This document shows positions 1 through 64,000 of a stretch of 64,000 nt of DNA, piece after piece. A program made the position numbers and the translations under genes. The stretch covers positions 50,769 to 114,768 of the forward strand of contig LFCO01000003.1 of assembly GCA_001189165.1 (NCBI GenBank), given 5' to 3'. The notes beneath the pieces are model-generated. The model saw nothing but the letters and a program-made list of their open reading frames with translations, did no database searches and was not told the DNA's origin. Origin of the DNA: Parcubacteria bacterium C7867-005 (GTDB lineage Bacteria > Patescibacteriota > Minisyncoccia > Phycocordibacterales > Zambryskibacteraceae). Numbering within the stretch: the stretch's first letter is position 1; every line of letters begins with the position of its first letter.

Positions 1-321
1 ACCGGGGAGCTCTACAATCAACCTCTCCTCCTTATTACCGGATAGTAGTCCTGATTTTTCAGTCTGAATAAGCGGTTCAGAAACACCGAAGATGTTTATT
101 CTGCGTTCTATTACTTCCTTCAAACTCTCCATCGCACCGTCTACATCCGTTGTTTTAGAAGTATCTGCTCTGTAAACAAGCTCTGTACCTCCGACCAGAT
201 CCAAACCAAACCTAAATGGGAACCTGGATTCAGGACGATTTTGCCTGACCAAGAAGTAGGCTAAAAGGGCAAACACTATTATTAGAATGATGGATGCCCA
301 GAGGTGCTTTCGGCCTTGCAT
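1..321 (-). CDS. secD: Protein translocase subunit SecD, N-terminal fragment (gene continues beyond window start)
   Basis: Reverse-strand translation from ATG at 319-321 gives a TM helix followed by FRFGLDLVGGTELVY, the conserved SecD periplasmic start motif; not in ORF track because it runs off the window edge. Confidence 0.55.
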   Translation of the reverse strand, partial: MQGRKHLWASIILIIVFALLAYFLVRQNRPESRFPFRFGLDLVGGTELVYRADTSKTTDVDGAMESLKEVIERRINIFGVSEPLIQTEKSGLLSGNKEERLIVELPG

Positions 322-366
322 TATAGGGGCATTATACAGATTGATTTAATTCGAGCAAAGTACACT

Positions 367-1716
367 CTATTTACCCGCTCTAGAGAGGAGGGTTCGTACT
401 GTTCGAAGTGCGATGCGGAGATCGAGGAGGAATGATCTATTTTTGATGTAATAAAGATCATAGGAAAGTTTGTTTTTGGTTTCGAGTATATCTATAGAGT
501 GGTGAGGGTGCCCTTCATGGTAGATCTGTGCCCAGCCCGATAAACCTGGTTTGATAATATGCCTTACATTATAGAAAGGAATCTCCCCCATATACTGCTT
601 CACTGGATCAGGGAATTCTGGTCTTGGACCTATGAGAGAGATGTTGCCCACGATAACATTCCATAGTTGGGGTAGTTCGTCTATTCGACTATTTCGAAGA
701 AAAGCACCTACACGTGTCACCTTATTCTCAACACCACCCCACTTACCATCATCATTGGCTTTGGTCATGGTTCTAAACTTGATGATCTTTACGATTTTAT
801 TATTCTGGCCAACTCTATTCTGAAAACTAAACAAATCTCCACCATCGTCTAGTTTGATAGCGATAAATACAAATGGATAAATAATGAGCGACAAAATACC
901 TAACACCAGAGATATAGACACGTCCATCATCCGTTTGAGCATGTCATAAGCAACACGCGGTGAGGTAGAGACGTTTTCCAAAAACCAATTATATTTTATA
1001 AGAGAAAGAGGAACACGATCGAAGATGTCTTCATACATCTTGTGCATATCCACAAAATTTATATTCGAGAAAATTAGTTTATAGAAATATGGCAAAACTG
1101 GCTCTACTTCGGGGTGATTCAGGTCTATCACGACCAGAGAAACATCCTCGCTGTAGACGGTGGAAACAATTTCATCTAGAACATTTTTATCTCTAGTCTT
1201 GTCTAAATCTACCGAAGAAACAAAGTGGATATTATAAAGCGGTTGATTATTTATTTCTTCAAAGAGCCCCTTCATCTCTTCCCCACCGCCGATGATAACC
1301 GCATTGATAGGAGTCCTATTGCCCAAGAGAAAATACAGATAGGCTCTCCAAAACAAAACTACTCCAAAAGAGATTATGAGGTAGATAAATAGAACAGTTT
1401 TTGGCGTGATACCAAAATAAGGTACCAAATAGAAGAAAAGAACCGCCAAACCAGAATTAACTATCTGGGTGTTAAACAAAAGACCGGGGAGCCTCGAACG
1501 CAGGATGAGGGTCTGCTTCTCGTACAAACCAGCGACATAAAAAACCGACACCCAGATTATAAAAATCAGACCAAATGGGCCAAGGTGCGAGAGTAATACT
1601 TCTTTAGATGGTACCTCTAAATTTCTGATGGCCAAAGCTACAAACAAAGACAGGATAAAAAAGAAGATGTCACCAAAGAGGAGGATAAGCGGTCCTTTCC
1701 GTCTGAGAGAATTCAT
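367..1716 (-). CDS. Polyprenyl-phosphate glycosylphosphotransferase (bacterial sugar transferase, WbaP/WcaJ-like)
   Basis: 449 aa; multiple N-terminal TM helices, CoA-binding-like middle region, C-terminal bacterial sugar transferase domain (KFRTM...DELPQLWNVIVGNISLIGPRP). Confidence 0.8.
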   Translation of the reverse strand: MNSLRRKGPLILLFGDIFFFILSLFVALAIRNLEVPSKEVLLSHLGPFGLIFIIWVSVFYVAGLYEKQTLILRSRLPGLLFNTQIVNSGLAVLFFYLVPYFGITPKTVLFIYLIISFGVVLFWRAYLYFLLGNRTPINAVIIGGGEEMKGLFEEINNQPLYNIHFVSSVDLDKTRDKNVLDEIVSTVYSEDVSLVVIDLNHPEVEPVLPYFYKLIFSNINFVDMHKMYEDIFDRVPLSLIKYNWFLENVSTSPRVAYDMLKRMMDVSISLVLGILSLIIYPFVFIAIKLDDGGDLFSFQNRVGQNNKIVKIIKFRTMTKANDDGKWGGVENKVTRVGAFLRNSRIDELPQLWNVIVGNISLIGPRPEFPDPVKQYMGEIPFYNVRHIIKPGLSGWAQIYHEGHPHHSIDILETKNKLSYDLYYIKNRSFLLDLRIALRTVRTLLSRAGK

Positions 1717-1757
1717 TTACCGTGCATTATACACCAAAATCCATATAATGGCTATAT

Positions 1758-2855
1758 ATGAACACTTCCTCACCAAAACGAGTTCTATTTGGCATCACCA
1801 AATCAAATTTTGGCGGTGCACAAAGATATGTCTTTGACCTCGCACTTCGAGCAAGAGATATGGGACACCAGGTGACTGTCTTATGCGGTGGCAATGGAGA
1901 ATTAGTTGAGAAACTCAGATCTTCAAGTATTCGGGTGGTAAATATACCGATGTTTGGCCGGGACTTCTCTTGGTTATCCGACCTTCAATCATTGTTTTTT
2001 ATTATCAAAACTGTGGCAAGAGAAAGGCCGGATGTATTTCACATAAATAGTGCCAAGATGGGAGGTGCGGGTATATTTGCAGGACGACTGCTTAGAGTCC
2101 CTAAAATAATATTCACCGCCCATGGCTGGGCCTTCAACGAAAACCGATCCTGGATATCTAAAATATTTATAAAATTTTTATCCTGGCTCACTATCCTGGG
2201 TTCTCATCAAACAATCGCAGTATCAGAAAAAACCAGAAGGGATATCTCGAACTGGCCATTTATCAAAAGTAAAATAATAGTAATCAAGAATGGTATAAGT
2301 AAATTTGAATTAATTGAACGTACAAATCAAACTTTTACCGTTGGGACGATAGCTGAACTCCACCACATAAAGGGACTCGATGTACTCCTGAAAGCTTGGA
2401 GTAGATTCGTAGATAAACACAGGGATGTAAGACTGGTGATCATCGGAGATGGGGAGGAAAAACAAAATCTATTTAATTTGGCTCAAAGTTTAGGGATATC
2501 AAGTTCGGTCTCTTTCGAGGGATTTGTAGAGAATGCTAAATCTCATCTTTCACTATTTGATATCTTTGTGCTTCCCTCTCGTTCAGAGGCTATGCCATAT
2601 GCATTATTAGAAGCAGGAGTTGCTTCTCTGCCTGTTATCGCTTGTGCGGTCGGGGGGATACCAGAAGTTATAGAACACGGGAAATCTGGTCTGCTTATAA
2701 AACCCAACAACCCAGACGAACTGACTGAATCACTGGACAAACTAAAAGAAAATGAGAGTTTAAGAAAAGAACTGGGTGAACGTCTACATGAAAAAGTGAT
2801 TAAAGATTTTTCTGTAGAAAAGATGGTACGTGATACACTAAAACTGTATGTTTAG
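1758..2855 (+). CDS. Glycosyltransferase family 4 (GT-B, group 1)
   Basis: 365 aa; C-terminal EAGVASLPVIACAVGGIPEVI...GLL motif typical of GT4 retaining glycosyltransferases. Confidence 0.8.
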   Translation: MNTSSPKRVLFGITKSNFGGAQRYVFDLALRARDMGHQVTVLCGGNGELVEKLRSSSIRVVNIPMFGRDFSWLSDLQSLFFIIKTVARERPDVFHINSAKMGGAGIFAGRLLRVPKIIFTAHGWAFNENRSWISKIFIKFLSWLTILGSHQTIAVSEKTRRDISNWPFIKSKIIVIKNGISKFELIERTNQTFTVGTIAELHHIKGLDVLLKAWSRFVDKHRDVRLVIIGDGEEKQNLFNLAQSLGISSSVSFEGFVENAKSHLSLFDIFVLPSRSEAMPYALLEAGVASLPVIACAVGGIPEVIEHGKSGLLIKPNNPDELTESLDKLKENESLRKELGERLHEKVIKDFSVEKMVRDTLKLYV

Positions 2856-3306
2856 AAACACCCTCGACCGAGTTGATGCAAACATCATAAACTTTCTACG
2901 CAAGATTTCTTTCCCTATGGCGAGATTCGCTTTATTCTTGGTCTTCTTTTGGTTTGGATTTCTGAAGATAATAGACACCAGTCCAGCTGGGCCGATGGTC
3001 GTGTCACTCCTCGACCGAACTATGCCTTTTATTGCACCCGATACTTTTATGGTCTTCTTTGGTATTTTTGAAGTGATCATCGGCATCACTTTCATCATCC
3101 CCAAACTCGAGAGGCTGGCCATCGCACTTTTGGTGCCACACCTTATATCTACTGTTCTACCACTATTCCTGCTTCAAAGTATGACTTGGACCAGTATGTT
3201 TGTACCCACATTGGAAGGTCAATACATCATCAAAAATATCTTGATCATAGCTGTGGCCATCAGCCTCGCTGCCCATCTACATCCTCTTAAAACAAGATTG
3301 AATTAG
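2848..3306 (+). CDS. Hypothetical small integral membrane protein
   Basis: 152 aa, 4 predicted TM helices, 8-bp overlap with upstream GT4 gene. Confidence 0.4.
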   Translation: MFRNTLDRVDANIINFLRKISFPMARFALFLVFFWFGFLKIIDTSPAGPMVVSLLDRTMPFIAPDTFMVFFGIFEVIIGITFIIPKLERLAIALLVPHLISTVLPLFLLQSMTWTSMFVPTLEGQYIIKNILIIAVAISLAAHLHPLKTRLN

Positions 3307-3308
3307 TT

Positions 3309-4421
3309 CTAAATCCTCGGACCATTTGAGTGACCACTCATACTGGACAACATCCCTAAAGCAAACCACTCTGTCAAAAGATGTGATCCTCCATAGCTCA
3401 TAAACGGAAAAGTGATCCCCGTCACAGGCAAGACACCCATATTCATACCAGCATGGATGATGATGTGCACGGTGAACAAGATCGCCAGGCCTAAACCAAA
3501 AAGTGATTCGAAATTCGCTGGGGCAAATTGCGCACTATTCACAATTCTGAATAACAAGAGAATACACAGAAACAGGAGGAGGCATGTACCAACCAAACCC
3601 CATTCTTCAGCAAAGGAAGCGAAGATAAAGTCTGTCTGGAACTCTGGTAGAAACCTGAGTTTGGATTGACTGCCCTCTCCGATACCCTTACCAAAAACTT
3701 CTCCTGAACCAACGGCCACCGTGGATTGGTAGGCGTTGTATCCACTGCCGGTGATATTCGCAAGTGGGTGGAGGAAGTTAGCGATACGCGCTTTTTGATA
3801 TGGGGCGAAGACGAAGAACCACATTATCACGGTGACTATCGCACCGAGACCGATGACCAGTGCCAGATGCTTTTTGGATATACCAGAGACGAGGAGCATC
3901 CCAAACCAGATCGCAAAGATGATGACTGCCCCACCAAAATCGGGCTGTAAGAACACTAATAAAAAAACGATCAAAGCATAAATACCAGAGACAATGATGT
4001 GCTTGATATTCGCTATCTCTATATGTCTCCTGGAAAAATACTTGGCCAACATGAGAATGGTCACAAGCTTTGCAGGGTCAGATGGTTGAAAAGCAAAAAA
4101 GCCAAAATCAAACCAGCTTTGTGCTCCTTTGACCACTTGTCCGAGGCCAAACAAAAGCAAAAGTACGAAAACCATAATAAAAAATACAGTCATGAGGATT
4201 CTGGTTTGTCTTAGAAACCTCCAGTCGACGGCGCTCGCAAACACGAACGCCAACACAGATAAAAGTATCCAGATGGCTTGTTTAGAAAAAAATGAATGAT
4301 CGACGGAGAAAGAATTCATGGTGATCAAACCAAACAAAGATATGAGCATGGCTGGTACAAAGAGGTACCAATCGATCCGGATGCGCTCTCCGAATGTTTT
4401 AAAAAGTGAAACTAAACTCAT
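3309..4421 (-). CDS. SEDS-family peptidoglycan glycosyltransferase (FtsW/RodA/SpoVE)
   Basis: 370 aa polytopic membrane protein; C-terminal FtsW/RodA signature (EFQTDFIFASFAEEWG ... FPFMSYGGSHLL). Confidence 0.85.
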   Translation of the reverse strand: MSLVSLFKTFGERIRIDWYLFVPAMLISLFGLITMNSFSVDHSFFSKQAIWILLSVLAFVFASAVDWRFLRQTRILMTVFFIMVFVLLLLFGLGQVVKGAQSWFDFGFFAFQPSDPAKLVTILMLAKYFSRRHIEIANIKHIIVSGIYALIVFLLVFLQPDFGGAVIIFAIWFGMLLVSGISKKHLALVIGLGAIVTVIMWFFVFAPYQKARIANFLHPLANITGSGYNAYQSTVAVGSGEVFGKGIGEGSQSKLRFLPEFQTDFIFASFAEEWGLVGTCLLLFLCILLLFRIVNSAQFAPANFESLFGLGLAILFTVHIIIHAGMNMGVLPVTGITFPFMSYGGSHLLTEWFALGMLSSMSGHSNGPRI

Positions 4422-5227
4422 TTGATGAAACTTCGATCTGGTAAAATTCTGAGGAAAATTTCTGCTACATTTGTAGGATTAACAAAACCACTATTCCAAA
4501 CAAAAACCAACGGAGTAAATGCTCCTGGGTCTATGCTGTCTACGAATGTTTTCCCAGCTGTCACCACGTTACCACTTGGATCTGAAACCACCGCCACTAA
4601 CTCTATATTCGAAACTGCTGACAAAGATTTATTCAGCAGCCGGGCATCTAACCTCGCAGAAGTAGTCGCCCCTGAAAGTGTGATGTTTTCTATGGCTAAA
4701 TCAGGAGTGACGCGCTCATCTTTCTGCCAAACCAAAGTGTCTTCTGACCAAGCGAAGGTTGCTCTGGTGGGTATCGCATCTTCGAATACATACGGACCTT
4801 CGAATATGGCAAATGTAGAAGATTTGGGGACAAAAGTTTTACCGAGGATTGTCTTGATAGGGACAGAACTCGAGGCGTTAAAATATTTTATGGTGTATTC
4901 GGCTCTATTGATCATCCCATAAACATTTGGATTCTCTAGATTTATTAGTGTGACAAAAGTTTTATCACTAACTCTTATTAGCCTTGGATCGCCCTTGGAT
5001 ATCACTGGTAGAGATTCTGCAGGGCAGATCAAACTGCACGAACCACCACAATCCACTCCTGACTCATCCCCATTTCTTCTTTGGTCAAAACATGTTGGTT
5101 TTTGATGTAGAAAAAAATACAAAGGTAAACCAACTACGACAATCAAAAAGATGAGAACGATGGATAAAATAATCCTCTTCCTGCGTATAGACCATTGATT
5201 CATAAGAATAATTATAGCAAAAAACAC
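4418..5227 (-). CDS. Hypothetical membrane-anchored protein
   Basis: 269 aa, single N-terminal TM, Cys cluster (DCGGSCSLICP); 4-bp overlap with downstream SEDS gene suggests co-transcription. Confidence 0.45.
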   Translation of the reverse strand: MFFAIIILMNQWSIRRKRIILSIVLIFLIVVVGLPLYFFLHQKPTCFDQRRNGDESGVDCGGSCSLICPAESLPVISKGDPRLIRVSDKTFVTLINLENPNVYGMINRAEYTIKYFNASSSVPIKTILGKTFVPKSSTFAIFEGPYVFEDAIPTRATFAWSEDTLVWQKDERVTPDLAIENITLSGATTSARLDARLLNKSLSAVSNIELVAVVSDPSGNVVTAGKTFVDSIDPGAFTPLVFVWNSGFVNPTNVAEIFLRILPDRSFIK

Positions 5228-5250
5228 CGACTTAGGCGGTGTTTTTTGTT
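5221..5250 (-). terminator. Rho-independent terminator downstream of 5S rRNA
   Basis: GC hairpin (acaccg...cggtgt) followed by T-tract on the minus strand immediately after the 5S 3' end. Confidence 0.5.
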
Positions 5251-5260
5251 TTGAAAACTT

Positions 5261-5370
5261 AGTTCTGGCGACTAGCTACTTTCCCCCATAGGAGTATCAT
5301 CGCCTCAACAAGGCTTAACTTCCGTGTTCGGAATGAGAACGGGTGTGACCCTTGCGACAAATCACCAGAA
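5261..5370 (-). rRNA. rrf: 5S ribosomal RNA
   Basis: Reverse complement reads gttctggtgatttgtcgcaagggtcacacccgttctcattccgaacacggaagttaagcc...cgccagaac with paired termini, matching canonical bacterial 5S loop motifs (CCGAACACGGAAGTTAAG). Confidence 0.85.
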
Positions 5371-5535
5371 CTAAACTTTCAAATACATACAAAAAAACCG
5401 ACTGGAAACATTTTATCTTTTTGTTTTGGAAAATAAACACCAAATGGTTTGATCCCATTTAGCAGAACAGAGCATCCACATCAGACAACTGCAAGCAGTG
5501 GACATCTGATATGGGTTTGTGATTTCTAAATTTCC

Positions 5536-8455
<2,920 letters not shown>

Positions 8456-8961
8456 TTAGGAAATTTAAAAACCACTTACTTTTACTTCGCTCACGAATAA
8501 ATTCGCGAGACGAAGGAGTGCCGAGTTTGCACCGTCCAGTGCAAACTCGACCTGCTCTGTTCTGCTAAATGAAATCAATCATTTAGCAATTTATTTTCCT
8601 GCCCACCTCCATGTGTTTAAAGACCCCAAAACACCCTCTCGCTTGCGCGAGAAAGTGTCCTGATTCCGTCTTGCGACGGAATCATGGAGACACACGTGGT
8701 GGAATTAAAATGTCAAAGTTCGGGCCCAAAAATGAAGACCTCCGCTTCTTTCAAAGCGGAGGTCTTTTGAGACCAAAGCTAGCCGTTTGGCTAGCTTTTT
8801 CGCTTTGAAGAATTAAGGTTTTTAAACATTTTTGGGTCTCCGTATCTTATCTTTTCTCTCTTTATCTGTCAACAAGCCCACCATTTCCCCTTTTTACCCC
8901 TTTTGGGTATATCCTCATGCTTATCCCTTGACGACATAATGACAGGGTATATGCTTAGGGT

Positions 8962-9837
8962 ATGAAGAAGAGTAGCAAGTACGGCATCCCCAGTCTCAAG
9001 CGAGAATTTCCTACTGATGAAGCCTGTCTGAATTTTATATATGATTCTCTACATTCACGTCTCTGTTCGTGCGGGGGTACATACTCCCTACTGAAAGGCC
9101 GAAGGCAGTTCCAATGTTCAAATTGCCGGTTTCAGATAGCTCCCTGTATTGGTACCATCTTTGAAAAATCACCCACTCCTCTCACCCTCTGGTTCCACGC
9201 AGTACTTGTATTCTCAAACGCCAAGAGTGGGATCTCTTCCAAGCAGATGCAGAGAGAATTAGAGGTTACCTACAAGTGCGCCTACCGGATGCTCAAGATG
9301 GTCCGGGAATCACTTTCTGATAATGGTGATCTGCTCAAGGGAGATGTAGAGGTAGATAGTTCAGTTTTCGGGGGCAAGTCTTACGGAGGAAAATACAATA
9401 AATATCAGAAACAGATGTTGAATAATAAGAGCATCGCTATTGCCGCTCTCGAGAGAGGGGGTAGGGCTCGAGTGAAAGTGATCCCGGCAGACAATACCCA
9501 GGTTCAGACAGACTTTGTGATTGATAACATCAATATGAAAGGCACGCGCCTACTGACAGACAAAACTTCTAGATTAGTTCGGGTTCATCGAATGGGGTAC
9601 GATCGCCACAGTGTGAACCATACGAAGCGAGAATACGCTCGAGGCGATATCCATATAAATACCGTAGAGACCTGGTGGGCCCATGTGAAGAGGAGTATCC
9701 TAGGAACCCATAAGAACGTCTCTAAGCGATACTTGCAGTCTTACTTGGACGCTTTCGCTTGGCACTATGGCATGAGGCACAACGACAGGCGCCGTTTCGA
9801 GGTTTTGATTGGTGCTGTATTGCGACCTTCAAAATAG
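8962..9837 (+). mobile_element. IS1595-family (ISXO2-like) DDE transposase gene
   Basis: 291 aa; N-terminal transposase zinc-ribbon (CSCGG...CSNCRF) followed by ISXO2-like DDE domain (LTLWFHAVLVFSNAKSGISSKQMQRELEVTYKCAYRMLKMVRE). Terminal inverted repeats could not be delimited by eye. Confidence 0.75.
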
Positions 9838-10619
9838 TGAGGAACTTCTGAAGATTCATTGTCCCCAGTATAACCTAGAAACATGCTTGCACTAGCAAAA
9901 TATGCTATAATCTCTGATGTTGATGGTATCAGCATCACGGGCGTTCCCAACTTCGTACTAGTCAACGAAGTAAAACGATAAAGAGATTGTGGACTGAGTG
10001 TGGGGTGTCTGGAAAATGCTAGACGTCCCAAAGGACGGCAGAGTAAGAAGACTTACTTTATCGGCCAGCTCCCCCGCCCTCAGTTCAGAACCTTGTTTAT
10101 CAAAGAACCCTTTATTCCCGATTTTCTTCGGTTGTGTTCAGTTAGGCAGCCTCTTGTTTCAAAAGTTTCCTCCCAAGAGACACGGAAGTCTCGGTGTTTG
10201 TGAGGAGGGCGCTTCGCTAACGGTCAGCGTCCCTCTTTCTCGGAAGAGAAGACCGTCAGTTTGTGGACTGAACAACACCACAAAAAATGTTTCAATGTGT
10301 CACTTCCTTCCGTCATTGGAGGAGCAAAAAGATCATCAGCGCAAGCGATTATGGTCTTAAGTGCTTCCCTATTGGCGGAGGTAAAAAGAAAAGAGCGGGT
10401 GGACCGCTCAGTTCTTCTAAGAAATCTTCTTAGTTTCTTTCTCAAGCATTCACCCCGAAAGGGGTGTTTGCTTTATGTATATTCTAGTCTCGGGCGATCC
10501 AGGTTCCTAGTAAAAACGTGGATAACCTGGGGAAGCCAGTATACGCCAATGATCCGGAGGGTCAAGCTCGCCTACCATTATGTGTTCAAGGGATAGGTGT
10601 GTATATCCTGTGGGTAACA

Positions 10620-10650
10620 AGAAACCCAAGGTTTTACCCTTGGGTTTACA
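10620..10650 (-). terminator. Putative terminator for GC-rich ORF 10669-11052
   Basis: Hairpin aaacccaagg-tttta-cccttgggttt followed by T-rich run on the minus strand. Confidence 0.4.
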
Positions 10651-10668
10651 CGTATACCGCCTACACCT

Positions 10669-11052
10669 TCAAGGATAGATCTTGGCGAAGATCTCCCTCT
10701 CGCTCGGAGTCATCGAAGCGAGCACTCGGGACCTAGCTGCCGTCTGGTTGTCGCCGAAGTCCACGACCGCTGTAGGCTCACTGACGAGGAAAACCGTTCC
10801 CCCATTCGTGAGCACTCGAACCATCGGCCCTTCATACTCGACCGAATCCGGCGCCGAGTCGATCAAGCGATCGAGGATCGAGCCGTCTTCGTAGAACCCG
10901 AGGAGCTCTTTCGCTCCCGCTTTCCGATCACGCCTGACGATCTCCATGAGATCCATCGGCATGAAGAACGGAGTGCGAAACGTCGGGTCAGCAATAACTC
11001 TACGGATGTTTCGCTCGAGCAGTTCGCGGTCCTTCTTACTGATTTCGCTCAC
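10669..11052 (-). CDS. Hypothetical protein, GC-rich (atypical composition)
   Basis: 127 aa ORF with markedly higher GC than flanking DNA; no recognisable motif. Confidence 0.4.
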   Translation of the reverse strand: MSEISKKDRELLERNIRRVIADPTFRTPFFMPMDLMEIVRRDRKAGAKELLGFYEDGSILDRLIDSAPDSVEYEGPMVRVLTNGGTVFLVSEPTAVVDFGDNQTAARSRVLASMTPSEREIFAKIYP

Positions 11053-11176
11053 GGTCTCCTCTCTATGGGGGTCAGCAGCAAATTCAAAAACTTAGTCCAG
11101 AAACAACCCTACTCTCTTCATTAAAAAAGTAAAGCTTCTGGACACCAATCCTTTTGTCTCCCAACCCACCCATGGT

Positions 11177-11199
11177 GTGTCAACCTGCCAGGTTGACAC
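11177..11199. repeat. 23-bp perfect palindrome GTGTCAACCTGCCAGGTTGACAC, copy 1 (REP-like)
   Basis: Exact sequence shared with copies at 13400 and 14080; followed by GGGG as in copy 3. Confidence 0.9.
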
Positions 11200-11240
11200 G
11201 GGGATGGTAGATAAATAAGAAACGCCCCATTTCAGGAGCG

Positions 11241-11729
11241 TTAGACAGAGAGGTCAGGGAGATGCTTGAACCTCACGAGAACAGCCTCCCCACTCTCGAC
11301 CAAGAAATTCATGGGGAGAAGCTGTTGGGCATGCAGGAAATCTGGTTCCCTGCCAGACCGACGGAAGTGCACCGCCGTGACCTTGCCATCACCAGATGAG
11401 CGATGGTCAGAATACATCAGTATGGCGGGACAATTGTGATCCGTGTCCAGACCATAAAGCTCTCCGTGACGACCGGTCAGGTGGGCGAACTCGAGAAAGA
11501 CCGTCTCGAACTCACCGTACGTCAACTCGATTCGCACCCCGTACTTGGCACACAGATACCAGACCACGTCTTCGAGCATCCATACTAGCATCAGAGCTTC
11601 GAGCTGATCCCGCGTGAGCAAAGCGATGTACTGTTCACGAGTGATCCCGCCTTCTCGCTTCGGTGTCTGCATTGTAGCCCCGGTTGAGTGAGATTGAATT
11701 GAGAGTTTGTACCTAAATCCATCCCCCAC
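11241..11729 (-). CDS. Hypothetical protein, GC-rich
   Basis: 162 aa ORF between palindrome copies 1 and 2; atypical GC; no recognisable motif. Confidence 0.4.
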   Translation of the reverse strand: MGDGFRYKLSIQSHSTGATMQTPKREGGITREQYIALLTRDQLEALMLVWMLEDVVWYLCAKYGVRIELTYGEFETVFLEFAHLTGRHGELYGLDTDHNCPAILMYSDHRSSGDGKVTAVHFRRSGREPDFLHAQQLLPMNFLVESGEAVLVRFKHLPDLSV

Positions 11730-11777
11730 CCTACCGATTTATAAAAAATTGTAAAGAAGAACACTCCCAAAGGAGTG

Positions 11778-12170
11778 CTAGAGAAAGAGTAGGAAACCAC
11801 TCGCATAAGCGACAGCCCACGTGGGCAAGAAAACCCACTTGGCGAACTTGATGTGCTGATCTCTGTAGAGCCACCTCTCGTATGGCCATCCCCACTTGGC
11901 ATGGTATCCCAAGTAGGCCTGGAAGAAAAAGAGGCCGATCGCGGAAAGAGACAGAACCGTGTGAAGCTGGACCCAGACAGAGACACGGGACAGACTCACA
12001 CCATCCTGACTGATCACCACCATCAGGTACGTCGCATACATGTCAGCGACGAAGCCAGATATGGCGAGCACGACATGTGAAGCCCAGCTCCGCCTGGCGA
12101 TGAAGAACGCCGTGAGGTATAGCGCGAGCGCCACGGTCATCCACAGTTCGATCTGATGTCTGACTTCCAT
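11778..12170 (-). CDS. Hypothetical integral membrane protein, GC-rich
   Basis: 130 aa, 4 predicted TM helices; atypical GC. Confidence 0.45.
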   Translation of the reverse strand: MEVRHQIELWMTVALALYLTAFFIARRSWASHVVLAISGFVADMYATYLMVVISQDGVSLSRVSVWVQLHTVLSLSAIGLFFFQAYLGYHAKWGWPYERWLYRDQHIKFAKWVFLPTWAVAYASGFLLFL

Positions 12171-12284
12171 CTGCCTAACCCCCGGTTGGTTGAATTGTTA
12201 GAACTCCGTCCACTACCCTACCTTCTTATCCCAAAAAGTAAAGCCATTATTTCAATCTTAGAATATTGAATGTCCCACAAAAGA

Positions 12285-13094
12285 CTACTCTTTATCAACA
12301 CAGGCTGCTTGATCAGTCGTGCAGGCAAGTTTTTTATTTTTGCCACATGCACCAGATCTTTTAAAGAGATTTTTTCCACATGCCAAGTAAGTATTCTCGT
12401 TATAATTCTCGACCGTCCAATTAAAAGTCATATTACTATTAATGAATGTCTTGCACTGCCTTTGGTCAAAATCTGTCATTAGGTCGTTTTCACAATCATC
12501 TAGAGCAGCGTAGTGCTTTGCAATAGTCGAAATTGTTTTGTTTTTAAGTTTTTTATTTTTGTTTTGAGCGGGTTCAGTTTTTGGTAAATAGTAGTTGGTT
12601 AATGTTAAATCAACCATTTTTCGAAGAAGTCTCTTACAATTATTTTCATTGACCTGCTCGAGCAAAGAGCTATTGCATTTTTTACTTTCATACTTATCTT
12701 TAACTTTTATATACTCAGGGTTTTTTTCATAATTTTCTCCACCAGAAAAGTGCTGATCAGTGTCCACTAAGGGCGAGAAAGGTCCGTTACGGATTGTTGG
12801 GGTACTTGGCACGTAATGTTTAAAACTATCCAGGGAAGAGTTGCGGTAATTATCTAGATACGTCGAAGAATTTCCGGGGGCAATTTTATTTGTGTACGGA
12901 TTAATATTTCCTGGATAACTCCAATTATTATAGGGGCTACTATCTGGATCTGAGCGATAGTGTGGTTCAACATAAGTGCCATTTTTCCTGTAATAACCCC
13001 TTACACTTACGGCTGCATCTACGACCATAGGTAGGTAGGAAAAAAACACCAGTAGAACCAAGCTTAGTAGAAAAGATCGTTTTAGTGATGTCAT
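12285..13094 (-). CDS. Hypothetical secreted Cys-containing protein
   Basis: 269 aa; N-terminal signal peptide (LLSLVLLVFFSYLPMVVDAAVS), Tyr/Asn/Pro-rich N-terminal half, Cys-rich C-terminus; AT-rich like host genome. Confidence 0.5.
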   Translation of the reverse strand: MTSLKRSFLLSLVLLVFFSYLPMVVDAAVSVRGYYRKNGTYVEPHYRSDPDSSPYNNWSYPGNINPYTNKIAPGNSSTYLDNYRNSSLDSFKHYVPSTPTIRNGPFSPLVDTDQHFSGGENYEKNPEYIKVKDKYESKKCNSSLLEQVNENNCKRLLRKMVDLTLTNYYLPKTEPAQNKNKKLKNKTISTIAKHYAALDDCENDLMTDFDQRQCKTFINSNMTFNWTVENYNENTYLACGKNLFKRSGACGKNKKLACTTDQAACVDKE

Positions 13095-13380
13095 ATTGTA
13101 AATACTGTTTATAATTTACTCTGTCAGGAAAATAAAGCAACTCTACCTGAATCAGCCCCCTGCAAGTCATACATGATCTCATTTATGACCACTTGTGCGT
13201 TAGAGGTAGTTGGAGAAAAAACTATTAGTACTAGAACAAAGAGAGTTCTAGTAGTTTGCACGTATATGGTATATCGCAGCTAGGCTAAGTATAAGAATGA
13301 AGATAAAGCTAAGGAAAAATTTGAAGAAAGCTTTATCGAAATATTTCATAACTTAATATAACCACAAAAACTCTGAGTAA

Positions 13381-14049
13381 TCAATTTCCATTCCCCACTG
13401 TGTCAACCTGCCAGGTTGACACAGTTGGATTGTCGAGAAATTTGATGAGCTCTTTTTGATATTTTTTCTCATTTGTATCAAACATCTCATAGAACAGCTC
13501 CTTGTTAACAACTGCAGAATGCATCCCTGACCCATAAAAATCTTTGAAACTTGACCATTCATAGTTTGATAAAAAATCTAGAGCCTTGTCTGTATTTATT
13601 GATGACGATTTCCACTTAGGAAACTTTAAATCTAAGGGGTTAATGTCTATGTAGACCGGGGCGTAGATAAACTGGCTATCATCAGTCATGCGAACGATCT
13701 TGGCACTGTTCTGAAATAAGTAACCGCTTCTTTTACCATTCTTAGTATTAAAATATTTTGTATATGCATTTCCCAATCTTTTCGTAAACTCCAAAATACC
13801 TCCCTCTTCTAACTCATAAATCAGTAAGTGGTAGTGATTGGGCAAAAGGCTCCATTTAAAGATCTCTACCAACTTCTTACGTTTCAAGTCATTGTGTCCT
13901 AGTGTATTCCCTTGTCTTGTTCTTATTTTTCCCTCTTTGTTATTAAGTAAAAACAAGTTTTCAACAAAGCGCAAATAATCTTTTCTATTCAGAAAGATGT
14001 TTCTTTTTTCTACTCCTCTATTAAAGACATGAGCAATATCACCTACCAT
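13381..14049 (-). mobile_element. IS200-like / REP-associated tyrosine transposase (RAYT-like, HUH Y1 family, COG1943)
   Basis: 222 aa; HUH motif LPNHYHLLI (compare MPDHVHLLV of IS200 TnpA), conserved upstream N-terminal block HVFNRGVEKRNIF...DYLRFVENL, downstream GYLFQNS...YIAPVYIDINPL (compare RAYT GHLWQGRY...YIHxNPV). The ORF as called reads through palindrome copy 2, so the true stop is probably earlier. Confidence 0.7.
13400..13422. repeat. 23-bp perfect palindrome GTGTCAACCTGCCAGGTTGACAC, copy 2
   Basis: Exact copy; extended here to a 29-bp palindrome (act...agt); lies at the 3' end of the RAYT-like gene. Confidence 0.9.
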
Positions 14050-14079
14050 TAACTCTAATTCTATTTTGTTGTGGCCCCC

Positions 14080-14102
14080 GTGTCAACCTGCCAGGTTGAC
14101 AC
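14080..14102. repeat. 23-bp perfect palindrome GTGTCAACCTGCCAGGTTGACAC, copy 3
   Basis: Exact copy, extended by CCCCC/GGGGG to a 33-bp palindrome; lies 30 bp upstream of the RAYT-like gene start. Confidence 0.9.
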
Positions 14103-14145
14103 GGGGGAACGGTGGTGCGTGTTAATTTTTTGTTTTCACACATAA

Positions 14146-14173
14146 CAAAACCACCCCGTGAGGGGTGGTTTTG
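14146..14173 (-). terminator. Rho-independent terminator (bidirectional-looking) after surface protein gene
   Basis: aaaaccacccc-gtga-ggggtggtttt hairpin with T-runs on both strands. Confidence 0.55.
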
Positions 14174-14232
14174 AAACTCTCTAAACTTTTATCCTAGAGC
14201 ACGAGGCTCGAGAGATAAAGAGATTAGATAAC

Positions 14233-16170
14233 TTATATCACGTTCATTGACACAGCTGGAGTCAAGAAGTTATTCAAGTTGAAGTTGTAGACGTTTGCAT
14301 GTGCATCGCCGCTATCACTATCCCACTTGATACCTGTCATGACAACCTGGATTATACCGTCAGCATCTGCTTCAAGAACAACGCTGGTGGTAAATCTTCG
14401 AGTTGTGTTCTGATCAACCTTGAATGATGTTGAAACATCATCAGAGTCAACTGAACCTGAAGTTGTAATCGAGCTTACAGTCGTAGAACCTGTTGTTGAC
14501 TGTGAAGTAGTAGCAAACGAGTTACCGTTTACACCTGCTGATGCCTGTGTAGAGGTTGCTACAACAGTATCCTTGTCAACCCAGAGGTCAGCGCCGAAGG
14601 CAGTGACGTCGAATGTGAAGGTAAATGTTGCTTGATCCTGTTCACCTGCATCATCAGCTACAAATGTCTTAACTCCTGTAGGAGTACCAACAAGGGCAAC
14701 TGAGATACCGTCAACGAAGAATGCTTGAGCCTCTCCAGCAATGTTGTCTGTTACTGAAATTGCATCGCCTTGTTCATCTTCAGCATCAATCAAGTGACCA
14801 CGAACAGTAGCAGTAAGCTTGTCACCAGAGGTGAAGGCACTTGCTTCTGTGTCGTTTACGTCAACTTTGATTGTGTAGGTTTCTGTATCACCTGCATCGA
14901 TGGTCATATCTAGATCATCGAATACTATGACTGAAGTACCAGTAGCTGAAGCTGATGGGCTTTCACTTCCGATCTCAGTGTTACCGTGGTAGAGGTAAAC
15001 AGTCTTTGCGATCTGGTTAACTGAACCAACTGTACCAGTTGAGGTTGCGAGAAGGACACCGATTTCATCAACCCAAGCGTCTGAATCATCTCCGGCTTCA
15101 AGCTCGAATTCGATGAGAGTGATACCGTTGGTATCGTTTGTATCATCTACTTCGTGAGAGAGAGCGTTTGGTGAATCATTTCCTTCGGTCAATTCAAGAG
15201 CGCCGGCTGAGACGTCTTCAAATGTCATAGTGACAGTGTCAGAGTCATCACCTGCTTCCTGATCAATACCTGCTCCGTCGATAGCGCGGATACCGTTATC
15301 TTCTACAGATACCAAGAAGTCCTGGTCTGTATCAGAACCATCGATGTTGTCTTGAGCTGTTACTTCAAGGGTGTACCTTGCTGTAGCATCTTCTTTGACA
15401 ACGTTATTTAGACCACCGAAACGGATGGTGTAGATGTCAGAACCTTCGTCTGACCAGTCATCTTCATCACCGGCGTTTATAGTAGCGATCTTTGTACTGT
15501 CTCTGTAAAGAGAGAGAGTATCGATGTAATCCCAAGGCTCATCACCTAGGGCTTGGTTTGTTGCGTCGAACTGGAAGTCAATACGCTGAACTGAAAGGTC
15601 AGAGTCTTCTGCATCGAATTCAAACGCCATAACCTTGACTGTCTGTCCTTCCTGTACATCTTCGTTAGAAGGTGAACCTAGAACATCGAAGTCAGTGATA
15701 TCTCCTTCCGCTCCGGGAGTAGAGATAGCGCCAGTTGAAGGTGTACCGGTTGAAGGTGTACCTGGAACTGAAGGCATAGATGAGTTAGCAGCTGCGCGAG
15801 ACTTTGGTCCCCAGTAACCTACAGCAGGAGCGATTCCTGAAGCTGCTTGCCACTTTGCGACTGCGTTCTTTGTAAGAGCACCGAAATAACCCTTTGCTAC
15901 GCCAACTGGCATAACAAGGTGTCCCTTGGATTCAAGGAGATTCTGAAGTGCGACAACTTCTGAACCAGAACTACCGAGGGTAAGGTCGGTGTTGAATGAT
16001 CCTGTTGTAGCTGCTGCTGAACTACCTCCCATAGCTGCGATTTGCGCCATGAGAAGATCGATCTTTGCCTGTAGATCTGAAGTGCTCTGAGCTCCTGCTG
16101 TAACAGCGAAGCTTAGGGCTGCGATAGATCCTGCACTGTAGGCAGCGATTCTTGCGATTGTTTTACTCAT
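14233..16170 (-). CDS. Secreted surface protein with peptidoglycan-binding domain and long acidic Asp/Thr/Ser-rich region
   Basis: 645 aa; signal peptide ending AGAQS, PG_binding_1-like segment (GSSGSEVVALQNLLESKGHL...YFGALTKNAVAKWQAASG), then about 450 aa of low-complexity D/T/S/G-rich sequence. Confidence 0.6.
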   Translation of the reverse strand: MSKTIARIAAYSAGSIAALSFAVTAGAQSTSDLQAKIDLLMAQIAAMGGSSAAATTGSFNTDLTLGSSGSEVVALQNLLESKGHLVMPVGVAKGYFGALTKNAVAKWQAASGIAPAVGYWGPKSRAAANSSMPSVPGTPSTGTPSTGAISTPGAEGDITDFDVLGSPSNEDVQEGQTVKVMAFEFDAEDSDLSVQRIDFQFDATNQALGDEPWDYIDTLSLYRDSTKIATINAGDEDDWSDEGSDIYTIRFGGLNNVVKEDATARYTLEVTAQDNIDGSDTDQDFLVSVEDNGIRAIDGAGIDQEAGDDSDTVTMTFEDVSAGALELTEGNDSPNALSHEVDDTNDTNGITLIEFELEAGDDSDAWVDEIGVLLATSTGTVGSVNQIAKTVYLYHGNTEIGSESPSASATGTSVIVFDDLDMTIDAGDTETYTIKVDVNDTEASAFTSGDKLTATVRGHLIDAEDEQGDAISVTDNIAGEAQAFFVDGISVALVGTPTGVKTFVADDAGEQDQATFTFTFDVTAFGADLWVDKDTVVATSTQASAGVNGNSFATTSQSTTGSTTVSSITTSGSVDSDDVSTSFKVDQNTTRRFTTSVVLEADADGIIQVVMTGIKWDSDSGDAHANVYNFNLNNFLTPAVSMNVI

Positions 16171-16445
16171 TTTTAAATTTAAATACTAATGCGCAGGAGT
16201 GTCCCCAATGATTCTAAAGTGTCGGGTATAAACCTGCGTGGATTAATTTTGCCGACGACGGATAAGCCTTCGCCGGCAAGCTGATAATTCATTGCACCAA
16301 TTAATTATAGATTGGCGCAAAACAAACACCTAAATGTACTGTGGATAACTCTGTAGATAAGCCCTGCAATGGGAGTAGCTCAGAGAGTATCGGTTTAAGA
16401 TCATACCTTTTTGGACAGGCAAAGTCAAACAAATTACGGCCTAGA

Positions 16446-17348
16446 TTAAGGTCTTACGAGCGAATACCTGCTCCATCTTTTTTCTCCGTGCTTCCTCAAG
16501 ATTCCAGATTGGACCATGGAGAGAAGTTCCCGTTGAATGGTCTTCTCGCTACAGCCATCGATAAGAGGAGAAACGTCCTTTATCATGATCTCCTTTTTAC
16601 GCTTGAGTAGGGCAATGATGGTGCTCTGTCTACTATTTTTCTTCACTGCAACCACGCCGAACTCTTTTAGATCGTTCACCTCTGAGGCTTTACCTGCGTG
16701 CATCTTTTTGTCAGCTTGCTGTAAATGTCCCTTAAACGATTGTTCTGTTCTATTCGATATTAAATAGTCCTTTTCATCCAAAAGCTCCTGTTTTGGCTTT
16801 ACCACATAATTGTTTAGAGACACATTCTCTACTGGCTTTAGAAAACTATCTTGCAAGGTAACCCTTTCCGCTCCACTTTTAAGGTTCCTGTCCACATGGA
16901 AAAAACCTTCGTTCAAAGAAGAGTTACTGCCACTATAGGCATCTGCAGATAGATTCAGATTAAGAGAGAGCACATCGAACTCTTTGTTTATAATCCCATA
17001 ATTCATGTCTGAAATAAGCCCTATTTGTTTGGATACAGACAAGAGAGAAGTTACTTCCAAAATATTCGCCCTCATGGAAACAATGGTTGAATCCTTCCCT
17101 TTCGAACTATCATCCCTAAGCAAAAGACTTAGAGACAAAAGTTCTGAACCGAGTGTTCTGAGTCTCCATTTCAAAGGTTCGTTGTCCTGAAAGAAACCGG
17201 TAATCAAGTACAGCGCGGAAACCAACTTCTGAGTCTTTTTAAAGACAAAAATAAAACTTTCATTTCCAGAGAAAAGCTGGAGTGGACCAAAAACTCCTTG
17301 TTCTTGGGTGTTTTTTATTTCTATGCTTTTGTTTGTGTCTCTTTCCAT
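16446..17348 (-). CDS. Hypothetical protein with C-terminal winged-helix DNA-binding-like domain
   Basis: 300 aa; C-terminal TIIALLKRKKEIMIKDVSPLIDGCSEKTIQRELLSMVQSGILRKHGEKRWSRYSL resembles wHTH. Confidence 0.4.
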   Translation of the reverse strand: MERDTNKSIEIKNTQEQGVFGPLQLFSGNESFIFVFKKTQKLVSALYLITGFFQDNEPLKWRLRTLGSELLSLSLLLRDDSSKGKDSTIVSMRANILEVTSLLSVSKQIGLISDMNYGIINKEFDVLSLNLNLSADAYSGSNSSLNEGFFHVDRNLKSGAERVTLQDSFLKPVENVSLNNYVVKPKQELLDEKDYLISNRTEQSFKGHLQQADKKMHAGKASEVNDLKEFGVVAVKKNSRQSTIIALLKRKKEIMIKDVSPLIDGCSEKTIQRELLSMVQSGILRKHGEKRWSRYSLVRP

Positions 17349-17518
17349 AAAGGCCTGTTTTGTCGCTTGTTTAATGTCTTTTTTACTGTCCTTTAAACTA
17401 TATCACATTTTGTCCTTTATTGCAAGTCAGTTAATTATAGGACATTAGAGACATTAATTGCAATGCAAAAATCAGCAATGCTCCATGTGGTACTATTGTA
17501 GTCAAGACAAGCAAAACT

Positions 17519-19693
17519 ATGGCTAAAAAGAAGAGACAGAATACGGACGAATCCTCCTCATGGTTTGAGAACATATCCAAGGAGACTCTGAATGCCGTTT
17601 TGGGGGTGCTCTCTGTGGTGGTGATGCTTTTCCTACTACTTGCGGCCATGGGTAAGGGCGGACCAGTGGGTGGTGGAACCTATGGGTTACTCACCTATTT
17701 GTTTGGTATTGGATACTACCTCGTGGCCATCGTTTTCCTCATGCTCGCCATCTCTTTCTTCCAAGCCAAGGAACGTGATTTTGCCCTACCCCAGATAACT
17801 GGCGCATTAATTTTCTTTGTATCGGCCCTTGGACTGACTGATCTACTTTTTAATAAAGGAGGGGTCATAGGCGGATTCATCTCTAACCCACTCGACTCGC
17901 TTTTTGGACCATACCTATCCGCTATCATCATGATGGCTCTCATCATCATCTCTTTATTGGTTATCTTTGATACAGCAATAAAACTCGACTTGTTGTACCT
18001 ATTCGCCAAGATTTTCCAAAAGAAAGAGGTTGCGACAAGCATGGAGGACAGTGAGGTGGCTGCGGTGGAAAAGGCAGAAGAAGAAATGAGAGATAAATCC
18101 CCAGAAGAAACCAAGGGCAAAGAAATCGGATCTCTGGTCAAAAAAATGTTACCTAAGGACGACAGTGAGGGTTTTGTCCCTACAGTGACAAAAAGGCTCG
18201 GCAAACCATGGTCACCCCCACCCCTATCACTTCTAGAAAAGGATCGTGGTAAACCTGGTGTTGGAGATATAAAAGCTAATGCAAATCAAATCAAACGCAC
18301 TCTTCTCAACTTTGGAATCGTAGTAGAGATGGATGAAATATCTATTGGACCATCAGTCACCAGATATTCTTTGAAACCAGCAGAGGGGGTGAAGCTCTCT
18401 AAGATACTTGGTCTACAAAACAATTTGGAGCTGGCACTCGCTGCACACCCAGTCCGTATAGAAGCACCGATCCCTGGCAAATCCCTCGTCGGCATTGAAG
18501 TACCAAATACCTCTAAGGCGACCATCGGCCTCGGCAGCCTTTTGTCTGAACCTGGATATGCAGAATCGGAGAAACCATTACTCGTCTCCCTTGGGCGTGA
18601 CGTATCTGGACACACGCATTTTGCAAACTTGGCCAAGATGCCACACTGTTTGATCGCCGGTTCTACTGGTTCAGGAAAATCTGTGACTATACATGCGATG
18701 ATCAATTCTCTCTTGTTCAGGAATCCTCCAGAAAACCTCAAGTTCATCATGATCGACCCCAAGAGAGTCGAGCTAACCTTGTACAACAAAATCCCCCATC
18801 TACTAACACCTGTCATCACTGATGCTAAGAAGGCGATCCTCGCACTCAAGTGGGCTGCTAAAGAAATGGATCGCAGATACGATATCTTGGAAAAATGTGC
18901 CGTACGAGACATCGACTCTTATCACAAAACAATCCTCTCCCCCGTTAACAAAAAAAGTAAGGGTGATGAAGAAGATGACGGACTAGATCCTATGCCATAC
19001 ATGGTGATCATCATCGACGAACTCGCAGACCTCATGCAGGCATACCCAAGAGAACTCGAAAGTGCCATCATCCGCCTCGCGCAGATGAGTCGTGCTGTCG
19101 GCATACACCTCATGCTCTCTACCCAGAGGCCTTCAGTGAACGTCATCACTGGATTGATCAAAGCCAACGTCCCTGCCCGAATCGCCCTACAGGTATCTTC
19201 ACAAATAGATTCGAGGACAATCCTCGACATGGCCGGTGCAGAGAAACTGTTGGGTGCTGGAGACATGCTCTATGTAGGTGGAGAGATGTCCAAACCGGAA
19301 CGAATACAGTCAGCATATATATCTGAAGGAGAAGTTAAAAAGGTTGTTAAGTACCTCACAGATACATATATGGATGACCTCAATACTCAAATAGACTTTA
19401 CTAACGACAAGGTAGATAACTCTATCTTCTCTGCTACCCTCGGGGATGATGAGGCAAGCGAGGATGACGACGAGTTGTACGAGGAAGCCAGAGAAATAGT
19501 GGTTGGAGCAGGCAAGGCTTCTACATCATTCCTCCAAAGGAAGCTACGAGTGGGTTATGCTCGAGCAGCCAGACTGATAGATATGCTCGAAGAACGTGGA
19601 GTGATCGGCGCCGGATCTGGAGCAAAAGCAAGAGAAGTTATCGGTGCGACAAGTCCCGAATCAAATTTTGAAGATAAGGAAGAAGATGTATGA
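17519..19693 (+). CDS. ftsK: DNA translocase FtsK/SpoIIIE
   Basis: 724 aa; N-terminal TM segments, Walker A GSTGSGKS, Walker B IIIDELADL, C-terminal gamma wHTH domain. Confidence 0.9.
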   Translation: MAKKKRQNTDESSSWFENISKETLNAVLGVLSVVVMLFLLLAAMGKGGPVGGGTYGLLTYLFGIGYYLVAIVFLMLAISFFQAKERDFALPQITGALIFFVSALGLTDLLFNKGGVIGGFISNPLDSLFGPYLSAIIMMALIIISLLVIFDTAIKLDLLYLFAKIFQKKEVATSMEDSEVAAVEKAEEEMRDKSPEETKGKEIGSLVKKMLPKDDSEGFVPTVTKRLGKPWSPPPLSLLEKDRGKPGVGDIKANANQIKRTLLNFGIVVEMDEISIGPSVTRYSLKPAEGVKLSKILGLQNNLELALAAHPVRIEAPIPGKSLVGIEVPNTSKATIGLGSLLSEPGYAESEKPLLVSLGRDVSGHTHFANLAKMPHCLIAGSTGSGKSVTIHAMINSLLFRNPPENLKFIMIDPKRVELTLYNKIPHLLTPVITDAKKAILALKWAAKEMDRRYDILEKCAVRDIDSYHKTILSPVNKKSKGDEEDDGLDPMPYMVIIIDELADLMQAYPRELESAIIRLAQMSRAVGIHLMLSTQRPSVNVITGLIKANVPARIALQVSSQIDSRTILDMAGAEKLLGAGDMLYVGGEMSKPERIQSAYISEGEVKKVVKYLTDTYMDDLNTQIDFTNDKVDNSIFSATLGDDEASEDDDELYEEAREIVVGAGKASTSFLQRKLRVGYARAARLIDMLEERGVIGAGSGAKAREVIGATSPESNFEDKEEDV

Positions 19694-20037
19694 GAAGAGT
19701 AGAAATAAACCCTAGGTTTGTCGTCTTCACAGGATTTTTTGTTTTACTACTCGCCTACTCTTTGTATCAAGCCAGGTTCGTGATCCTCGGACCGCATATA
19801 AACATCGAGTATCCACAAGACGGCGACCTGGTAGATTCAAAAGTTTTCTCTGCGACAGGTCATGCAGAAAATATCGCTTATATCAGTTTGAACGACAGAC
19901 CGATATACATAGATGAGCACGGAAATTTTGATGAGAAGATAGTGGCACACATAGGCCTGAGTACGATGTCCATCAAAGCCAGAGATAGGTTCGGACGAGA
20001 AACGGAAAAAATAGTGAGGGTTGTATATAAAGAATAA
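19690..20037 (+). CDS. Hypothetical membrane-anchored protein
   Basis: 115 aa, N-terminal TM; start overlaps ftsK stop. Confidence 0.4.
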
Positions 20038-21088
20038 ACATATGAAAAAAACAAAAATACCAAAACCACCGAAAGAAATGGGAGAAAGAAATGAATCCAA
20101 GAACATAGACTCGACACTCGATGCGATCAAGATGAAATTCGGAGAAGACTCAATCATGATGCTCGGTGCCAAGCCGAGAGTGGGTATAGACGCTATCTCC
20201 ACTGGTTCTATAGGACTCGATGCAGCACTCGGTGTCGGTGGACTCCCTCGTGGTCGTATAGTAGAAATCTTTGGACCAGAATCATCTGGTAAGACTACCC
20301 TGTCTCTACATGTTATAGCTGAAGCACAAAAGCTCGGCGGTATCTGTGCGTTCATAGATGCAGAACATGCTATGGATCCAGAGTACTCGCAGAAACTCGG
20401 AGTAAAAATAAACGAGCTCCTCATCTCTCAACCCGACACGGGCGAACAAGCACTCGAGATAGTAGAGTCACTCGTGCGCTCGGGCAAGATGGATGTCATC
20501 GTCATCGACTCTGTGGCTGCGCTTACACCAAAGGATGAGATAGAAGGAGATATGGGTGCACACCATGTCGGCAAACAAGCGAGGTTGATGAGCCAAGCTC
20601 TCCGCAAGCTCACTGCAATCGTCGCCAGATCCAAAACTATAGTTATCTTCATCAACCAAATTCGTATGCAAATCGGCGTGATGTTTGGTAATCCAGAAAC
20701 AACCCCGGGAGGCAAAGCCTTGAAGTTCTATACATCAGTCAGACTCGACATCAGACGCATCGCTCAGATCAAAAAAGGTGAAGAGATCATGGGGGGACGT
20801 ATCCGTGTGAAGGTGGTCAAGAACAAAGTAGCTGCACCATTCAAACAAACAGAATTCGACCTCATGTACAACGAGGGTATCAGCCGTGAGGGAGAGATCA
20901 TCGCTCTCGGAGAAAAGATGGGCATGGTCAAGAAGACTGGAAACTCTTACTCCTATACCCCAGAGAAAGATGGTGAGGAAATAAAACTCGGTCGAGGTTA
21001 TGATTCTACTCGACAATTCTTAAGTGAAAATAAAAAAATCACTGATCAGATACTCAAAGAAATCCGCGCGAAACTAAAGGAAATATAG
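20021..21088 (+). CDS. recA: Recombinase RecA
   Basis: Walker [10 protein letters not shown], RecA L1/L2 loop regions, conserved FIDAEHA; track start is TTG, a later ATG about 20 bp downstream (MKKTKIP) is more plausible. Confidence 0.9.
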
Positions 21089-21443
21089 AAATATTGAAAC
21101 CTTGCAAAAGACTCGAACTTTGAGGTAGTATTCTATCCGCACTTACTTGAGTTAGAGAAATCCCTTTTCTAGGAGAGCTTGGTGTGCCCTATCTCGTCGG
21201 GGAGTCTCCACTACCTCCGTGGATCGATATGACCGACAGTTCTGAGACAAGACAAGCCAAGTGAGAACTCGGGGACGAAAATGGCATTTATTTGCCAGCC
21301 ATCAAACCGATGATTCTCAAAAAAGGTACCAGACCAACAATGGTCTGAATAACCTGCTCTTGAGTGCATTGCCACGGCTCTCCACCGTGGCTTCACTCTA
21401 TATTTTTTGACTTTAAAAAACAGACCAGTAGAATACTCTTACA

Positions 21444-22037
21444 ATGCTTGAATACAACGAAATAACTGAGAGAAAATACATCGTTTTCGAAGGTGAACCT
21501 TACGAAGTGCTAGACTCGCACGTCTTCCGCAAACAACAGAGAAAACCAGTGAACGCCACCAAACTCCGCAGTCTCCTCTCTGGGCGCATAGTAGAACATT
21601 CTTTCCATGTATCAGACAAAGCTGAAGAAGCAGACATCACCAAGCGTGAAGTAAAATTCTTATACAAAAACAAAGGAGAATTTTGGTTCGCAGAAATAAA
21701 AGATCCATCCAAGAGATTCAAACTCCCCGAAGACATGATCGGTGCTCCATCCAAATTCCTCAAGGATAATACTATTGTGGATGCAATGATGTTTGATGAT
21801 GGCAAATCCGAGGAAGGCAAGATTATCGGACTCAAGCTCCCTATCAAGATGGACCTGAAGGTTACCGAAGCTCACCCCGCAGTCAAGGGCAACACAGCCC
21901 AGGGTGGATCAAAGATGGTGACTTTGGAATCCGGCGCAGAAATCCAGGTACCAATGTTCATAAAAGAAGGTGACATCCTCCGTGTAAACACCGACACTGG
22001 TGAATATACAGACCGAGTGAACGGCAACAGCTTCTAA
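21444..22037 (+). CDS. efp: Translation elongation factor P
   Basis: 197 aa; KOW-like N-domain and two OB domains, conserved motifs across full length. Confidence 0.9.
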   Translation: MLEYNEITERKYIVFEGEPYEVLDSHVFRKQQRKPVNATKLRSLLSGRIVEHSFHVSDKAEEADITKREVKFLYKNKGEFWFAEIKDPSKRFKLPEDMIGAPSKFLKDNTIVDAMMFDDGKSEEGKIIGLKLPIKMDLKVTEAHPAVKGNTAQGGSKMVTLESGAEIQVPMFIKEGDILRVNTDTGEYTDRVNGNSF

Positions 22038-22040
22038 CAA

Positions 22041-22070
22041 AAAACCCTCACGATCGTGAGGGTTTTTTGT
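22041..22070 (+). terminator. Rho-independent terminator after efp
   Basis: ccctcacgatcgtgaggg hairpin followed by TTTTTTGTTT. Confidence 0.7.
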
Positions 22071-22274
22071 TTACCTGGTGACGTATGGGAGTAGCCCCAT
22101 GAATCGTGCGCGTTTGATAGCCATAGAAAGAGCACGCTGGCTCTTGGCTGAAGTTCCTGTCCTACGCTTGCCCTGGATACGTGCGTGGGGAGTAAGGAAT
22201 TTCTTCAAGGTATCTACATCTTTGTAGTCGATGTATTCGATCTTGTGATCTTTGAAGTAACACTGCTTTTTCAT
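22071..22274 (-). CDS. rpsR: 30S ribosomal protein S18
   Basis: 67 aa; [15 protein letters not shown]...[18 protein letters not shown] is the S18 signature. Confidence 0.85.
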
Positions 22275-22294
22275 GATTTTATTTTAATTTTAAT

Positions 22295-22747
22295 TTAGAA
22301 AGGAATATCGTCTGGGTTGATATCTTCTTCTGGATATTCGATCGTGTCGATCGGAGGTGCGTCGTTCCCTGCTTTTGGAGCTGGTGCACTTTTGGCCCCC
22401 GCATCGTATGAACCACTTTCTTTCCTTGGACCGAACTGCACTCTGTCGGCGACGATCTCTGTACGATATCTCTTTGATCCGTCTGCCGCATCCCATGATC
22501 TGGTTTGCATCCTCCCCTCTACCATCACACTCGCACCTTTCCTCAGGAACTGATTAGCAGTTTCTGCTTGTCTACCAAAGACTACTACGTTGTGGTAATC
22601 AACCGATTCTTGTTTGACACCATTCTTGTCTTTCCAAACTCGATTAGTGGCAAGCGACATACTGCAAACTTGAATTCCAGAAGGAAGAGATTTGAGCTCT
22701 GGATCGCGGGTGAGGTTCCCTATGACGATAGCCTTGTTGAAATACAT
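22295..22747 (-). CDS. ssb: Single-stranded DNA-binding protein
   Basis: 150 aa; OB-fold N-terminus (MYFNKAIVIGNLTRDPELK), Gly/Pro-rich linker, acidic tail ending DDIPF. Confidence 0.9.
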   Translation of the reverse strand: MYFNKAIVIGNLTRDPELKSLPSGIQVCSMSLATNRVWKDKNGVKQESVDYHNVVVFGRQAETANQFLRKGASVMVEGRMQTRSWDAADGSKRYRTEIVADRVQFGPRKESGSYDAGAKSAPAPKAGNDAPPIDTIEYPEEDINPDDIPF

Positions 22748-22752
22748 ATTTA

Positions 22753-23250
22753 TTATTCTACCACAGGGTCAGCGACCGGAGCCTCGACTGCTTTGTCTTC
22801 ATCAGCCTTTGGTTCTCCTGGAAGTTCTGGCAAGACAGCATTTAGGGCTGCTTCCCTCGCCTCTCTGGCCTTTTGAGCCATCTCGAAGGTGAAGGTTGTC
22901 TCTCTAGGTGTCTTAATAAGCAAAGATCTCAGAACCTCTTCGATCTTATCTACGCCTATTTTTATGGCTTCAACCTGACTTGATTCTGCTTCAAATTTCA
23001 TCCAACCGATATAAGCTTCGTCTACAACATACTTGCGGGCACCAACACTTTTGGACATAGAGTACGCAAGCTCTTCGAGGTGAGGTTCCTCTGAATCAAG
23101 CTTGGTGGCCCCTGCCTTTTCTACAACAGAAACTAGTTTGTCGACCACTTTGGAGAGGTTTTCTTCAGTAACACTTGGCAATATGAGGTATCCTACCTCA
23201 TAAACACCAGCTGTTCCTTCGTTCTCCTTGTGATCTTCTGTAATGGGCAT
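22753..23250 (-). CDS. rpsF: 30S ribosomal protein S6 (with extensions)
   Basis: 165 aa; YEVGYLILP core matching the S6 N-terminus, acidic C-terminus; conserved S6-SSB-S18 gene order. Confidence 0.7.
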   Translation of the reverse strand: MPITEDHKENEGTAGVYEVGYLILPSVTEENLSKVVDKLVSVVEKAGATKLDSEEPHLEELAYSMSKSVGARKYVVDEAYIGWMKFEAESSQVEAIKIGVDKIEEVLRSLLIKTPRETTFTFEMAQKAREAREAALNAVLPELPGEPKADEDKAVEAPVADPVVE

Positions 23251-23340
23251 GAGTCTTATGACTAATTGTTAAACTCCAAGCGTCCCACTCGTAGAGGGAC
23301 GTACAGAAGGAGTCCCGATAGAGTATCACGCATAGACCCC

Positions 23341-24123
23341 CTAGGCAAGGTCTATTTTAAACATCCTTTTTGCGTTTTTGAGGAGAGCGCTTTCGATTAT
23401 TTCGAGGCTCTCACCACGGATTTCAGCGATCTTTTTCGCCACCTCGCTCACATAACTTGGCTCATTCCTCTTACCTCTGTATGGTACTGGAGCGACGTAT
23501 GGCGCATCTGTCTCAGACATGATCATGCCAAGTGGTGCATTCCTTATCACCTCATCATAGTCTCTGGCAAAAGTGATGACTCCTGTAAAAGATGTAGTAA
23601 AACCGATAGCCCAATATCTCTTGGCTTCTTCGAGTGTCCCCGTGAAGAAATGCGAATTGCCGCGGAGTTTAGGCCCGTGTTTTTGAACCAATGGTTCGAG
23701 TATTTCTAATACTTCGACGTAAGCCGAACGAGAATGGATCATGATCGGCTTGTCGTGTCCGAGGGCAAAATCAATTTGCTCCAAAAACAGCCTCTTCTGT
23801 CTTTCAAAATCTTCATCTTTATTTATTCGAAACAAATCTATCCCACACTCCCCTACAGCTACCACTTTTGGATGTTTTACTAATTCTTCAAACTTTTCTT
23901 TTTCAAAAACAATATTTGGATCATCTACAGGATGCACTCCGATACAAGCATAAATATTCTCATGTTGTCCGGCAAGCTCTACTGCCCATTTGGAAGTCTC
24001 ATAATCTGTCCCTATGACTATGGTCTGTGTATCTGAAAGAGCGAGGCGCTCCATCACAGCCTCACGATCTGCATCATATTCATGGGAGTTTAGATGCGAA
24101 TGTATGTCTATATACTTAGGCAT
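23341..24123 (-). CDS. TatD-family metal-dependent DNase/hydrolase
   Basis: 260 aa; N-terminal IDIHSHL, conserved His/Glu/Asp metal ligands of the TatD fold. Confidence 0.85.
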   Translation of the reverse strand: MPKYIDIHSHLNSHEYDADREAVMERLALSDTQTIVIGTDYETSKWAVELAGQHENIYACIGVHPVDDPNIVFEKEKFEELVKHPKVVAVGECGIDLFRINKDEDFERQKRLFLEQIDFALGHDKPIMIHSRSAYVEVLEILEPLVQKHGPKLRGNSHFFTGTLEEAKRYWAIGFTTSFTGVITFARDYDEVIRNAPLGMIMSETDAPYVAPVPYRGKRNEPSYVSEVAKKIAEIRGESLEIIESALLKNAKRMFKIDLA

Positions 24124-25564
24124 CTTTGCGGAGGAACAGTGGCTGTTCTGGTTTTTTGTTTGATTTGACTAAGTTTTTTATTTGCTCTGATGTCTGAGGC
24201 ATGAATGGATTGAGCATTCTTGCAACCGTATACAAATCTACAGATAATTCGCGAATAATTTTCTTTGCTTCTTCTTCGTCTGTTTTTATTAATTTGAACG
24301 GTTCCGTTTCTTGTATTCTACTATCCATCAAACCTATTTTGTCCCAAATTAAATTTATCGCCTTACCCAACTCAAATTTTTCTAAAGAATCAACAAATTC
24401 TTGTGGGATTGATTTATCTGGCACAGATACTGGTTCAGTCAAATTTTTCTCTGCCATGGTCATAATACGTGAAGTGAGATTGCCTATACCGTTCGCTAAA
24501 TTTGCATTGTATGTCTCATGGAACCTCTCCCAAGTAAAATCTGAATCCTCAAAGGTGGATAATTCTCTGCAAACAAAATACCTCAACGCCTCCGCACCAT
24601 ACTTTTCTACCACTTCGAAAGGATCCACTGTATTACCCAAAGACTTGGACATCTTCTGTCCCCCCGCACCATTTATAAACCCATCTATGACAATAGTGTG
24701 GGAGGTTGGAAGATTCACAGAGAGAAGCATCGCTTGCCACATGGCCGACTGCTGACGGAGATTATCCTTGCCCGCGTATTGAACAGGGGTGCCGTTTTTC
24801 CAAAATTTATCAAAATTAGCCTCATCCTCGGGCCAGCCCAAGGTAGAGATATAGTTCACCAAGGCATCAAACCACACATACATAACATGGTTATCATCTC
24901 CGGGCACAGGCACTCCCCAACTCATCTTCTCTTTCAGTCTAGAGATGGAGAAATCCTCTAGTCCCCTCTCTACGAATGCTTTGATCTCATTAAATCTAAA
25001 ATCTGGTACAACAAAATTTGGATTCTTCTTATACAAATCAAGGAGTGGTTTCTGATATTTAGAGAATCTAAAGAAATAATTCTCTTCTTCTCTGACTTCT
25101 AGTTCTAAGCTCGGATGGAGTGGACAATACCCGTCAACGAGCTCTGAGTCTGTTTTCTCCAGCTCGCAACCCACACAATATTTAACGGTGTAGTTCTTCT
25201 TATAAATATCTCCAGCCTGATCGCACTTCTTCCAGAATTCCTGCGCGGCTTTTACATGATGTGCATCGGTAGTACGGATAAAGTGAACATCAGGAGAGAT
25301 GAGAAGTGACGGATTTAATACTTTGAACCTTTCTGCATATCCATCTACATAATCCTGAACATCTTTACCTGCATCAATAGATTTCTGCCAAATCTTCTGG
25401 CCGTGCTCATCTGTGCCTGTATTAAAAAACACATCAAACCCTTCGAGCTTCTTCCACCTTGCTATAACGTCCGCACGGATAATCTCCATCGCAAAACCGA
25501 TGTGCGGATCTGCATTAACATACGGTAAGGTGGTAGTGATGTAGAAACTCTTTTTTTCGTTCAT
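24116..25564 (-). CDS. metG: Methionyl-tRNA synthetase (core enzyme, no C-terminal tRNA-binding extension)
   Basis: 482 aa; class I HIGH-like (PHIGF), KMSKS (KMSKSLGNTVDP), Zn-knuckle CVGC...C in connective peptide. Confidence 0.8.
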   Translation of the reverse strand: MNEKKSFYITTTLPYVNADPHIGFAMEIIRADVIARWKKLEGFDVFFNTGTDEHGQKIWQKSIDAGKDVQDYVDGYAERFKVLNPSLLISPDVHFIRTTDAHHVKAAQEFWKKCDQAGDIYKKNYTVKYCVGCELEKTDSELVDGYCPLHPSLELEVREEENYFFRFSKYQKPLLDLYKKNPNFVVPDFRFNEIKAFVERGLEDFSISRLKEKMSWGVPVPGDDNHVMYVWFDALVNYISTLGWPEDEANFDKFWKNGTPVQYAGKDNLRQQSAMWQAMLLSVNLPTSHTIVIDGFINGAGGQKMSKSLGNTVDPFEVVEKYGAEALRYFVCRELSTFEDSDFTWERFHETYNANLANGIGNLTSRIMTMAEKNLTEPVSVPDKSIPQEFVDSLEKFELGKAINLIWDKIGLMDSRIQETEPFKLIKTDEEEAKKIIRELSVDLYTVARMLNPFMPQTSEQIKNLVKSNKKPEQPLFLRKDA

Positions 25565-25565
25565 T

Positions 25566-26666
25566 TTATTTTTCTGGAACTTTCTCCATATGTCTACTCA
25601 TCTTCTCTGTCTCAAAGTCTGAAAGTAACTCCATCAATATGGTGGCCACAGGCACAGAGATAAGTAACCCCAAGAAACCGCCCAAATATCCTCCAACCAA
25701 AAGGGCGAGGATCGACACCATAGGAGGCACCCCGACCACCTTCTTTACCACCAGAGGATATATGAGGTGGTTCTCAAACTGCTGGATGATGACAAATAGG
25801 CCGGTTACCACCAACGCCTCGGTCATACCCCCACCCGAAAAACCGATGAGTACTGCGGGAATAGCGGCGACGATCGGACCGAAAAGAGGGATGATCTCCA
25901 AGATCCCCGCGAAAACAGCGAGGAGCAATGCATGCTGAACCCCTATGAGTAAGAGTCCGAGGTAAACCAAGATAGTGATGATCACTGCGAGCATCATCTG
26001 TCCCTGCATCCACAAACCTATCTTGGCCTGAGAACGCTTCCAGAGATTCACTATGTATTTCTCTTGTTTCCATGGTGTGACGATCCTCAAGAACTTGCCT
26101 ACCCCATCTTCTTGTACTGCCAGATAGAAAGAAAGAATGATAATGATAATGAAACTGAAAAATCCACCGAAAATAAACGAGACGCTGGAGAGTGCGCCCT
26201 TGGAAAATGAAGAGACGATGGAGTTGGCTTGATTCGCCAAGTCTTGAACAGAGATCGTCTTGGTCACATTGCCAAAGACGCTGGTAGAACCAAAGGCATC
26301 AGAAAACGCAGGATCCTTCACTAAAGCGCTCGAATACTCTGGGAAAGCCCGAACGAAATTCGACAATTCTCCGAGGAGGGGCAGGAGCAAAAAATAGAAC
26401 AAGAAAGCGAAGACAAGGGCGCCGGATATATATACACCAAGGATAGAGGGTATCCTGGGGATCTTCCTCTCCTTGGCCCAAGTGGCCACCGGCTCCAGTG
26501 CAGAAGCGATCACTATAGAGGTTAAGAAGATCAAGATCAGATTACTGATAGAAAAGAGTGCGAGTGTGCCTACTATGACCAAAACAGCCCTGATCCAAGA
26601 GCCCGTGGTTATGTCTAGTAGCTTTATTTCCCCTTCATTTTCTCCGGAGGCTTTCATTTGCCACAT
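25566..26666 (-). CDS. AI-2E family transporter (PerM/UPF0118)
   Basis: 366 aa polytopic membrane protein with AI-2E-like C-terminal motif region. Confidence 0.65.
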   Translation of the reverse strand: MWQMKASGENEGEIKLLDITTGSWIRAVLVIVGTLALFSISNLILIFLTSIVIASALEPVATWAKERKIPRIPSILGVYISGALVFAFLFYFLLLPLLGELSNFVRAFPEYSSALVKDPAFSDAFGSTSVFGNVTKTISVQDLANQANSIVSSFSKGALSSVSFIFGGFFSFIIIIILSFYLAVQEDGVGKFLRIVTPWKQEKYIVNLWKRSQAKIGLWMQGQMMLAVIITILVYLGLLLIGVQHALLLAVFAGILEIIPLFGPIVAAIPAVLIGFSGGGMTEALVVTGLFVIIQQFENHLIYPLVVKKVVGVPPMVSILALLVGGYLGGFLGLLISVPVATILMELLSDFETEKMSRHMEKVPEK

Positions 26667-26679
26667 AATACCACGCGGA

Positions 26680-27969
26680 CTATTTTTTAACAGAAAGGAG
26701 TTTTAGAGTATCTACGAGCTCTTTTTGATCTTTTATGTTGCCTATGACCGCGAGGTTCAGACCTTCGTTTTTGAAAATATCTCTGGCTACTTTCTGAATA
26801 TCTTTGGCAGTGACCCCCTCTATCTCTTTCTTGATTTCATCTGGAGTTTTTATTTTTCTTTTGATTATCTCTTGGATACCGTTAAATTCTGCAAGAGAGT
26901 CGCTGGTCTCAAGACCCAAATACAAATGCCCGGTCATAAAATCCTTTGTTTTCTTTAGCTCTGCATCACTGACCAGTTCAACGGTTAGCTTCTGACATTC
27001 TTCAAGCAAGACCTTCACTACTTCCACTATGCGTTTGTTGTCTACACCTGTGCTGATGGAGAAAAATCCGTGGTCAGTATATGTGTCCGCAGAACTACGA
27101 ACATAATAACAAACGCCCATCTCTTCCCTCAATTTATTGAAGAGTCTAGAAGACATGCCTGCACCGAGTACTCCAGAGAGAACAGAAAGCGCCCTAGTCC
27201 TTTTATCAAAAGCATCATAGGCTCTGAAACCCAAAACCATATGGGTTTGATCTGTCTCTTTTTGTTTTACTAAAATTTTAGGCTCCTTTTGTGATTCTAC
27301 GACTTTTTTCTTTGGAGATTTCTTTCCTTTGGATATTTCTTTGAAATACTTCTCCGCGGATTTGAAAACTTGTTCTGGAGAACACTTCCCGGCGACCACG
27401 AGAGTGGTCGCACTCGCTACATAGTGTTTGGATCTATACTCGACAAAATCTCCACGCTTCATCTTGCTGATATTTTCTTTTGGACCTGCGATGCCCCACC
27501 CAGCAGGTTGATCTCCGTATAAAAGCTCCATGAACAACCAACCAACCAATGTTTGAGGTAGATCTTCGTACATGTTGATCTCTTGTATGATCACCCCCTT
27601 CTCTTTCTCCATCTCTGCTTCTGGAAATGTTGGGTTCAGATACATGTCAGAGATGATGTCGACGATCTGGTTCAAATGCTTGGATTCTGCCTTGGCATAA
27701 TAGCCGGTGAATTCTTCTGTTGTGAAAGCATTTGATTGGGCACCAAGACCGTCGAGCTCCTGGTTCACGTGCATAGAGGTTGGCCGTTTTTTGGTCCCTT
27801 TAAAGCACATATGTTCTAGGAAATGTGAAATGCCATTTTTGTCCTTGGTCTCATACTTTGAACCCGCCTCAACCAGGGTCAGTACAGTAACCGTATTTGT
27901 ATCCTTCATGGGCACTACGACCACCCGCATACCATTCCTCAGTACCTTTTTCTTGTATTGCATAGGCAC
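26680..27969 (-). CDS. M16-family zinc peptidase (insulinase/pitrilysin-like)
   Basis: 429 aa; inverted zinc-binding motif HFLEH...E near the N-terminus, two M16 half-domains. Confidence 0.8.
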   Translation of the reverse strand: MPMQYKKKVLRNGMRVVVVPMKDTNTVTVLTLVEAGSKYETKDKNGISHFLEHMCFKGTKKRPTSMHVNQELDGLGAQSNAFTTEEFTGYYAKAESKHLNQIVDIISDMYLNPTFPEAEMEKEKGVIIQEINMYEDLPQTLVGWLFMELLYGDQPAGWGIAGPKENISKMKRGDFVEYRSKHYVASATTLVVAGKCSPEQVFKSAEKYFKEISKGKKSPKKKVVESQKEPKILVKQKETDQTHMVLGFRAYDAFDKRTRALSVLSGVLGAGMSSRLFNKLREEMGVCYYVRSSADTYTDHGFFSISTGVDNKRIVEVVKVLLEECQKLTVELVSDAELKKTKDFMTGHLYLGLETSDSLAEFNGIQEIIKRKIKTPDEIKKEIEGVTAKDIQKVARDIFKNEGLNLAVIGNIKDQKELVDTLKLLSVKK

Positions 27970-27979
27970 ACAGAATATC

Positions 27980-28966
27980 TTATTTGAGTACTTCCTTCAA
28001 ATCTAAAAACTGCTCTCTTATTTTATAAGTATCCCCATGTTTAAGTAGCCCCAGATACGAAGCTCTAGTTTCTTTAGATTGATTCGTTTTCAGATTCTTC
28101 AACACCCTCCTCTTAGTAGCCGTCCTTAGTATCCTGTGGGTCGGAAAGTGAATCCAACCGAGGAAATCTACTCCGGAAACAAGGGTTTTGATAGAGACCT
28201 TACTAGGGTGCAGTTCTAGCTTTAGTTTCTCCGATAGGAACACCTTCATAGACCCGAGAGTATTTGTTAACCCTGATTTATCTGGAGACAGAAGAACGAA
28301 ATCATCTGCATAGCGGATGTAGTACTTGATTTTCAGTTTATGCTTCACAAAGTGATCAAACTCGTTCATGTAGATATTGACCAAAAGTTGAGAGGTGAGG
28401 TTTCCCAGAGGTAGTCCCTTGCCTTCAGTGCTAGAGTTAAAGCTTTCTATCACTCTCTCCAGAAGATTGAGAGTGTCTTTGTCTTCTATGTATTTGGTAA
28501 GGATATTAAGCAAGATTTGGTGATCTATGGAGGCAAAGAATTTGCGCATATCGCACTTCAGTGTCCAAGAAGTTTTGGTGTTATTCTTTGAGATCTTGTA
28601 ACCAAAACTTCTGAACCTGTTCAGGGCCTTGTGTGTACCCTTATTCAAACGGCAGGAATATGAGTCATGGATGAACTTCTTGTCGAAGTATGGGTATAAG
28701 ACTCTGTATATAGCATGGTGGAGTAATCTGTCTCGAACTGATGCTTTGTGAATATTCCGAGGCTTGGGATCTGAGATGTTGAAGGCTTGATAATCTGAGT
28801 GACTGTATGTCTTGTTCAATAAGTCTTGATGGAGGTCAAATATATTTTCTGAAAGATTTAGGCTAAAGATGGCAACATCTTTTCTTTGTCTTTTACCACA
28901 AATGAATTCCTCCCATGCTTTGTATAAATTTTCTATTGATATGATACTCTGATAATTCATGAACAC
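27980..28966 (-). CDS. Diversity-generating retroelement (DGR) reverse transcriptase
   Basis: 328 aa; RT motifs incl. YADD (IRYADDFVLL) and the DGR-diagnostic [I/L]GxxxSQ box (GLPLGNLTSQLLVNIYMNEFDHF) replacing QGxxxSP; same size as phage BPP-1 bRT; adjacent to Avd and TR/VR. Confidence 0.85.
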   Translation of the reverse strand: MFMNYQSIISIENLYKAWEEFICGKRQRKDVAIFSLNLSENIFDLHQDLLNKTYSHSDYQAFNISDPKPRNIHKASVRDRLLHHAIYRVLYPYFDKKFIHDSYSCRLNKGTHKALNRFRSFGYKISKNNTKTSWTLKCDMRKFFASIDHQILLNILTKYIEDKDTLNLLERVIESFNSSTEGKGLPLGNLTSQLLVNIYMNEFDHFVKHKLKIKYYIRYADDFVLLSPDKSGLTNTLGSMKVFLSEKLKLELHPSKVSIKTLVSGVDFLGWIHFPTHRILRTATKRRVLKNLKTNQSKETRASYLGLLKHGDTYKIREQFLDLKEVLK

Positions 28967-29001
28967 TAATCATACTCAATACCCCCCCCCGAGAAGCACC
29001 C

Positions 29002-29346
29002 ATGGTGCTCCTCAAATCGAAAGATGCATACAGACTTTGGCTTAAGATTGAAAGAGACCTGCCCAAGGTTGAAAGATTGGGTATCGGAAACAAAATTGAT
29101 TCTACTTTCCTAGAGTTCTTGGAAATTCTATTTGTATCTAGCTATACAGCCCTAGACAAAAAACTTTTGCTGCTTGGACAAGCGATGTCAAAACACGATT
29201 CTCTCAAATTTTTCTGCCAGATTGCTTGGGAAAACAAATTGATTCATACATCAAAGTATTCTGAGCTTTCAGCCCATCTTGAAGAGATTGGAAGAATGCT
29301 TGGTGGCTGGCGAAAGGGGCTACAAACAAAACTCCCAGCCAATTAG
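29002..29346 (+). CDS. avd: DGR accessory variability determinant (Avd), four-helix-bundle family
   Basis: 114 aa, basic; C-terminus EEIGRMLGGWRKGLQTK resembles Bordetella phage bAvd AEVGRILGSWIARVNRK; immediately abuts TR. On the opposite strand to RT, TR and target. Confidence 0.7.
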   Translation: MVLLKSKDAYRLWLKIERDLPKVERLGIGNKIDSTFLEFLEILFVSSYTALDKKLLLLGQAMSKHDSLKFFCQIAWENKLIHTSKYSELSAHLEEIGRMLGGWRKGLQTKLPAN

Positions 29347-29368
29347 GTCGGGAGAAAAACAGCATTTT

Positions 29369-29477
29369 CGAGAGAACGCACGATTGCCAGCGTTCCACCT
29401 GTTGTCGTCGCGGCGCCACGTGTTCACGTTCCACTTGCCATCATCGGCATTCCAGTTCACGTTCACGACACAGGAAG
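29369..29477 (-). repeat. DGR template repeat (TR)
   Basis: 109-bp repeat; 93 of 109 bp identical to VR at 29795-29903. On the minus strand all 16 mismatches are at TR adenines (16 of 24 adenines), with no other differences. Confidence 0.85.
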
Positions 29478-29699
29478 CATTGTTCTCGTACGAGGTTACA
29501 TCCATACCACCGCCAGCCGATCACTCGATTGGTTGTATTTTATTTGGGACATATAAGTCCTCCACAACCCCGTACCAAATCTTGTTATTTTTTAAAGAAA
29601 ATTATTGCTCTCGTGTATAAGACGTATCCAATACACTCTCACATATAATTCTCCCAAACTGTGCCAAGAAAGCCGTGGCCATCTTGCTCACACAAGTTC

Positions 29700-29733
29700 T
29701 CAATCATTATACAAAAAAATGGACCCTTCAGTT
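29700..29733 (-). terminator. Rho-independent terminator after DGR target gene, immediately followed by a TATAAT -10-like box
   Basis: ggacccttcgaaactgaagggtcc hairpin plus T7 run (minus sense), then ttgtataatg. Confidence 0.55.
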
Positions 29734-29790
29734 TCGAAGGGTCCAAGGTTCCTAGGTTCCAAGAATCAGAGAGACTCAAGGAACCAAGAT

Positions 29791-30390
29791 TCAGCGAGAG
29801 AACGCACGATCGCCAGCGCTCCACCCGATGACGTCGCGGCGCCACGTGCCCACGTTCCACCGGCCAACATCGGCAAGCCAGCGCACGACCACGACACAGG
29901 AAGAGGTGTAGAAGAGGTTGGCGAACCCGTTGTTCAAGAGTTCGCCCTCCTTGCCTCCCTCCTGCTCCGTGATGAGCTTCTGGATCACGGCACAGACTTC
30001 AACTTCGGTGAAGATGTGCCCGTTGCCGAGCATCTCTTCGATCTCCTTGTCCGTCATGTCGCGTGGGAGTGCAACGCTCTTCGACACGATCGGCTTCGCC
30101 TGCTCGCCTTTACCAACCTTGGCAAGAACGAGATCACGGAAACCGTCGTAGATGAAGAGGTCGGAACGGGTCTGGAAGAACTCGTGGTAATAGGGAGCGG
30201 GCATCTCCGTCACAGTGAATTTCACCGTGTCGTCGAGGATCCCGCGAGCGACCTGCCCACCACCGATCTTCTTGACGAGAGCGTTAAGCTCCCCTTGCGT
30301 CCAGTCCTTGGTCGTCCAGTTCATCGCTGTCTCCTTGGGCTTCGTTGCCCAAAAGATTTTGCCTCTCACCCGAGGCGGGGTCGTGGCCAA
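29791..30390 (-). CDS. DGR target protein (C-terminal variable region, putative C-type-lectin/FGE-like ligand-binding fold)
   Basis: 199 aa; C-terminus CVVVVRWLADVGRWNVGTWRRDVIGWSAGDRAFSR corresponds to TR-encoded CVVNVNWNADDGKWNVNTWRRDDNRWNAGNRAFSR (Asn AAY codons diversified); GC-rich (about 58%). Confidence 0.75.
   Translation of the reverse strand: MATTPPRVRGKIFWATKPKETAMNWTTKDWTQGELNALVKKIGGGQVARGILDDTVKFTVTEMPAPYYHEFFQTRSDLFIYDGFRDLVLAKVGKGEQAKPIVSKSVALPRDMTDKEIEEMLGNGHIFTEVEVCAVIQKLITEQEGGKEGELLNNGFANLFYTSSCVVVVRWLADVGRWNVGTWRRDVIGWSAGDRAFSR
29795..29903 (-). repeat. DGR variable repeat (VR) at 3' end of target gene
   Basis: See TR; lies within the last 37 codons of ORF 29791-30390 and ends 1 bp before its stop codon. 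Confidence 0.85.
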
Positions 30391-30467
30391 AAGACCACCT
30401 TACAAAGTGCTGTTACCTATATATTATACACACAAATAACCTCATTTGTCAATAGGACAAATGGGCC

Positions 30468-31697
30468 TTATTTTATAGCTTCTTTTAGGTCTTCTATTTT
30501 TACTCTTTTTTGTTCTCCAGTATCTCGATCACGAACAGTCACTGTATCCAAAAGTTCTGGATTCTCGCCGAGAGTGTCGAAGTCGATAGTGATGCAGTAC
30601 GGAGTGCCTATCTCATCTTGTCTTCTATACCTCTTACCAATGTTGCCGTTGTCGTCCCAAGCAATCCACTGGTTAAATTCTTTCTGTAACTTTGCCCTTA
30701 TCTCCTTTGCTTTCTTTACCAACTCTGGTTTGTTTTTCAGGAGCGGAAAGACCGCGGCCTTAAGCGGTGCGATTTCCTTAGGTAATTTCAGATACATCCT
30801 CGATTCTCCACCAAGATCATCTTCTCTGTACGCAGACAGCAGTATCGCGAGGATCGTCCTGTCTACCCCCAGAGATGGCTCGATCACATGAGGGACAAAT
30901 CTCTCCCCAGTTTCTTCATCAAAATACGAGAGGTCTACTGTGCTCGAAGCAGAATGAGCAGAGAGGTCAAAGTCTGTTCTGTATGCGAGGCCCCAAAGCT
31001 CCTTACGGCCAAACGGATAATCGAACTCGAAGTCAATCGTACGTTTACTATAGTGGGCACGGTCACCATCCCCCACTTCTAATTCATACACCTCTTCTAT
31101 GCCGACTGCCTTTGCAAAATCTTTCATCTTATTTCTCCATTCTTCAAAAGATTTCTCCCAATCCTTCTCCCTTATAAAATATTCTACTTCCATCTGCTCG
31201 AACTCTCTTTGTCTAAATATAAAATCTCTTGGAGATATTTCATTCCTAAATGCTTTACCGATCTGGGCAATGCCGAAAGGAAGTTTTGGATGATGGGAAT
31301 CAATAATATTCTTGAAATTCACAAATATACCCTGAGCTGTCTCTGGTCGTAAATAACTAGTTACAGCTGATTCACCGGCACCTACTGATGTCTGGAACAT
31401 CACATTAAACTTCTCACCACTTTCTAGTGGGTCTGCAAATCCAGCCACATGACCGCTCGCTTCCCATACTTTGGGGTTCATGATGATCGCCGCATCAAGG
31501 CCATACATGTCATCTCTCTCATCCCTGAACATTTGGAGCCAGACTTTTTTCAAATTCTCTTTCAACAGAACTCCCATAGGACCATAGTCAAAGCTTCCTG
31601 CAAGGCCACCATACACAAGAGACCCTGGGTATATAAACCCTCTACCCTTGGCAAGAGATATCACTTTTTCCATCAATTCTGGGTTTTTGTCTTTCAT
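30468..31697 (-). CDS. glyQS: Glycyl-tRNA synthetase (dimeric alpha2 type)
   Basis: 409 aa; class II motifs, conserved N-terminal LAKGRGFIYPGSLVYGGLAGSFDYGPMG. Confidence 0.9.
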   Translation of the reverse strand: MKDKNPELMEKVISLAKGRGFIYPGSLVYGGLAGSFDYGPMGVLLKENLKKVWLQMFRDERDDMYGLDAAIIMNPKVWEASGHVAGFADPLESGEKFNVMFQTSVGAGESAVTSYLRPETAQGIFVNFKNIIDSHHPKLPFGIAQIGKAFRNEISPRDFIFRQREFEQMEVEYFIREKDWEKSFEEWRNKMKDFAKAVGIEEVYELEVGDGDRAHYSKRTIDFEFDYPFGRKELWGLAYRTDFDLSAHSASSTVDLSYFDEETGERFVPHVIEPSLGVDRTILAILLSAYREDDLGGESRMYLKLPKEIAPLKAAVFPLLKNKPELVKKAKEIRAKLQKEFNQWIAWDDNGNIGKRYRRQDEIGTPYCITIDFDTLGENPELLDTVTVRDRDTGEQKRVKIEDLKEAIK

Positions 31698-31723
31698 TCT
31701 TGGTATTTTAGCTTACCACCACA

Positions 31724-33643
31724 TCATTTAACAACCAGCTCGTCTCCTTGGACAAATGTCGGATCAGAGTTGATTCGTGTAGTGACTGAAGGAGCGTTCA
31801 CACTCATGCTCTCTGAGGTAAAGGCGTCTGTCCCAGAAAAAGAAATCCCCTGCACCAGGATTGGTGTCGTACCAATCTGACCGATGGATGGAGTCAGAGA
31901 GATTTTAAAAGAAATCTCTCTACCTGGAGCAGAAAACCCTGTGCCAGACAAAAGAGTAGTCGCCTGCCAAGTCACTATCCTGGTTGTCTCATCAAAAGTA
32001 ATGGTTTCTGTCTCTGGACTTGTTTCTCCGAGCCACTTCACATTTGAGCCAAGGGTCGCCACTACCTTCGGATTATAAACATCATTCCTTGTGTTACCGA
32101 GATTCATCGTGATGGTATAAGTCGTCTCTGCCTCTGCCTTTGGTGGAACAGGGCCAGTGTTTTGAAATGGCCCACGAGAGTATACAGCCTTAGCAGACAG
32201 AGCTACCTCTGAGGCAATCTTCACTGAATTGTTTTTGGTGGCTACCAGGTTTAGTGATGTGTCTCTGCTCTGCGGTTCTGCACTAAAATTACTGGTGAGG
32301 GTGATTTCAGAGTTTTTCTGGCTTCCGGAAGCTGATGGTAAAGAAGCAAAACTGAACAAAACTTCCCCCTCATCGCCCGGGCCAATAGTAGAAAGTTTAC
32401 TATTACTTGTCTTGTCCCAAGTTATTGTGTTGTCTACAGAATTATAGAACCCTCCGTTTTGAGCCTTCACAGAAAATTTGTCCAGAATATTACCAGCGAG
32501 TTTGACTTGAACTTTGGCATTCTGAATATTCGACGGTAGATTGTTTTTGTAAGACACGCTAGCTTGGATACTCTTGCCACCTGGAGCAACGTACGGATTC
32601 GAAGTATCTCCATTCAACCTCACAGAGAGACCCACTGACGATCGGTTTATAGAAACAGTTTCGGATAAAGCAGTTATGGGTGTGGTGAACTTTTCTGGAT
32701 TATCACTACTGCCAAGACCTGTATAAAACCTGAAAGTTCTTTCTTCTTCATTCTCTCCAGAGATAACGCCCTTGATCATCACTGTTCTTTTGTCTCCTGG
32801 GGCCAAGTCGCCCAGTGACCAGACATTGTTTGAGAGAACTGCTTTGGGCACAGACTCTACAACAGAATAACCGTATGGATATTCGCCCCTAACCAAAATA
32901 CCTTTGAGTATCTCGTTTGAATTAGATACAACAGAGATTGTGGTGGTGAAAACTTCTCCAGATGCTACCGAGGGACTCCTTTCTATGGTCATGGTCACCG
33001 GCGCTGAATTTATATTTACTTCATAAACCTTTTCTTTGGTAAAAGTTGCATTCGATCCTTTTACTTTATAGCTCAAAGATATGCGGATCTCTTTGACGTC
33101 TCCTTTTTGCCCGAACAGTATGGCCTTCTCATTTATAACTATCTCTCTTCCAGAAGATATCTCCTCTAATGGAAGTCTCTTGTCTTCCTGATTAATGTTT
33201 GAATCTTCTGCTGATCTACTACCCTCTGGATAATCTATAAACATGTTCACAGATGTAAGATCCGCGTTGTTTTTGTTCAAAATTGTTACCCCTAATTCTA
33301 TTGGGTCGCCTGCAGAAACAGACACTGGTCCAAGGATACTGATCTCCACATTTTTTGAAGAAACCAAATTACCTCCACCAAAATATACAAAAGCGGCCAG
33401 GCCTGTGGCTATCACAAAAAATATAACAGCAAAAATAAAGAATTTTCTCATAATGGGGTGGCCTTCTGTGTCTTTTTTTTGATGAAGGAGCATCTCATCG
33501 AGTTCCCTACCTTGCCAGTCTGGGGGGATATCGGTCGGTTCGTCTGGATTCATGTGCACTCGTGAATCACTCGGATCTTTGTATCTAGTGCGCGAGTAAA
33601 GAGATTCGTCGAGCGCACCAACCTTGCTCTTCTCTTCTTTCAT
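31724..33643 (-). CDS. Hypothetical membrane-anchored surface protein
   Basis: 639 aa; cytoplasmic N-terminus, one TM (FFIFAVIFFVIATGLAAFVYF), large Ser/Thr/Asn-rich extracellular region with repeated beta-rich segments. Confidence 0.5.
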   Translation of the reverse strand: MKEEKSKVGALDESLYSRTRYKDPSDSRVHMNPDEPTDIPPDWQGRELDEMLLHQKKDTEGHPIMRKFFIFAVIFFVIATGLAAFVYFGGGNLVSSKNVEISILGPVSVSAGDPIELGVTILNKNNADLTSVNMFIDYPEGSRSAEDSNINQEDKRLPLEEISSGREIVINEKAILFGQKGDVKEIRISLSYKVKGSNATFTKEKVYEVNINSAPVTMTIERSPSVASGEVFTTTISVVSNSNEILKGILVRGEYPYGYSVVESVPKAVLSNNVWSLGDLAPGDKRTVMIKGVISGENEEERTFRFYTGLGSSDNPEKFTTPITALSETVSINRSSVGLSVRLNGDTSNPYVAPGGKSIQASVSYKNNLPSNIQNAKVQVKLAGNILDKFSVKAQNGGFYNSVDNTITWDKTSNSKLSTIGPGDEGEVLFSFASLPSASGSQKNSEITLTSNFSAEPQSRDTSLNLVATKNNSVKIASEVALSAKAVYSRGPFQNTGPVPPKAEAETTYTITMNLGNTRNDVYNPKVVATLGSNVKWLGETSPETETITFDETTRIVTWQATTLLSGTGFSAPGREISFKISLTPSIGQIGTTPILVQGISFSGTDAFTSESMSVNAPSVTTRINSDPTFVQGDELVVK

Positions 33644-33659
33644 CAGGGTATTATAGCAT

Positions 33660-34253
33660 TTATACCAATCCGGTTGTCCTAATGCCCTGGTTAATAACTT
33701 CTATTATTTTCTTTTTATTTTTAATCACAATATCAGATAATTCTTTGTTGAATTCTCCTCTAATAACTTCTTTGGGAACATCTCGCTCTGCCAAATAACC
33801 CAAGTGGTACAAGATTCTCGACACTAGAACAATCTCTATGGCCAGGGCCGTATCTGAATCCTCGGTCAGGTTCGCTGAGGTTATAAAAATATCTTCTATG
33901 GCATCAAAGAGTTCTTTGTGCTTTTCTTCTCCTTGAACGAGTTTCTCGAGCAAGAAAAGTGCCTGAAACAAAGACTTGGCCAAATCTTTGTTGGTCTTCT
34001 GAAGTGGAGAGATGCTCTTTAGTAAAAATGAGCTGGTAACTCTCCAATTAGATTTTCCTTTGATCAAGGAGATACTAGAAAGTGAGAGCGGTTCAAGCCC
34101 AGCCCTTAGCTTCGAGTTTTCCTTGCGTGTACCAGATGCCCTGGCGAATATGACGCCCAAATCCCTAGACAAAATGGTGTACAAGCCATCAGCTTCCCTG
34201 ATTGGCAAAAGTGAGAGAACGATGCCCTTGGTCGTATAGATGTTATATGACAT
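33660..34253 (-). CDS. recO: DNA repair protein RecO (short form)
   Basis: 197 aa; N-terminal OB-fold pattern GIVLSLLPIREADGLYTILSRDLGVIFARASGTRK. Confidence 0.6.
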   Translation of the reverse strand: MSYNIYTTKGIVLSLLPIREADGLYTILSRDLGVIFARASGTRKENSKLRAGLEPLSLSSISLIKGKSNWRVTSSFLLKSISPLQKTNKDLAKSLFQALFLLEKLVQGEEKHKELFDAIEDIFITSANLTEDSDTALAIEIVLVSRILYHLGYLAERDVPKEVIRGEFNKELSDIVIKNKKKIIEVINQGIRTTGLV

Positions 34254-37200
34254 TAAGAAACTATCTCTATATTGGTGAGTCCCCTAATCTCTTTTTCAAA
34301 TTTATCAAAAACGTCTTCTTCACCTGACTGTATTTGATAATCCATCTTGTCGCTTGGTTTTAGATTTCTTTCTTTTCTCAAATCTTGGATAGTTCTGACC
34401 ACATCACGCATTCTGCCTTCGAGTATGAGCTCTGGAGTAAGCTCTGTATCGAGTTCAACTCCATCTATATCCTTATTAGAGACGGATTTTACATTAACCT
34501 CTTCTTGGACTATGTCCCCGTAGGCCCCCCCTAATCTGACAAACAAAGAAGAGAGTGGTTGCCTGACCTTGATATTAGCCTTGGACCTGGCCTCTAATGC
34601 TTGGGTGACGATCTTCCTGGTCTCTTGCATATTATCCAAAACCTTAGGGTCGATCTCTCCTGCTTCTGGCCACTTATCCAGATGCACGCTCTCTGGGTCG
34701 GCTTCTAAACGCAACTTCTGATACAGATCTTCTGCAAAAAATGGAGCGAAAGGAGCAAGAAGTTTGGAAATTGTTTTCAAAACAAAATATAGATTTTGCT
34801 TGGATTCTTTATCTCCTTCTTTTAACCTATCCCTCGACCTACGCAAATACCAAGTAGACAAGTCGTCCACAAAATCCCTGAGTGCCCTGGTTGGTTCAAG
34901 TAACTTATAGGCGTCGAGCTTGCCTGTCATATCTCCTACGAGCTGATTCAGTCTGGAGAGAATCCATGTGTCGAGGGGATTATCGTTTAAAGCCGGAGCA
35001 TTCTTCTCTTCTCCTCTGTCTCTATAAAGTTCATAAAAGGTATGAATATTATCAAGAAGATTAAAAATCCTTTTAGAAACTTCATCTACAGAACGCTCAT
35101 CGAATCTCTTGGACTCCCCAGGTTGGTTCACTGAGTACATCCACATGCGCAAAGTATCAACACCATATTTATCCATCATCTCCCAAGGATCAACCACATT
35201 GCCTATCGACTTGGACATTTTCTTGCCATCTTTATCCAGAATATGTCCGAGGCAAATAACATTTTTATATGCGAGTCCCCTGTCCATGAGTACACCGATA
35301 GCATGTAGAGTGTAAAACCAACCCCTTGTTTGATCTATCGCTTCAGAAATAAAATCTGCTGGATACAGGACGTCCTTAAAATCTCCAGGGTTAACTCTGT
35401 CTAAGGCGTCTTGAGCAAATGGCACAGCCCCAGAATCGAACCATACGTCCATCACCTCTTTTACTCTCCTCATCTCTTTGCCCTCATCGCTTATCAAAAT
35501 GCATTCATCTATATAAGGTTTGTGTAGATCAACCGCAAAATTCTTGTCATGTGGCATCGGGGCAAAAGGTAAATTCCTAACCTCTGCGTTACTGAAGCGC
35601 ACAAAGTCGCTCACATAAGCGTGTGTGTTGGGCATCTTGTATTCTTTATTTTCAGGAAGATAGAGCCCGGATGTAACGTATAGAAGCCAGGCTGGACCAC
35701 CATGTGTAACGATAAGAATATTTTTATCCTTATATTTTTCTTCTATCTCATATATGAATTCACCCATCCTCCTGCGTACATCCGAGAGTGATTCTCCGCC
35801 AGGCATAGTCTGAGTGAACCAGTCACGGCCCGAAGAATACATCACCTGATGATATTCATTCCAATCTTTACCATCAAACTCGCCTGGGTCTATTTCTTGG
35901 ATTCTCTTATCTAGGACAATATTCTCTTTCGAATAACCCAGAACATCTGCGACAATGTTAGCTGTCTCCTGCGTACGAGTGAACGGCGAAGAGATAATGA
36001 GATCTATCTTCTCGGTCTTCAGTCTATTAGCAGAATCAAGTGCTTGGGCCTTACCCTCTTCGGTCAGGTGGTCATCAGCTTGTTTCTTAAAACTGACCAC
36101 CTCTTTCTTATTTCCTTCTGTACCACCGTGCCTCATCACCAAATACTTGTTCCCTGATTTTTTGATCCTCTGCCTCAATGTTTCTATAGAATCCACGACA
36201 AATCTCTCTTTCCCATCTTCTGTCTGCCAGATAGGAAGTGGTGTACCCCAATACCTCTCTCTAGAAATCGCCCAATCTTTGACTTCTCTGAGCCATTCAC
36301 CAAATCGTCCGTCTTTGGTGTGTTCGGGTTCCCAATTTATCTTTTGGTTTTCACTCACAAGCTTATCTCTAAGCTCGGACATGCGGATGTACCAAGAGTC
36401 TCTGGCGTAGTAAATCAATCTGGTTTTACATCTCCAACAAAACGGATACGAGTGTGTGTAGTTTTCTTTCTTGAAAAGTAGATTTCTGTTTTGTAAATCT
36501 TTTAAAATATCTACAGAGATATTCTCATCTACAACTGATTTACCCTCTAACCAATCAGTTCCTTTTACAAAAGTTCCATCAGGTGTAACCAGATGTTCTT
36601 TGGGTAAACCGACCTTGGTGCCCAGGTCAAAGTCTTCTTGTCCATACATGACTGCGGTATGCACGATACCTGTACCATCTTCTGTGGTGACAAAATCTGC
36701 GGTATAAACTTTGTGGACCTTGTCTGACTTATCTTTGAGGAATGGGTACGGAGGCTCATAACCCATACCAACCATTTCTTTTCCTTTGTGTTCTGCGATT
36801 ATTTCATATGGTCCATCTATTATGGACAGTCTCTCTTTGGCCAAGACGAGAATCTCCTCACCGACTTTCACCTCCACATAAATTATGTCTTCACCGACGG
36901 CAAGTGCGAGATTCCCCGGCAGGGTCCAGGGGGTGGTAGTCCAAGCCAAGAAATAAGCGTTTGGAAAACCGATAATTTTAAATTTGGCATAAATAGAAAG
37001 ATCTTTGACATCCTTATACCCCTGTGCGAGTTCATGAGAAGACAGCGCAGTACCACAACGAGGACACCACGGGACTACTTTGTAATCTTTATATAAAAGC
37101 CCTTTCTTTTCTACATGAGAGAGTATGGACCAGATCGATTCAATAAATGGGTTATGAAAAGTAAAATATGCATGACTTTGATCAGCCCAGTAACCAATAC

Positions 37201-37609
37201 GATCGGTAAACCTCCCCCATTCATCTATATACCTCAGGACGCTCTTCTTACATTCAGCATTAAATTTATCTATACCAAAGTTTTCTATTTCTTTTTTAGA
37301 TTTTAAACCCAAATTTTTCTCCGCTTCTATCTCCACAGGAAGACCGTGTGTATCCCAGCCCGCTTTTCTGCGAACATGAAAACCCTGCATTGTCTTGTAT
37401 CTGGGTATCGCATCTTTGAATGAACGGGCCTCTACGTGGTGTATAGCTGGGAGACCGTTCGCTGTTGGCGGTCCCTCATAAAATACAAAGTCACCCTTTG
37501 GAGATTCTTTCTCCAGGGTTTTCTCAAAAATCTTGTTCTTTTTCCAAAATTCAAGGACTTTTTCCTCTCGTTCTGCTCTTTGGGATTTGGGCCCTTTATC
37601 TTCAGGCAT
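34253..37609 (-). CDS. ileS: Isoleucyl-tRNA synthetase with an inserted histidine-phosphatase-like domain
   Basis: 1118 aa; class I catalytic core, CP1 editing domain, KMSKS (KMSKSIGNVVDP), WCPRCGT zinc motif. Between PLPIW (aa about 460) and DVWFDSG (aa about 721) there are about 260 aa instead of the usual about 65, containing RHGGTE ... IVTHGGP (histidine phosphatase RHG/His motifs). Confidence 0.9.
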   Translation of the reverse strand: MPEDKGPKSQRAEREEKVLEFWKKNKIFEKTLEKESPKGDFVFYEGPPTANGLPAIHHVEARSFKDAIPRYKTMQGFHVRRKAGWDTHGLPVEIEAEKNLGLKSKKEIENFGIDKFNAECKKSVLRYIDEWGRFTDRIGYWADQSHAYFTFHNPFIESIWSILSHVEKKGLLYKDYKVVPWCPRCGTALSSHELAQGYKDVKDLSIYAKFKIIGFPNAYFLAWTTTPWTLPGNLALAVGEDIIYVEVKVGEEILVLAKERLSIIDGPYEIIAEHKGKEMVGMGYEPPYPFLKDKSDKVHKVYTADFVTTEDGTGIVHTAVMYGQEDFDLGTKVGLPKEHLVTPDGTFVKGTDWLEGKSVVDENISVDILKDLQNRNLLFKKENYTHSYPFCWRCKTRLIYYARDSWYIRMSELRDKLVSENQKINWEPEHTKDGRFGEWLREVKDWAISRERYWGTPLPIWQTEDGKERFVVDSIETLRQRIKKSGNKYLVMRHGGTEGNKKEVVSFKKQADDHLTEEGKAQALDSANRLKTEKIDLIISSPFTRTQETANIVADVLGYSKENIVLDKRIQEIDPGEFDGKDWNEYHQVMYSSGRDWFTQTMPGGESLSDVRRRMGEFIYEIEEKYKDKNILIVTHGGPAWLLYVTSGLYLPENKEYKMPNTHAYVSDFVRFSNAEVRNLPFAPMPHDKNFAVDLHKPYIDECILISDEGKEMRRVKEVMDVWFDSGAVPFAQDALDRVNPGDFKDVLYPADFISEAIDQTRGWFYTLHAIGVLMDRGLAYKNVICLGHILDKDGKKMSKSIGNVVDPWEMMDKYGVDTLRMWMYSVNQPGESKRFDERSVDEVSKRIFNLLDNIHTFYELYRDRGEEKNAPALNDNPLDTWILSRLNQLVGDMTGKLDAYKLLEPTRALRDFVDDLSTWYLRRSRDRLKEGDKESKQNLYFVLKTISKLLAPFAPFFAEDLYQKLRLEADPESVHLDKWPEAGEIDPKVLDNMQETRKIVTQALEARSKANIKVRQPLSSLFVRLGGAYGDIVQEEVNVKSVSNKDIDGVELDTELTPELILEGRMRDVVRTIQDLRKERNLKPSDKMDYQIQSGEEDVFDKFEKEIRGLTNIEIVS

Positions 37610-37680
37610 TGTCAGACTACTCTAACATTTTTAAAAATTTTAAAAAAGAAGAGGACCCGCGAGGGTCCTTGTTGTTTATC

Positions 37681-38250
37681 TCACCCATTCTGGGTCATCG
37701 AAATCCATCTCCGGTGACCGCCGAGCACCTGAGCCACGACATGTTTCTTGTCGTGCTTGGACGTGTCGATGACGAGGTCGAAAGCATCCTGCTCCCAGAT
37801 CGAACCGGGATACAAATCTCGATACCTCAACTCATCGTCATCATCCCGTTTCAGGATGGCGGCGAGGACCTCGTCGAGAGACTTGCCGGGGTAATCAAGT
37901 ATCCGTCTCGTCGCCCGAACACCCGGAGGGCACACCAGGAGGATCTTGAAGGCATGTGGCATGAAGAAATGCGGCAGACGCCCATCGCAGACCACGTAGT
38001 CGTGCTCTGCGAATTTCTGGATCATCATGTCGCACACCAGGTCATGCCCATCTTCTGGGTGCTTACGGTTATGCTCTGCGAAAGCCTCGATGCTCGGAAA
38101 GCCGAGCTCTTCGGCCTTGGCCCGCATGATCGAACCACCACTGACGAAACGATATGGGAGCCTCACGAACCGCTCCCTCAGGGCGGAGACGAGGGAGGTC
38201 GATCCTACTCCAGACTGGCCGGTGATGGAGAACTGATTCAGGTGGCGCAA
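37681..38250 (-). CDS. P-loop nucleoside monophosphate kinase, cytidylate-kinase-2-like; GC-rich
   Basis: 189 aa; P-loop ITGQSGVGSTSL, family-2 cytidylate kinase-like layout; about 57% GC versus about 40% background. Confidence 0.45.
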   Translation of the reverse strand: MRHLNQFSITGQSGVGSTSLVSALRERFVRLPYRFVSGGSIMRAKAEELGFPSIEAFAEHNRKHPEDGHDLVCDMMIQKFAEHDYVVCDGRLPHFFMPHAFKILLVCPPGVRATRRILDYPGKSLDEVLAAILKRDDDDELRYRDLYPGSIWEQDAFDLVIDTSKHDKKHVVAQVLGGHRRWISMTQNG

Positions 38251-38320
38251 GGCTGTATCCTCGGTCGAGTGGTTGTCTACTGTCTGAGGGTAGACTAGAT
38301 CAAAAAAACCGTCTTGTAAA

Positions 38321-40105
38321 CTACATCCTTTCAGGAGTTGGGATACCGAGTATGGTCAGACCATTCTTCATCACTGTATTAAATGCTTTGGTGACAGCGA
38401 TGAGGTATGCGGATTCTGGTTTATCAGAAAGGATCTGTTCTCTGGCATACAGGCTGTTGAAACTCCCTGCAAGTTGAGTCAGATAAGTGGTGATGTGGCT
38501 CGGTGCGAATTCATCCATCGCATTCTCTACTACTTCTGGAAATCTGTAGAGAAGTTTCTCTATCTCATAGTTTTCTTCTATCTTGATATTTGTATCGGCG
38601 GATTTATCTGCTTTTTCCAATATGGAGTTAGTTCGTGCATAAGCATATTGGAGATAGACACCAGAATCTCCTTCGGTAGAAACAGATTTTTCCAAATCAA
38701 AAATAATATCATTCCCTATCGACTGCCTGAGGATCATATATTTGATCGCTCCTATGGCCACCTCCTCTTGGGCGATGTCTCCTTTATCTGAGATAATTTT
38801 CTTAACATCTTCAATCAAATCTTCTGCGGTGATAATCGTCCCAGTTCTAGACGACATCTTTCCGGAGGGTAGCTTTAGGACACCATGAGATAAGTGCCTC
38901 AGCTTGCCATTTAATTCTGGGAAGATTTGGCTAATCGCCACTTCCACAACATTGAAGAAAGCATCCTGCTCATTCGCAGTTATGGTTATGGATTCGTCGT
39001 ATACAAATTTATTCTTTTTAATTTTAGCCAAACCGACTTCCTTAGCCTCATACGTTGGCAACTTTTCTGAGTTTAAAAAGACTCTAGTATGTAGACCGAA
39101 TTTTTCACCTTTAAAAATGATTGCTCCCTCGCTTTCTTCAAAGACCTCGCCCGCGTTTTCTAAAACTAATTTCTTTCCTATTTCCCCAGCTTCGCTCTCA
39201 TAAAAGTGGCCAGCAAATTCGCTACCTAGCCTTTTGTACATAAGCTCAAAATCATCTAGAGAATTTTGTCTGCCGGATTCATACAGAGCGTTAACCTTGC
39301 TATCTGATTTATCATAAATCTTTTTGTTGATCTCTATTATTTCTTTTTTAGCATTTTCATCATCTTCATAAGATTTGTGTCCGAAAGCATAAGCTCCAGT
39401 AAAGTCACCTGATTGTTTTAGTGCCCCCCATATAGCCTTGGCGACATGGAGTCCGACATCGCCGTGATAGGTAACGGTTTTTACATTTGCCCCATTTGCC
39501 TTGATCATCCCAGCCACAGATTCGCCGATGATATTGTTCATCATGTGACCAATATGAAATTCTTTGAATGGGTTTGGCTGTGTATGTTCAACCAAGAACT
39601 TTTTATCTTCCAGATTAGAATTTTGACCAAAATTATCTCCGGCATCAATGATCTGTTTGAGTGAGTTTAAAAAGAATTTTTTGGAGAGATAGAAATTGAT
39701 AAACCCAGGGCCGGCGATTTCTACCCTCTCTATGTCATCTGTCTTGTTTTTATCCAAATATTCAAATATCTCTTGTGCACGGGTACGACGCTTGATCCCC
39801 ACATTTGTAGAATAATCCCCCATTTTTAGGTCCGCGGGGTGCTCCACCACAAAGTCCGTATCCTGTATATCGAGCCCCCTTAAGGCCTCTTTTATCAGTA
39901 TTTCTATAGTATTTTTCACCTCCTCATGATACCCGAAAGGAGGGTGGATAGAAATATGTAAAGAAACCTGCTCGTTAGAGCAGGTTGTACAGCTAAGCCA
40001 GGAGCTTGTCGAGAGTCGTTCGGAAATCCTCCCAGACTTCTTCAATATCACGACTCGCGTCGATCTGGATGACTCGGGCGAATTCAGAGAACTCACCGTA
40101 GCCAC
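38321..40105 (-). CDS. argS: Arginyl-tRNA synthetase (annotated ORF is 5'-extended; true start probably near 39950)
   Basis: ArgRS N-terminal add-1-like domain, catalytic core, DALR anticodon-binding C-terminus. The first about 50 codons of the track ORF overlap tmk and its terminator hairpin and are probably not translated. Confidence 0.8.
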   Translation of the reverse strand: MATVSSLNSPESSRSTRVVILKKSGRISERLSTSSWLSCTTCSNEQVSLHISIHPPFGYHEEVKNTIEILIKEALRGLDIQDTDFVVEHPADLKMGDYSTNVGIKRRTRAQEIFEYLDKNKTDDIERVEIAGPGFINFYLSKKFFLNSLKQIIDAGDNFGQNSNLEDKKFLVEHTQPNPFKEFHIGHMMNNIIGESVAGMIKANGANVKTVTYHGDVGLHVAKAIWGALKQSGDFTGAYAFGHKSYEDDENAKKEIIEINKKIYDKSDSKVNALYESGRQNSLDDFELMYKRLGSEFAGHFYESEAGEIGKKLVLENAGEVFEESEGAIIFKGEKFGLHTRVFLNSEKLPTYEAKEVGLAKIKKNKFVYDESITITANEQDAFFNVVEVAISQIFPELNGKLRHLSHGVLKLPSGKMSSRTGTIITAEDLIEDVKKIISDKGDIAQEEVAIGAIKYMILRQSIGNDIIFDLEKSVSTEGDSGVYLQYAYARTNSILEKADKSADTNIKIEENYEIEKLLYRFPEVVENAMDEFAPSHITTYLTQLAGSFNSLYAREQILSDKPESAYLIAVTKAFNTVMKNGLTILGIPTPERM

Positions 40106-40613
40106 GACGCACCCTCTTGTGGAACTCGAGGTCCTTATCGTCGAAGGAGTTCGTATCCGTCGACCGACGCTTCCTCCCCAGACCGATCTCCGGATCTATA
40201 TCCAGATAGACGTATATCGGGGCGACGACACCACTCATCATCTCCTCTCTCACCACTCGGAAAAGCGAGATGAGGCCGTGATGCTCTTCGCCCCAGATCT
40301 GGTAAGCGAAGGTTGAAGCATCAAAACGATCCGAGACAACATTCGCACCACGGAGAAGCGCGGGCATGATCTTCGTTTTGAGGTGATCGGCTCTCGCGGC
40401 CCAGAAGAGATGGAACTGTGCCTCTGCTGATAGATCCTTTCCTCTCTCCGAGAACAAGAGGCCCCTAATCTCCTCGGCGATCGGGGTACCACCTGGCTCT
40501 CTGGTAACAACCAGTTCAGCCCCCCCGCCGGCGTACTTTTCGTAACGCTTGAGGTGGGTGCTTTTGCCTGAACCCTCTCCGCCTTCGACCACCACAAATG
40601 ATCCACGTCGCAT
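39993..40613 (-). CDS. tmk: Thymidylate kinase
   Basis: 206 aa; P-loop VVVEGGEGSGKST, TREPGGT motif, LID region; GC-rich. Confidence 0.85.
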   Translation of the reverse strand: MRRGSFVVVEGGEGSGKSTHLKRYEKYAGGGAELVVTREPGGTPIAEEIRGLLFSERGKDLSAEAQFHLFWAARADHLKTKIMPALLRGANVVSDRFDASTFAYQIWGEEHHGLISLFRVVREEMMSGVVAPIYVYLDIDPEIGLGRKRRSTDTNSFDDKDLEFHKRVRRGYGEFSEFARVIQIDASRDIEEVWEDFRTTLDKLLA

Positions 40614-40703
40614 AAAACCCCCGCCTAGGTTTGTTTTCCAAAAACAGTCTATAAACAGAGTAGACCTCCTCCACTAAAAGGTAAACTTGACTCGCCCTCC
40701 AAT

Positions 40704-41579
40704 ATGTTTAGTATGGGCACCGGAAGCAACGCCCTTTACCACCTCAGCAGGAGTATCAAGATGCCGAATGTGCCCATCAGGATCTTCAACATCGCGAGTA
40801 CCCAGGTGGATCGCGAGGAAGTTCGCAAGTGGCTCGATTTCATCGGGGCAGAAGGATACGAGATCCCCGAAGATGGTGCGGTCACCAACCCCGCATTGCT
40901 CATCGCTCTCGCTGGTCGTCGATGCTACAAGAGCTTCGTGCCGGGTCTCAACCCGAACGTCACGAAGATCCGCAAGGACATGGCGGACTACATCGACAAC
41001 ATCCTCGCGTCGGGCCATGGCTCAGTGCTCGAACACTCGGTCTACACCTTCGCGATCGAGAACGTGAGCCGAGTCTTCACCGGGGAGATGAATCGTCACC
41101 GTGCTGGATGGGCCATCTCGGAAGGTAGCATGCGCTACATCCGATTCACCGACATCGATTGGTGGATGCCGACTTCTCTCCAGGATTCCCCAGATGATTC
41201 GGTGGAGCTTCGGCTTCGCAAGCAACAGAGTCGAGACATCTTCACGGCGGCGTTCAAGATGCAAAGCCAGGCCTACTCGAGCTTGCTCGAGGTCTGGGAC
41301 ATCCCCGAAGGCCATCATGATTTCCACTACAAGAAGGTCGTGACTTCCTGCCTGCGTCGCATCGTCGGCATGGGTGTCGCCACAGGAGGAATCTGGACCG
41401 GCAACATCCGAGCCATCCGCCACGTCATCACCATGAGGGCTGATTCGGCGGCCGAGGAGGAGATCTTCTATGTCTTCTCAAACATCCTCAAGATGATGGC
41501 GGAGAAGGAGCCCATGCTCTTCGGTGACTTCAAGCAGAACGAGAGTGGCTCTTGGGTGCCTGAATACAGGAAGGTGTGA
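40704..41579 (+). CDS. thyX: Flavin-dependent thymidylate synthase ThyX
   Basis: 291 aa; ThyX signature RHRxxxxxxSxRY (NRHRAGWAISEGSMRYI); GC-rich. Confidence 0.85.
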   Translation: MFSMGTGSNALYHLSRSIKMPNVPIRIFNIASTQVDREEVRKWLDFIGAEGYEIPEDGAVTNPALLIALAGRRCYKSFVPGLNPNVTKIRKDMADYIDNILASGHGSVLEHSVYTFAIENVSRVFTGEMNRHRAGWAISEGSMRYIRFTDIDWWMPTSLQDSPDDSVELRLRKQQSRDIFTAAFKMQSQAYSSLLEVWDIPEGHHDFHYKKVVTSCLRRIVGMGVATGGIWTGNIRAIRHVITMRADSAAEEEIFYVFSNILKMMAEKEPMLFGDFKQNESGSWVPEYRKV

Positions 41580-41644
41580 CCAAACCCCATGACGTAGCGC
41601 GTCGTGGGGTTCTTAATTTATTTTTAATTTGTTATATTTACTAA

Positions 41645-42316
41645 ATGGCCCTATCAGACAAACGTATTTTGGAAGAAATCAAAAAAGGAGACATAGTCGT
41701 CGAGCCCTTTCGCAAGGAAAACCTGGCTACGTCAAGCTACGATGTGACCCTGGGAGAATTTTATTTTAGGGAACAAAGACCGAAGCATCTTTATAATATT
41801 TACAATATCTACGACAAACGACACACCGATCATGTGTGGGGTACTGTGGCGCATAAAGCTGAAACAGCGAGAGAAGTTTTCCAAGATGTGAAGTTCGACT
41901 ACATAGGCATAAAACCAAACGACAAGATTATCTTGCTTGAACCTGGAGAAACAATCCTCGCACATACTAATGAATTCATCGGCGGCAAACACCACATCAC
42001 CACCATGATGAAAGCGAGGTCTTCTTTGGGTAGAAATTTTATCGAGGTGTGCAAATGTGCTGGTTGGGGTGACGTTGGTTTTACAAACAGATGGACCATG
42101 GAGATCACCAACAACTCTTCACACTACTCTATTCCCCTCGTGGTTGGCAGACGCATCGCCCAGATTATATTCTTTGAGACCGGAGAGATACTTAAGAGTG
42201 ATTATACAAAACTTGGTAAATACCAAACTACGAACGACATTAAACAAATGAAAAGGGACTGGAAGCCTGACAGTATGCTCCCAAGACTTTACACGGACAG
42301 AGATATAAAGAAATAA
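41645..42316 (+). CDS. dcd: dCTP deaminase (dUTPase superfamily)
   Basis: 223 aa; N-terminal ILSDKRILEEI...PF...SYDVTLG and trimeric dUTPase-fold motifs; AT-rich like host. Confidence 0.8.
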   Translation: MALSDKRILEEIKKGDIVVEPFRKENLATSSYDVTLGEFYFREQRPKHLYNIYNIYDKRHTDHVWGTVAHKAETAREVFQDVKFDYIGIKPNDKIILLEPGETILAHTNEFIGGKHHITTMMKARSSLGRNFIEVCKCAGWGDVGFTNRWTMEITNNSSHYSIPLVVGRRIAQIIFFETGEILKSDYTKLGKYQTTNDIKQMKRDWKPDSMLPRLYTDRDIKK

Positions 42317-42371
42317 TCTCCACAACAAAAGCCCCGCTCCGGTTTCGGAACGGGGCTTTTGCATTTAAATC

Positions 42372-42797
42372 TTATCCTTTGATGTCTACACCCATGCTTC
42401 GAGCAGTACCGGAGATAATCTTCATCGCTCCGTCTATATCGTTTGCATTCAGGTCTGGCATTTTCTTCTCTGCGATCTGTTTTACCTGAGCTTTAGTGAT
42501 CGAACCAATCTTTGCTGAATTAGGTTTACCCGAACCCTTTTCTTGACCAAGGACTTTCAAAATAAGATTTGAAGCTGGTTCAGTTTTGTAAGTCATGTGG
42601 TAGCTTCTGTCCTCATAGATCTCTACCACGGTGGGGACTATCTCTCCAACACGATCTTTGGTCTCATCATTAAAGCGTTTGACGAATTCACCGATCTGAA
42701 TACCGGCACCTCCAAGTACTGGGCCAAGGGCCTGTCCAGGGACGGCCTTGCCCCCAGGAATCTGTAATTTAAGTATTTTTGTAACTTTCTTTGCCAT
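42372..42797 (-). CDS. rplK: 50S ribosomal protein L11
   Basis: 141 aa; conserved KLQIPGGKA...PPVGPALG-like N-terminus. Confidence 0.9.
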   Translation of the reverse strand: MAKKVTKILKLQIPGGKAVPGQALGPVLGGAGIQIGEFVKRFNDETKDRVGEIVPTVVEIYEDRSYHMTYKTEPASNLILKVLGQEKGSGKPNSAKIGSITKAQVKQIAEKKMPDLNANDIDGAMKIISGTARSMGVDIKG

Positions 42798-42818
42798 ATA
42801 AGTAGAAAATAGAGTACC

Positions 42819-43364
42819 TTACATCTTCTTCACTTGCAAGAAGTCTAGTTCGACCGGAGTTTCGCGCCCGAACATAGATACGAGGACTTTGACCTTGCCC
42901 CTCTCTTCATCTACCTCACTAACCCTACCTTCAAGATCCTTGAAGGGTCCATCAGTGATCTGGACGGCATCATCTTGGACCAAGTTTATAGTGTGCATAA
43001 CCTTGTCTCCGCTCATACGAGAGAATAGGGACTCAACCTCCTTAGGATCAATGGGTACAGGATACACACCAGAGCCGACGAAGCCGGTAACACGAGGAGT
43101 GTTTCGGACCACGTACCAAGAATCGTCAGTCACTATCATGTCTACCAAGATATATCCTGGATAGATTTTTTCCTCTTCTTCTACTCTCTTGCCCCCTTTG
43201 ATTTTGATCTTCTTTTCTGTAGGAACAACAACGTTAAAGATCTTGTCCTCCATGCCCAAAGATTCAATGCGCTGTTTGAGGTTTCTCATCACCGCGTTCT
43301 CATATCCAGCATAAGTATGGATGACGTACCAGTTTCTACCTTCAGAAAGTTTTTGTTTTGTCAT
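42819..43364 (-). CDS. nusG: Transcription termination/antitermination factor NusG
   Basis: 181 aa; NGN domain (WYVIHTYAGYENAV) and C-terminal KOW. Confidence 0.9.
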   Translation of the reverse strand: MTKQKLSEGRNWYVIHTYAGYENAVMRNLKQRIESLGMEDKIFNVVVPTEKKIKIKGGKRVEEEEKIYPGYILVDMIVTDDSWYVVRNTPRVTGFVGSGVYPVPIDPKEVESLFSRMSGDKVMHTINLVQDDAVQITDGPFKDLEGRVSEVDEERGKVKVLVSMFGRETPVELDFLQVKKM

Positions 43365-43376
43365 GACAAGGATATT

Positions 43377-43559
43377 TTAGAGAACGAATTTTTGTAAGAT
43401 GAGAGAGAAAATATAGTCAAAAAATCCAAGATAGATGGAGACGAAAACAGATACCAAGATCACTACCACAGTAAAAGCGATCGTCTGTTTACGAGTTGGC
43501 CAAGAGACGTGTTTGAGTTCACCGCGTGTATCGCGCAAGTAATTGATGAGGTTTGACAT
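43377..43559 (-). CDS. secE: Preprotein translocase subunit SecE
   Basis: 60 aa; single TM, KxxWP motif (HVSWPTRKQT); conserved secE-nusG-rplK order. Confidence 0.8.
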   Translation of the reverse strand: MSNLINYLRDTRGELKHVSWPTRKQTIAFTVVVILVSVFVSIYLGFFDYIFSLILQKFVL

Positions 43560-43561
43560 TT

Positions 43562-43590
43562 TGTATTAAAAAACGCCCCTTCGGCGTTTC
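43562..43590 (-). terminator. Rho-independent terminator upstream of secE (ends the SIMPL gene transcript)
   Basis: aaacgcccc-ttcg-gggcgttt hairpin with T-tract in minus sense. Confidence 0.6.
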
Positions 43591-43637
43591 TTAATCATAC
43601 TATAAGTCTATTCAGTATGTCAAACAGGTAACTTGGA

Positions 43638-44429
43638 CTAGCGTATCTCGTAGGTTACGGTCACATTGGCCGTAGTCTTGTTTTCTCCTACTGGTAGAGT
43701 TGGGGCGGAAGCCACAGAAGACTTCATCATATCCCCTCCCATCCCCTCACCATACATTGGATATCCACCAAAGTTATTATCGTAGTAACCAACAACTCGG
43801 ACAAGTCTCACTCCAAGTTTCTTACTGAGTTCTTTGGCTTTTTCTTTGGCATCCTCTATAGCCGCATCTCTTGCCTCCTTCATAACCATATCTGGATCAT
43901 CAGTGGTGAAGTTAAGACCAGAGATATTTGTTGCTCCCTTTGTACCAACAACAGACAGAGCTTTGCCTGCATCATCTGTCTTTCGTACCTTTACGGTGAT
44001 GGAATGACTGACTGTGTAACCATCTGCAATTTGCCTAGATGGATAACAAAGACCAGTTGAACATTCTACTGGTTCATATTTGTATTTTGGCCAAACTGAA
44101 TAATCACTAGTCTTAATATCTTTTTCCTCTATATCTAGAGTGTCGAGTTCTGCGAGAATAGCATCGATCTTGCCGGTAACGCTGTTCTGTGCGTCTGATA
44201 CAGCCTTCGCATCAGCTGACACGGTGAAAGAAAATACAGCCACATCTGGTACAGAAACAGCCTCTCCCTTGCCGTTCACAGAGATCGAATTGTACGCCGG
44301 ACTAACCGTGCGCCATGCTTTCAAAGCACCCAGGGCCTGGAAAGCCAGAAATATGCCCAAGACGAGGACGACCCATGAACCCCATTTAAGGAGTCGCCTT
44401 ACCTCATCTTTCATCAGATTTAAATCCAT
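43638..44429 (-). CDS. SIMPL-domain (DUF541) exported protein
   Basis: 263 aa; N-terminal TM/signal, SIMPL-like domain layout. Confidence 0.6.
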   Translation of the reverse strand: MDLNLMKDEVRRLLKWGSWVVLVLGIFLAFQALGALKAWRTVSPAYNSISVNGKGEAVSVPDVAVFSFTVSADAKAVSDAQNSVTGKIDAILAELDTLDIEEKDIKTSDYSVWPKYKYEPVECSTGLCYPSRQIADGYTVSHSITVKVRKTDDAGKALSVVGTKGATNISGLNFTTDDPDMVMKEARDAAIEDAKEKAKELSKKLGVRLVRVVGYYDNNFGGYPMYGEGMGGDMMKSSVASAPTLPVGENKTTANVTVTYEIR

Positions 44430-44466
44430 TTTATTTATAAATTATGAATAATAGACCTCTATCCTA

Positions 44467-45132
44467 TCATAGAGAGCTCTTACGCCTCAAAAAATCTTTT
44501 TCCTCCAAAAAAATACTGAAGATAAGGACCGAAAAGCTCACACAAAGTATGCCTAGGGCCGTGCCGGCCAAAACATCTAGAGCGAAGTGTGCCCCCAAAT
44601 AAAGTCTGGATATAGATATAGCTCCAGCTCCAAAAACGCAGAACAAAACTATCAAAACCTTGCTCGAAACCGTCTTCATTCGACCAAAAAAGGCATGGGC
44701 GAAAGCAAAGAAAAATGCTGTAGCCACCGTCGCATGTCCACTCGGGAAACTGAAACTCGCCGGGGTGATCAGACCACCAGTGGGTCTGGGCAAATGTATG
44801 GCATTTTTTAAAATGGTGAAAGAAATTATTGAAAGCAAAATAGAAACAATAAAAAGGAGGGTGTCGTACGTATCTCTCTGAAGCACAACCACTATAGCCA
44901 GGATCAAAGCAACAAAGGAAAGCACCAAGGGACTCCCAACATTTGTCACAGTAACCATGATGCCAGTGAGTATGGGGTGCCTGATACGCATCATAAAATC
45001 AGAGACAGCGGTATTTAATGGCAACAACTCACTCCCAGTGATGAGACCGTCGATGATGATAACCAAAGCTAGACCCGACAGGATATAAACAATAAGAAAT
45101 ATTAGATTCTTTGCCCAATTGCGGAAGAGCAT
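44467..45132 (-). CDS. PAP2-family membrane phosphatase
   Basis: 221 aa; PAP2 motifs KxxxxxxRP (LKNAIHLPRP), PSGH (FPSGHATVA), SRxxxxxHxxxD-like region. Confidence 0.7.
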   Translation of the reverse strand: MLFRNWAKNLIFLIVYILSGLALVIIIDGLITGSELLPLNTAVSDFMMRIRHPILTGIMVTVTNVGSPLVLSFVALILAIVVVLQRDTYDTLLFIVSILLSIISFTILKNAIHLPRPTGGLITPASFSFPSGHATVATAFFFAFAHAFFGRMKTVSSKVLIVLFCVFGAGAISISRLYLGAHFALDVLAGTALGILCVSFSVLIFSIFLEEKDFLRRKSSL

Positions 45133-45222
45133 GTATAAAGCCTAGCACAAAAATAAAAAAGATGCCCCGACCGATGTGGTCGAGGCTCCGCTCTGTGGCG
45201 GTGTACTACTGTCGGGGTTGTA

Positions 45223-45558
45223 TCAGGAGACTTCTGCCCCCATGTCCTGCTTCCATCGCGTGAGGTGGATGACGATCTCCTCCGATGAACAACGGAAGAG
45301 GCCGACGACCATCGACTCAGGGGCACCGAAATCCCTCAGGAAGGAATCGAAGATGCGATTCCGCTCCTTACGGAGTTCCATGCTGTCATGAGTCGTGCCC
45401 TTACTCCTGAGAAGTTCGTGGAGCTCCTTGAGCCTCGCGATCTTCGTGCTGCCAGCGGTGATGCTCGGATGTTGACCCGGAGCGACACCGGAGAGCCCGA
45501 TCCCGGAATCTACTGCTGCTCCCTGCACTGGCTGGTGCGTCATTCTGACGTACTCCAA
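45223..45558 (-). CDS. Hypothetical protein in GC-rich patch
   Basis: 111 aa ORF in a 450-bp GC-rich segment; competing ORFs on the opposite strand; coding status uncertain. Confidence 0.3.
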   Translation of the reverse strand: MEYVRMTHQPVQGAAVDSGIGLSGVAPGQHPSITAGSTKIARLKELHELLRSKGTTHDSMELRKERNRIFDSFLRDFGAPESMVVGLFRCSSEEIVIHLTRWKQDMGAEVS

Positions 45559-45669
45559 CTGAAGGTAAGTGGAACAAAAAAGTGAGCCCCGATGCTCACT
45601 TCTTCACATTATCAGGCTTATGACACAAAGTCAAGTTAGCCGAAACGCATCACTGTGGAAAACGCTTCC

Positions 45670-46032
45670 TTAGTTTCTATTTTTATAGAAATAATAGAGT
45701 GCGAGAGGTGCTGCCCAGTTCGCAAACCTTTCGATGAAGTCCCACACTGGCATACCCACCAATGGTCGGACGAGTGCTGTCCAAAAACCCCAGAAAGCCA
45801 TCCACAAAAGAACAGGACGAATAGGTTTGAACAAAACTATAAGGGCCATGAGCACATCCATGATACCGACTACAAAAATAAACTGTGCGGCCATCTCTGC
45901 ATTCATACCTGAGAGTTCCTGTGTCCATTTGATCCAATCTGCTTTTCCTAATAGAGCAAAAACTCCGTGACCAAGAAATTCACCGGCGACGCCGATCCTC
46001 AGAATCCACTCGATCTTTTTTTCGTTTGACAT
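45670..46032 (-). CDS. DoxX-like small membrane protein
   Basis: 120 aa, 4 TM helices, DoxX-like pattern. Confidence 0.5.
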   Translation of the reverse strand: MSNEKKIEWILRIGVAGEFLGHGVFALLGKADWIKWTQELSGMNAEMAAQFIFVVGIMDVLMALIVLFKPIRPVLLWMAFWGFWTALVRPLVGMPVWDFIERFANWAAPLALYYFYKNRN

Positions 46033-46154
46033 AATTAAAAATTATTTGTAATTCCTCTTAACATTCTATCAGTATTAAATTTTCGTGTACCTAAAAGGTG
46101 GATATGCTGTGCTAGCACTTTGAGATCATAGGAGTAACATATAGGGGAAAGGGC

Positions 46155-46550
46155 TTGTTTATAAATAAAACAAAAATTAATAACATGCAACCAAACCACT
46201 ACTACGGCGACAAAGTGAGATCTCTACTCATCGGTGCCGGCATAATCATGATCCTCACCATGCCTTTCTTTTCTGGCCTTTTACCAAAGCCTGCATTCTT
46301 CTCCATCTTGGCAGTATTGTTGTTAGTTGTTTTAAGTGGCCTCATCAGTCCAGCACAAAAAGTTTTAGTGGCACTTACCACACTAGTATCAGCTGGAGCA
46401 TTCATAGCATTTGAATACTATGCTGTAAGTGCTTCTCAAATGTACGGCTCGGGGAGTCCGTTCTTTTTGGTTAATCAACTCCTTGCTCTTATCTTCCTTT
46501 TGGCAACCTATTTTGGCACAAAAAGTATCAGAGGAATTACTCAGGCATAA
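46155..46550 (+). CDS. Hypothetical integral membrane protein
   Basis: 131 aa, 4 TM helices. Confidence 0.45.
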   Translation: MFINKTKINNMQPNHYYGDKVRSLLIGAGIIMILTMPFFSGLLPKPAFFSILAVLLLVVLSGLISPAQKVLVALTTLVSAGAFIAFEYYAVSASQMYGSGSPFFLVNQLLALIFLLATYFGTKSIRGITQA

Positions 46551-46609
46551 AACAAAACTTCTACAGTGAAAACAAAAAACTCTGCATAAGGCAGGGTTTT
46601 TGTTTTCAT

Positions 46610-46684
46610 GGGTGCCCACCGGGAATCGAACCCGAATTGCAAGTTCCACAAACTTGAGTGTTAACCGTTACACCATGGGCACCA
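46610..46684 (-). tRNA. tRNA-His (anticodon GTG)
   Basis: Cloverleaf readable in reverse complement: extra 5' G(-1), D-arm gtgtaacggttaacac, anticodon loop ttGTGga, T-arm ggttcgattcc. Confidence 0.8.
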
Positions 46685-46698
46685 TTATTCGCACAAAA

Positions 46699-47250
46699 CT
46701 AATTATAGCTCGGAGCGGTCTCCTTTATACCAGATTTATGGTTCGAGAGTCGAGCCAGCGCATAAAGGATGCTCGACAATCTGTTCATAAAACTCAAAGT
46801 CTCTTTTTTGGGTAAAACTATTTTTTCTTCACTGACTCCCACAACTCTCCTCTCTGCTCTACGGGCGATTGTTCGAGCTACATCAAAACATGCTCCCAAC
46901 TCTGAGCCACCAGAAATAAAGAATGTTTTTATTGGTGGCATCTCCCCTTCTGCTTGGTTGATGAGGTTCTCTACCAAAGTAACCTTATCAGGAGTTATAA
47001 ACTTATCTGCACCAGCTATTTCAGCTTGAACAGTGAAGAGATTTTCTTGAAGCATGTGAACTATCTCTTCAAAAGTTTTATCTCCGAGAGTAAAACCAGA
47101 TTCTTTTGATTTAACCTTGCAGATACCCAAGTAGGAATTTATTTCGTCCAAAGATCCGAGTGCTTCGGCGATAGATGAACTCTTAGAAACCCTTTGGTCA
47201 CAGCCAAAGGTCTTTGTAGTACCATCATCACCTTTTCTTGTGTACAACAT
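46699..47250 (-). CDS. ATP:cob(I)alamin adenosyltransferase, PduO/MMAB type
   Basis: 183 aa; N-terminal MLYTRKGDDGTT...DEINSYLG typical of Cob_adeno_trans family. Confidence 0.75.
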   Translation of the reverse strand: MLYTRKGDDGTTKTFGCDQRVSKSSSIAEALGSLDEINSYLGICKVKSKESGFTLGDKTFEEIVHMLQENLFTVQAEIAGADKFITPDKVTLVENLINQAEGEMPPIKTFFISGGSELGACFDVARTIARRAERRVVGVSEEKIVLPKKETLSFMNRLSSILYALARLSNHKSGIKETAPSYN

Positions 47251-47334
47251 GGTGCTCGGGAGAGGATTTGAACCTCCATGCCTCTCGGCGCTACCACCTC
47301 AAGGTAGTGCGTCTACCAATTTCGCCACCCGAGC
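47251..47334 (-). tRNA. tRNA-Leu (anticodon GAG), type II with long variable arm
   Basis: Reverse complement gctcgggtggcgaaattggtagacgcactaccttGAGgtggtag...ggttcaaatcc...cccgagcacca; encoded CCA abuts the start codon of the upstream gene. Confidence 0.8.
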
Positions 47335-47360
47335 ATGGGCAAACAGTAACAGGAAACAGA

Positions 47361-47747
47361 TTACGCTTCAACCGGAGTTTCTTCTGCTGTATCCTTGGCC
47401 ATACGAACATTTCGCATCTGCCTTCTGATATCCTTGGCTGCCTTGTCTCTGATGTGGTATAGCTTGGCGCGACGAACCTTAGAACGTTTAATGACTTCTA
47501 TCTTGTCTATCGCTGGAGAATAAAGGAGGAAAGTTTTTTCTACCCCTACACCAGATGCGACTCGACGAACAGTGAAAGTGGCACCAGCTTCGCGCCCGTG
47601 CTTGCGAGCTAGTACCAAGCCCTCAAATGCCTGGAGACGAGTCTTGCCCTTCTCTTGGATTTTCTGCCAAACACGAATAGTGTCTCCAGAACGGAGATCG
47701 AGCTTGCTCCTCTCTTCTACTTTTATTGGTGAATGCACTGTGGTCAT
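47361..47747 (-). CDS. rplS: 50S ribosomal protein L19
   Basis: 128 aa; conserved GDTIRVW...GKTR...FEG and RRAKLYHIR motifs. Confidence 0.9.
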
Positions 47748-47777
47748 AAGTCAGAGTAATCTAACATAAGGAATACC

Positions 47778-48521
47778 CTATGGCAAATCTTTGGGAACAT
47801 AGTTTATAGCCTCAAAAGCCTTCAAGAAGTCCTCCGGATAATCTGCTTTTATTGATTTGACCATGCCCTGAAAATCCTTGAATTCAACCTTTCGGGCATG
47901 GAGAGCAAGACGATTAAACCCCAAGAGGGCTGGTTTTGATGCTCCGTAAAGTTTGTCGCAGACAACCGGTCTCTGAAGCGATTGAAAATGAACACGAATC
48001 TGATGAGTACGTCCTGTCTTTGGTTTGGCCTCCACAAGGGTCACATCCTTGTCTCGCTTTAGAACCTGATAATAAGTTACCGCCTCTCTCATCTCCCCCG
48101 TTGCACCACGGCCAGCTGAATATTTACGGAAATCTGTTGGACTCTTGCCGATAGATGTATTCAGGGTTCCATGATCATCCTTTAGAGAACCGTGCACAAA
48201 AGCAATATATGTTTTACTGATAATACGTTTTAAAAATTGATTCTTTAGATGCTCAAAACCTTTTTGGGTCTTGGCCAGTAAAAGTACTCCGGAAGTATCC
48301 CTGTCCAAGCGGTGGACTACCCCGCTTCTGTCTATTATCTCTCCGCCCTCGAGTCTGATCATCTCTCCTACCCCTCGAGCTTCTGGGTACTTAGAACAAA
48401 ACCATTCTGAGACGCTTGATTCTTTGGTTCGCCCATCTCCATGAACAACAATCCCTGACGGTTTGTCCAAGGCCAAGATGTCTTCGTCTTCAAAGATAAT
48501 GCGGTCTGATAAATCAAACAT
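47778..48521 (-). CDS. RluA-family pseudouridine synthase (start trimmed to Met downstream of tRNA-Val)
   Basis: Catalytic motif HRLDRDTSGVLLLAK. The track ORF (to 48581) overlaps tRNA-Val, so the start is more likely the internal Met (MFDLSDRI) at about 48521. Confidence 0.8.
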   Translation of the reverse strand: MFDLSDRIIFEDEDILALDKPSGIVVHGDGRTKESSVSEWFCSKYPEARGVGEMIRLEGGEIIDRSGVVHRLDRDTSGVLLLAKTQKGFEHLKNQFLKRIISKTYIAFVHGSLKDDHGTLNTSIGKSPTDFRKYSAGRGATGEMREAVTYYQVLKRDKDVTLVEAKPKTGRTHQIRVHFQSLQRPVVCDKLYGASKPALLGFNRLALHARKVEFKDFQGMVKSIKADYPEDFLKAFEAINYVPKDLP

Positions 48522-48523
48522 TG

Positions 48524-48596
48524 TGGGCGATACAGGACTCGAACCTGTGACCTTCTCAGTGTAAATGAGTTGCTCTACCAACTGAGCTAATCGCCC
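48524..48596 (-). tRNA. tRNA-Val (anticodon TAC)
   Basis: Reverse complement gggcgattagctcagttggtagagca-actca-ttTACac-tgaga-...ggttcgagtcc...atcgccca. Confidence 0.75.
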
Positions 48597-48656
48597 TAGA
48601 TATGCTCGGGAAACCCCGATGGAAGGATACTAACATATAATGTATTGTCTTTAAAT

Positions 48657-48741
48657 GAGCATGTGGCGGAACTGGTATACGCGTACGATTCAGAATCGTA
48701 TGCCGCAAGGCTTGAGGGTTCAAATCCCTCCATGCTCACCA
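48657..48741 (+). tRNA. tRNA-Leu (anticodon CAG), type II
   Basis: gagcatgtggcggaactggtatacgcg-tacga-ttCAGaa-tcgta-long variable arm-gggttcaaatccctc-catgctcacca. Confidence 0.8.
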
Positions 48742-48747
48742 AACAAA

Positions 48748-48782
48748 AAACACCCGATCAAAGACAAAGGGTGTTTTTTGTT
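48748..48782. terminator. Bidirectional rho-independent terminator
   Basis: acacccgatcaaagacaaagggtgt hairpin flanked by A-run and T-run; sits between tRNA-Leu (+) and the convergent ORF 48799-49176 (-). Confidence 0.6.
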
Positions 48783-48798
48783 TGTAGAAACAGATAGA

Positions 48799-49176
48799 TT
48801 ACATTTGTGGCATACTCTGCGCCATACCCTGGCCCTTGCGAGCCTTGAGTCCAGAAACGAGGATAACCAAACCTAGGACCAAGTGAAGCCAGTTGTCTGC
48901 GCCGTTCACATGGATAAGTCCTAGAACTGATTCAGAACTAGACATAAAACCAAGTAGAGCAACCAAAAGATAGATTACCCCGAACACTACCAGAGCAGTG
49001 CCCGCCTTAGCTTGTGATTTGTATGCTACCCAAAGCAGGACAACACCCGAAAGAAGGTGAACGATGTTGTGGTTTAAATCAGTTTGGAACAATGATTCTG
49101 TTCCGCCAATGATTGGATTAGGAATAAATCCAAGAATACCAACGACGAGGAACACCCAACCGAATAGCTTTGCCAT
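48799..49176 (-). CDS. Hypothetical small membrane protein
   Basis: 125 aa, 4 TM helices. Confidence 0.45.
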   Translation of the reverse strand: MAKLFGWVFLVVGILGFIPNPIIGGTESLFQTDLNHNIVHLLSGVVLLWVAYKSQAKAGTALVVFGVIYLLVALLGFMSSSESVLGLIHVNGADNWLHLVLGLVILVSGLKARKGQGMAQSMPQM

Positions 49177-49275
49177 AAAATAATTAAACTCGTTAATACT
49201 AATTTTCCGACCCTTACATTATACAACCAGAAAATACCGCAAATAGATTATCCGCAGAAATTGTTGATAAGCGAT

Positions 49276-49350
49276 TGGTGTCCCTGGCAGGAATCGAACC
49301 TACATCAAAGCCTTAGAAGAGCTCTGTTCTATCCATTGAACTACAGGGAC
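49276..49350 (-). tRNA. tRNA-Arg (anticodon TCT)
   Basis: Reverse complement gtccctgtagttcaatggatagaacagagct-ctTCTaa-ggctt...ggttcgattcctgccagggacacca; anticodon stem has two G-U pairs. Confidence 0.7.
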
Positions 49351-49371
49351 GCAAGGAAGATAGTACCCGCA

Positions 49372-49704
49372 CTAGAGGGTCGGGTCAACGGTACTATCCT
49401 TAGTTTTCTTTATTTCCTCGAATATTTTAGCTCTATTTTCATAATATCTCACTGTCTTTTTTAGAGTGATTAGATCAAGGGTTGACTGGATTTCTGGTTC
49501 CTTTTTATCGGCCATAAATATCCCTCCTTGTGATATCTTCACGAACATATATACCCCCAATACTGCCATCAGGAAGGTTAGTAAAATGAGCCCGACAAAT
49601 ATAGCCTTCCAATCAGCATTCGGGCTGACACCGAAACCAAATAGTTTTCCGTTCTTATGGAGATGCAAATTTAGGTCGAGTTTTTTCATATTATTTAAAG
49701 ACAT
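49372..49704 (-). CDS. Hypothetical membrane-anchored protein (possible pilus assembly accessory)
   Basis: 110 aa, one TM; immediately downstream of the pilMNO-like genes, overlapping by 14 bp. Confidence 0.35.
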   Translation of the reverse strand: MSLNNMKKLDLNLHLHKNGKLFGFGVSPNADWKAIFVGLILLTFLMAVLGVYMFVKISQGGIFMADKKEPEIQSTLDLITLKKTVRYYENRAKIFEEIKKTKDSTVDPTL

Positions 49705-50266
49705 TAATCGAGAGACTCGTTGTCATCCTCCAGATTTTTCCGTTTGGTGTCTTCCCTCCTGTATCATCAAACATAGCTTCAGAAGAAGCTCCCTGTCCAT
49801 ATACGAGGGTAATACTTTCTATAGATGCATGCATAGGGAGATTCTCTAGTGCGTGCAGGAAGCCTATATTTGCTTGCCAAGAACCGTCTGTTTCCATGTT
49901 AACTTTAACTAAATTCTGATTTGTTGCTTTGGCTTTTGGGTCCAGCTTGTCTGGAGAAACAGAAACTGTTTTGGTCTTGAGCCCCATTCCCCTCCCTGTG
50001 TTTTCTATGACTTCAATAAAAGGAACGAGTGTTTCTTCGTTTACAGATACTCCTTCGAGCTTGGCGATGTCTTCCTTGTGGCTATTCCTCATCGCCCGAA
50101 TTGTTTGTACCAAGTTGTCTCTCTCTGTGCGAGCATCCGTTTCATTCAGCAACGCAGAAGTTTCGTGAGATTTAGTACGAATATAATATATTTCATATCC
50201 AAAAACCAATACCAGTAAGATGGTTAGGAAAACTGAACTGAACAATAGTGTTTTGGTTTTTGACAT
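49691..50266 (-). CDS. PilO-like type IV pilus assembly protein (tentative)
   Basis: 191 aa; N-terminal TM followed by coiled-coil then periplasmic domain, position after pilM/pilN. Confidence 0.4.
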   Translation of the reverse strand: MSKTKTLLFSSVFLTILLVLVFGYEIYYIRTKSHETSALLNETDARTERDNLVQTIRAMRNSHKEDIAKLEGVSVNEETLVPFIEVIENTGRGMGLKTKTVSVSPDKLDPKAKATNQNLVKVNMETDGSWQANIGFLHALENLPMHASIESITLVYGQGASSEAMFDDTGGKTPNGKIWRMTTSLSINVFK

Positions 50267-50270
50267 AAAA

Positions 50271-50816
50271 TTATTCAGTATTTGGTGACAAGTTTAACTG
50301 GAATTCTATATCCTTATCTTTGGCAAAGTTTGATACAGGTAAAACAATTTTGGAAAAATTATCAGAAGAGTTTAAACGATTCTCAAAATCTATAAGGGTT
50401 TTCCTGTCCCTTGCAACACCAGAAAGTGAAATATTTCTTTTCTTACGGTCCTTGTCGTCTATTTTCCATGAGATATTGAGAATAGATATTCCTGCTGGCT
50501 TAACAAAAATTATCTTTTGGATAAATTCATATGGTTTATCTGTATCTTGTTCAGGAGAAACAGCCTTCAGCTTTTCGTTAGTTAGCGACAGCCATTCTTC
50601 CATGGCCAAGCCATCAGAGGCAGAGGTGGAGTGTTTTAAGGCCTCAGTCCTGGATACAACCTCATCCATCCTATAGTTTGAAGTAATGTACGAAGGCACC
50701 AAAGCAAAAATACCTATAAACAAAGAAAAAGAGATGCCTGAAAAAATAATGGTTGTCCTGCGGATTTTATATTCGCGCTCGACTTTGGCTCTTGAATTTT
50801 CAGTTAATAATTTAAA
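50271..50816 (-). CDS. PilN-like type IV pilus assembly protein (start trimmed)
   Basis: Short cytoplasmic N-terminus, one TM, periplasmic domain; track ORF extends to 50933 overlapping pilM, internal Met (MFKLLTEN) gives typical 5-bp overlap. Confidence 0.5.
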   Translation of the reverse strand, partial: FKLLTENSRAKVEREYKIRRTTIIFSGISFSLFIGIFALVPSYITSNYRMDEVVSRTEALKHSTSASDGLAMEEWLSLTNEKLKAVSPEQDTDKPYEFIQKIIFVKPAGISILNISWKIDDKDRKKRNISLSGVARDRKTLIDFENRLNSSDNFSKIVLPVSNFAKDKDIEFQLNLSPNTE

Positions 50817-51861
50817 CATATTTAGGTTCTTTGTTTGGTAAAGCCGTACCAATCGCCGCTCCATAAGAAAGTGACTCTTCAAAAGAGATGTCCGGAAGAT
50901 ACTCGTTAAATGAAAAGGCATTCGCCCAGACATTAGCTACTGAATACTCTACATCGATACCTTCCATCAAATCTGAGAGGAATCCTTCATTCTTTTTGTT
51001 TGCTCCAACTCCTGTAAGGATGATTTTCTCTATTTTTTTCTGAGGTATGCCCATTTTGTTTAATCTGGTATTCCAGAAAACAAAAAGCTTTCTCATTTCT
51101 GTTTTTAGATTAGACAAATCTGGGTAACCACCGGAGTCATCTTGTCTGGTTCCATAAGCTGGGGTAGAACTGAACTGCATAACTTCATCTTCAGCTATAT
51201 AAAACCCCGTTTTATCCTCGCTCAAATTTAGTATGAGGTGAGCTCGAGTATCACCCGTGAGGATGACTGCTCGGGCTATGGCTTGTGACTCAATATCAAA
51301 AGAGATTGGTGTTATACCCGCATCCTCGAATATTTTTAGATAAACTTCAACAGCTTTGTTTGGCAGAACAGCTACAGCAACTTTGACCAAAGCCTTATCT
51401 TCTGTATCTCCGATAATATCAAAATCAAAAACAGACTCACTGAGGGCCACGGGGACGTTCTCTTCTATGGTGAAAGCTACTCGGTCCCTCAGACTATCAA
51501 AAGGTTTTTTGTCTACCTGGGTAGTAAAAACATAAGCTTTTTCCTCTGGTAGTGTCGCCCGTGCGAAATCAAAACCATATTTTATCCTCAAGTCGGACAG
51601 GACCTTGCTCAGGGCCTCTTTGTCGTGGATATAACCAGCAACAATCAACCCCGGAGCGAGCCTCACCTCAACTGCAGTCAGCAGGGTTAGGTCGCCCCTA
51701 TGGCCTGTTTGTCTAAATTCAACCAAGTGAACGGCTCTATCCGAGAGGGCGATACCTACTCTCGATATATGTAGAAACCCCGGGGTTGGAAAAAGGGTGA
51801 AGAAACCTTTTTTGTGTGAGTGTGTTGAAGGAACTACTTCTGACATAAAGATATTATACAC
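50812..51861 (-). CDS. pilM: Type IV pilus assembly ATPase-like protein PilM (actin/FtsA fold)
   Basis: 349 aa; FtsA/actin-like two-domain pattern with conserved Gly-rich phosphate loops, gene context pilM-pilN-pilO. Confidence 0.65.
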   Translation of the reverse strand: MYNIFMSEVVPSTHSHKKGFFTLFPTPGFLHISRVGIALSDRAVHLVEFRQTGHRGDLTLLTAVEVRLAPGLIVAGYIHDKEALSKVLSDLRIKYGFDFARATLPEEKAYVFTTQVDKKPFDSLRDRVAFTIEENVPVALSESVFDFDIIGDTEDKALVKVAVAVLPNKAVEVYLKIFEDAGITPISFDIESQAIARAVILTGDTRAHLILNLSEDKTGFYIAEDEVMQFSSTPAYGTRQDDSGGYPDLSNLKTEMRKLFVFWNTRLNKMGIPQKKIEKIILTGVGANKKNEGFLSDLMEGIDVEYSVANVWANAFSFNEYLPDISFEESLSYGAAIGTALPNKEPKYV

Positions 51862-51882
51862 TCACTCTGAGCATAGCGTAGA

Positions 51883-52209
51883 CTATTTTACACGGAGACC
51901 GACCGGAACATCTGAAGATACTTTGAGCAAAGAGAAGATTTCATCATTTGAGACAGCGAGGATCATGGCTTCACTCGGTATGCCCATAAGAGGTCTGGGT
52001 TCTAGGTTTGTGGCGAAGGCGCACTTCACTCCGACCAAGACCTGTGGGTCAGCAAAATACTTTCTAATCCCTGACACAACTGTTCTTGGTTTTTCTTCTG
52101 CAAATTTAACTGATAATTTCAAAAGCTTTTCGGAAGCTTCGATAGTCTCAACCGACAAAATCTCTCCGATGCTTATCTCCCCTTTTTTGAATTCATCTAT
52201 GGTGATCAT
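51883..52209 (-). CDS. Stand-alone tRNA-binding protein (CsaA/Trbp111/EMAP-like OB-fold domain)
   Basis: 108 aa; MITIDEFKKGEISIGEILSVE...KLLKLSV matches the MetRS C-terminal-like tRNA-binding domain family. Confidence 0.7.
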   Translation of the reverse strand: MITIDEFKKGEISIGEILSVETIEASEKLLKLSVKFAEEKPRTVVSGIRKYFADPQVLVGVKCAFATNLEPRPLMGIPSEAMILAVSNDEIFSLLKVSSDVPVGLRVK

Positions 52210-52601
52210 TTATTTGAATCTATATAACTTTTAAGTATGAGTGCCGCGGCTGATGCATCTCTCATGGTTGTTTTACCCTGTAGTCTATCTGCTTCCATCG
52301 AAGTATAGACCTCTGGATGCAGTACAACATCGAATCCTCTAGATTTTAAATCATTTATGAATAATTTAATTTCTTCGAAAATTGGATTGTGTTTGCCGTC
52401 CAAATTTTTGGATTCACCAACCACAACCCTCTCTATTTTGCTCTCTCTGACCATCTGAGATATGTCGTTCAAAAGATTCGGATCGTTCGGCAAAACTACT
52501 CTAGGCAGAGCGAATTGGCCAGATTCATCCGTCGAGGCAACCCCGACCCTCTTTGCTCCATAATCTACTGCCAAAATCTTCATCCTCGCATTATAGTACA
52601 A
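52206..52601 (-). CDS. ruvX: Holliday-junction-resolvase-like RNase H-fold nuclease YqgF/RuvX
   Basis: 131 aa; MKILAVDYGAKRVGVA N-terminus. Confidence 0.85.
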   Translation of the reverse strand: MYYNARMKILAVDYGAKRVGVASTDESGQFALPRVVLPNDPNLLNDISQMVRESKIERVVVGESKNLDGKHNPIFEEIKLFINDLKSRGFDVVLHPEVYTSMEADRLQGKTTMRDASAAALILKSYIDSNK

Positions 52602-52608
52602 TTAACTG

Positions 52609-52821
52609 ATGGAAACCTGGATCACCGACCACCCCCTACTCGCACTGCTCACTCTGGCCTGGATTATCATCTGGAAGGGCCTGGCTCTGTGGAAAGCTGC
52701 TGGGCTTCAGCAAAAGTATTGGTTTATGGCACTTCTTGTCATCAACACTTTCGGTTTACTTGAAATCTTCTATCTGTACGCCATCGGCAGGAAATATGAG
52801 GTAAAGGTTTTGAAAGACTAG
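52609..52821 (+). CDS. Hypothetical small 2-TM membrane protein
   Basis: 70 aa, two hydrophobic helices. Confidence 0.35.
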   Translation: METWITDHPLLALLTLAWIIIWKGLALWKAAGLQQKYWFMALLVINTFGLLEIFYLYAIGRKYEVKVLKD

Positions 52822-52879
52822 TTTCATATCTATAAATATAGCTACTTGCAAACAGTTGCCCATACTGTATGATTAAAGT

Positions 52880-53251
52880 ATGAGGATAACACAGAGAAAA
52901 GGTGATGTCGCAGTAGCCCAAGCGGTGGCAACTTTCACCCGATACGGCTTTGACGTATCTCTCCCCCTCACCGAATCAGCCGCTTATGATTTGATAGTTG
53001 ATACTGGTAAAGATATAAGGAGGGTGCAAATCAAATTTGCTTCTGGGAAAGAAGTGGGTCTACGTAGAGTACACTCAAACTCAAAGGGTTATGTCGTCAA
53101 AAAACCTCTTAAAAATACCTTCGACTGGCTTTACGTCCTTAATAGCTCTGGTGAAGAATTTTTGGTAACATACAGCCTGGCTGGGAGAAACTGTATAAAC
53201 CCCCAGTCCAAAGATATACTGGCTAGTGTGCTGAGAAGCATTAAAGCCTGA
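52880..53251 (+). CDS. Hypothetical PD-(D/E)xK-like nuclease-fold protein (Hjc/Vsr-like, tentative)
   Basis: 123 aa; AAYDLIVD...RVQIKF resembles D...(E/Q)xK restriction-endonuclease-like core. Confidence 0.35.
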   Translation: MRITQRKGDVAVAQAVATFTRYGFDVSLPLTESAAYDLIVDTGKDIRRVQIKFASGKEVGLRRVHSNSKGYVVKKPLKNTFDWLYVLNSSGEEFLVTYSLAGRNCINPQSKDILASVLRSIKA

Positions 53252-53252
53252 G

Positions 53253-53340
53253 GGAGGAGTGGCTCGAGAGGTTTAAGGCACCGCACTTGAAATGCGGCAT
53301 GGGGTAAATCCCATCGTGAGTTCGAATCTCACCTCCTCCG
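53253..53340 (+). tRNA. tRNA-Ser (anticodon TGA), type II
   Basis: ggaggagtggctcgagaggtttaaggc-accgca-ctTGAaa-tgcgg-long variable arm-gtgagttcgaatctcac-ctcctccg. Confidence 0.8.
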
Positions 53341-53353
53341 CACGAAGTTTGTC

Positions 53354-53842
53354 TTGTGCTACAATTTTTGTATGAATGAAGGTACTTTCAAAATCGAGTG
53401 GGAAGCACATGAATATGAACACAAGGAACGTAGCCATGATTGGTTCTGGGCTGTTGGTATCGCCACAGTGGGTATAGCTATCGCTTCCATTATTTTTGGT
53501 AATATAATCTTTGCCATACTCATCCTTGTATCTGTTTTTGCTCTAACCTTATTTGTAAACAGAGAACCCGAATCAATACGAGTAATACTAGATGAAAAAG
53601 GTATCAGCAAAGATAAGGTCCTCTACCCCTTTGATACTCTCCATTCTTTTTGGATTGATACAGACCATCCCCACAAAAAAATACTCCTAAGGTCAAAAAA
53701 GCTTTTGATGCCGTACATCATAATCCCTCTAGGAGATAACCCGGACAAAGAAAATTTAAAAAAGAAACTTTCAAACTATATAAAAGAAGAGTACCACCGC
53801 CTCTCCTTCGCCGAAACAATACTTGAATACCTAGGATTTTAA
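53354..53842 (+). CDS. Hypothetical membrane protein
   Basis: 162 aa; two TM helices near N-terminus. Confidence 0.4.
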   Translation: MCYNFCMNEGTFKIEWEAHEYEHKERSHDWFWAVGIATVGIAIASIIFGNIIFAILILVSVFALTLFVNREPESIRVILDEKGISKDKVLYPFDTLHSFWIDTDHPHKKILLRSKKLLMPYIIIPLGDNPDKENLKKKLSNYIKEEYHRLSFAETILEYLGF

Positions 53843-53869
53843 CTCTTGACACCACTCAATGTCTCGACA

Positions 53870-55117
53870 TTATGTCAGGTGAGATCCTGCAATTACCGAC
53901 TTCTCTATCTTAATTCTATTTAATACAAATAGACTGATTATCAAAAGTAGCGTGAGAGAAATCAACCCTGTCTGGTATCCCCTAACTCCCTCTCCCATAG
54001 TAATAAGAGCAATACTCCAGACAGCTGGTCCTACAAACGTGGCGAATCTCTCAGCGACGACATAGTAACTGTACGAAGATGCGACAAGGTGCGGCGGAGC
54101 AAGTTCTCCCACCAGCGCACGACTTATACCCCACACTGGTCCAAAAAGTATTCCGGCAAATAGGAAAATTGGAATCAAGGTTTTAAAATTTGTTACCAAA
54201 ACCATCGCCATGAAAATGAAACACCAAACGACAAGAATGATTTTCAGAGTTTTCAAATTTCCCTTTTTATCCGCAATCTTACCGAAAATAATTGCACCGA
54301 TAGCTGCAAGAATGAGAATGCTTGCGGTAAGGAGAGACTTGACCGTATCAGTTGCATGATGGACTGTTTCTAAGTAAAGAGGGAAGTTATTCGCAAATGT
54401 GAGCATGGCGTCGCTGAATAGAAAATATGCCAACAAAAGAAGAGCTAGGGGTTTGCAAGAAAAAACTTCCCTGAATAATGAAACTGGGTTTGACTGACCC
54501 TTGGCCAGAGGAATATCAATGACAGAATTAGCATTTTCTCGGTAAAATAAGAGCATCGGTAATGCCAGTAGTCCAAAAATAATTGTTGCTGGAAACAAAG
54601 CTTGAGCTCTACCCGGATCGCCAAATAACGTGACCCCGTTTACGAATGGAAGTGTAATTAGAATCCCAACTACTTGGCCGATCGAGTTCGCACTCTGACC
54701 TATTCCCGATCTCCAAGAGCGATTTTCTTGACTTGATAAATCGTTGAGCATCGGAGTGAAGTAGAGAAAACAAACGAGATATGCATAAGTGGAAAGTGTG
54801 TATAATATTGTGGCAAAAACCTCCAGACTATCTGAAAACATCACAAGAAGAGAAACCCCTGTATAGCCAGCAAAAGTAAGAAGTGTCCAAAACCGAAGAC
54901 CCTTGATTTTTACTTTCGTTGCATCGATTTTCTTGCTCACAAGAGGCGCTGTAATAATGAACAGTGTTGAAGAAACGATAAGTGCAGCGTTATACCACCA
55001 TGCGGGTTTTCCTTGATCAATGACAAGCCATTGAGAAAAATAGAAAAGGAAGGCCATCAAGACAATAGAATTGGCAAAATCATATAGCGACCAGAGAAAC
55101 AGTGGTTTTTTGCTCAT
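53870..55117 (-). CDS. MFS transporter
   Basis: 415 aa, about 12 TM helices, MFS-like 6+6 arrangement. Confidence 0.75.
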   Translation of the reverse strand: MSKKPLFLWSLYDFANSIVLMAFLFYFSQWLVIDQGKPAWWYNAALIVSSTLFIITAPLVSKKIDATKVKIKGLRFWTLLTFAGYTGVSLLVMFSDSLEVFATILYTLSTYAYLVCFLYFTPMLNDLSSQENRSWRSGIGQSANSIGQVVGILITLPFVNGVTLFGDPGRAQALFPATIIFGLLALPMLLFYRENANSVIDIPLAKGQSNPVSLFREVFSCKPLALLLLAYFLFSDAMLTFANNFPLYLETVHHATDTVKSLLTASILILAAIGAIIFGKIADKKGNLKTLKIILVVWCFIFMAMVLVTNFKTLIPIFLFAGILFGPVWGISRALVGELAPPHLVASSYSYYVVAERFATFVGPAVWSIALITMGEGVRGYQTGLISLTLLLIISLFVLNRIKIEKSVIAGSHLT

Positions 55118-55197
55118 CAGTTTAATTCTAGCCTAGAATCTCCTATCTCTAAAACAAATTACCAATTTCAACAACCTTGGTCTCTCTCAACAAAAGG

Positions 55198-55269
55198 TGC
55201 CCCTGGCAGGAATCGAACCTGCATCATAACTTCCGCAAAGTTACGTCCTATCCATTGAACGACAGGAGC
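55198..55269 (-). tRNA. tRNA-Arg (anticodon GCG; anticodon assignment tentative)
   Basis: Reverse complement gctcctgtcgttcaatggataggacg-taact-ttGCGga-agtta-...ggttcgattcctgccaggggcacc. Confidence 0.65.
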
Positions 55270-55300
55270 AATTTATTTTCTATCTCGAACTCAAATAAGC

Positions 55301-55561
55301 TTAAAGCTTTTTTATCTGTTTAGAAAGACGGGAGGTCTTCCTAGACGCAGTGTTCTTGTTCAAAGTTTTCTCTTTGACTGCTTTATCTAGAGCACTCTGC
55401 ACATCTCTTAAAGCGAGGAGGGCTTCTTTCTTCTTGTTTTCGTTTATGAGTTTTTTAACCACCTTCAAAGCTCTGGCAACCTTGTCTTTGCGAGCGAGGT
55501 TAGCCTCTCGTTTTTTGACGGATGACCTCAGAGCTTTTTTGGCTGAACGTGTTATAGGCAT
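55301..55561 (-). CDS. rpsT: 30S ribosomal protein S20
   Basis: 86 aa; highly basic, MPITRSAKKALR N-terminus. Confidence 0.85.
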   Translation of the reverse strand: MPITRSAKKALRSSVKKREANLARKDKVARALKVVKKLINENKKKEALLALRDVQSALDKAVKEKTLNKNTASRKTSRLSKQIKKL

Positions 55562-55618
55562 CCGTGGATTCTACCCCACGCCCTTACATAAATCAAGGTT
55601 TTCTATTATTATGGGCCA

Positions 55619-56197
55619 ATGATTGGCACCCTCAGAGGATCGGTCGTATACAAGGATCTACACTCTCTAATCGTAGATGTAAACGGCGTTGGATATAAGG
55701 TATCTGTGACCACAGACACTACCCTAGATGCCGTCCCTAGCGAACCAATATTCCTCTGGACATACCTGGCGGTTAGAGAAACTGCGCTGGATCTTTATGG
55801 ATTCTCTTCAAAGGAAACCTTGGAGGTCTTTGAGCTTCTGATTACTATCTCTGGCATAGGACCCAAGACAGCGCTCGGCATACTGAATGTTGCTTCTACA
55901 GATATGCTCCGCCAGGCGGTGGCCGAAGACGACACTTCTTATCTAACTCGTGTATCAGGTATAGGCAAGAAAAATGCAGAGAAAATAGTGCTTGAGCTGA
56001 GAGACAAACTTGTCAGTGTCTCCACAGAAAAAGGCCTCAACCTCAGGGCAGAAGGAGATGCTCTGGAAGCCCTGGTGTCTTTGGGTTACAGCGAAAGAGA
56101 TGCCCGTGAAGCACTGAAGAAAATACCAAAAGATGTAGAAAATACGAGTGAACGAGTCAAGCAGGCGCTTAAACTCCTTTCCAAAAATCATGGATAA
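55619..56197 (+). CDS. ruvA: Holliday junction DNA helicase subunit RuvA
   Basis: 192 aa; MIGTLRGSV...VNGVGYKV OB domain, two HhH motifs, C-terminal domain III. Confidence 0.85.
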   Translation: MIGTLRGSVVYKDLHSLIVDVNGVGYKVSVTTDTTLDAVPSEPIFLWTYLAVRETALDLYGFSSKETLEVFELLITISGIGPKTALGILNVASTDMLRQAVAEDDTSYLTRVSGIGKKNAEKIVLELRDKLVSVSTEKGLNLRAEGDALEALVSLGYSERDAREALKKIPKDVENTSERVKQALKLLSKNHG

Positions 56198-57476
56198 AAT
56201 ACTCTGGTTTATCAAAAAATTTATTCCCAAGAATCTTTTTGATTCTTTGGCTCCGCTCTACCACTACGCTTTGGCTGTGTCGGGTGCTCTTATCTACAGA
56301 TTCCCCTCAAAGCACATCACCACCATCGCCGTCACCGGCACCAAAGGCAAGTCGAGCACAATAGAGATGTTGAATGCGATGTTCGAAGCCGGTGGCCACA
56401 AAACAGCACTCCTCGGCACAATCCGTTTCAAGATCGGAGATGAATCAAGACCAAACAAAACCAAGATGACCATCCCTGGTAGATTTTTTGTTCAGAAATT
56501 TCTACGACAGGCGGTGAAGAGTGGTTGTAGTGTGGCTATATTAGAGATGTCATCCGAAGCGGCCAAACAGTACAGACATAAATTCATTTATCTTGATGCA
56601 CTAGTCTTTACGAACCTTTCTCCTGAACACATCGAGTCTCATGGATCGTTTGAAAAATACCGTAAGGCTAAGTTGGAAATTACCAAAGTACTAAAAAAGA
56701 AACTTAAACCCAAGAGCGTGGTTGTGGCTAACGCAGATGATCCAAATGCAGATTTATTTTTAAAATGTGGAGCCGAAGAATCTTATCCATATTCCCTTTC
56801 GAATGGAGAACCTTATACTGTCGATTCAAGTGGTATCCGTTTTACCTACAAGGGCGTAGAGATAAAATCTGGTCTAAGGGGCGTGTTTAACCTGTACAAC
56901 CTCCTAGGCGCATCTGTATGTGCAGATGCCTTCGGAGTTCCGACTCTCTCTATAAAAGAGGGGGTAGAAAGACTTTCACTCATACGTGGCCGAGTAGAGT
57001 TTGTAAAACTATCTGAAGATAATCCAAATAACAGCAAACAAAATTTCGATGTGATAGTGGATTATGCCCACACGGCGGGTTCACTTGGTGAGCTATACAA
57101 AACATTTGAGGGGCAGAGAAAAGTCTGCGTGTTTGGAAACACTGGTGGCGGTAGAGACAAGTGGAAGAGACCAGAAATGGCCAAGGTAGCTGATAATTTT
57201 TGTGATGAAGTGATCCTCACAAACGAGGATCCTTATGATGAAGACCCGAAACAAATAATCTCTGACATGTTACCCGGATTTAAAAAAAATAATCCAGAGA
57301 TAATTATGGATAGGCGCGAAGCCATCCACGCAGCTATCAGTAAAGCCAAAAACGGAGATGCTGTGCTTATCACCGGTAAGGGCACGGACCCAGCTATCAT
57401 GCTCGCTGATGGTAAGCGACTCGAGTGGAGCGACTACGAAGTAGCAAAAGAGGAGTTGGAAAAAATTTTAAAATAA
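56193..57476 (+). CDS. Mur-ligase-family enzyme (MurE-like UDP-MurNAc-tripeptide synthetase)
   Basis: ATP-binding motif VTGTKGKSST, Mur ligase central and C-terminal domains; start set to internal Met (MDKILWF) giving 5-bp overlap with ruvA rather than the 5'-extended track ORF 56148. Confidence 0.75.
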   Translation, partial: DKILWFIKKFIPKNLFDSLAPLYHYALAVSGALIYRFPSKHITTIAVTGTKGKSSTIEMLNAMFEAGGHKTALLGTIRFKIGDESRPNKTKMTIPGRFFVQKFLRQAVKSGCSVAILEMSSEAAKQYRHKFIYLDALVFTNLSPEHIESHGSFEKYRKAKLEITKVLKKKLKPKSVVVANADDPNADLFLKCGAEESYPYSLSNGEPYTVDSSGIRFTYKGVEIKSGLRGVFNLYNLLGASVCADAFGVPTLSIKEGVERLSLIRGRVEFVKLSEDNPNNSKQNFDVIVDYAHTAGSLGELYKTFEGQRKVCVFGNTGGGRDKWKRPEMAKVADNFCDEVILTNEDPYDEDPKQIISDMLPGFKKNNPEIIMDRREAIHAAISKAKNGDAVLITGKGTDPAIMLADGKRLEWSDYEVAKEELEKILK

Positions 57477-57488
57477 TTTGCATAAATA

Positions 57489-57520
57489 TGGCCCCGACAC
57501 TTTGTCGGGGCCTGTTTGTT
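57489..57520 (+). terminator. Rho-independent terminator after Mur ligase gene
   Basis: ggccccgacactttgtcggggcc hairpin followed by tgtttgtt. Confidence 0.55.
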
Positions 57521-57966
57521 CACCACCACGCACTCGCAACCCCAACCAAGAGAAGGGCCCCGAAAAGCCCCCGGAAGAATTCCTTGACCTTCTCGAGAAA
57601 GCTCGCTCCCTCAAAAAGGGGGTCCTTGATTGGAGGGAACATCACCCTATGTGCCTCCTCCCTGATGACTTCGATCATCTGGTGGACCATCACGTTCTCA
57701 GTCTTGATGACCGTGAGCTTCGGCTCCTCGTTCGAGACGGTCCTCGTGTAGATGAACAGGATGCGATCCTCAGGCCGGGCGAGTCCCAAGCCGTGCGCGA
57801 TGTTGATCCCCTGAACGGCCAGGTAAACCGGCCGAAGCACGTCGCGAATCTCCTCTCTCTGCTTCTGTGAGGAAGACGGCCCAACAAGGACACGGTAGAT
57901 GGTGTTCCCGTGCCAGGTGACTTCGACCAACATGTGGTCGAAGGTTACCGCCCTTTCTTCGATCAT
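57520..57966 (-). CDS. Hypothetical protein in GC-rich patch
   Basis: 148 aa; segment 57.5-58.4 kb is about 57% GC; no recognisable motif. Confidence 0.3.
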   Translation of the reverse strand: MIEERAVTFDHMLVEVTWHGNTIYRVLVGPSSSQKQREEIRDVLRPVYLAVQGINIAHGLGLARPEDRILFIYTRTVSNEEPKLTVIKTENVMVHQMIEVIREEAHRVMFPPIKDPLFEGASFLEKVKEFFRGLFGALLLVGVASAWW

Positions 57967-58448
57967 TGTTTCCTCATGAGTCGTGAGTGAAGGTGCTCCA
58001 ACAAATATAATACCACATTTATAGGTCCGAAGTCAAGCTATAAATACCTTGTTTATTAGCCTCAAAGTGCTAATTTTTAGATAGATACAAGCTCAAACCC
58101 TTCCCCGACAGGAGCACCATGCCCAAGATCGATCGGCGGTGTAGGAACAAGGACGGGAGTCCCAAGATCAAGTACCGCGATATCGGACTTGCCCGAGAAG
58201 CAGCGAGGAAGCTCGGTCACGGACAGCAGGCGTATTCTTGCGGAAGGTGTAGTTTTTGCCACACCGGCCACCGCAAGACATCTGGCCATACACACAGGTC
58301 AAACCATGGGGTGAGCCGGACCTATCGCCATAAGCTTGGCAGAAAGGTCCGAGACTCACGGATCCAACATCATCCACACGCAGCCTAGACAGGCTGCTCT
58401 CTTTTATCTAAGCTAGCCAAAATTCTTTTGAACGAATAAGCTGTCGTT

Positions 58449-59309
58449 ATGCCCGAATTACCCGAGGTGCAAACTACTGTGGATGGTTTAAACAAAACCG
58501 TGAAGGGACGGATTATTAAAGATGTCACTACCACTTATAAAAGTGCGTACCACAAAAACAAAGACAGCATAAAGGATCCAAAATTCTTTAGATACTTTCA
58601 AGAAAAAGTTGTTGGACAAAAAATCTTGAGCGCAGATAGAAGAGCAAAAAATATATTGATCCATCTATCGAACGGATTCACCATACTCACCCACATGAAG
58701 ATGACTGGTTTTTATTTCTATGACGCACCGCCTGATGCTAAATTCATCCGCCTAAATTTCATTTTAGATAACGGCAAATCGCTCGCCTTCTCTGATATGC
58801 GCAAATTCGCCAAAGTGACTGTCGTAGAATCAAAAGATATACACTCCTCCACCCACCTCGTACACCTTGGTAGAGAACCGCTTGATAAAAGCTTCACTTA
58901 TAAAATATTCAAGGGCGCTCTACTAAAACGACCCGGCGCGCCTGTTAAAACCGTTTTAATGGACCAAACGCTCATATCAGGAATCGGCAATATATATTCA
59001 GATGAAATACTCTGGCGCGCGAATGTTCACCCCTTGTCTAAAACCAAACTGATCCCAGACAAAAATTTAAAGCTGGCGTTTATCGCCACCAAAGAAACCC
59101 TGAAAAAAGGCATCGACTTCGGTGGAGATTCTATGTCTGACTATAAAAACATCCACGGCCTACCGGGCAAATTCCAAGACCACCACCGAGCATATAAACA
59201 GAATAAGAAAAGATGTCAGAAAAGAAATTGCAAAGGTACCATCGAAAGGATGGTTGTAGGCACACGCAGTGCTCACTTCTGCCCCAGGCACCAAAAACTA
59301 TTTAGTTAA
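58449..59309 (+). CDS. fpg: Formamidopyrimidine-DNA glycosylase (Fpg/Nei family)
   Basis: 286 aa; N-terminal MPELPEV catalytic Pro2/Glu3, H2TH motif, C-terminal zinc finger CPRC. Confidence 0.85.
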   Translation: MPELPEVQTTVDGLNKTVKGRIIKDVTTTYKSAYHKNKDSIKDPKFFRYFQEKVVGQKILSADRRAKNILIHLSNGFTILTHMKMTGFYFYDAPPDAKFIRLNFILDNGKSLAFSDMRKFAKVTVVESKDIHSSTHLVHLGREPLDKSFTYKIFKGALLKRPGAPVKTVLMDQTLISGIGNIYSDEILWRANVHPLSKTKLIPDKNLKLAFIATKETLKKGIDFGGDSMSDYKNIHGLPGKFQDHHRAYKQNKKRCQKRNCKGTIERMVVGTRSAHFCPRHQKLFS

Positions 59310-59768
59310 TGAGTATAGAGCAATCCCCGCAGCAACAGCGACATTCAGAGATTCTTTCTCACCTTTCATCTCTATCTCCACAATATGATCAGCTGATTCA
59401 AGTACGGACTTAGATACTCCATCGACCTCATTGCCGACGACAAGCATAAATTTATCAGGGGCTTGGAAAATTTTTAATTCCTTAGAATTTTCTGACTGCT
59501 CGAGGGCGATAATCTGATATTCTTCCTTTCTCAACTTTTCGATGACTGGTTCAATAGTCTTAGAATATTCCCAAGGTACAGACTCCTCTGCCCCCAAAGA
59601 TACCTTAATAAAATCTTTTCTTTTCCTTCCAAATCTATCTATAGGGGCCGGTGATGTGCCTATCAGATAAATCTTGGATATCCCCAAGCAATCTGCTGTA
59701 CGAAAAACAGATCCAACATTGGCCACGCTCCTTATATCTTCGAGGATTAGTATTGCTTCTTTGGACAT
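59298..59768 (-). CDS. SpoU/TrmH-family RNA 2'-O-methyltransferase (TrmL-like)
   Basis: 156 aa; SPOUT knot motifs (NVGSVFRTA, LVVGNEVDGVS, SLNVAVAAGIALY). Confidence 0.75.
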   Translation of the reverse strand: MSKEAILILEDIRSVANVGSVFRTADCLGISKIYLIGTSPAPIDRFGRKRKDFIKVSLGAEESVPWEYSKTIEPVIEKLRKEEYQIIALEQSENSKELKIFQAPDKFMLVVGNEVDGVSKSVLESADHIVEIEMKGEKESLNVAVAAGIALYSLTK

Positions 59769-59803
59769 GTGAAAAGACTAACACGGGATGATATAGTAGA
59801 TAC

Positions 59804-60208
59804 ATGCTTAATACTTTTCCAGATCTACTCACCTACTCCCTCTTGGGACCATTCCTGATAAGAGTAGTGGTGGGAATAATCTTTGTTGATTTAGGGATAT
59901 TAAAGTTCAGAGGAGAAAAACAGAATTGGAAAAACTCCTTTGAAGCCCTCCATCTAAACCCAGCAGAAAAAATGGTGTCTATGGTTGGAGTAGTAAATAT
60001 CGTTTGCGGTGCCCTTTTGATTATCGGGTTATGGACCCAAGTAGCTGCTCTCATACTCGGTGTATTAACCCTAATGGAAGTTGCTGTGGAGTGGAGAGAG
60101 GCTCATATCCTCAAAAGGGATCTGGTTTTTTATTTCCTTATGCTTTCAATTTTAATCTCTCTTATGATGACGGGGGCAGGTGCGTTCGCCGTTGATATTC
60201 CTCTATAA
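59804..60208 (+). CDS. DoxX-family membrane protein
   Basis: 134 aa, 4 TM, DoxX pattern. Confidence 0.6.
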   Translation: MLNTFPDLLTYSLLGPFLIRVVVGIIFVDLGILKFRGEKQNWKNSFEALHLNPAEKMVSMVGVVNIVCGALLIIGLWTQVAALILGVLTLMEVAVEWREAHILKRDLVFYFLMLSILISLMMTGAGAFAVDIPL

Positions 60209-60211
60209 AAC

Positions 60212-60577
60212 ATGAGTCCGGGTAACATAAAAATCGAAGAAGGCACAGAAGAAACTCCGATCGAGGCCGCGATGCCGGTTGTGCCTGAATCAGTGAGGAA
60301 TGTTGTAGGCAAAACCAAAAAGATAGCCTCCGTAGAATTCGAGGAGACAAACCTGGAAGCATTCTTTAGAACTGTAAAGAACTCGAGGATGGTCCAGTGG
60401 GTTATGGATTTCTCTGGGGGTTTTGTAAAGGACACCAAGCAGGCTAACTACGTTCTGTTACTCATAGCTGTTCTGATATTCTCTATATCTGCAGTCATCA
60501 TTATTAGAACATTCTCCACCGAACCCATACCCGCACCAGAAGAATTCGATATGGTAGCTACTCCACAAAATTTATGA
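60212..60577 (+). CDS. Hypothetical protein with C-terminal TM
   Basis: 121 aa; overlaps the downstream pilin gene by 4 bp. Confidence 0.35.
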   Translation: MSPGNIKIEEGTEETPIEAAMPVVPESVRNVVGKTKKIASVEFEETNLEAFFRTVKNSRMVQWVMDFSGGFVKDTKQANYVLLLIAVLIFSISAVIIIRTFSTEPIPAPEEFDMVATPQNL

Positions 60578-61143
60578 AAAAACAAACAAAGTCTGGCTTT
60601 ACTCTGATTGAACTGATGGTGGTTATCTCAATCATCAGTCTTCTGACTAGTGTTAGTTTGTCTGCACTAAATGTCGCCAAGATGAGGAGTAGGGATGCAA
60701 GGAGAATCGAGGATTTCAAACAGATCCAACTAGCTCTCGAGCTATACAGAGATGATTTTGGATACTACCCAGGATCGAATTGCGGTTGGGACTGCAATGG
60801 CTATAGGTACAGTTATATAAGCGGAGTTTCTACAAGTGCTTGGGACGCCCTGGCAAACGATCTATTACCTTATATAAAAGTATTACCCAAAGACCCCATA
60901 AATGCAGCTTGTACTCCTTGGACTATCGCGGGTGCGTGCCACTCGTATACTTATGGTAATGTTGGCAGAAACAACAACCCACACGGGTATGATTTGACCG
61001 CAAGATTAGAAGATCCAAACAGCCCCTACAGATGCGGAGTAAAGGGTTATAGATTCTATTTTAATGATTCTACACTATGGTGCGTGGCGTTTGGTGGTTC
61101 TTATAGCAACCAAATCTACGAAGGATCAATACCTGCAAGGTAA
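60574..61143 (+). CDS. Type IV pilin / pseudopilin (prepilin-type N-terminal cleavage-methylation domain)
   Basis: 189 aa; KSGFTLIELMVVISII class III signal peptide, Cys pairs in C-terminal domain. Confidence 0.75.
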   Translation: MKKQTKSGFTLIELMVVISIISLLTSVSLSALNVAKMRSRDARRIEDFKQIQLALELYRDDFGYYPGSNCGWDCNGYRYSYISGVSTSAWDALANDLLPYIKVLPKDPINAACTPWTIAGACHSYTYGNVGRNNNPHGYDLTARLEDPNSPYRCGVKGYRFYFNDSTLWCVAFGGSYSNQIYEGSIPAR

Positions 61144-61716
61144 TTATTTTGGTTCCAAAATATATTCGTATCTGAATTCTTTATTTCTGTTGTAGATCCT
61201 AAAAATCCTAAGATCGAACTCTCCGCTTTCGGTGGTCCGTATGTTTATTCTTGCCACGGCCTGAGGGTCTATCCCTGAAAGAGGTTTCCCACCAAACAGA
61301 TCGCCTAACTTACCCCTCATCTCTTCACTTATAAGCAGGCCAAACCCGTTTATAAGGACGTGGTTCTTTTTGTTCATCCAAGCATCCCTGATTTTAGTTA
61401 TAAATTCTATGGTGTTCTCCGGGCTTCGTAAGTTCCATTTTTTAAGTATCCCGTTTTCATCTACGATGTCTATAGCTGTACTTAAATCCCATGATCTAGT
61501 CATACCCGCTTCGATATCCCCGATGCTAACCCTCCTGGACATCATGTAGTGTTCAACCAAAAATTCTTCTATCGCTTTCTCAGACTCAAAGATGGTTTGA
61601 TGTAGATACTCTGTTAGCTTTCCTATATCTAAATCCGAAGACTCGAATCTCCAGTAGTGTGTCTCCTCCTCAGGGGCTGGTTCTGGTATAAGTGGGAATT
61701 CTCCTGATTGTCTCAT
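61144..61716 (-). CDS. Hypothetical protein
   Basis: 190 aa soluble, no motif recognised. Confidence 0.4.
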   Translation of the reverse strand: MRQSGEFPLIPEPAPEEETHYWRFESSDLDIGKLTEYLHQTIFESEKAIEEFLVEHYMMSRRVSIGDIEAGMTRSWDLSTAIDIVDENGILKKWNLRSPENTIEFITKIRDAWMNKKNHVLINGFGLLISEEMRGKLGDLFGGKPLSGIDPQAVARINIRTTESGEFDLRIFRIYNRNKEFRYEYILEPK

Positions 61717-61736
61717 TCCTCTATCCTAACATTCTG

Positions 61737-61809
61737 TGCGCCCGGCAGGAATCGAACCTGCGACCATCTCCTTAAAAGGGAGCTGCTCTACCGACTGAGC
61801 TACGGGCGC
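61737..61809 (-). tRNA. tRNA-Lys (anticodon TTT)
   Basis: Reverse complement gcgcccgtagctcagtcggtagagca-gctcc-ctTTTaa-ggaga-...ggttcgattcctgccgggcgca. Confidence 0.75.
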
Positions 61810-61859
61810 TTGTATAGAAGCTCTGAAAATATACCCCATGAAGTGCTCTCTGTCTATAT

Positions 61860-62327
61860 TTAGAGCGACAAAATTGTTTTTTCAACTAAGGTGCCGATCT
61901 CCCCCTTACCCCTCCTAGCATTATGGTAACCAACCAACAAGGATTGAGACAGGCTTTCAAGATCGCCTTCCTTAAAATTTACTAGGTTAGATTTTGCCTT
62001 ACTGTACGGGAAGGGTTTCATATCTGCCTCATCGGCTGATTTGGTTACTTTGGCCAAAAGCATCGTTTTTATGGCCCATACTATTTTCCAAAAGATTTCT
62101 TCTGGGACCATACCTGATGCAAGAGCTTTTTGATAAAGCACCCAGGCATCTTTTTTGTTTCTAGCCCCAACTGCATCAGTGAAAGAAAAAATATTAAAAC
62201 CCGACTTTGCTTTTGGTCCTATAGCGTCGCTCTCTTCTTCGACGAACTGCAAATCTACATCAACTACATCGTCAAATATATTTTTATGATAAAACTCTTC
62301 TGTCATAGCGTTTTCATCTCCCCCCAA
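61860..62327 (-). CDS. Hypothetical protein
   Basis: 155 aa; overlaps the polA stop by about 25 bp, a later Met is a possible start. Confidence 0.35.
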   Translation of the reverse strand: MGGDENAMTEEFYHKNIFDDVVDVDLQFVEEESDAIGPKAKSGFNIFSFTDAVGARNKKDAWVLYQKALASGMVPEEIFWKIVWAIKTMLLAKVTKSADEADMKPFPYSKAKSNLVNFKEGDLESLSQSLLVGYHNARRGKGEIGTLVEKTILSL

Positions 62328-64000
62328 TTATCACCCACATTAGCGGATACAATTATAGGTACTCCTTGTTTTTTATCTTCTGATAAAACATTCTCCATGA
62401 TAGGCTTGATATCTCTAACCACACCTTCAACCAAATCCTCCCTTATTTCGTAGATTAGTTCGTCATGAACCTGGAGTATCAGCCTGATATCCCCTTCTTG
62501 CTTTCTATCCCTTATATACTGATCTATTCTCTGCATACTTATCTTCGTAAAATCTGCTTGGGTTCCTTGAATCGGAGCATTGATGGCCATACGCTCTGCA
62601 CTCGCCCGTATGAACGGTAACGGTGACTTGAATCCTGCAAAATACCTTCTTCTCCCAAACATTGTTTCTGTATATCCCTTCCTCTCTGCGTCTGCTTTAA
62701 CGCTGTCGAGATAACTCGCAAGGCCGGAGAAAGTTTCAAAATAATTATTATAAAACTCCTGTGCCTCTTTTCTGTCTGTACCAAGGTTTGTTTTCAGAGC
62801 GTTTACTCCCATCCCATATAGAATTCCGAAATTTATAATCTTGGCCTTCCTTCTCATCTCCTTATCTACTGATGCCGGATCAACTTTAAACACCCTTGAT
62901 GCCACACCAGTATGAACATCCTCTCCCTTCTTAAAAATATCTACCAACTTTTTATCTCCAGACAAAATTGCCGCAATGCGGAGCTCTATCTGAGAATAGT
63001 CCAGAGCCACAAGCTTGAAACCGTCCTCGGCTATAAAGGCATGTCTGATCGCTTGTCCTAAACTAGATTTGATAGGAATATTCTGAAGGTTAGGATTGTT
63101 TGAAGACATCCTCCCCGTCGTGGCACCGGCCTGATCAAAAGTAGAATGAAGCCTCGAATTAAGATCCAGTTGTGGTGGTATGGCATCTATATAAGTAGAT
63201 AGAAGTTTCTGTAGTTCTCGATAATTCAAGATCGGTACGATGATGTCGTGCTTATCTTTTATCTTTTCTAATTCAGATTCCTTGGTAGAGAAAGTTCCAC
63301 TCGCTGTCTTTTTTTGTCTTTTCTCAGCTAAACCTAATTTACCGAAGAGGATCTCCCCCATCTGTTTTGGTGAGTTTATATTAAAATTTTCTCCGGCCAA
63401 ATCCCATATCTTTTTCTCTAGTTTAGAGAGTTCCTCATGATATGTCTTGGACAAATCTTTGAGCACCGCTTTATCCACTTTGACCCCAGTCTTGTTCATC
63501 TGTTCTATGACTGGGGTTATCGGCATTTCTATTTCCTCAAATACACTACGAACCTTCCTTTTGTCCAATTCCTCTTCGATAATTTTGTCTGCCTCCTCTA
63601 AACTTTTTTGTTTAGTAAAAGCCAAAATATCCTCAACGGTTGGAGAAGTTATATTTGAGTCTATGACCCACAAAGCTAAAGCGAGCTTTTTCTCCAATTC
63701 GCTTTTGGGCAGAGTTTTCTCTTTCTCTTTGGTTTGTTTCTTGGGATCTACCTCTCCTCTCTCGGTCTTATCGATACCACTCACTAACATCTTGATTCGT
63801 TCGCCTAAAGTTCTGAACTCTAGTTGTCTAAATAATTCAAGCAAGTTATCTATGACCAAATCTTCTTTCCATTCTTTTGGTAATTTAAAATCAATGGGCG
63901 CATCTATTCGAATAGTAGCTAGGGTTTTAGAAAACAAAGCCTCTTCCTCGTTTGCTACAAGTAGCTCGGCGATTCTGTCTGTGATCCCCGCCTTACTGTA
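62303..64000 (-). CDS. polA: DNA polymerase I (family A), C-terminal polymerase domain; N-terminal part lies beyond window end
   Basis: Motif A/B/C of family A polymerases (RRKAKIINFGILYGMG, QVHDELIYE); reading frame stays open to position 64000. Confidence 0.85.
   Translation of the reverse strand, partial: YSKAGITDRIAELLVANEEEALFSKTLATIRIDAPIDFKLPKEWKEDLVIDNLLELFRQLEFRTLGERIKMLVSGIDKTERGEVDPKKQTKEKEKTLPKSELEKKLALALWVIDSNITSPTVEDILAFTKQKSLEEADKIIEEELDKRKVRSVFEEIEMPITPVIEQMNKTGVKVDKAVLKDLSKTYHEELSKLEKKIWDLAGENFNINSPKQMGEILFGKLGLAEKRQKKTASGTFSTKESELEKIKDKHDIIVPILNYRELQKLLSTYIDAIPPQLDLNSRLHSTFDQAGATTGRMSSNNPNLQNIPIKSSLGQAIRHAFIAEDGFKLVALDYSQIELRIAAILSGDKKLVDIFKKGEDVHTGVASRVFKVDPASVDKEMRRKAKIINFGILYGMGVNALKTNLGTDRKEAQEFYNNYFETFSGLASYLDSVKADAERKGYTETMFGRRRYFAGFKSPLPFIRASAERMAINAPIQGTQADFTKISMQRIDQYIRDRKQEGDIRLILQVHDELIYEIREDLVEGVVRDIKPIMENVLSEDKKQGVPIIVSANVGDNWGEMKTL

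Follow-up and report, generated by a model that had tools for sequence, protein, structure and literature searches.

Parcubacteria bacterium C7867-005, a Zambryskibacteria-like CPR bacterium, carries a 23S-5S rRNA unit in the left part of the window (the whole 64-kb stretch of DNA that was analysed). The unit and its associated features are as follows:

5263-5369, minus strand: 5S rRNA gene (Rfam RF00001, 75.9 bits, model 1-120)
5428-5474, minus strand: processing stem, 3' half, in the 23S-5S spacer, reverse-complementary to 8553-8599
5534-8458, minus strand: 23S rRNA gene, full length (2925 nt) and without insertions (Rfam RF02541, 2104 bits, model 1-2925)
8459-8843, minus strand: native 23S leader, whose blocks align with those of the corresponding leaders in eight relatives
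8553-8599, minus strand: processing stem, 5' half, in the leader, pairing with 5428-5474
8735-8766, minus strand: terminator-like hairpin and T-run inside the leader (GC-rich 14-bp stem, then CATTTTTGG)
8844-8872, minus strand: sigma-70-like promoter of the 23S-5S unit (TTGACA-17-TAAGAT, 10 of 12 matches)

As stated in the original prediction, both rRNA genes are intact and lie on the minus strand with neither a 16S nor a tRNA gene upstream, as judged from full-length Rfam LSU and 5S matches and from ARAGORN. The processing stem around the 23S gene was likewise recovered: its halves are 47 nt long and 81% complementary, and the block ATTGATTTCATTTAGCAG of the 5' half is kept in the leaders of relatives (alignment A2). 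The terminator that had also been proposed was not found after the 5S gene; the only terminator-like hairpin there (5464 to 5438) lies between the 23S and 5S genes and is part of the 3' half of the processing stem.

Promoters and terminators are identified here by motif matches only. The promoter-like site lies at -414 from the 23S gene, and equivalent sites (at least 10 of 12 matches) are found at -296 to -425 in eight of the 13 relatives with upstream flank, i.e., the position is conserved in nine of 14 loci, this one included. Leader and promoter-like site share homology with their counterparts in relatives up to position 8872. In each of the nine loci examined, the -35 box is followed at 102-108 nt by the start of a hairpin with T-run, whose stem sequence differs between loci; the one found here (8766 to 8735) may act as an attenuator or mark the end of a short leader RNA. 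With a conserved terminator-like hairpin between promoter-like site and 23S gene, 23S transcription is only partly understood.

Mobile and accessory genes upstream of the 23S gene

Beyond the promoter-like site, the following features extend as far as a gene for a PG-binding-domain protein:

8907-8915: target-site duplication GTATATCCT, left copy (identical 9-mer directly outside the IS end)
8916-10600, plus strand: IS1595-family insertion sequence, 1685 bp (inverted repeats and flanking 9-bp duplication)
8962-9837, plus strand: IS1595 DDE transposase, 291 aa (Pfam PF12762, NCBIfam NF033547)
9838-10570, plus strand: non-coding, highly structured cargo or tail of the IS (MFE), with a candidate RNA at about 9918-10476
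10601-10609: target-site duplication GTATATCCT, right copy (identical 9-mer directly outside the IS end)
10622-10647, minus strand: hairpin 3' of GC-rich ORF 1 (AAACCCAAGG GTAAAA CCTTGGGTTT, then CTTGTT)
10669-11052, minus strand: GC-rich orphan ORF 1, 127 aa (GC 0.57, GC3 0.70, z +3.3 relative to window genes)
11177-11203: solitary REP-like palindrome between GC-rich ORFs 1 and 2 (27 nt, 100% identical to 14080-14106)
11241-11729, minus strand: GC-rich orphan ORF 2, 162 aa (GC3 0.62; possible start ATG at 11672)
11778-12170, minus strand: GC-rich ORF 3, small membrane protein, 130 aa (GC3 0.72)
12285-13094, minus strand: low-GC secreted-protein gene, 269 aa, with signal peptide (GC 0.37)
13381-14049, minus strand: RAYT-like Y1/HUH tyrosine transposase gene, 222 aa (NCBIfam, Pfam, PDB, family alignment)
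13394-13428: REP-like palindrome at the 3' end of the RAYT-like gene (repeat/palindrome search)
14075-14107: REP-like palindrome upstream of the RAYT-like gene, 33 nt, supplying a -35 TTGACA
14146-14173, minus strand: terminator of the PG-binding protein gene and right edge of the variable patch (12-bp stem, seven GC pairs)
14233-16170, minus strand: PG-binding-domain protein (Pfam PF01471), conserved upstream synteny anchor

All the elements predicted for this region, namely an IS1595-family transposase, a hairpin-rich non-coding stretch, GC-rich ORFs and a RAYT-like palindromic module, are real. The transposase matches PF12762 (6.4e-27, 94.9 bits, cut-off 27) and NF033547 (9e-41, 140 bits, cut-off 75) and has 877 homologues at E<=1e-20; the best 120 of these 877 show about 54-62% identity, and those with names come from CPR bacteria. 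The inverted repeats (8922-8946 and 10571-10595) match at 21 of 25 positions. Related IS copies (L147, L143, and L144) share this left end, and in them the right repeat lies 660-900 nt past the transposase stop; both IS ends are conserved among these copies. No second IS copy was found in the window, and the exact transposase protein was found at one locus only.

Target-site duplications are normally 8 bp long in the IS1595 family; the present one reads as 9 bp, although 8 and 9 bp are not distinguishable from one copy. As it is intact at both IS ends, the flanks must have been contiguous before insertion. The element lies upstream of the 23S -35 box at a distance of 43 nt and faces away from the 23S gene. 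It is a simple insertion, which left the native 23S promoter-like site and leader intact.

IS1595-family groups of the ISPna2+/ISNwi1+ type carry passenger DNA and produce target duplications of about 8 bp. Like these ISfinder groups, our element has a DDE_Tnp_IS1595 transposase, terminal inverted repeats, a duplicated target site and additional DNA that separates the transposase gene from the right end, but it differs from them in that its cargo is ORF-less and folds unusually well as RNA, in its 9-bp duplication and in the single copy seen. The whole stretch after the transposase gene (9838-10668) is non-coding and hairpin-rich. For 9838-10600 (763 nt), the MFE is -269.5 kcal/mol on the plus strand (z -7.4, the most extreme among 42 sampled window/strand segments) and -239.3 on the minus strand (z -3.0). 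The tail also contains a motif match to an extended -10 (TGCTATAAT, 9903-9911) and terminator-like hairpins at 10393-10409 and 10451-10466; it has no Rfam match and no ORF, and our search for similar sequences found none. It might encode a large structured RNA of about 540 nt (9918-10476, plus strand) that travels with the element and has an extended -10 promoter and an intrinsic terminator of its own, but we regard this reading as rather doubtful. To our knowledge, DDE IS1595 elements have not been reported to have an RNA cargo or partner.

The three GC-rich ORFs have 54-57% GC and a GC3 of 0.62-0.72, against a window mean of 0.44. ORF 1 has no match in Pfam, PHROG, NCBIfam, or PADLOC, and its 90% cluster contains this genome alone; the hairpin at 10622-10647 is likely its terminator. 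ORF 2 matches only itself among 5.8 billion clusters, and ORF 3 shows a weak full-length match to the NCBIfam TIGR03987 HsmA family (9e-4, below cut-off). This 1.6-kb block of three orphan genes was probably acquired laterally. The adjacent secreted protein matches, over its N-terminal residues 9-70, phrog_29674 (1e-13), a family of unknown function.

The RAYT-like protein scores below cut-off both with NCBIfam REP_Tyr_transpos (NF047646; 2e-5, 24.4 bits, cut-off 80) and with Pfam Y1_Tnp (PF01797; 0.003, 18 bits, cut-off 23). PF01797 is matched by 29 of the 35 members of the protein's family (best 3.7e-12), and the best PDB match of the protein is TnpA-REP (4ER8). Across the alignment of the 35 members (A4), H74 and Y133 never vary and H72 hardly does; H72-Y-H74 and Y133 align with the HUH and YIxxNP segment of 4ER8. 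By these alignments, the protein possesses both the HUH motif and the catalytic tyrosine typical of Y1 transposases.

Copies of the palindrome GTGTCAACCTGCCAGGTTGACAC stand on both sides of the RAYT-like gene (13400 and 14080), and another is found at 11177 (0 expected by chance); a promoter-like TTGACA-17-TAGAAT (14086 to 14058, 11 of 12 matches) precedes the gene. The palindrome occurs 60 times overall (45 times outside ORFs of at least 100 aa), and on about ten metagenome contigs a pair of copies encloses RAYT homologues, with a spacing of 497-696 nt. About 70 kb of C7867-005 were examined and contain four copies, two of them solitary: the one at 11177 and one just past the tRNA-Ile that follows the 16S gene, at position 10059 of L001, a sequence overlapping the left part of the window. 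No REPIN doublets were seen among the palindrome occurrences. As in E. coli TnpA-REP, the system combines a Y1 enzyme with HUH motif and tyrosine, a gene flanked by a short palindrome and single palindromes in intergenic DNA. Unlike E. coli TnpA-REP, the protein is 222 aa long, has an extra C-terminal part and fails to reach the RAYT-model cut-offs, and the system further differs from E. coli REP/RAYT by its low palindrome density in the 70 kb examined, by the absence of REPIN doublets among the occurrences seen and by its CPR host. The 23-nt palindrome core is identical around homologues that are just 52-68% identical.

Position of the 16S gene and gene order in relatives

In a canonical 16S-ITS-23S-5S operon, the 16S gene lies on the same strand at most about 1.5 kb upstream of the 23S gene, which is not the case here. 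Rfam yields no SSU match in the whole window, including the 55.5 kb upstream of the 23S gene (8459-64000); ARAGORN detects no tRNA before position 46610, and thus no Ile or Ala spacer tRNA; and the region 8400-14400 contains no rRNA fragment at E<=5 except the 23S 5' end itself. The claim that a 16S gene is missing holds for the window, but the gene is located only 2.2 kb past its left edge. L001 (positions 1-5872 of which correspond to window positions 5872-1 at 100% identity) carries the 16S gene at 8071-9588 (model 1-1533), i.e., 2.2-3.7 kb past the left window end, followed by a tRNA-Ile(GAT) at 9950-10023 and preceded by a promoter-like motif match at 7821-7848.

The 16S gene lies downstream of the 5S gene on the same strand, 7,460 nt (7.46 kb) separating the 5S 3' end from the 16S 5' end. 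The 23S and 16S starts are 10.7 kb apart, and the two genes are unlinked by the >1500 bp definition of Brewer et al. (bioRxiv 10.1101/705046). The arrangement also corresponds to type D of Lui et al. (2021, PMC8172020), as a glycosyltransferase gene (window 1758-2855, plus strand) sits between the minus-strand FtsW and Bac_transf genes, and an opposite-strand gene between the rRNA units precludes a single transcript. Following transcription, the order is promoter-like site, leader, 23S, 5S, DCGG-motif membrane protein, FtsW/RodA, glycosyltransferase (opposite strand), Bac_transf, SecD, SecF, promoter-like site, 16S, and tRNA-Ile. The 23S-5S and 16S units, each of which has its own promoter-like site, leader and flanking processing stem, are presumably transcribed separately.

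The DCGG-motif membrane protein directly after the 5S gene served as marker in a scan of 80 species loci (one genome per species). The 5S gene lies just upstream of the marker gene in 75 of the 80 loci, and the 23S gene in 70. A 16S gene is found downstream of the marker gene in 36 loci, and in none of the 80 upstream of the 23S-5S unit. The 5S-to-16S gap, measurable in 35 of these 36 loci, is 6.9-10.2 kb (median 8.8), and the order of C7867-005 recurs in L005, L006/L007, L008, and L010. Twelve loci include a complete 23S gene and 0.3-6.4 kb of upstream flank, from which the 16S gene is absent; for 12 more distant relatives, sequence extends 10 kb downstream without a 16S gene. The closest relatives found have a marker protein only about 50-56% identical. 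Shared as it is by related taxa, the layout appears clade-specific and inherited.

Upstream of the 23S gene, relatives encode MsrA/MsrB, HHH/PKD, PG-binding, mechanosensitive-channel-like or DUF3466-like proteins, and no mobile genes or transposases were found at these loci. Homologues of the PG-binding protein lie upstream of the 23S gene in L008 and L026. The slot between the two genes is occupied in relatives by a ComEA-like HHH/PKD gene, msrA, and msrB, which does not support the view that the patch sits exactly in the place of a 16S gene. Proteins of the patch occur in none of the relatives' loci, with the sole exception of a 35%-identical RAYT homologue elsewhere in L046.

Origin of the unlinked layout and of the patch

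An assembly artefact, with the 23S-5S unit set between unrelated contigs or built as a chimera of community rRNA reads, could produce such a layout. Chimeric joins classically arise in conserved rRNA regions, and two other assemblies of C7867-005 break within the 23S gene (at 5872 and 7835/7897). The original C7867-005 assembly alone covers the central 23S segment (5873-7834), whereas both the UBA and the JGI contig break within the gene, so that the physical join rests on one assembly and on synteny in relatives. However, both contig ends enter the 23S gene correctly sided and oriented, one covering 339 nt at its 3' end and the other 562-624 nt at its 5' end, and the PG-binding gene, 23S-5S unit and marker gene are contiguous on single contigs in relatives (L008, L026, and L078, the latter a 562-kb contig). 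At 8.4-9.0 kb, where a check for mis-assembly had been recommended, the passage from the 23S 5' end into the patch is spanned at 100% identity in three assemblies (JGI from 7835, UBA from 7897, and Logan over 7877-11202, the Logan contig ending at the REP-like palindrome 11177-11203), and this junction is thus not one assembler's artefact. We consider an artefactual layout very improbable.

The rRNA genes of C7867-005 are, in all probability, unlinked by descent in an old permuted order, and the patch would be a later mosaic rather than the cause of the split. This was one of the two alternatives originally proposed, and it agrees with a 16S gene lying 7.46 kb downstream of the 5S gene and with the same permuted order in dozens of species. 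On this reading, the order is older than the split of C7867-005 from many Zambryskibacteria/Paceibacterota species. The other alternative was that mobile elements (the IS, the RAYT module or the GC-rich block) split or rearranged a formerly linked operon and displaced the 16S gene. Immediately upstream of the 23S gene there are indeed an IS and a RAYT-like gene, and REP-like palindromes occur close to both rRNA loci. Yet the permuted layout is common to 36 species without IS, RAYT or GC-rich elements, the very observation named in advance as speaking against an insertion-driven split; the intact target duplication shows that the IS caused no rearrangement; leader and promoter-like site are homologous up to 8872 to their counterparts in relatives; and no 16S or ITS remnant lies within 8400-14400. 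We therefore regard this scenario as extremely improbable: the patch does not appear to have separated the 16S from the 23S gene.

Inheritance of unlinked genes fits published surveys. Patescibacteria have been described as a clade whose rRNA genes are unlinked (Brewer et al.), and among circularised CPR genomes, 27 of 34 are unlinked, with the 16S gene nearer the 5S than the 23S gene in about half of them (Lui et al. 2021), as in C7867-005. Unlinked rRNA genes in CPR bacteria are thus already documented, and the present case is ordinary: it is likewise clade-specific and conserved, with essentially no difference. What is added here is the specific order 23S-5S-marker-FtsW-GT-Bac_transf-SecDF-16S-tRNA-Ile, in at least 36 species. 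Buchnera and Wolbachia, cited by Lui et al. (PMC8172020) as symbionts with reduced genomes in which 16S and 23S-5S are unlinked, also have a small genome and a 23S-5S unit that would need its own promoter; C7867-005 differs from them in that its units are just 7.5 kb apart on the same strand, tRNA-Ile is kept with the 16S gene, and the host is a groundwater CPR bacterium.

A 23S-5S unit without an adjoining 16S gene is normal in CPR genomes and should not be taken as a sign of disruption. The conserved arrangement, with 7 kb of envelope, division and secretion genes between 23S-5S and 16S-tRNA-Ile, may serve as a Zambryskibacteria-like synteny marker, guide the joining of MAG contigs broken at rRNA genes and warn users of 16S-ITS-23S amplicon methods.

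The patch itself (8916 to about 14145, 5.3 kb) fills a variable slot bounded by two conserved anchors, on one side the PG-binding protein gene and on the other the 23S promoter. In relatives this slot holds housekeeping genes, and here, most probably, a mosaic of separate acquisitions: a REP-RAYT-REP module, the low-GC secreted-protein gene, the GC-rich block, and the IS1595-family element, the latter probably the latest arrival given its intact target duplication. Alternatively, the whole patch could be one composite island, moved for example by the REP-like palindromes or the IS, as its genes are all missing from relatives and identical 27-nt palindromes at 11177 and 14080 enclose 2.9 kb. 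Such an island seems quite improbable to us: GC content is mosaic (0.35-0.37 in the RAYT-like and secreted-protein genes, 0.54-0.57 in the GC-rich ORFs, and 0.46 in the IS), the IS possesses its own target duplication, the palindrome pair in metagenomes encloses the RAYT gene alone at a spacing of 497-696 nt, and the data sets searched yielded no further copy of the patch. The patch illustrates that a genome of just 0.56 Mb still retains a small variable slot, in which an IS, foreign genes of high GC content and a RAYT/REP module have gathered beside its most highly expressed locus.

Ribosomal RNA genes and the location of the 16S

The 16S gene is located just outside the window and is natively unlinked from the 23S-5S pair. 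The patch upstream of the 23S (~8916-14145, between the 23S promoter-like site and a PG-binding protein gene) is a mosaic of accessory elements that fills a slot of variable content; the native 23S transcription unit downstream of it is intact, and no operon was split by the patch. The features of the rRNA region are the following.

Features of the rRNA region (window coordinates, strand, description)
5203-5263, minus: gap between the 5S and the gene of a DCGG-motif membrane protein (269 aa), whose start lies 36-59 nt past the 5S, depending on start codon
5263-5369, minus: 5S rRNA (Rfam), single copy in the window
5534-8458, minus: 23S rRNA (Rfam), full-length bacterial, model 1-2925, without insertions, single copy in the window
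8553-8599 against 5428-5474: processing stem around the 23S, an inverted match of 47 nt at 81%

The original prediction of intact 23S and 5S genes on the minus strand, with a processing stem, agrees with these full-length Rfam models and with the inverted match, but no terminator, which it also listed, was found 3' of the 5S. It had also reported that the window carries no 16S and that no spacer tRNA precedes the 23S. Indeed, Rfam detected no small-subunit rRNA across the whole 64 kb, a permissive Rfam scan (E<=5) found no 16S or ITS fragments in 8400-14400, and ARAGORN identified no tRNA before position 46610.

As had been proposed, we looked for the 16S beyond the window. A complete copy (Rfam) is located at 8071-9588 of L001, a contig of the same organism which extends beyond the window's left edge, and is followed by tRNA-Ile(GAT) at 9950-10023. 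This places the 16S 2.2-3.7 kb to the left of the window's first position; it shares the strand of the 23S (minus in window terms), and 7,460 nt separate it from the 5S upstream. Along the direction of rRNA transcription, the genes run 23S, 5S, DCGG protein, FtsW/RodA, glycosyltransferase (opposite strand), Bac_transf, SecD, SecF, 16S, and tRNA-Ile. The 16S has a promoter-like site of its own (TTGACG-16-TATACT, L001 7821-7848); its flanks are complementary to each other, and L001 9764-9789 holds a strong hairpin.

The C7867-005 genome (PMC4508563) consists of three scaffolds, with 563,550 bp in all and 42% GC. In two further assemblies of this organism, contigs end within the 23S. Window positions 1-5872 correspond to DGYO01000001.1 (L001) and those from 7897 onward to DGYO01000002.1, while a JGI contig begins at 7835 and a Logan contig spans 7877-11202, all at 100% identity. 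The UBA, JGI, and Logan contigs thus show the 23S 5' end joined to the patch in several assemblies, and the join at 8.4-9.0 kb is not the product of a single assembler; the central 23S (5873-7834) is covered by the original assembly only. Logan contig SRR5324951_15 terminates exactly at a palindrome (11177-11203), which would fit an assembly graph that broke at a repeat.

Gene order and 23S leader in related genomes

DCGG-protein homologues on long contigs revealed the same gene order in L005, L006/L007, L008 (Zambryskibacteria), and L010. For a wider survey, we used the DCGG family alignment and kept one genome per species, which yielded 80 loci (Zambryskibacteria, Paceibacterota, and Minisyncoccia MAGs) onto which the three rRNAs were mapped. 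The 5S is just upstream of the marker (DCGG protein) gene in 75 of the 80 loci, and the 23S is upstream in 70. The 16S is downstream in 36 loci, with a 5S-to-16S gap of 6.9-10.2 kb (median 8.8; measurable in 35 of the 36), and upstream in none of the 80. Neither is there a 16S upstream of the 23S in the 12 loci with a whole 23S and 0.3-6.4 kb of upstream flank. The upstream neighbours are ordinary genes, encoding a PG-binding protein, an HHH/PKD protein, MsrA, and MsrB in L008, L010, L026, and L028, and mechanosensitive-channel-like or DUF3466-like proteins in more distant relatives. No patch protein is encoded in the relatives' loci, apart from one RAYT homologue, with 35% identity, at another place in L046.

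Two explanations had been offered for the missing 16S, namely rRNA genes that are natively unlinked or an operon split by mobile insertions, and comparison with relatives had been suggested as a means of separating them. As the relatives show the unlinked layout without the patch proteins, the layout is ancestral and not insertion-driven; the intact native 23S unit also speaks against the split-operon alternative. The unlinked layout is kept across many related species, and the phenomenon has already been described for CPR bacteria. Patescibacteria are a clade with unlinked rRNA genes (bioRxiv 10.1101/705046), such genes occur in 27 of 34 circularised CPR genomes, and the 16S is nearer the 5S than the 23S in about half of the unlinked CPR genomes (PMC8172020). 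The C7867-005 layout agrees with these reports. The finding is ordinary, and only the structured IS cargo and the hairpin conserved in 23S leaders lack an explanation.

Upstream of the 23S, the best match to a sigma-70 promoter (TTGACA-17-TAAGAT, 8872 to 8844) falls at -414, and equal or better sites occur at -296 to -425 in eight of the 13 relatives with upstream flank. Leaders align in blocks (promoter, TGTTTAAAAAC block, hairpins, processing-stem block, and 23S 5' end). Judging from these sequences, the native 23S unit extends to 8872. RNAalifold gave no consensus for the leader segment, as hairpins were out of register in the MAFFT alignment, and hairpins were called sequence by sequence instead. 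In all nine loci considered (window 8735-8766, minus strand, and L008, L010, L012, L026, L072, L076, L078, and L080), a GC-rich hairpin with a T-run begins 102-108 nt after the -35 box, with differing stem sequences, and is followed by a second TTGACA-containing block. The hairpin could act as an attenuator that antitermination allows polymerase to pass, or it could close a short leader RNA, with a second promoter following.

At the other end of the unit, 17 of 75 species have the DCGG gene (then ftsW/rodA) 24-60 nt after the 5S and lack a terminator-like hairpin in this interval; L014-L016, L021, L023, L046, and L048 are among the loci with a short gap similar to that of the window. Co-transcription of the DCGG gene and ftsW/rodA with the rRNA is possible. 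The window's 23S has no insertions (2925 nt) and the 23S-5S spacer has no tRNA, whereas relatives' 23S genes are 3.9-6 kb long, with insertions (L008 4722-9018; L080 3494-9456; L010 4493-8372 as Rfam span, with blastn pieces reaching 9502). The L010 23S contains a group I intron and a LAGLIDADG ORF, and some relatives have tRNA genes between 23S and 5S (L005 715-788, L006 787-939).

Composition of the accessory patch

The predicted contents of the patch (IS1595 transposase, hairpin-rich stretch, GC-rich ORFs, and RAYT-like module) are all confirmed.

Features of the patch (window coordinates, strand, description)
8916-10600: IS1595-family element, transposase gene pointing away from the 23S
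8922-8946 and 10571-10595: IS inverted repeats, 25 nt, imperfect
9838-10570, plus: IS cargo, with no ORF and no Rfam match
~10610-12210: GC-rich block, three minus-strand ORFs
11103-11135, 11733-11760, 12212-12244, minus: similar upstream motif CTTTAC-N17/18-TAGGGT, one before each GC-rich ORF
12285-13094: secreted-protein gene, 269 aa, GC 0.37
13394-14107: RAYT-like module, encoding a 222-aa protein

The transposase assignment is solid (Pfam, NCBIfam). Homologues are numerous, with ~54-62% identity among the best 120 listed, and the named ones belong to CPR bacteria. An exact 9-bp direct repeat, GTATATCCT, flanks the inverted repeats, and the empty site would read ...TTTTGGGTATATCCTGTGGGTAAC... 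Since this duplication is intact, the IS is a simple insertion that lies 43 nt from the -35 box of the 23S promoter-like site, with the hairpin of GC-rich ORF 1 on its other side. Related transposase genes are also preceded by the conserved left repeat, and in L147, L143, and L144 a matching right repeat is found 660-900 nt past the stop codon, with differing cargo between (a 166-aa ORF and an Endonuclease_7 gene in L147). Given this position of the right repeat in related copies, most of what had been described as an 830-bp hairpin-rich non-coding stretch is IS cargo; it is hairpin-rich as stated, and the rest is the hairpin after ORF 1 (10622-10647). Two further candidates were rejected: a 291-aa ORF (40704-41579) considered as a second IS copy is ThyX, and the non-coding DNA after the related transposase of L137, considered as an IS tail, holds tRNA sequences recognisable on the opposite strand (read from folded sequence).

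The folding energy of the cargo is -269.5 kcal/mol (z -7.4) on the strand of the transposase gene and -239.3 (z -3.0) on the other; the former z is the most extreme among 42 sampled 763-nt segments (23S 5' domain, -5.7; coding DNA, -2.5 to +1.6). The strongest fold z sampled in the window, -7.2 to -7.4, is that of 9903-10476 (plus strand). An extended -10 box, TGCTATAAT, precedes the cargo (9903-9911), and two terminator-like hairpins occur at its end. A cargo RNA of ~540 nt (9918-10476) without known relatives is possible. With the IS tail as query, blastn, tblastx, and nhmmer detected no relative in 148 loci; Rfam (E<=5 over 8400-14400) assigned the tail to no RNA family, and blastn of 9838-12210 gave no match in plasmid or phage collections.

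The GC-rich ORFs (GC 0.54-0.57, GC3 0.62-0.72) are 2.2-3.4 sd above the window's genes. ORFs 1 and 2 have no match in Pfam, PHROGs, NCBIfam, or PADLOC, the homologue search with ORF 2 found only itself, and ORF 3 shows weak likeness to HsmA-family membrane proteins (NCBIfam). Searches of the patch ORFs (PADLOC etc.) yielded no defence-system match, and tblastn no match for ORFs 1 and 3 in plasmids or for ORF 1 in phages. In cluster look-ups, patch proteins are present in this genome only. We infer that the block was gained laterally from a higher-GC donor, and the shared motif is possibly a common foreign promoter type. The secreted protein's N-terminus matches a phage protein family whose function is not known. 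Elsewhere in the window, a second composition outlier (39993-41579) contains thyX (GC3 0.76, GC 0.57), which adjoins thymidylate kinase and dCTP deaminase genes; this region may be another lateral acquisition.

The RAYT-like protein scores below cut-off for REP_Tyr_transpos (NCBIfam) and Y1_Tnp (Pfam), and AlphaFold2 without alignment gave a pLDDT of 35. Its family is large, with 5,277 cluster representatives (E<=1e-3); of 35 members sampled, 29 match Y1_Tnp. In the family alignment, the tyrosine and the second histidine of the HUH motif do not vary, the first histidine is nearly invariant, and the best solved relative is E. coli TnpA-REP (4ER8).

The window has three copies of a 23-nt palindrome, all inside the patch, and a fourth copy of this REP-like palindrome is located at L001 10059-10081, just past tRNA-Ile; the 16S, tRNA-Ile, and this copy together fall 2.2-4.2 kb left of the window. 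An identical core is present on 46 metagenome contig stretches. Occurrences of the palindrome are mostly intergenic, and it was not found in viral contigs. Paired copies (497-696 nt apart) enclose a RAYT homologue or remnant, intact homologues being 52-68% identical. Single-stranded GTGTCAACCTGCCAGGTTGACAC may be a substrate of the RAYT-like protein. The palindrome has TTGACA on both strands and gives the -35 box for the RAYT-like gene (11/12 promoter match). In this promoter-like site (14047-14086, minus strand), 8 nt separate the end of the -10 box from the ATG, a spacing suggestive of a leaderless mRNA. Metagenomic RAYT homologues show like spacing, with ~28-31 nt from palindrome to start codon.

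Follow-up and report, generated by a model that had tools for sequence, protein, structure and literature searches.

Transposases that stay in bacterial genomes over long periods as a single copy are chiefly exemplified by the RAYTs with their REP hairpins, a system whose function is still debated. A stretch of 64 kb from Parcubacteria bacterium C7867-005 (64,000 nucleotides, referred to here as the window) contains three copies of a perfect palindrome, two of which bracket a gene for a 222-aa HUH protein. The locus raises the question of whether it is a REP/RAYT-like module, as the original prediction had proposed, and whether the third, more distant palindrome marks the end of a larger element that mobilises cargo. 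The analysis described below points to a REP/RAYT-like system, of a type already known but with unusual features, and the reading as a cargo-carrying transposon fails. The REP/RAYT layout is thereby seen in the tiny, densely packed genomes of the CPR/Patescibacteria; a literature search found no paper tying RAYTs or REPINs to this group. Counts of palindromes and genes for the source genome cover the window. The copy numbers given from the scans of genome contigs and metagenomes are those of other genomes.

The 23-mer GTGTCAACCTGCCAGGTTGACAC was found at exactly three sites in the 64-kb window (11177-11199, 13400-13422 and 14080-14102), as had been reported, against an expected number of 0 in shuffled sequences. 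When up to three mismatches were allowed, no further site was found in the window. The sequence consists of 11-nt arms around a C, and only this central base is unpaired. The extension of copies 2 and 3 to palindromes of 29 and 33 bp, and the distance of 2.2 kb to copy 1, were likewise confirmed. Searches of the palindromes against Rfam, at the gathering threshold and at E values up to 1, matched no family. The features of the region are as follows.

11177-11199: copy 1, a solo hairpin consisting of the core only, with poorly pairing flanks; intergenic, in a GC-rich island.
13397-13425: copy 2, the downstream hairpin, a 29-nt palindrome over the last codons of the HUH gene.
13381-14049, minus strand: class-2 Y1 HUH enzyme (RAYT/TIRYT-like) of 222 aa, assigned from motifs and fold.
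14058-14086, minus strand: promoter-like site, TTGACA-17 nt-TAGAAT, found by a scan with 11/12 matches, the best of the region.
14075-14107: copy 3, the upstream hairpin, a 33-nt palindrome, CCCCC-GTGTCAACCTG-C-CAGGTTGACAC-GGGGG.

Folding as single-stranded DNA gave -19.3 kcal/mol for copy 3 (z -5.9) and -15.6 kcal/mol for copy 2 (z -7.1), with a weaker value of -10.9 kcal/mol for copy 1 (z -2.7). Copies 2 and 3 had been described as immediately flanking the open reading frame. They do bracket it, but copy 2 is not outside it: this copy overlaps the final 14 codons, where it is read as VSTWQVDT in the protein, and copy 3 is located 30 nt upstream of the ATG. A homologous hairpin occupies the position of copy 3 in 18 of 18 distinct homologous loci. 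Copy 1 is situated between the terminator of a 162-aa gene on one side and the promoter-like box of a 127-aa gene on the other.

The 222-aa protein is a divergent member of TnpAY1 class 2, and its identification as a RAYT-like Y1 HUH enzyme, made from the sequence LPNHYHLLI, was borne out. The HuH motif (N71-H72-Y73-H74) is located within LPNHYHLLI, and the Y motif, Y133-I-D-I-N137-P, carries the class 2 signature Y---NP, with Y133 as the predicted catalytic residue. H72, H74, Y133, D135 and N137 are invariant among 36 homologues. A phmmer alignment to TnpAREP, for which residue roles including the catalytic Y115 have been described (PMC3479197), equates H72/H74 with H59/H61 and Y133 with Y115. 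The tail of the protein contains a W165-S166-S167 motif, and the AF2 model (pLDDT 84.5) has a helical C-terminal extension. Comparison of this model with the PDB using Foldseek gave E. coli TnpAREP, 4ER8_A, as the best match (E 6.5e-4, TM 0.58 by target), followed by the TnpA proteins of IS608, ISDra2 and IS200. Profile searches were less decisive than the motifs: the scores remained under the curated cut-offs, at 18 bits for Pfam Y1_Tnp (GA 23) and 24.4 bits for NCBIfam REP_Tyr_transpos (cut-off 80). The profile search against the PDB was ambiguous (ISDra2, E 0.019; 4ER8, E 0.053), and separating RAYT from IS200 by sequence alone was therefore dropped; the fold search and the motif signature told more. 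The protein family comprises 722 clusters at 90% identity, and the nearest relative outside the source genome shares 69% identity. A viral origin was considered and rejected, since viral contigs gave 0 matches and the PHROG matches were weak and of no known function.

To judge how far the palindrome extends beyond the source genome, a 21-nt core was followed. Exact copies of this core were present in 46 stretches from about 25 other Parcubacteria genomes, at 1-8 per genome, and in 47 more stretches from metagenomes; the core is identical in Zambryski-, Nomura- and Kaiserbacteria and others. At the homologue loci the core invariably precedes the gene by 28-32 nt and recurs over its 3' end, and loci chosen without bias also showed the palindrome both upstream and at the 3' end of the HUH gene. 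Many of the homologues end in STWQVDT or STCEVDE. The system had been called unusual for this small AT-rich genome; it is no isolated oddity there, as both the gene family and the hairpin proved to be widespread in Parcubacteria.

Outside the core, the flanks of 60 exact copies form 3.9 contiguous pairs, compared with 0.71 +/- 0.17 in shuffles, and the covariation score is 0.241 compared with 0.099, a level reached by 0 of 500 shuffles. Each of the four pairs flanking the core is paired in 69-93% of copies and occurs as 3-5 pair types. This covariation of the stem outside an invariant core indicates that the element is a hairpin, built of an invariant apical stem of 10 bp and a covarying basal stem. 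One locus carries a compensated core variant in which CCTG/CAGG is changed to CGTG/CACG (L059), and altered or different hairpins accompany distant homologues and a second HUH subfamily (L051, L053, L059 and L057). The central base is C, G or occasionally T, with no clear rule relative to the orientation of the gene. The variants of the hairpin include a GCG loop, GTCCAACC and CGTG/CACG.

The hairpin is also dispersed away from the HUH genes. A set of 81 distinct copies divides into 21 that flank HUH genes, 49 in intergenic positions and 11 within open reading frames of at least 200 aa, so that about one in seven is intragenic. By gene arrangement, the intergenic copies fall into 24 unidirectional, 13 convergent and 3 divergent cases, and 11 are no more than 10 nt from a stop codon. 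[quoted passage not shown] In ArgRS, a block of 50 nt is 100% identical in genes that are otherwise 78% identical. Pairwise comparisons of in-gene copies revealed replacement-like DNA differences of +0 to +21 nt, in which linkers of similar length are replaced. Neither a target site nor a duplication could be defined, owing to these replacement-like differences, the hypervariable ArgRS linker and the divergence of ArgRS orthologues (at most 78% identical), and no clean pair of filled and empty sites was found for a solo hairpin. Palindromes inserted in frame into the linkers or loops of functional housekeeping genes, within a genome that is itself reduced, are also a feature of the Rickettsia palindromic elements (RPE) and of intragenic REPs; unlike RPE, the element described here is about 27-31 nt rather than 100-150 nt long, is tied to an identifiable HUH gene and belongs to another phylum.

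Taken with the enzyme and its hairpins, these data indicate that positions 13397-14107 probably constitute a REPtron/TIRtron-like module, in which an apparently single-copy class-2 Y1 HUH gene is placed between two cognate hairpins and copy 1 is a solo hairpin. It is a variant form, without a GTAG guide, low in copy number and with a core conserved across the lineage. The REPtrons used for comparison were E. coli yafM/4ER8, TnpAY1 subclasses 2.2, 2.4 and 2.5, and Bertels groups 2-4. They share with the present module a Y1 HUH gene, apparently single-copy here, with Y---NP and its own hairpin repeat at both sides, and extra hairpins dispersed mainly after convergent or same-direction genes; the closest structural match, 4ER8, is also from this group. 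REPs within genes, tRNA synthetase genes included, have been reported (PMC3733652). In contrast to REPs, the hairpin is a perfect two-fold symmetric palindrome that has no bulge and no constant 5' GT[AG]G tetranucleotide at its foot, where the flanks vary and are self-complementary. The GT[AG]G guide and the bulge are essential for E. coli TnpAREP (PMC3479197), and recognition must therefore differ here. Copies number 1-8 per genome, compared with tens to hundreds of REPs in extragenic space, and the core is identical across genera, whereas REPs are species-specific. With its helical tail the protein exceeds RAYTs by about 60 aa in length, and its score is far under the NCBIfam equivalog cut-off; a promoter-like -35 box embedded in the hairpin and an apparently leaderless mRNA are further differences. 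The proposed REP/RAYT-like module was thus supported in its bracketing by an own hairpin and in its dispersed copies, but not in a GT[AG]G foot or a high copy number.

The second known group to which the module was compared is TnpAY1 subclass 2.1 (TIRYT; Bertels group 1), whose TIRtrons are genes flanked by inverted repeats, some of them self-complementary and present in further genomic copies (PMC3733652, PMC6006769). This subclass is marked by NH[YF]H, FQ replacing WE/WQ, Y[IV]xLNP and an SS tail (Table 1, PMC6006769), and the corresponding motifs of the 222-aa protein are NHYH, GYLFQN, YIDINP (family consensus YIDLNP) and W165-S166-S167. The length of about 220-240 aa and the low copy number of the flanking repeats are also alike. 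The TIR consensus GGGGWSAS, however, is absent from the flanks, and the G-runs beside copies 1 and 3 do not fit GGGG[AT][CG]A[CG]. A Pfam search for the C-terminal HTH domain of TIRYTs (Bac_DnaA_C, HTH_23, HTH_28) detected none in the protein, the only match being the weak one to Y1_Tnp. Quentin et al. (2018) found no REP-like hairpins in subclass 2.1, whereas a strong hairpin is the rule here; CPR bacteria were not among the taxa covered by their survey of TnpAY1.

The promoter-like site links the upstream hairpin to expression of the gene. Its -35 box is located inside an arm of copy 3, where TTGACA is read on the strand of the gene in the gene-proximal arm, and TTGACA is found in both hairpin arms. 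The -10 box ends 8 nt before the ATG, and the mRNA is therefore apparently leaderless. A spacing of 28-32 nt from the -35 box to the start codon was also found in homologous loci. Judged from these sequences, the hairpin probably supplies the -35 box of the gene's promoter. A mechanism for the REPtron/TIRtron-like module can be proposed, in which the protein would bind the hairpin once it has formed on single-stranded DNA and would cut near its foot through a 5'-phosphotyrosine link to Y133, with H72, H74 and N137 as metal ligands. By rejoining strands it would multiply, relocate or preserve hairpins, on occasion together with the gene. Because the -35 box is within the upstream hairpin and the mRNA is apparently leaderless, protein binding or extrusion of the hairpin would be expected to switch off transcription of the gene, a form of autoregulation. 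Recombination between the two flanking copies may delete or invert the gene, leaving a solo hairpin behind, and hairpins at gene 3' ends may also serve in RNA as stabilisers or terminators.

As an alternative, the module may be a minimal, self-sufficient insertion sequence of the IS200 kind, about 700-740 bp in length, that transposes as a unit via single-stranded DNA, with solo hairpins as footprints of excision or recombination. It resembles the IS200/IS605 TnpA systems (subclass 1.1; IS608, ISDra2 and IS200) in its Y1 HUH fold, in its hairpins at both ends and in a size near that of IS200, and in each of the distant genomes it is found in a different gene neighbourhood. The presence/absence polymorphism that had been put forward as a check of the segment 11177-14102 was observed for the module: in a close relative (L056) the module, copies 2-3, is missing from the orthologous site, which is empty, and alignment with this site shows the orthologous flank (TGGGGA...) restarting right after copy 2. 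At the same spot, L057 has a different HUH subfamily with its own hairpin. The second informative site, in Zambryskibacteria, is flanked by SMC and RNase R; the exact position taken by the module in relatives is occupied in L021 by a solo hairpin, and L020 has no hairpin there. In several Zambryskibacteria, however, the module stays fixed at this site and has diverged together with its flanks, to 73-78% identity. Only one HUH gene was found in the 64-kb window and one per locus set in other genomes, with a best outside match of 69%; near-identical copies were seen neither within nor between genomes, and the gene appears to be a single-copy one of ancient divergence, whereas IS200/IS605 elements are multicopy and near-identical. 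Its Y---NP differs from the Y---Q of IS200, tnpB is absent, and viral contigs contain no match. Hairpins outnumber genes, and many are in frame in essential genes, for which a history of 700-bp excision is unlikely. The identity of the two ends had been held to argue against IS200/IS605. This is a weak argument, as the end hairpins of IS608 are near-identical to each other. On the remaining evidence an IS200-like element is an unlikely explanation.

We regard as similarly unlikely the possibility that the hairpin is more than selfish DNA, namely a genomic signal of ancient origin that the enzyme maintains. Nucleotide-level constraint or concerted evolution would then act on it throughout an order-level radiation of Parcubacteria, even at in-frame sites in essential genes, and the system would be a domesticated, single-stranded DNA-processing one with a role in the host. 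Such a role might be exercised, for example, where replication forks pass or where transcript 3' ends are formed, and several families of coding palindromes would have colonised CPR housekeeping genes systematically. A role of the hairpin in the host that does not involve the enzyme might also account for the invariant core.

In its strongest form, this last suggestion makes the hairpin primarily a host element (a bidirectional terminator, mRNA stabiliser, operator or -35 module) that the HUH gene uses and does not spread. The enrichment of copies just after stop codons and in convergent or unidirectional gaps, with few in divergent ones, is consistent with such a role, as are the TTGACA in both arms, the core unchanged across genera, and the A-tract and T-tract that flank the stem in Nomurabacteria-type copies. 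Most copies, however, have no T-tract, genuine terminators in the vicinity have the usual form of a GC hairpin with a T-run, and a terminator would be harmful at the in-frame sites. The HUH gene is moreover bracketed on both sides in every locus, and distinct HUH subfamilies have distinct hairpins (L051, L053 and L057), as would be expected of an enzyme and its substrate. We consider this explanation improbable.

The remaining claim was that copy 1 delimits a 2.2-kb cargo. Copy 1 was found midway in a GC-rich island of three genes (about 10600-12250). The island extends to either side of the copy, its third gene and third promoter-like box lying past it, and the proposed cargo amounts to half of this island plus one AT-rich gene. 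A conserved mini-ORF of 33 aa (13248-13349) is common to L056 and L057, and is therefore ancestral flank and not cargo. A composite element at 11177-14102, whose outer hairpins mobilise the three genes, is favoured by the identical hairpins at 11177 and 13400/14080 and by the lack of synteny to relatives on the low-coordinate side of 13248, but can be dismissed as highly improbable, given the position of copy 1 away from the edge of the island, the ancestral mini-ORF, the absence of cargo-protein homologues near palindromes in about 100 other loci and the fact that solo hairpins are the norm in other genomes; copy 1 is an ordinary solo copy. Elsewhere in the window, a second IS1595 had been suspected at 40704-41579 from an equal ORF length, and this gene was identified as ThyX.

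The putative substrate hairpin stands out for its simplicity; it hardly varies between genera and is tolerated in genes for aminoacyl-tRNA synthetases and a GTPase. With its HUH protein it offers a compact, testable enzyme-substrate pair, a marker of genome dynamics for uncultured lineages and a case for asking if hairpins of this kind exploit the host or serve it. For annotators, C-terminal "STWQVDT" and N-terminal "VSTCQVDT" extensions in the products of these genes should be recognised as translated palindromes. The ArgRS linker alone contains at least three kinds of coding palindrome.

The 23-mer GTGTCAACCTGCCAGGTTGACAC, a central C with 11-nt arms on either side, occurs exactly three times in the window, at 11177, 13400 and 14080 (copies 1, 2 and 3), as the original prediction stated; no further site was found there even at three mismatches, and none would be expected by chance. 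The longer palindromes proposed at copies 2 and 3 were also confirmed, at 29 nt (13397-13425) and 33 nt (14075-14107). The single-stranded DNA folds into hairpins, with energies of -19.3 kcal/mol at copy 3, -15.6 kcal/mol at copy 2 (z about -6 to -7 for both) and a weaker -10.9 kcal/mol at copy 1. Together with the gene of a HUH enzyme, copies 2 and 3 make up a module (13397-14107):

13381-14049, minus strand: HUH gene, 222 aa, containing LPNHYHLLI

Copy 3 lies upstream of this gene, 30 nt from its ATG. Copy 2 overlaps its final 14 codons, so the C-terminal VSTWQVDT of the protein is translated palindrome.

The conserved palindrome is a hairpin rather than simply a palindrome in duplex DNA. 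In 60 copies the sequences flanking the invariant 21-nt core vary, yet the two sides of each copy are complementary, with a mean of 3.9 contiguous pairs compared with 0.71 +/- 0.17 when partners were shuffled. The four positions adjoining the core pair in 93, 90, 71 and 69% of copies, each by three to five pair types, and the covariation score of 0.241 (0.099 shuffled) was reached in 0 of 500 shuffles. Part of the flank variation goes with lineage (AAGG/CCTT in a single Zambryskibacteria genome, AAACT/AGTTT in Nomurabacteria), and part is found between copies of one genome. The core itself carries a compensated change, CCTG/CAGG to CGTG/CACG, in L059, one of the loci from other genomes and metagenomes (L numbers) that were compared with the window.

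A profile search bore out the transposase assignment in part: the 222-aa protein matched both Pfam Y1_Tnp (E 3e-3, 18 bits, GA 23) and NCBIfam REP_Tyr_transpos (E 2e-5, 24 bits, cut-off 80), but weakly, both scores falling under their thresholds. Across a 36-homologue alignment H72, H74, Y133, D135, N137 and W165 are invariant, and S166-S167 near-invariant. In a phmmer search of the PDB, E. coli TnpAREP (4ER8) aligned its LPEHMHC with LPNHYHL and its DYIYINP with VYIDINP; the active site of TnpAREP consists of H59/H61, Y115 and N119 (PMC3479197). The best structural match of an AlphaFold model (pLDDT 84.5) was 4ER8_A, followed by IS608, ISDra2, IS200 and Sulfolobus TnpA. Y---NP is the defining mark of class 2, RAYT-like proteins (Quentin et al. 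2018, PMC6006769), and the HUH protein has the HuH motif, the Y---NP motif and the fold of class-2 TnpAY1. Judged by its motifs (NHYH, FQ, YIxLNP and SS) and its length of ~220 aa, it fits best in subclass 2.1 (Bertels group 1), the "TIRYT" proteins of Di Nocera et al. (PMC6006769). No C-terminal HTH domain was detected in it. The wider superfamily comprises 5277 representative clusters at E <= 1e-3, falling to 61 at E <= 1e-30.

Four loci picked up by protein search alone (L049, L051, L053 and L054) each carry a palindrome variant upstream of the gene and a second one over its 3' end. In 18 distinct upstream regions, TTGAC(A/C/G) of the gene-proximal arm lies 28-32 nt before the start codon; a -10-like hexamer (TAGAAT, TATAAT, TAAAAT or TGnGAAAAT) follows 16-18 nt past it, 4-9 nt from the ATG. 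A promoter scan of the window gave TTGACA-17-TAGAAT (11/12 matches) as the top site of the region. From these sequences we infer that the HUH gene transcript is leaderless and that its -35 box lies within the hairpin, a position that would make autoregulation of the gene easy. Hairpins are altered in distant homologues (a GCG loop in L051, GTCCAACC arms in L053), and a paralogous subfamily in L057, 41% identical, has a different palindrome. Such differences are the pattern expected for an enzyme and its substrate; by analogy, the HUH enzyme would act on the hairpin in single-stranded DNA. The L057 palindrome, TTATCCACAGTCCAAGG-N5-CCTTGGACTGTGGATAA, yields three DnaA-box-like TTATCCACA motifs within ~80 nt.

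Comparison with relatives showed the module to be polymorphic at its orthologous site. Two relatives (L056 and L057; FtsK 78% identical) keep the gene order of the window: S6-SSB-S18, EF-P, RecA, FtsK, a gene of ~255-300 aa and a PG_binding protein. The site itself is defined by the following features:

Window 13248-13349 (minus strand), L056 ~4905-5005, L057 ~5750-5853: 33-aa hydrophobic mini-ORF (MKYFDKAFFKFF...ILSL...R.NY), downstream of the PG_binding gene in all three genomes
L057 5870-6010, opposite orientation: second HUH subfamily, 216 aa, 41% identical, passing Pfam Y1_Tnp, at the same intergenic site as the window module

L056 has neither HUH gene nor palindrome between the PG_binding gene terminator and the mini-ORF, and L057 has the other subfamily, reversed; some genomes therefore have the module at this site and others lack it. 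Orthologous sequence (TGGGGA...) restarts in the window directly after copy 2, and on sequence comparison the mini-ORF marks the ancestral flank of the insertion. A sub-threshold Rfam match to Phe_leader (14142-14248, minus strand; 36 bits vs 55) overlaps the PG_binding gene terminator and is probably spurious. In several Zambryskibacteria genomes the module lies between SMC and RNase R, where a single alignment of 73-78% identity spans flank, hairpin and gene, which argues for long residence and vertical descent. One solo hairpin is left at this site in L021 and none in L020, so some solo hairpins may be remnants of recombination between the two flanking copies. In distant genomes the module is found between unrelated housekeeping genes (ThrRS/DnaE, OTCase/trigger factor, Obg/GatB and RNase H/acetyltransferase).

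The region around copy 1 contains the following features:

5263-8458, minus strand: 23S and 5S rRNA genes, flanked by a 47-nt inverted repeat (5428-5474 / 8553-8599)
8962-9837: IS1595 transposase gene, directly after the rRNA region
~10600-12250 (genes 10669-12243), minus strand: GC-rich island, 53-60% GC vs ~43%, three orphan genes of 127, 162 and 130 aa

Copy 1 falls between the first and second island genes, so the island continues on either side of it. A CTTTAC-N17-TAGGGT box precedes each island gene (three in the window, 0.02 expected), terminator-like hairpins follow the two genes above copy 1, and the 130-aa product weakly matches HsmA (TIGR03987). The island resembles foreign DNA with a promoter type of its own. 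Both the mini-ORF and the 269-aa secreted protein, which is AT-rich, are other compositional and evolutionary units. With copy 1 mid-island, a "cargo" of mixed units and no cargo homologues near palindromes in ~100 loci, the composite transposon envisaged at 11177-14102 is unsupported, and the likeliest reading of copy 1 is an ordinary solo hairpin. In the ~830 nt from the IS1595 gene to the island (9838-10668), neither a convincing ORF nor an Rfam match was found; an odd 32-aa gene is annotated there by JGI. The 47-nt repeat is probably a processing stem, and the window contains no 16S gene.

The layout of the module is that of a REPtron/TIRtron. The REP/RAYT reading held for this layout and for the class-2 enzyme, but two defining marks of canonical REP systems, a GT[AG]G foot and a high number of copies, are both absent. 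Subclass 2.1/TIRYT proteins share their motifs with the HUH protein, but not the TIR consensus or the HTH tail. The module is not an IS200, because the protein has Y---NP instead of Y---Q and the gene, present once in the window and once in each set of loci from a genome, is anciently diverged. Its unusual features are the perfect two-fold symmetric hairpin, the core invariant across genera, the predicted promoter embedded in it and the CPR host; a literature search of incomplete journal coverage turned up no report that connects RAYTs or REPINs to CPR bacteria.

The HUH protein is 100% identical to one from C7867-005. Its homologues form 722 clusters, the nearest outside the source genome being 69% identical, and all source-named clusters are labelled Parcubacteria, Nomurabacteria, Paceibacterota or Minisyncoccota. 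A scan for TGTCAACCTGNCAGGTTGACA in one genome per species returned 46 stretches; ~25 Parcubacteria genomes are among the sources, each with 1-8 exact copies, and the few matches in Anaerolineae and an alphaproteobacterium are probably unrelated or mis-binned. Metagenomes gave 47 additional stretches with the core, and the viral contigs scanned gave none. The genome and metagenome scans covered genomes other than C7867-005, whose copies were counted in the 64-kb window.

Among 81 distinct copies, 21 lie beside HUH genes, 49 are intergenic and 11 are within ORFs of at least 200 aa. Intergenic copies were found between unidirectional (24), convergent (13) and divergent (3) genes, and REPs have the same unidirectional/convergent bias (PMC3733652). 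For eleven, a stop codon is no more than 10 nt away, and it is therefore often part of the extended stem. In-gene copies are in-frame, mostly translated VSTW/CQVDT, and occupy linkers of asparagine synthase, ArgRS, CysRS, BipA, a P-type ATPase, two reverse transcriptases and a large surface protein; precedents are intragenic REPs, some in tRNA synthetase genes, and Rickettsia RPEs (PMC3733652). At the ArgRS copy, a 50-nt palindrome-centred block is 100% identical between L014 (~6447-6496) and L098 (reverse strand), whereas elsewhere their ArgRS DNA is ~78% identical, with a difference at roughly one in two synonymous sites. Parcubacteria have a hypervariable ArgRS linker after 'LLEKA', in which palindromes are encoded time and again. 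The positions of these palindromes and of the reverse transcriptase gene of the window are as follows:

L014 6420-6500, L098, L075, L059 ~4080-4150, L058 ~11290-11360: ArgRS linker palindromes
Window 27980-28966, minus strand: reverse transcriptase (RVT_1), 328 aa

The linker palindromes encode the VSTWQVDT core, a compensated VSTWHVDT or, in many orthologues, AAGGTCNGACCTT doublets (QGLTL or SQGQTL), and coding palindromes seem to have a hot spot in this linker. The window RVT_1 gene is orthologous to reverse transcriptase genes with an in-frame palindrome at two different positions (L022 and L031).

Follow-up and report, generated by a model that had tools for sequence, protein, structure and literature searches.

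A chromosomal diversity-generating retroelement of Patescibacteria with a conserved RNA domain upstream of its template repeat

The mechanism of reverse transcription in diversity-generating retroelements (DGRs) is known mainly from one phage element. CPR bacteria are the most DGR-rich organisms, and the DGRs of CPR/Patescibacteria are reportedly the subject of Paul et al. 2017 (Nat Microbiol). [quoted passage not shown] 2018, NAR 46:11, PMC5758913), and a cellular clade restricted to CPR bacteria has been named 'DGR clade 2' (Roux et al. 2021, PMC8144416). The ribonucleoprotein of the Bordetella phage enzyme bRT with Avd and RNA is available as PDB 8ub7 (Handa et al., bioRxiv 10.1101/2023.10.23.563531). 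Conserved structured RNAs located beside reverse transcriptase (RT) genes have been described as the motifs RT-1 to RT-19, RT-10 being the Bordetella spacer between TR and brt (Weinberg et al. 2017, PMC5737381).

We analyzed a 64-kb window, the whole stretch of DNA of Parcubacteria bacterium C7867-005 considered here, which contains a DGR cassette with an M16 peptidase gene and glyS as its neighbors. The locus is very probably a chromosomal DGR of a Patescibacteria-specific lineage, with architecture B3 in the order target/VR – TR – (avd) – RT and a place in the DGR clade 2 of Roux et al., and its mechanism would follow that of the homologous Bordetella system. The cassette comprises the following elements:

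27980–28966, minus strand: DGR reverse transcriptase (RT), 328 aa from GTG 28966 or 326 aa from ATG 28960 (public record)
29002–29346, plus strand: avd (accessory variability determinant), 114 aa, net basic
29369–29477, minus strand: template repeat (TR), 109 nt with 24 adenines
29795–29903, minus strand: variable repeat (VR), the last 36 codons of the target gene
29791–30390, minus strand: target gene, 199 aa if translated from TTG 30390, with ATG 30324 (177 aa) as the probable start

The first-pass annotation had claimed four collocated DGR components, all of which proved real in independent tests. Upon re-alignment in the minus-strand reading, TR and VR were identical at 93 of 109 positions, and all 16 mismatches fell on adenines of the TR. 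Substitutions were therefore found at 16 of the 24 adenines (A>G 8, A>T 5, A>C 3) and at none of the 85 non-A positions, a distribution with a hypergeometric probability of P = 1.2e-13 for 16 mismatches all lying on the 24 A positions of 109. These counts reproduce the repeat coordinates, the identity and the adenine-only mismatches as annotated, and the tabulation by TR base that had been proposed as a check gave the same result. The peptides read from TR and VR were likewise as quoted: the TR holds eight AAY codons, seven of which are recoded in the VR, and no third codon position is substituted across the 109 nt. Again as annotated, a single nucleotide separates the end of the VR from the TGA stop codon of the 199-aa target ORF. 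Beyond the 109 nt, the flanks of the two repeats show no relatedness. The repeats are separated by a spacer of 317 nt, and 22 nt lie between the TR and the avd stop codon. A search of the 64-kb window by non-A identity to the TR found neither a second VR nor a remote target.

The RT carries the motifs GLPLGNLTSQ and YADD and matches Pfam RVT_1 at 4e-26. Using phmmer against the PDB, we found its best match to be bRT (8ub7, E 4.7e-39), followed by a retron-type or group II RT (E 1.8e-20). In the alignment with bRT, LGNLTSQ corresponds to IGSLTSQ (GLPLGNLTSQ to GIPIGSLTSQ), YADD to YMDD, and LKCDMRKFF, with its catalytic D, to LKSDFSKFF, so that the catalytic Asp residues match. This bears out the DGR-type enzyme with an [I/L]GxxxSQ box that had been annotated. 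More than 8000 relatives were found, the closest being 65–72% identical and belonging to Patescibacteria wherever the source name is specific; hundreds of Patescibacteria RTs share 60–72% identity with it. The public annotation nevertheless labels the protein 'retron-type', and its top NCBIfam score is to a group II intron RT/maturase model (144 bits against a cut-off of 300). Both observations would fit a reading in which the two repeats stem from the duplication and divergence of part of a gene, with a retron or group II intron enzyme, unrelated to them, encoded nearby by chance. The probability of this is negligible: it is effectively refuted by the adenine specificity (16/16 differences on A, P ~1e-13), bRT is much the closest relative among solved structures, an Avd is present, dozens of genomes whose target families differ share the identical cassette organization, and Rfam found no intron RNA domains or retron msr/msd.

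Avd, a small basic protein that forms a four-helix bundle, accompanies most DGRs but not all. The 114-aa protein, annotated earlier as basic and Avd-like, is by sequence comparison an Avd homologue. Its best family matches are DivGenRetAVD in NCBIfam (1.1e-14, 54.6 bits, below the cut-off of 80) and bAvd in Pfam (2e-9, 38.3 bits, below the cut-off of 40). When the PDB was searched with a profile built from 17 Avd members of the clade, the two highest-ranking matches were Avd chains from Bordetella (4dwl Bbp7/Avd, E 0.006; 8ub7_B, E 0.04), covering positions 7–115, nearly the full length. The avd gene lies on the strand opposite to RT, TR, VR and target, a point absent from the first-pass annotation, and diverges from the RT gene over a gap of 35–41 bp. 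The locus has the B3 layout: target and VR lie upstream on the RT strand, and avd, in reverse orientation, separates TR from RT. An inverted avd between TR and RT occurs in ~75 related loci, and all 51 related loci with a detectable TR/VR pair share the order and orientation seen in C7867-005. The special status that had been implied for the element does not hold: the clade of Patescibacteria DGRs to which it belongs is very large, the fixed architecture of that clade is already published, and the element is a standard representative.

The ATG at 30324, with an AAGGAG 6 nt upstream of it, is the more likely start of the target gene. The target has no Pfam or NCBIfam domain, profiles including FGE-sulfatase and DUF1566 gave no match, and no lipoprotein or signal sequence was found; its 26 homologues are likewise devoid of Pfam domains. 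Prediction of the fold had been suggested as a check for a CLec/FGE fold; the model obtained is weakly C-type-lectin-like, with a similarity below the usual significance level, and a Foldseek search of the PDB gave no hit. The target has a GC content of 59% and a GC3 of 77–78%, and across the clade the target genes have a markedly higher GC content than the RT genes that go with them. This GC3 excess in the diversified targets is systematic. Depletion of A was considered as its source and rejected, the sense strand having 0.21 A and 0.20 T. Judging from the accessible literature on CPR DGRs, this target family and this genome's copy appear to be without individual description. Two elements flank the target gene:

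30423–30452, minus strand: consensus sigma-70-type promoter TTGACA-18-TATAAT upstream of the target (12/12 match)
29713–29745, minus strand: intrinsic terminator-like hairpin followed by T7, after the target gene

No convincing promoter for the template RNA or the RT was found at the locus.

Comparison of related loci revealed a conserved structured RNA domain on the TR strand, directly upstream of the TR. It has four helices (P1–P4), with hairpins closed by UNCG loops, and two long single-stranded stretches of invariant sequence:

29488–29642, minus strand: conserved structured RNA domain of ~150 nt directly 5' of the TR, with covariation and a covariance model
29636–29613, minus strand: P1 hairpin with a UACG tetraloop
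29596–29574, minus strand: A-rich strand
29575–29564 with 29498–29488, minus strand: long-range helix P2
29560–29547, minus strand: P3 hairpin
29546–29532, minus strand: conserved loop CAAATAAAATACAAC
29532–29517, minus strand: P4 hairpin
29514–29499, minus strand: conserved segment GGCGGTGGTATGGATG

In a MAFFT alignment of 48 loci, RNAalifold predicted 27 pairs, 24 of which show compensatory changes. Paired cells amounted to 95.9%, compared with 35–49% when partners were slid, and the covariation score was 0.829 against at most 0.215, with none of 500 shuffles reaching the observed value. A covariance model (R1) of the P2 helix, the P3 and P4 hairpins and the conserved loops, built from the 48 loci with the C7867-005 sequence in its seed, matched C7867-005 over its full length at 29476–29606 on the minus strand (103.6 bits, E 1e-20), which was the single match in the 64 kb. 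Across the RT loci it matched at 71 places, once at each, in a one-to-one association with the RT; every one of these matches lies upstream of avd and has the orientation of the RT. Among the loci matched are 24 from outside the seed. All 72 matches are on the TR strand, and orphan target loci have none. The domain found no Rfam family (Rfam 15) even at E<=10 and no match to the RT-10/Sp motif. It falls outside the upstream stretch of 40 nt that the published structural study covered and seems to be unreported, although Paul et al. 2017 may yet mention it.

That the domain resembles neither Bordetella Sp/RT-10 nor any Rfam family could mean that the template RNA does not include it. It would then be an RNA of its own, either a small RNA or a cis-regulatory leader that, for example, governs transcription of the TR or responds to a signal, and a weak promoter-like site inside it (29630–29601, 9/12 match) would agree with such a role. 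We consider this improbable. The domain abuts the TR, the 3' strand of P2 ending 10–25 nt before it, and in some loci the TR/VR homology begins right there. Its strict confinement to the TR strand and its absence from orphan target loci also argue against a separate RNA, as do the covariation that links its ANUU and A-rich strand to the 3' boundary of the TR and the adjoining flank, and the need of the Bordetella system for RNA flanking the TR on both sides.

On the other side of the TR, the sequence is short and partly antisense to avd:

29355–29368, minus strand: U-rich TR 3' flank (AAAATGCTGTTTTT), forming with the last TR bases the CGAAANT boundary motif of the clade, IMH*-like
29323–29354, minus strand: stem-loop CTCCCG/TGGGAG (29354–29332) and U-tract TTTTGTTTG (29331–29323), with the avd stop codon (29344–29346) in the loop

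The stem-loop is probably the Avd-binding stem-loop of the template RNA, its intrinsic terminator, or both. Avd binding is proposed by analogy with the 5' stem-loop of Bordetella Sp; a stem-loop of this kind just downstream of the TR has been reported in 207 of 278 DGRs, a position that the present one matches. Most relatives have a hairpin and T-run at the same place, +33 to +44 from the TR-end motif in most loci, with stems of 6–12 bp that differ in sequence. A per-locus anchored search, whose anchoring missed ~12 loci, gave a mean stem length of 6.7 bp against 4.35 in shuffles. RNAalifold found 0 pairs in the MAFFT alignment of this region because stem lengths and positions vary. Termination at the hairpin and U-tract could leave the RT without an obvious transcript.

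Complementarity links the TR 3' flank to two other segments: the U-tract that follows the stem-loop, and the ANUU/A-rich strand of the 5' domain. In duplex tests, cognate pairings of GAAANU with the U-tract and with the 5' domain were better than non-cognate ones, in a comparison that involves A/U-rich low-complexity sequence and a permutation test ignoring phylogeny. A column-pair scan of the upstream against the downstream alignments returned intra-domain helices only and no convincing long-range helix, so that the duplex tests are the evidence that points to an A-rich/U-rich interaction. We also tried a pairing of the 5'-domain UUGGUG with antisense-avd CCACCAAG (the MLGGW codons) and rejected it, the Gly/Leu wobble positions varying without compensating changes.

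Taking both flanks into account, it is quite possible, if still tentative, that the upstream domain takes over the RT-positioning and primer-delivery roles of Bordetella Sp, while the 3' side has been cut to one stem-loop and a U-tract, antisense in the avd stop region and perhaps also terminating the RNA. The domain would then represent an undescribed RNA family shared by thousands of CPR genomes, and cis-primed reverse transcription in DGRs would have been solved a second time, independently, in evolution. Since avd lies antisense immediately downstream of the TR, there is no room for a downstream spacer RNA of the 140-nt Bordetella type, and the RT-positioning RNA elements of the clade would be placed upstream of the TR, in the conserved 5' domain. 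By homology with the Bordetella phage system, an RNA transcribed from the minus strand, running from the 5' domain (~29642–29488) through the TR to the 3' stem-loop and the U-tract behind it, would be bound by the RT-Avd complex. The cDNA would start at the TR 3' boundary, at the G of ...TCTCG|AAAAT, with the primer strand paired to the GAAAAU motif. The cDNA, carrying errors made by the RT opposite template adenines, would take the place of the VR that closes the target gene and so recode up to ~12 codons, mainly AAY, on what may be a small, probably C-type-lectin-like, ligand-binding surface.

In DGRs the limit of A-to-N transfer is marked by an IMH at the VR 3' end and by an IMH*, not identical to it, at the TR 3' end. 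We then compared the 3' boundaries of both repeats across the clade. In most of 46 loci the TR ends in CGAAA[C/G/A]T, with a subgroup having CGCAA[C/A]T, and in 38 of 46 relatives the VR ends in CGCAA[C/G]T. In this comparison of 46 loci, TR/VR homology ceases past the 7-nt boundary motif and A>N transfer stops 5' of it. The distinction between CGAAANU at the TR end and CGCAA[C/G]U at the VR end suggests an IMH*/IMH-like behavior. In C7867-005 the TR ends in CGAAAAT, but the VR ends in CGCTGAA and not in the CGCAA[C/G]T of the clade. Its TR and VR have a 15-nt A-free stretch, TCGTGCGTTCTCTCG, in common. Downstream of the VR, a conserved CTTGG (CTTRG) element sits 3 nt closer than in the relatives, from which it appears that the homing boundary of the VR has undergone a 3-nt deletion. 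A clade-like repair of the VR end would read CGCAACTGA in place of the native CGCTGAA.

Two other accounts of this boundary were rejected. A VR longer by 4 nt (TR CGAAAA against VR CGCTGA), its stop codon arising from A-mutagenesis, lacks statistical support, as the TR has AAAA there and one of the four extra positions matches, and the clade comparison points to a deletion instead. A Bordetella-like hairpin/cruciform at the VR end was inconsistent across loci (22 of 46).

The unusual boundary bears on the earlier suggestion that the element is or recently was active. Recent activity agrees with the lack of any non-A mismatch and with the intact ORFs; activity today is harder to support, given the atypical VR 3' boundary and the absence of VR variants on record. 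In the target protein cluster no variants were seen, the three database members of the 90% cluster having identical VRs, a comparison based on consensus assemblies. The element might have diversified its VR in the past and been inactivated recently, when the 3-nt deletion took part of the IMH-like homing signal and froze the VR. The departure from the motif of the 38 relatives, the displaced CTTRG and the invariant database members would all be expected in this case. We nevertheless regard it as rather unlikely: RT, avd, TR and RNA domain are all intact, the RNA domain scoring like those of relatives; without non-A TR/VR mismatches any inactivation must be very recent; and eight other loci also depart from the motif, whose necessity in the clade is a presumption.

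As a DGR, the C7867-005 element is nothing new in principle and has the standard CPR layout. It is valuable as a reference, because the copy is clean and complete, has a single target, and lies in a defined genome on a long contig (257 kb in the public record). Comparison with ~80 relatives brought out the covarying template RNA, the TR/VR-end motifs delimiting mutagenesis and the GC3 excess of the targets. The RNA domain indicates what in-vitro reconstitution or engineering of a CPR DGR must include, and a second RNA architecture would show which DGR features are universal, because knowledge of the mechanism rests mainly on one phage element.

Among the described systems, the RT-1 to RT-19 motifs are likewise located beside RT genes and presumed to be parts of retroelement RNAs; the C7867-005 domain matches none of them and sits upstream of the TR, not between TR and RT. 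With Treponema denticola TvpA and FGE-type variable proteins of C-type-lectin fold, the target has a similarity below usual significance, and it is much smaller. The B3 DGRs of CPR bacteria have the same gene order, the same inverted avd and a small target without recognizable domain or signal, and are cellular, chromosomal elements as well. They show no essential difference from the C7867-005 element, apart from the atypical VR-end motif of the latter.

Finally, the Bordetella phage BPP-1 DGR (mtd-avd-TR-brt) has homologous RT and Avd proteins, and in both systems adenine mutagenesis acts on a C-terminal VR, a stem-loop immediately follows the TR, the TR-end motif is able to pair downstream, and VR and TR ends appear to differ in an IMH/IMH*-like manner. 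Where C7867-005 has avd, on the opposite strand, Bordetella has the 140-nt Sp spacer; and while only ~20 nt upstream of the TR are needed in Bordetella, C7867-005 has a structured domain of ~150 nt there. The Bordetella element is phage-borne and targets a tail fiber, whereas that of C7867-005 is chromosomal and targets a protein of ~180 aa.

The core of the cassette is laid out as follows:
27980–28966, minus strand: reverse transcriptase (RT) gene, with a Pfam RVT_1 match
29002–29346, plus strand: avd, a 114-aa open reading frame with NCBIfam and Pfam Avd matches
29477→29369, minus strand: template repeat (TR), 109 nt with 24 adenines
29903→29795, minus strand: variable repeat (VR), 109 nt at the end of the target open reading frame

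The TR and VR align without gaps on the minus strand, with 93 of 109 positions identical. All 16 mismatches are at TR adenines (eight A>G, five A>T, three A>C), and the 85 non-A positions are all unchanged; placing 16 mismatches by chance on the 24 A's alone, out of 109 positions, has a probability of 1.2e-13. Identity is lost directly beyond the 109 nt, and a repeat finder returned this pair as the sole long repeat in 27700–30700. Seven of the eight AAY codons that the TR contains in the VR reading frame are recoded in the VR. The re-alignment reproduced the counts and adenine specificity claimed in the first-pass annotation, whose TR and VR peptides were also quoted correctly. A scan of the whole window for matches at TR non-A positions revealed no VR besides this pair.

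Among all solved structures, the RT best matched the Bordetella phage DGR RT (8ub7, E 4.7e-39), followed by retron-type and group II intron RTs (1e-20). In the alignment with 8ub7, GLPLGNLTSQ corresponds to GIPIGSLTSQ and YADD to YMDD, and the first catalytic Asp is kept. The top NCBIfam and Pfam matches of the avd frame were DivGenRetAVD and bAvd, both somewhat under their curated thresholds. A clade Avd profile of 17 homologues had two Bordetella Avd structures, 4dwl and 8ub7_B, as its top two PDB matches, covering almost the full length and including the C-terminal E-x-G-[KR]-x-L-G-x-W motif. Both the DGR-type RT and the Avd-like protein proposed earlier are thus borne out. The avd gene lies on the plus strand, opposed to all other parts of the cassette: its start diverges from that of the RT at a distance of 35–41 bp (28961–29001), and it converges with the TR, whose end lies 22 nt from the avd stop codon. 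A run of eight C's, ACCCCCCCCGAG on the plus strand, lies in this RT/avd intergenic region (28961–29001), where no promoter-like site was detected for either gene.

Judging from the translations of the neighbouring reading frames, the cassette is probably flanked by an M16-family peptidase gene and glyS. Together with the 23S and 5S rRNA and eight tRNA genes in the window, these neighbours place it on the chromosome. The 23S/5S rRNA genes lie at 5263–8458 (minus strand), and the 64 kb window contains no 16S gene, which points to an unlinked rRNA operon; 23S itself is an insertion-free, full-length model match.

More than 8000 RT relatives were found in the database, the closest being 65–72% identical, and nearly all those with a specific source name belong to Patescibacteria. 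We fetched 80 genome loci of RT relatives and surveyed them by script. Wherever a locus extended upstream of the RT (about 75 cases), avd was the directly adjacent gene there and ran on the opposite strand. The order target/VR, spacer, TR, avd stop, RT is found in 51 of the 51 loci with a detectable adenine-biased TR/VR pair, with a VR–TR spacer of mostly 300–400 nt and, in nearly all, 0–30 nt from TR to avd stop. One locus (L040) carries two identical copies of the RNA domain upstream of the TR (924–1069 and 4293–4438) and two avd matches 3.4 kb apart, possibly a duplicated DGR core or an assembly repeat.

The 170–190 nt 5' of the TR are strongly conserved. In the window, this domain is organized as follows, all on the minus strand:
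29636–29613: hairpin P1, capped by a UACG tetraloop
29596–29574: A-rich strand
29575–29564 with 29498–29488: long-range helix P2, 10–12 bp, enclosing P3, CAAATAAAATACAAC, P4 and GGCGGTGGTATGGATG
29560–29547: hairpin P3
29546–29532: invariant-like single strand CAAATAAAATACAAC
29532–29517: hairpin P4, variable
29514–29499: second conserved single strand GGCGGTGGTATGGATG

The end of P2 is separated from the TR start by 10 nt. RNAalifold, applied to a structure-blind MAFFT alignment of this region from 48 loci, returned 27 base pairs, and compensatory double changes occur in 24 of these. Standard pairs occupy 95.9% of cells, compared with 35–49% after sliding the 3' partners by 1–3 columns; the covariation score was 0.829 versus at most 0.215, and none of 500 shuffles attained the observed values. 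A covariance model of the P2–P4 core matched the window only once (103.6 bits) and gave 71 copies over the RT loci, including 24 loci outside the seed. All lie on the RT strand, roughly 450–700 nt upstream of the RT start, and no copy was found in two loci with orphan target homologues and no RT. Rfam 15 contains no family matching the domain even at E<=10, the RT-1 to RT-19 motifs included, of which RT-10 is the Bordetella spacer (Weinberg et al., PMC5737381). Our literature search, whose reach did not extend to Paul et al. 2017, where an earlier mention is possible, found no description of it. The Bordetella structural study of Handa et al. (10.1101/2023.10.23.563531) covered, in other DGRs, only the 40 nt before and the 100 nt after the TR, folding each sequence singly.

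On the 3' side, most relatives show a short U-rich stretch directly after the TR, then a hairpin and UUUU[C/G]UUU, with the avd stop codon in the loop or arm of the hairpin. Its counterpart in the window is:
29354–29332, minus strand: hairpin CTCCCG-acctaattggc-TGGGAG, followed by a U-tract at 29331–29323

The stems vary in sequence while complementarity is kept (CTTCCGC/GCGGAAG, CCGCGCT/GGTGCGG, CTCATCCA/TGGATGAG, CTCCTCTCGGAT/ATCTGGGAGGAG), and anchored stems average 6.7 bp versus 4.35 bp in shuffles; plain MAFFT/RNAalifold did not succeed on this region because of its length variation. The hairpin agrees in position with the Avd-binding stem-loop inferred just downstream of the TR in 207 of 278 Avd-containing DGRs, some of them from CPR (Handa et al.). 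Together with the U-tract, it also has the shape of an intrinsic terminator.

The TR ends in CGAAA[C/G/A]T across 46 loci, with CGCAA[C/A]T in one subgroup, and the VR in CGCAA[C/G]T in 38 of these loci. Directly beyond this seven-base motif the TR and VR are no longer similar, and A>N substitutions occur only 5' of it. The third-base change from A (TR) to C (VR) is almost constant and synonymous (CGA/CGC), and therefore represents a fixed distinction of the IMH*/IMH type, the boundary elements at TR and VR 3' ends, rather than random A-mutagenesis. In Bordetella, cDNA starts at TR G117, and the next TR bases pair with the primer strand just after the Avd-binding stem-loop (Handa et al.). By analogy, the first template base would be the G of CG|AAANU, and GAAANU would be the template strand paired with the primer. 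Two complementary partners for GAAANU were found. One is [A/G]GUUUU, formed by the 3'-stem end and U-tract 33–44 nt downstream in most loci, with 5–6 contiguous pairs in most. The other is an ANUU tetranucleotide preceding P2, whose variable base co-varies with that of the TR motif (G:C, C:G, U:A, A:U; permutation P about 1e-4, phylogeny ignored). Complementarity also exists between the A-rich strand in the 5' domain and the U-rich TR flank, cognate duplexes reaching -5.5 versus -4.1 kcal/mol for non-cognate ones (permutation P about 5e-5, phylogeny ignored), with matching interruptions (AUGAAGA:UCUUUUCAU, AAACAU:AUGUUU, AAAGAAA:UUUCUUU). This pairing resembles the Bordetella upstream/downstream "cPRT Stop" duplex. 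As these tests concern low-complexity sequence and ignore phylogeny, we consider the predicted long-range pairing around the TR moderately supported.

The first-pass annotation had suggested that the element is or recently was active. Recent activity is very likely: all reading frames are intact, the RNA domain scores like those of relatives, and there are no non-A TR/VR mismatches. For present activity the chances are about even. The VR ends in CGCTGAA, and its distance to the conserved CTTRG element on its 3' side is 3 nt shorter than among relatives, which looks like a loss of AAC/AAG from CGCAACTGA; the VR-end motif deviates in eight other loci too. The target's three database entries carry the same VR.

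The target protein matched no Pfam or NCBIfam domain and is 100% identical to locus AB200_01960 of Parcubacteria bacterium C7867-005. Its 26 homologues, of which the few with a source name are Patescibacteria, have a common C-terminal framework, LLNNGYANLFYTSSCVVxVxWxADxRxWxVxTWxRxDxxWxAGxRVFS, where x is variable. The 66 nt 5' of the probable target ATG (30325–30390, minus strand) are open in frame, and their translation, PPRVRGK..A[TS]KPKE, is conserved in three homologues (P0002, P0004, P0024). They either belong to the protein, as an N-terminal extension translated from a TTG start (AAGGTGG upstream of it), or form a conserved 5' UTR element with a small hairpin, GCCTCgggtgaGAGGC, at 30376–30361 (minus strand). 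In homologue P0003, whose contig is 1 kb long, a truncated copy of the VR-type C-terminal module is followed by a complete gene with a second one, suggestive of target genes in tandem or of a fusion. Homologues P0024 and P0017 (L001:5267-6633, L003:5197-6552) are orphans, with neither an RT nor avd within 6 kb. Both directly follow a PemK/MazF toxin gene, accompanied by MazE in L003; in L001 the toxin–target pair interrupts the ribosomal-protein operon, with the L5 gene on one side and the S14 gene on the other. The target in L004 has a ParE-type toxin-antitoxin pair ahead of it. These arrangements point to target cassettes travelling with toxin-antitoxin modules, or to the orphans being remote targets.

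Expression signals were found around the target:
30452–30423, minus strand: promoter upstream of the target, perfect TTGACA-18-TATAAT
29745–29713, minus strand: strong terminator after the target

The promoter search gave nothing convincing for the template RNA, RT or avd; transcription of the RT may rely on polymerase passing through the TR-proximal hairpin, on the strand antisense to avd. From 5' UTR to stop (29791–30415, minus strand), the target has 57–62% GC versus 39–43% in the RT, avd and neighbouring genes, and a GC3 of 0.78 versus 0.40–0.46 in the RT, avd, peptidase frame, glyS and the frame beyond glyS. The boundaries of the GC-rich segment coincide with the target transcription unit. 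Of 50 loci (among L004–L085), 38 have a higher GC3 in the target, without its VR, than in the cognate RT (means over the 50 loci 0.52 and 0.38; Wilcoxon P 5e-8), and the difference is greatest for short targets (600–750 nt). Off-target adenine mutagenesis is ruled out as the cause because the sense strand shows no deficit of A compared with T. As candidate explanations we consider that repeated cDNA homing brings GC-biased repair with it, or that target cassettes are exchanged horizontally.

Taken together, the RT, Avd and TR/VR tests all favour the DGR interpretation, and the element is a genuine DGR, belonging to a familiar type with very many members. Its architecture, inverted avd included, is that of published systems, of which it is a typical member: "B3, TR-(avd)-RT", which makes up 90% of a CPR DGR set and occurs almost nowhere else (Wu et al., PMC5758913), and the Patescibacteria-restricted, cell-encoded DGR "clade 2", whose targets lack recognisable domains (Roux et al., PMC8144416). 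What is added here is the clade-wide RNA anatomy around the TR, above all the covarying 5' domain missing from Rfam. From this comparative evidence, that of the 5' domain especially, it is plausible, if a little short of an even chance, that the template RNA of CPR DGRs is organised along other lines than in the Bordetella paradigm.

Follow-up and report, generated by a model that had tools for sequence, protein, structure and literature searches.

How a diversity-generating retroelement (DGR) could make and prime its TR RNA when avd lies inverted between TR and the reverse transcriptase (RT) gene is the question raised by the window analyzed here, a stretch of 64,000 nucleotides from a MAG of Parcubacteria (CPR). 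The minus strand carries the target gene with its VR, TR and the RT gene, and the plus strand carries avd, which diverges from RT and converges on the TR RNA. An earlier note had described this arrangement, and its gene coordinates proved essentially right. TR ends 22 nt from the avd stop codon and 402 nt from the RT start, and the start codons of avd and RT are 35 nt apart, or 41 nt if RT begins at its ATG. We consider it probable that the locus is a complete chromosomal DGR of the CPR type, TR-(avd)-RT, that produces a discrete TR RNA with its scaffold upstream of TR.

DGR-type RTs are distinguished by an RVT_1 domain with the motif (I/L)GxxxSQ. The RT ORF (28966→27980, minus strand) opens with GTG, and the public annotation begins at ATG 28960 and comprises 326 residues. 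Its product matches RVT_1 (E = 4e-26) and carries LPLGNLTSQ, in which G188, N189, T191, S192 and Q193 are invariant among 22 homologues; together, the match and the motif place it among the DGR-type RTs. It shows 100% identity to the RT of Parcubacteria bacterium C7867-005. The 114-residue product of avd (29002-29346, plus strand) matches NCBIfam DivGenRetAVD over positions 5-104 of 104, with E = 1.1e-14 and 54.6 bits (cut-off 80), and Pfam bAvd over profile positions 14-106 of 107, with E = 2e-9 and 38.3 bits, just missing the 40-bit cut-off. All 40 avd orthologues from related loci also match bAvd, the best with E = 4.8e-17, and a profile of these 40 gave no match at E ≤ 0.01 among PDB sequences. 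Judged by these HMM matches, the ORF is an Avd homologue, in agreement with the earlier identification.

The target gene (29791-30390, minus strand; longest ORF 199 aa) likely starts at ATG 30324, which has AAGGAG ahead of it and would yield 177 residues. The target protein has no match in Pfam or NCBIfam, and only chance-level matches to PDB sequences. Upstream of it, TTGACA and TATAAT at an 18-nt spacing (30452→30423) agree with the sigma-70 consensus at 12 of 12 positions, forming a putative promoter. VR (29903→29795) lies at the 3' end of the gene, 4 nt from the stop codon of the ORF 30390→29791, and aligns with TR (29477→29369) in register and without gaps over 109 nt each, 93 of which are identical. 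All 16 mismatches fall on TR adenines of the minus strand, so that the mutagenized, A-bearing strand of TR is indeed the minus strand, as had been claimed. Among 47 related loci, 823 of 868 TR-VR mismatches are found at TR adenines. The mismatch spectrum flips at an invariant G at the 3' boundary of TR (G29369), being adenine-specific 5' of it and involving all bases 3' of it. Within the 64 kb, VR is the only TR-like copy, with no remote VR. The adenine-confined differences, the DGR-type RT, the position of VR and the presence of Avd are features by which a DGR is recognized. VR does not differ between two public records of this MAG, which are identical over 6 kb; in a related Zambryskibacteria locus, VR differs between assemblies and an N-run covers it. 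Directly after VR is a CTTNG repeat array with a period of ~8 nt (29736-29794, minus strand); in the relatives, CTTNG occurs here 3.2 times per 90 nt compared to a background of 0.4, with a preferred spacing of 7-8 nt. The transcript of the target gene would end at an 11-bp hairpin (29745→29720) followed by a T7 run (29719→29713), resembling an intrinsic terminator.

The layout was compared across 80 related loci, 72 of them with upstream DNA available. An inverted avd, diverging from RT by 31-95 nt, is present in 71 of these 72; the arrangement is neither a chance nor a merely local one. In 47 of these relatives TR lies on the RT strand, at a median of 14 nt past the avd stop codon, and the spacing of VR, leader, TR and avd is stereotyped across the related loci. 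The core TR-(avd)-RT, in which avd reads on the reverse strand, is architecture B3 as catalogued by Wu et al. 2018 (PMC5758913), which makes up 90% of the CPR DGRs therein; order, orientation, CPR host and the single adjacent target gene all agree, and we found no difference in layout. By contrast, the locus departs from the BPP-1-type cassette (architecture B1), as avd is inverted and downstream of TR, and only 22 nt of noncoding sequence separate TR from the avd stop. Calling the layout non-canonical, as the earlier note did, is thus correct relative to phage BPP-1 but not among CPR elements, where B3 is the dominant form; comparison with architecture catalogues, which the same note recommended, finds an opposite-strand avd already listed. 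The gene layout is not novel but that of a normal CPR DGR cassette, and genome scans should therefore not flag an avd inverted between TR and RT, which is no anomaly and calls for no new biology.

The gap between avd and RT contains a run of nine C on the plus strand, or G9 on the RT strand (28982-28990). G-runs of 8-14 nt occupy this gap in 61 of 74 relatives, compared to only two G/C runs of at least 8 nt elsewhere in 601 kb, and are often followed directly by TAnAAT. Around the tract, the two independent records of this MAG show no difference over 6 kb. The conserved poly-G tract is a candidate on/off switch of the element. P0015, a multi-sample relative, is one of the minority that lack a G-tract.

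For the RNA, the earlier note had proposed one long minus-strand transcript, which would start at the TATAAT box, pass through TR, cross the whole of avd in antisense and continue into RT, with antisense avd as the spacer from which cDNA synthesis is primed; in the full form of this model, the spacer would also bind RT-Avd. TR, antisense avd and RT are indeed contiguous on the minus strand, with gaps of only 22 nt and 35-41 nt, and intrinsic terminators are never fully efficient. However, the synonymous sites of avd conform to neutral expectation over codons 1-106, with constraint in the last few codons only, and the suggested search for a spacer-like fold in antisense avd found folding no better than in shuffled sequences (z = +0.31).

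Moreover, the body of avd is separated from TR by a conserved hairpin and U-tract. The hairpin, CUCCCG/UGGGAG with an 11-nt loop (29332-29354, minus strand), holds the complement of the avd stop codon in its loop and is followed by the U-rich tail UUUUGUUUGUAG (29320-29331, minus strand), antisense to avd codons 107-110. The stem in the window has only five Watson-Crick pairs and one G-U pair, and stem sequences differ greatly among the loci. Of 47 loci, 41 have a hairpin with a T-rich tail no more than 55 nt from the TR end, a combination that the opposite strand shows in 0 of 47 loci and random windows in 73 of 940 cases (7.8%). Same-codon identity of avd is raised only at the codons antisense to the tail, at 0.73-0.95 versus ~0.2-0.65 elsewhere. 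The first ~45 nt downstream of TR hold a conserved element that overlaps, in antisense, the 3' end of avd (the last ~8 codons), and the TR RNA probably ends in the U-rich tail. The idea of an antisense-avd spacer is thereby reduced to the last ~25 nt of the gene, which do overlap a conserved RNA element; the remainder is unconstrained, and the scaffold lies 5' of TR. A transcript crossing all of avd is unsupported, given the terminator-like hairpin after TR, the conserved G-tract and TAnAAT element that RT has of its own, and the covarying scaffold upstream of TR. Some read-through past a leaky terminator-like hairpin into antisense avd and RT may occur, but we regard the long transcript as the working RNA as quite improbable.

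The sequence between the target-gene terminator and TR favors a discrete TR RNA. A TATAAT box follows directly after the terminator (29711→29706, minus strand), as had been noticed before; both elements exist, yet the terminator is not at 29700-29733 nor the box at 29695-29700, positions that are ~12 nt off. At the aligned position, 45 of 46 relatives have TAnnnT and 31 of 46 have TGnTAnnnT, and this consensus points to the box as the promoter of the TR RNA. The structured leader that follows (29478-29700, minus strand) is ~220 nt long and has five covarying helices. P1 (29686→29665) and P2 (29648→29601) are followed by an A-rich strand (29596→29576), and P3, a helix of 12 bp, pairs its 5' strand (29575→29564) with a 3' strand (29499→29488) that ends 10 nt 5' of TR. 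Enclosed by P3 are P4 (29560→29547), an A-rich junction (29546→29534), P5 (29533→29512) and the junction GGUGGUAUGGAU (29511→29500).

RNAalifold assigned 46 pairs to the leader, 40 of them with compensatory changes. Paired cells amount to 93.7% compared to 66.1% in shuffles, and the covariation score of 0.841 exceeds that of shuffles (0.289; 0 of 500 reach 0.841) and of slid controls (0.15-0.26). Folding of the single sequence recovered the same helices, with z = -3.57. In addition, a covariance model built without the window matched the window at 91.7 bits (E = 1.2e-17), with no other significant match in the 64 kb, and, of 81 loci, detected the leader in 68 with 70 matches, in every case directly 5' of TR. 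Rfam families gave only chance-level matches (E ≤ 5) over 27500-31000, the best of 19.7 bits compared to gathering scores of 40-80, and the leader RNA may be undescribed so far.

The sequence immediately 3' of TR pairs with this leader. It consists of a CG(A/C)AAYU motif and a U-rich strand (29355-29370, minus strand), which together form a long-range helix with the A-rich strand of the leader. Own-locus duplexes have an energy of -6.14 kcal/mol, compared to -4.67 kcal/mol for partners from other loci (permutation p = 5e-5), and the 9-bp part on alignment A4 is 81% paired, with compensatory changes at six of nine pairs. The UU:AA pairs adjoining P3, formed by UU of the leader and AA of the motif, are invariant in 26 of 26 loci. 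Eleven (11) of these 26, the window among them, have CGAAA, and there the G:C pair next to P3 is replaced by G:A. The helix of the window itself is AU-rich and weak, at -3.9 kcal/mol, ranking 14 of 30.

This pairing also bears on whether the leader might serve as a 5' UTR with a regulatory role, or be a small RNA of its own, setting the level of the TR RNA or acting as a sensor, outside the RT scaffold. Nothing in the BPP-1 RNA obviously matches P1 and P2, and the tie of the leader to RT-Avd is a predicted one. Nevertheless, a leader of that kind would hardly be expected to covary with the sequence immediately 3' of TR, to place P3 so close to the 5' edge of TR, or to occur only beside TRs; in locus L020 the leader matches on the other strand, together with TR. 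We consider a purely regulatory role very unlikely.

In a second alternative with the same anatomy, the terminated U-tail (UUUUGUUU-3') would fold onto the AAAC/AAAA motif just 3' of the invariant G and prime from its free 3'-OH, similar to what Naorem et al. 2017 proposed for BPP-1, where the 3'-OH of a nicked RNA would prime. The tail usually has GUUU and the motif usually AAAC, and in BPP-1 no more than 4 bp beside the active site are required. Some own-locus complementarity of the tail to the A-rich leader strand (p = 0.0026) further indicates that the tail is not inert sequence; we take this signal as a secondary or composition effect, because the strand before the hairpin pairs more strongly and covaries better. 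As a primer on the AAAC motif the tail was rejected, since the base that varies in the motif and the one that interrupts the tail are compatible in 23 of 35 cases compared to ~20 expected, no better than chance, and the AA of the motif pairs instead with the invariant UU of the leader. Priming by the U-tail thus appears unlikely. Separately, a candidate pairing of the TR 3' end with the J5/3 junction (GGUGG..AGAUGG) was discarded, as own and other partners differ by only ~0.9 kcal/mol and the registers are inconsistent.

Returning to the discrete TR RNA with an upstream scaffold, we propose that the locus comprises four transcription units, for the target gene, the TR RNA, avd and RT. The first would extend from the consensus promoter to the terminator at 29745→29713. 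The TR RNA would start after the TATAAT box and end near 29323, giving ~375 nt in the order leader with P1-P5, TR, CG(A/C)AAYU motif, U-rich strand, hairpin and U-tract. On the plus strand, avd might be transcribed from a promoter that lies antisense within the first codons of RT, and RT from its own -10-like element just past the G9 tract. Two helices would frame TR, with P3 on its 5' side and the long-range helix joining the A-rich leader strand to the sequence immediately 3' of TR. As the leader strands of the two helices are contiguous (UUG|G), TR would be looped out between adjacent duplexes, and the priming nucleotide might be G29576 or U29577, opposite template G29369.

If the BPP-1 DGR RNP, as resolved by cryo-EM, is taken as a guide, the long-range helix would represent the template:primer duplex, and the roadblock ("cPRT Stop") duplex would be P3. 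The short stem-loop, adenosines, thumb ring and RT-binding stem-loop may have their equivalents in P4, the A-rich junction and P5, whereas the hairpin after TR may be the Avd-binding stem-loop, doubling as a terminator. These correspondences are drawn from order, size and position. They would place the spacer functions 5' of TR, making the RNA a circular permutation of the BPP-1 RNA; on this reading, avd can abut TR in inverted orientation because the spacer functions sit 5' of TR. It is possible, and we suggest it tentatively, that throughout the B3 lineage the DGR RNA is such a permuted BPP-1 RNA, its primer strand, roadblock-duplex strand and RT-binding elements residing in this leader class absent from Rfam, and that the 2'-OH of an internal leader nucleotide at UUG|G, facing the invariant G at the 3' edge of TR, primes cDNA synthesis. 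If so, the permutation would explain the inversion of avd against TR and give the RNA a retron-like topology; DGR RNA surveys centered downstream of TR would misassign CPR elements; the phage cis-priming architecture would be conserved in three dimensions but rearranged in sequence; and the ~375-nt RNA would be the piece to use for reconstitution of a CPR DGR. For a DGR lineage that is the most numerous of all and has been studied least, the model offers a testable RNA, supplying a putative promoter, a covarying leader, two TR-framing helices, a candidate priming junction and a 3' end.

Compared to the catalogued B3 elements, the leader, the long-range helix and the hairpin with its U-tract are additions rather than contradictions, since the terms "spacer", "secondary structure" and "RNA structure" are absent from the text of Wu et al. 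2018 (PMC5758913). The RT-10 RNA motif (Weinberg et al. 2017, PMC5737381) is likewise a conserved DGR-associated RNA structure, proposed to have a role in priming, but it lies between TR and brt in BPP-1-like DGRs, 3' of TR, whereas the present leader is 5' of TR; neither the RT-n motifs nor any other Rfam family has a family-level match in 27500-31000. The retron msr-msd RNA resembles the proposed RNA in topology only: its 5' and 3' strands pair, the 3' end of the template comes to lie beside an internal purine at the helix end, within the 5' portion of the RNA, and structured stem-loops intervene between that purine and the template. The locus is not a retron, as its RT scores 54.7 bits against the retron St85 model (cut-off 235) and falls into a different clade; there is no evidence of msDNA here, and the product serves mutagenic retrohoming into VR.

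Handa et al. (10.1101/2023.10.23.563531) assigned BPP-1-like stem-loops and upstream:downstream duplexes to CPR DGRs, on the basis of 40 nt upstream and 100 nt downstream of TR, an assignment that differs from the upstream-leader model. The BPP-1 DGR itself (mtd/VR-avd-TR-Sp-brt) also combines RT, Avd and a TR RNA in adenine-specific mutagenesis. Both RNAs have, or are predicted to have, TR looped out between two adjacent duplexes, one of them just 5' of TR, and a stem-loop directly after TR; past the second duplex, a short stem-loop is succeeded by an A-rich single strand and then by another stem-loop, and the first template base is G. P3 and the long-range helix, which share a strand and covary, resemble in geometry the two adjacent duplexes of a BPP-1-type RNA, and a hairpin follows TR, but the shared strand here is 5' of TR. 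Moreover, avd is co-directional and upstream of TR in BPP-1, whereas here it is inverted and downstream. In BPP-1, a 140-nt noncoding spacer 3' of TR provides the primer strand, stop strand, thumb ring and RT-binding stem (10.1101/2023.10.23.563531); here, only ~45 nt separate TR from the body of avd, and the strands with these roles would lie in the ~220-nt leader 5' of TR.

The region is a complete diversity-generating retroelement (DGR). Two 109-nt repeat copies on the minus strand, at 29477→29369 and 29903→29795, align without gaps and differ at 16 positions, at all of which (16/16) the former carries an adenine. Thus, the copy at 29477→29369 is the template repeat (TR) and the other is the variable repeat (VR), and the strand subject to mutagenesis is minus, in agreement with the earlier note. 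VR ends the target ORF (30390→29791, minus strand), the longest form of which encodes 199 aa; judging from the AAGGAG located 6 nt upstream, translation probably starts at ATG 30324, which gives 177 aa, the length in the NCBI annotation. This start leaves the target gene a 5′ UTR of ~90 nt after a consensus promoter at 30452→30423. The reverse transcriptase (RT) gene (28966→27980, minus strand) encodes an RVT_1 domain (E = 4e-26) with the motif LGNLTSQ, and its product is 100% identical to the RT of “Parcubacteria bacterium C7867-005”. The accessory gene avd (29002..29346, plus strand) encodes 114 aa, matched nearly end to end by Pfam bAvd (E = 2e-9) and NCBIfam DivGenRetAVD (E = 1.1e-14), both with scores under the curated cut-offs; bAvd is also matched by 40/40 Avd orthologues of related loci. 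Between TR and RT, which are 402 nt apart, avd lies inverted, separated from TR by 22 nt and from the RT start by 35-41 nt, as the earlier note had described. The neighboring genes are housekeeping genes encoding glycyl-tRNA synthetase, an M16 peptidase and methionyl-tRNA synthetase, so the cassette is chromosomal.

This layout, which had been taken for an oddity, is the architecture B3 of Wu et al. 2018 (PMC5758913), written as “TR-(avd)-RT” with parentheses for the reverse strand. The RT has thousands of homologues of 60-72% identity in metagenome-assembled genomes of Patescibacteria/CPR (Candidate Phyla Radiation). In 80 related loci collected from species-representative genomes, avd is inverted and diverges from RT by 31-95 nt in 71 of the 72 that have DNA upstream of RT. 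In 47 of those loci, TR is on the RT strand at a median of 14 nt past the avd stop codon, VR precedes TR by a median of 331 nt, and TR adenines account for 823/868 TR-VR mismatches. The inverted avd is therefore the norm of the CPR lineage, already catalogued, and not peculiar to the C7867-005 genome. Among Zambryskibacteria assemblies that encode one identical RT (loci L083-L092), one record shows an N-run across VR, whose sequence also differs, and two others show a collapse between VR and TR; these observations fit a VR that is heterogeneous within the population of a relative.

The covarying leader 5′ of TR and its long-range pairing are more interesting than the layout. The “intergenic” stretch of ~330 nt from VR to TR has a stereotyped length and make-up, with short CTTNG repeats, the target-gene terminator, a -10 box and a leader of ~220 nt with conserved blocks in order. 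In the window, the terminator hairpin (29745→29720) and its T-run (29719→29713), directly followed by a TATAAT box (29711→29706), all on the minus strand, lie ~12 nt higher than first placed. The box is kept in relatives, as TAnnnT in 45/46 loci and as TGnTAnnnT in 31/46. The CTTNG array (29736-29794, minus strand), directly downstream of VR, has a periodicity of ~8 nt; relatives have 3.2 CTTNG per 90 nt after VR against a background of 0.4, most often spaced 7-8 nt apart. The array takes the position of the GC-rich cruciform in the DGR of Bordetella phage BPP-1.

RNAalifold analysis of 36 leaders revealed 46 pairs, 40 of which show compensatory changes, with a paired fraction of 93.7% compared to 66.1% in shuffles, and a covariation score of 0.841 compared to 0.289 in shuffles (0/500 reach 0.841) and 0.15-0.26 with slid partners. 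The leader helices are P1 and P2 (each with a GGY/GYU stem under a loop of the UACG/YAAG type), P3 of 12 bp, P4 and P5, with P4, an A-rich junction and P5 enclosed by P3; the window leader alone refolds to the same helices (z = -3.57). For the P3-P5 domain, a covariance model made with the window excluded matches 29596→29486 with 91.7 bits (E = 1.2e-17), the sole significant match in 64 kb, and gives 70 matches in 68/81 loci, each ending just 5′ of TR. At locus L020 (2508-2761), the model match and TR share one strand, opposite to that of the matched RT, and locus L042 has two leader/TR/avd modules (1725-1835 and 3360-3467), so the leader-TR-(avd) block behaves as a unit separable from RT or duplicable. 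P1 (29665-29686) and P2 (29601-29648) share the apical motif U-GGY-[UACG/YAAG]-GYU-U, in which a UNCG-like tetraloop caps a conserved stem closed by G-U, pointing to a single protein-binding site present twice. In BPP-1, the stem-loop bound by Avd is UNCG-capped. The leader has no Rfam match, and neither it nor the long-range pairing was found described in the literature searched, which fell short of the key CPR paper.

In the alignment of the 130 nt 3′ of TR, there is a single conserved module, beyond which only the imprint of Avd coding is seen. It consists of CG(A/C)AAYU at the TR edge, ~12 U/C-rich nucleotides, a hairpin and a tail of the UUUUGUUUU type. The hairpin stems are wholly unlike between loci (e.g. 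CUCCCGGC/GCCGGGAG, CCACGUGAGAUG/UAUCUCACGUGG and CAAAAUCCCGG/CCGGGAUUUUG), and a hairpin with a T-rich tail occurs on the TR strand in 41/47 loci, compared to 0/47 on the other strand and 7.8% of random windows. The window hairpin (29354→29332, minus strand), whose loop contains the complement to the stop codon of avd, is followed by the U-tail (29331→29320), so that this TR-proximal element and the last ~8 codons of avd overlap. Information transfer has its 3′ limit at G29369, the invariant G of the CG motif: TR-VR mismatches 5′ of it are adenine-specific, whereas those 3′ of it fall as readily on C, U and G as on A.

The earlier note had the TR transcript running antisense across the whole of avd, which would serve as the spacer; this finds support in the overlap of ~25 nt, but not beyond it. 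When 47 avd genes were aligned by codon and their same-codon frequencies compared with the expectation for saturated synonymous sites, codons 1-106 were at saturation level (~0.2-0.3 for four-/six-fold and 0.5-0.65 for two-fold codons), and raised values of 0.73-0.95 are restricted to the last few codons (consensus K-Q-N). The antisense-avd RNA 29331→28967 shows no excess of folding over shuffles (z = +0.31). Antisense avd beyond its last ~8 codons is thus under no constraint, and it is likelier that the TR RNA is a discrete transcript scaffolded on its 5′ side, with no role for antisense avd.

The divergent gap between avd and RT holds a G9 tract on the RT strand (28990→28982; C9 on plus, 28982-28990). 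A G-run of 8-14 nt precedes RT in 61/74 related loci, often directly followed by TAnAAT, whereas 601 kb of sequence contain just 2 further G/C runs of at least 8. The tract is a candidate for a slipped-strand (phase-variable) switch, or for a promoter element, controlling expression of RT or avd. In 27/47 loci, a putative extended -10 (TGnTAnnnT) for avd is located 60-90 nt before its start, and appears to be encoded antisense in conserved N-terminal codons of RT (Y-(D/N)-N-I-I, TAYGATAATATCAT; 28900-28960, RT codons ~3-20). A terminator-like site on the plus strand (29514-29545), antisense of P5 and the A-rich junction (its U-rich flank), suggests that the avd mRNA may run through antisense TR and end there, making the TR and avd transcripts convergent and overlapping.

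Two helices frame TR. P3 ends 10 nt 5′ of TR, and the A-rich strand that immediately precedes the P3 5′ strand has its complement in the nucleotides right after TR. This long-range duplex has a mean energy of -6.14 kcal/mol with the own-locus partner, compared to -4.67 with other-locus partners and -3.92 with shuffled ones (permutation p = 5e-5 for the own-locus preference), and shows compensatory pairs such as AAAUGAAGA/UCUUCAUUU, AAAUAAAGA/UCUUUAUUU, AAAUAAACA/UGUUUAUUU and AAAUGAAAA/UUUUCAUUU. Scored on an alignment with TR excised, a 9-bp part of this duplex shows 81% pairing, and at 6/9 pairs both sides have changed. The UU:AA pairs adjoining P3 are invariant (26/26 loci); the adjoining pair is G:C in 15/26 loci and G:A in CGAAA-type loci, the window included. 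The leader strands of P3 and the long-range helix are contiguous (…UUG|G…).

In BPP-1, the template:primer duplex (TR 117-129 with Sp 47-56, first template base G117) directly adjoins the avd:Sp “cPRT Stop” duplex with TR looped out between the two; the stop strand runs on into a short stem-loop, adenosines, a single-stranded thumb ring and an RT-binding stem-loop, and an Avd-binding stem-loop lies 3′ of TR (Handa et al., bioRxiv 10.1101/2023.10.23.563531). From folds of 40 nt upstream and 100 nt downstream of TR, that preprint describes elements like those of BPP-1 for CPR DGRs too; in B3 cassettes, such a span misses the leader and takes in antisense avd. The CPR RNA would run in the order [A-rich primer-like strand][P3 5′][P4][A-rich junction][P5][junction][P3 3′]-TR-[G][partner strand][hairpin][U-tail], with the same parts and relative geometry as in BPP-1, but with the shared strand 5′ of TR. 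By this analogy, we propose, with somewhat less than even confidence, that the CPR DGR RNA is a circular permutation of the BPP-1 RNA, sharing the topology of the retron msr-msd. Such a permutation would explain why avd can be placed tail-to-tail against TR.
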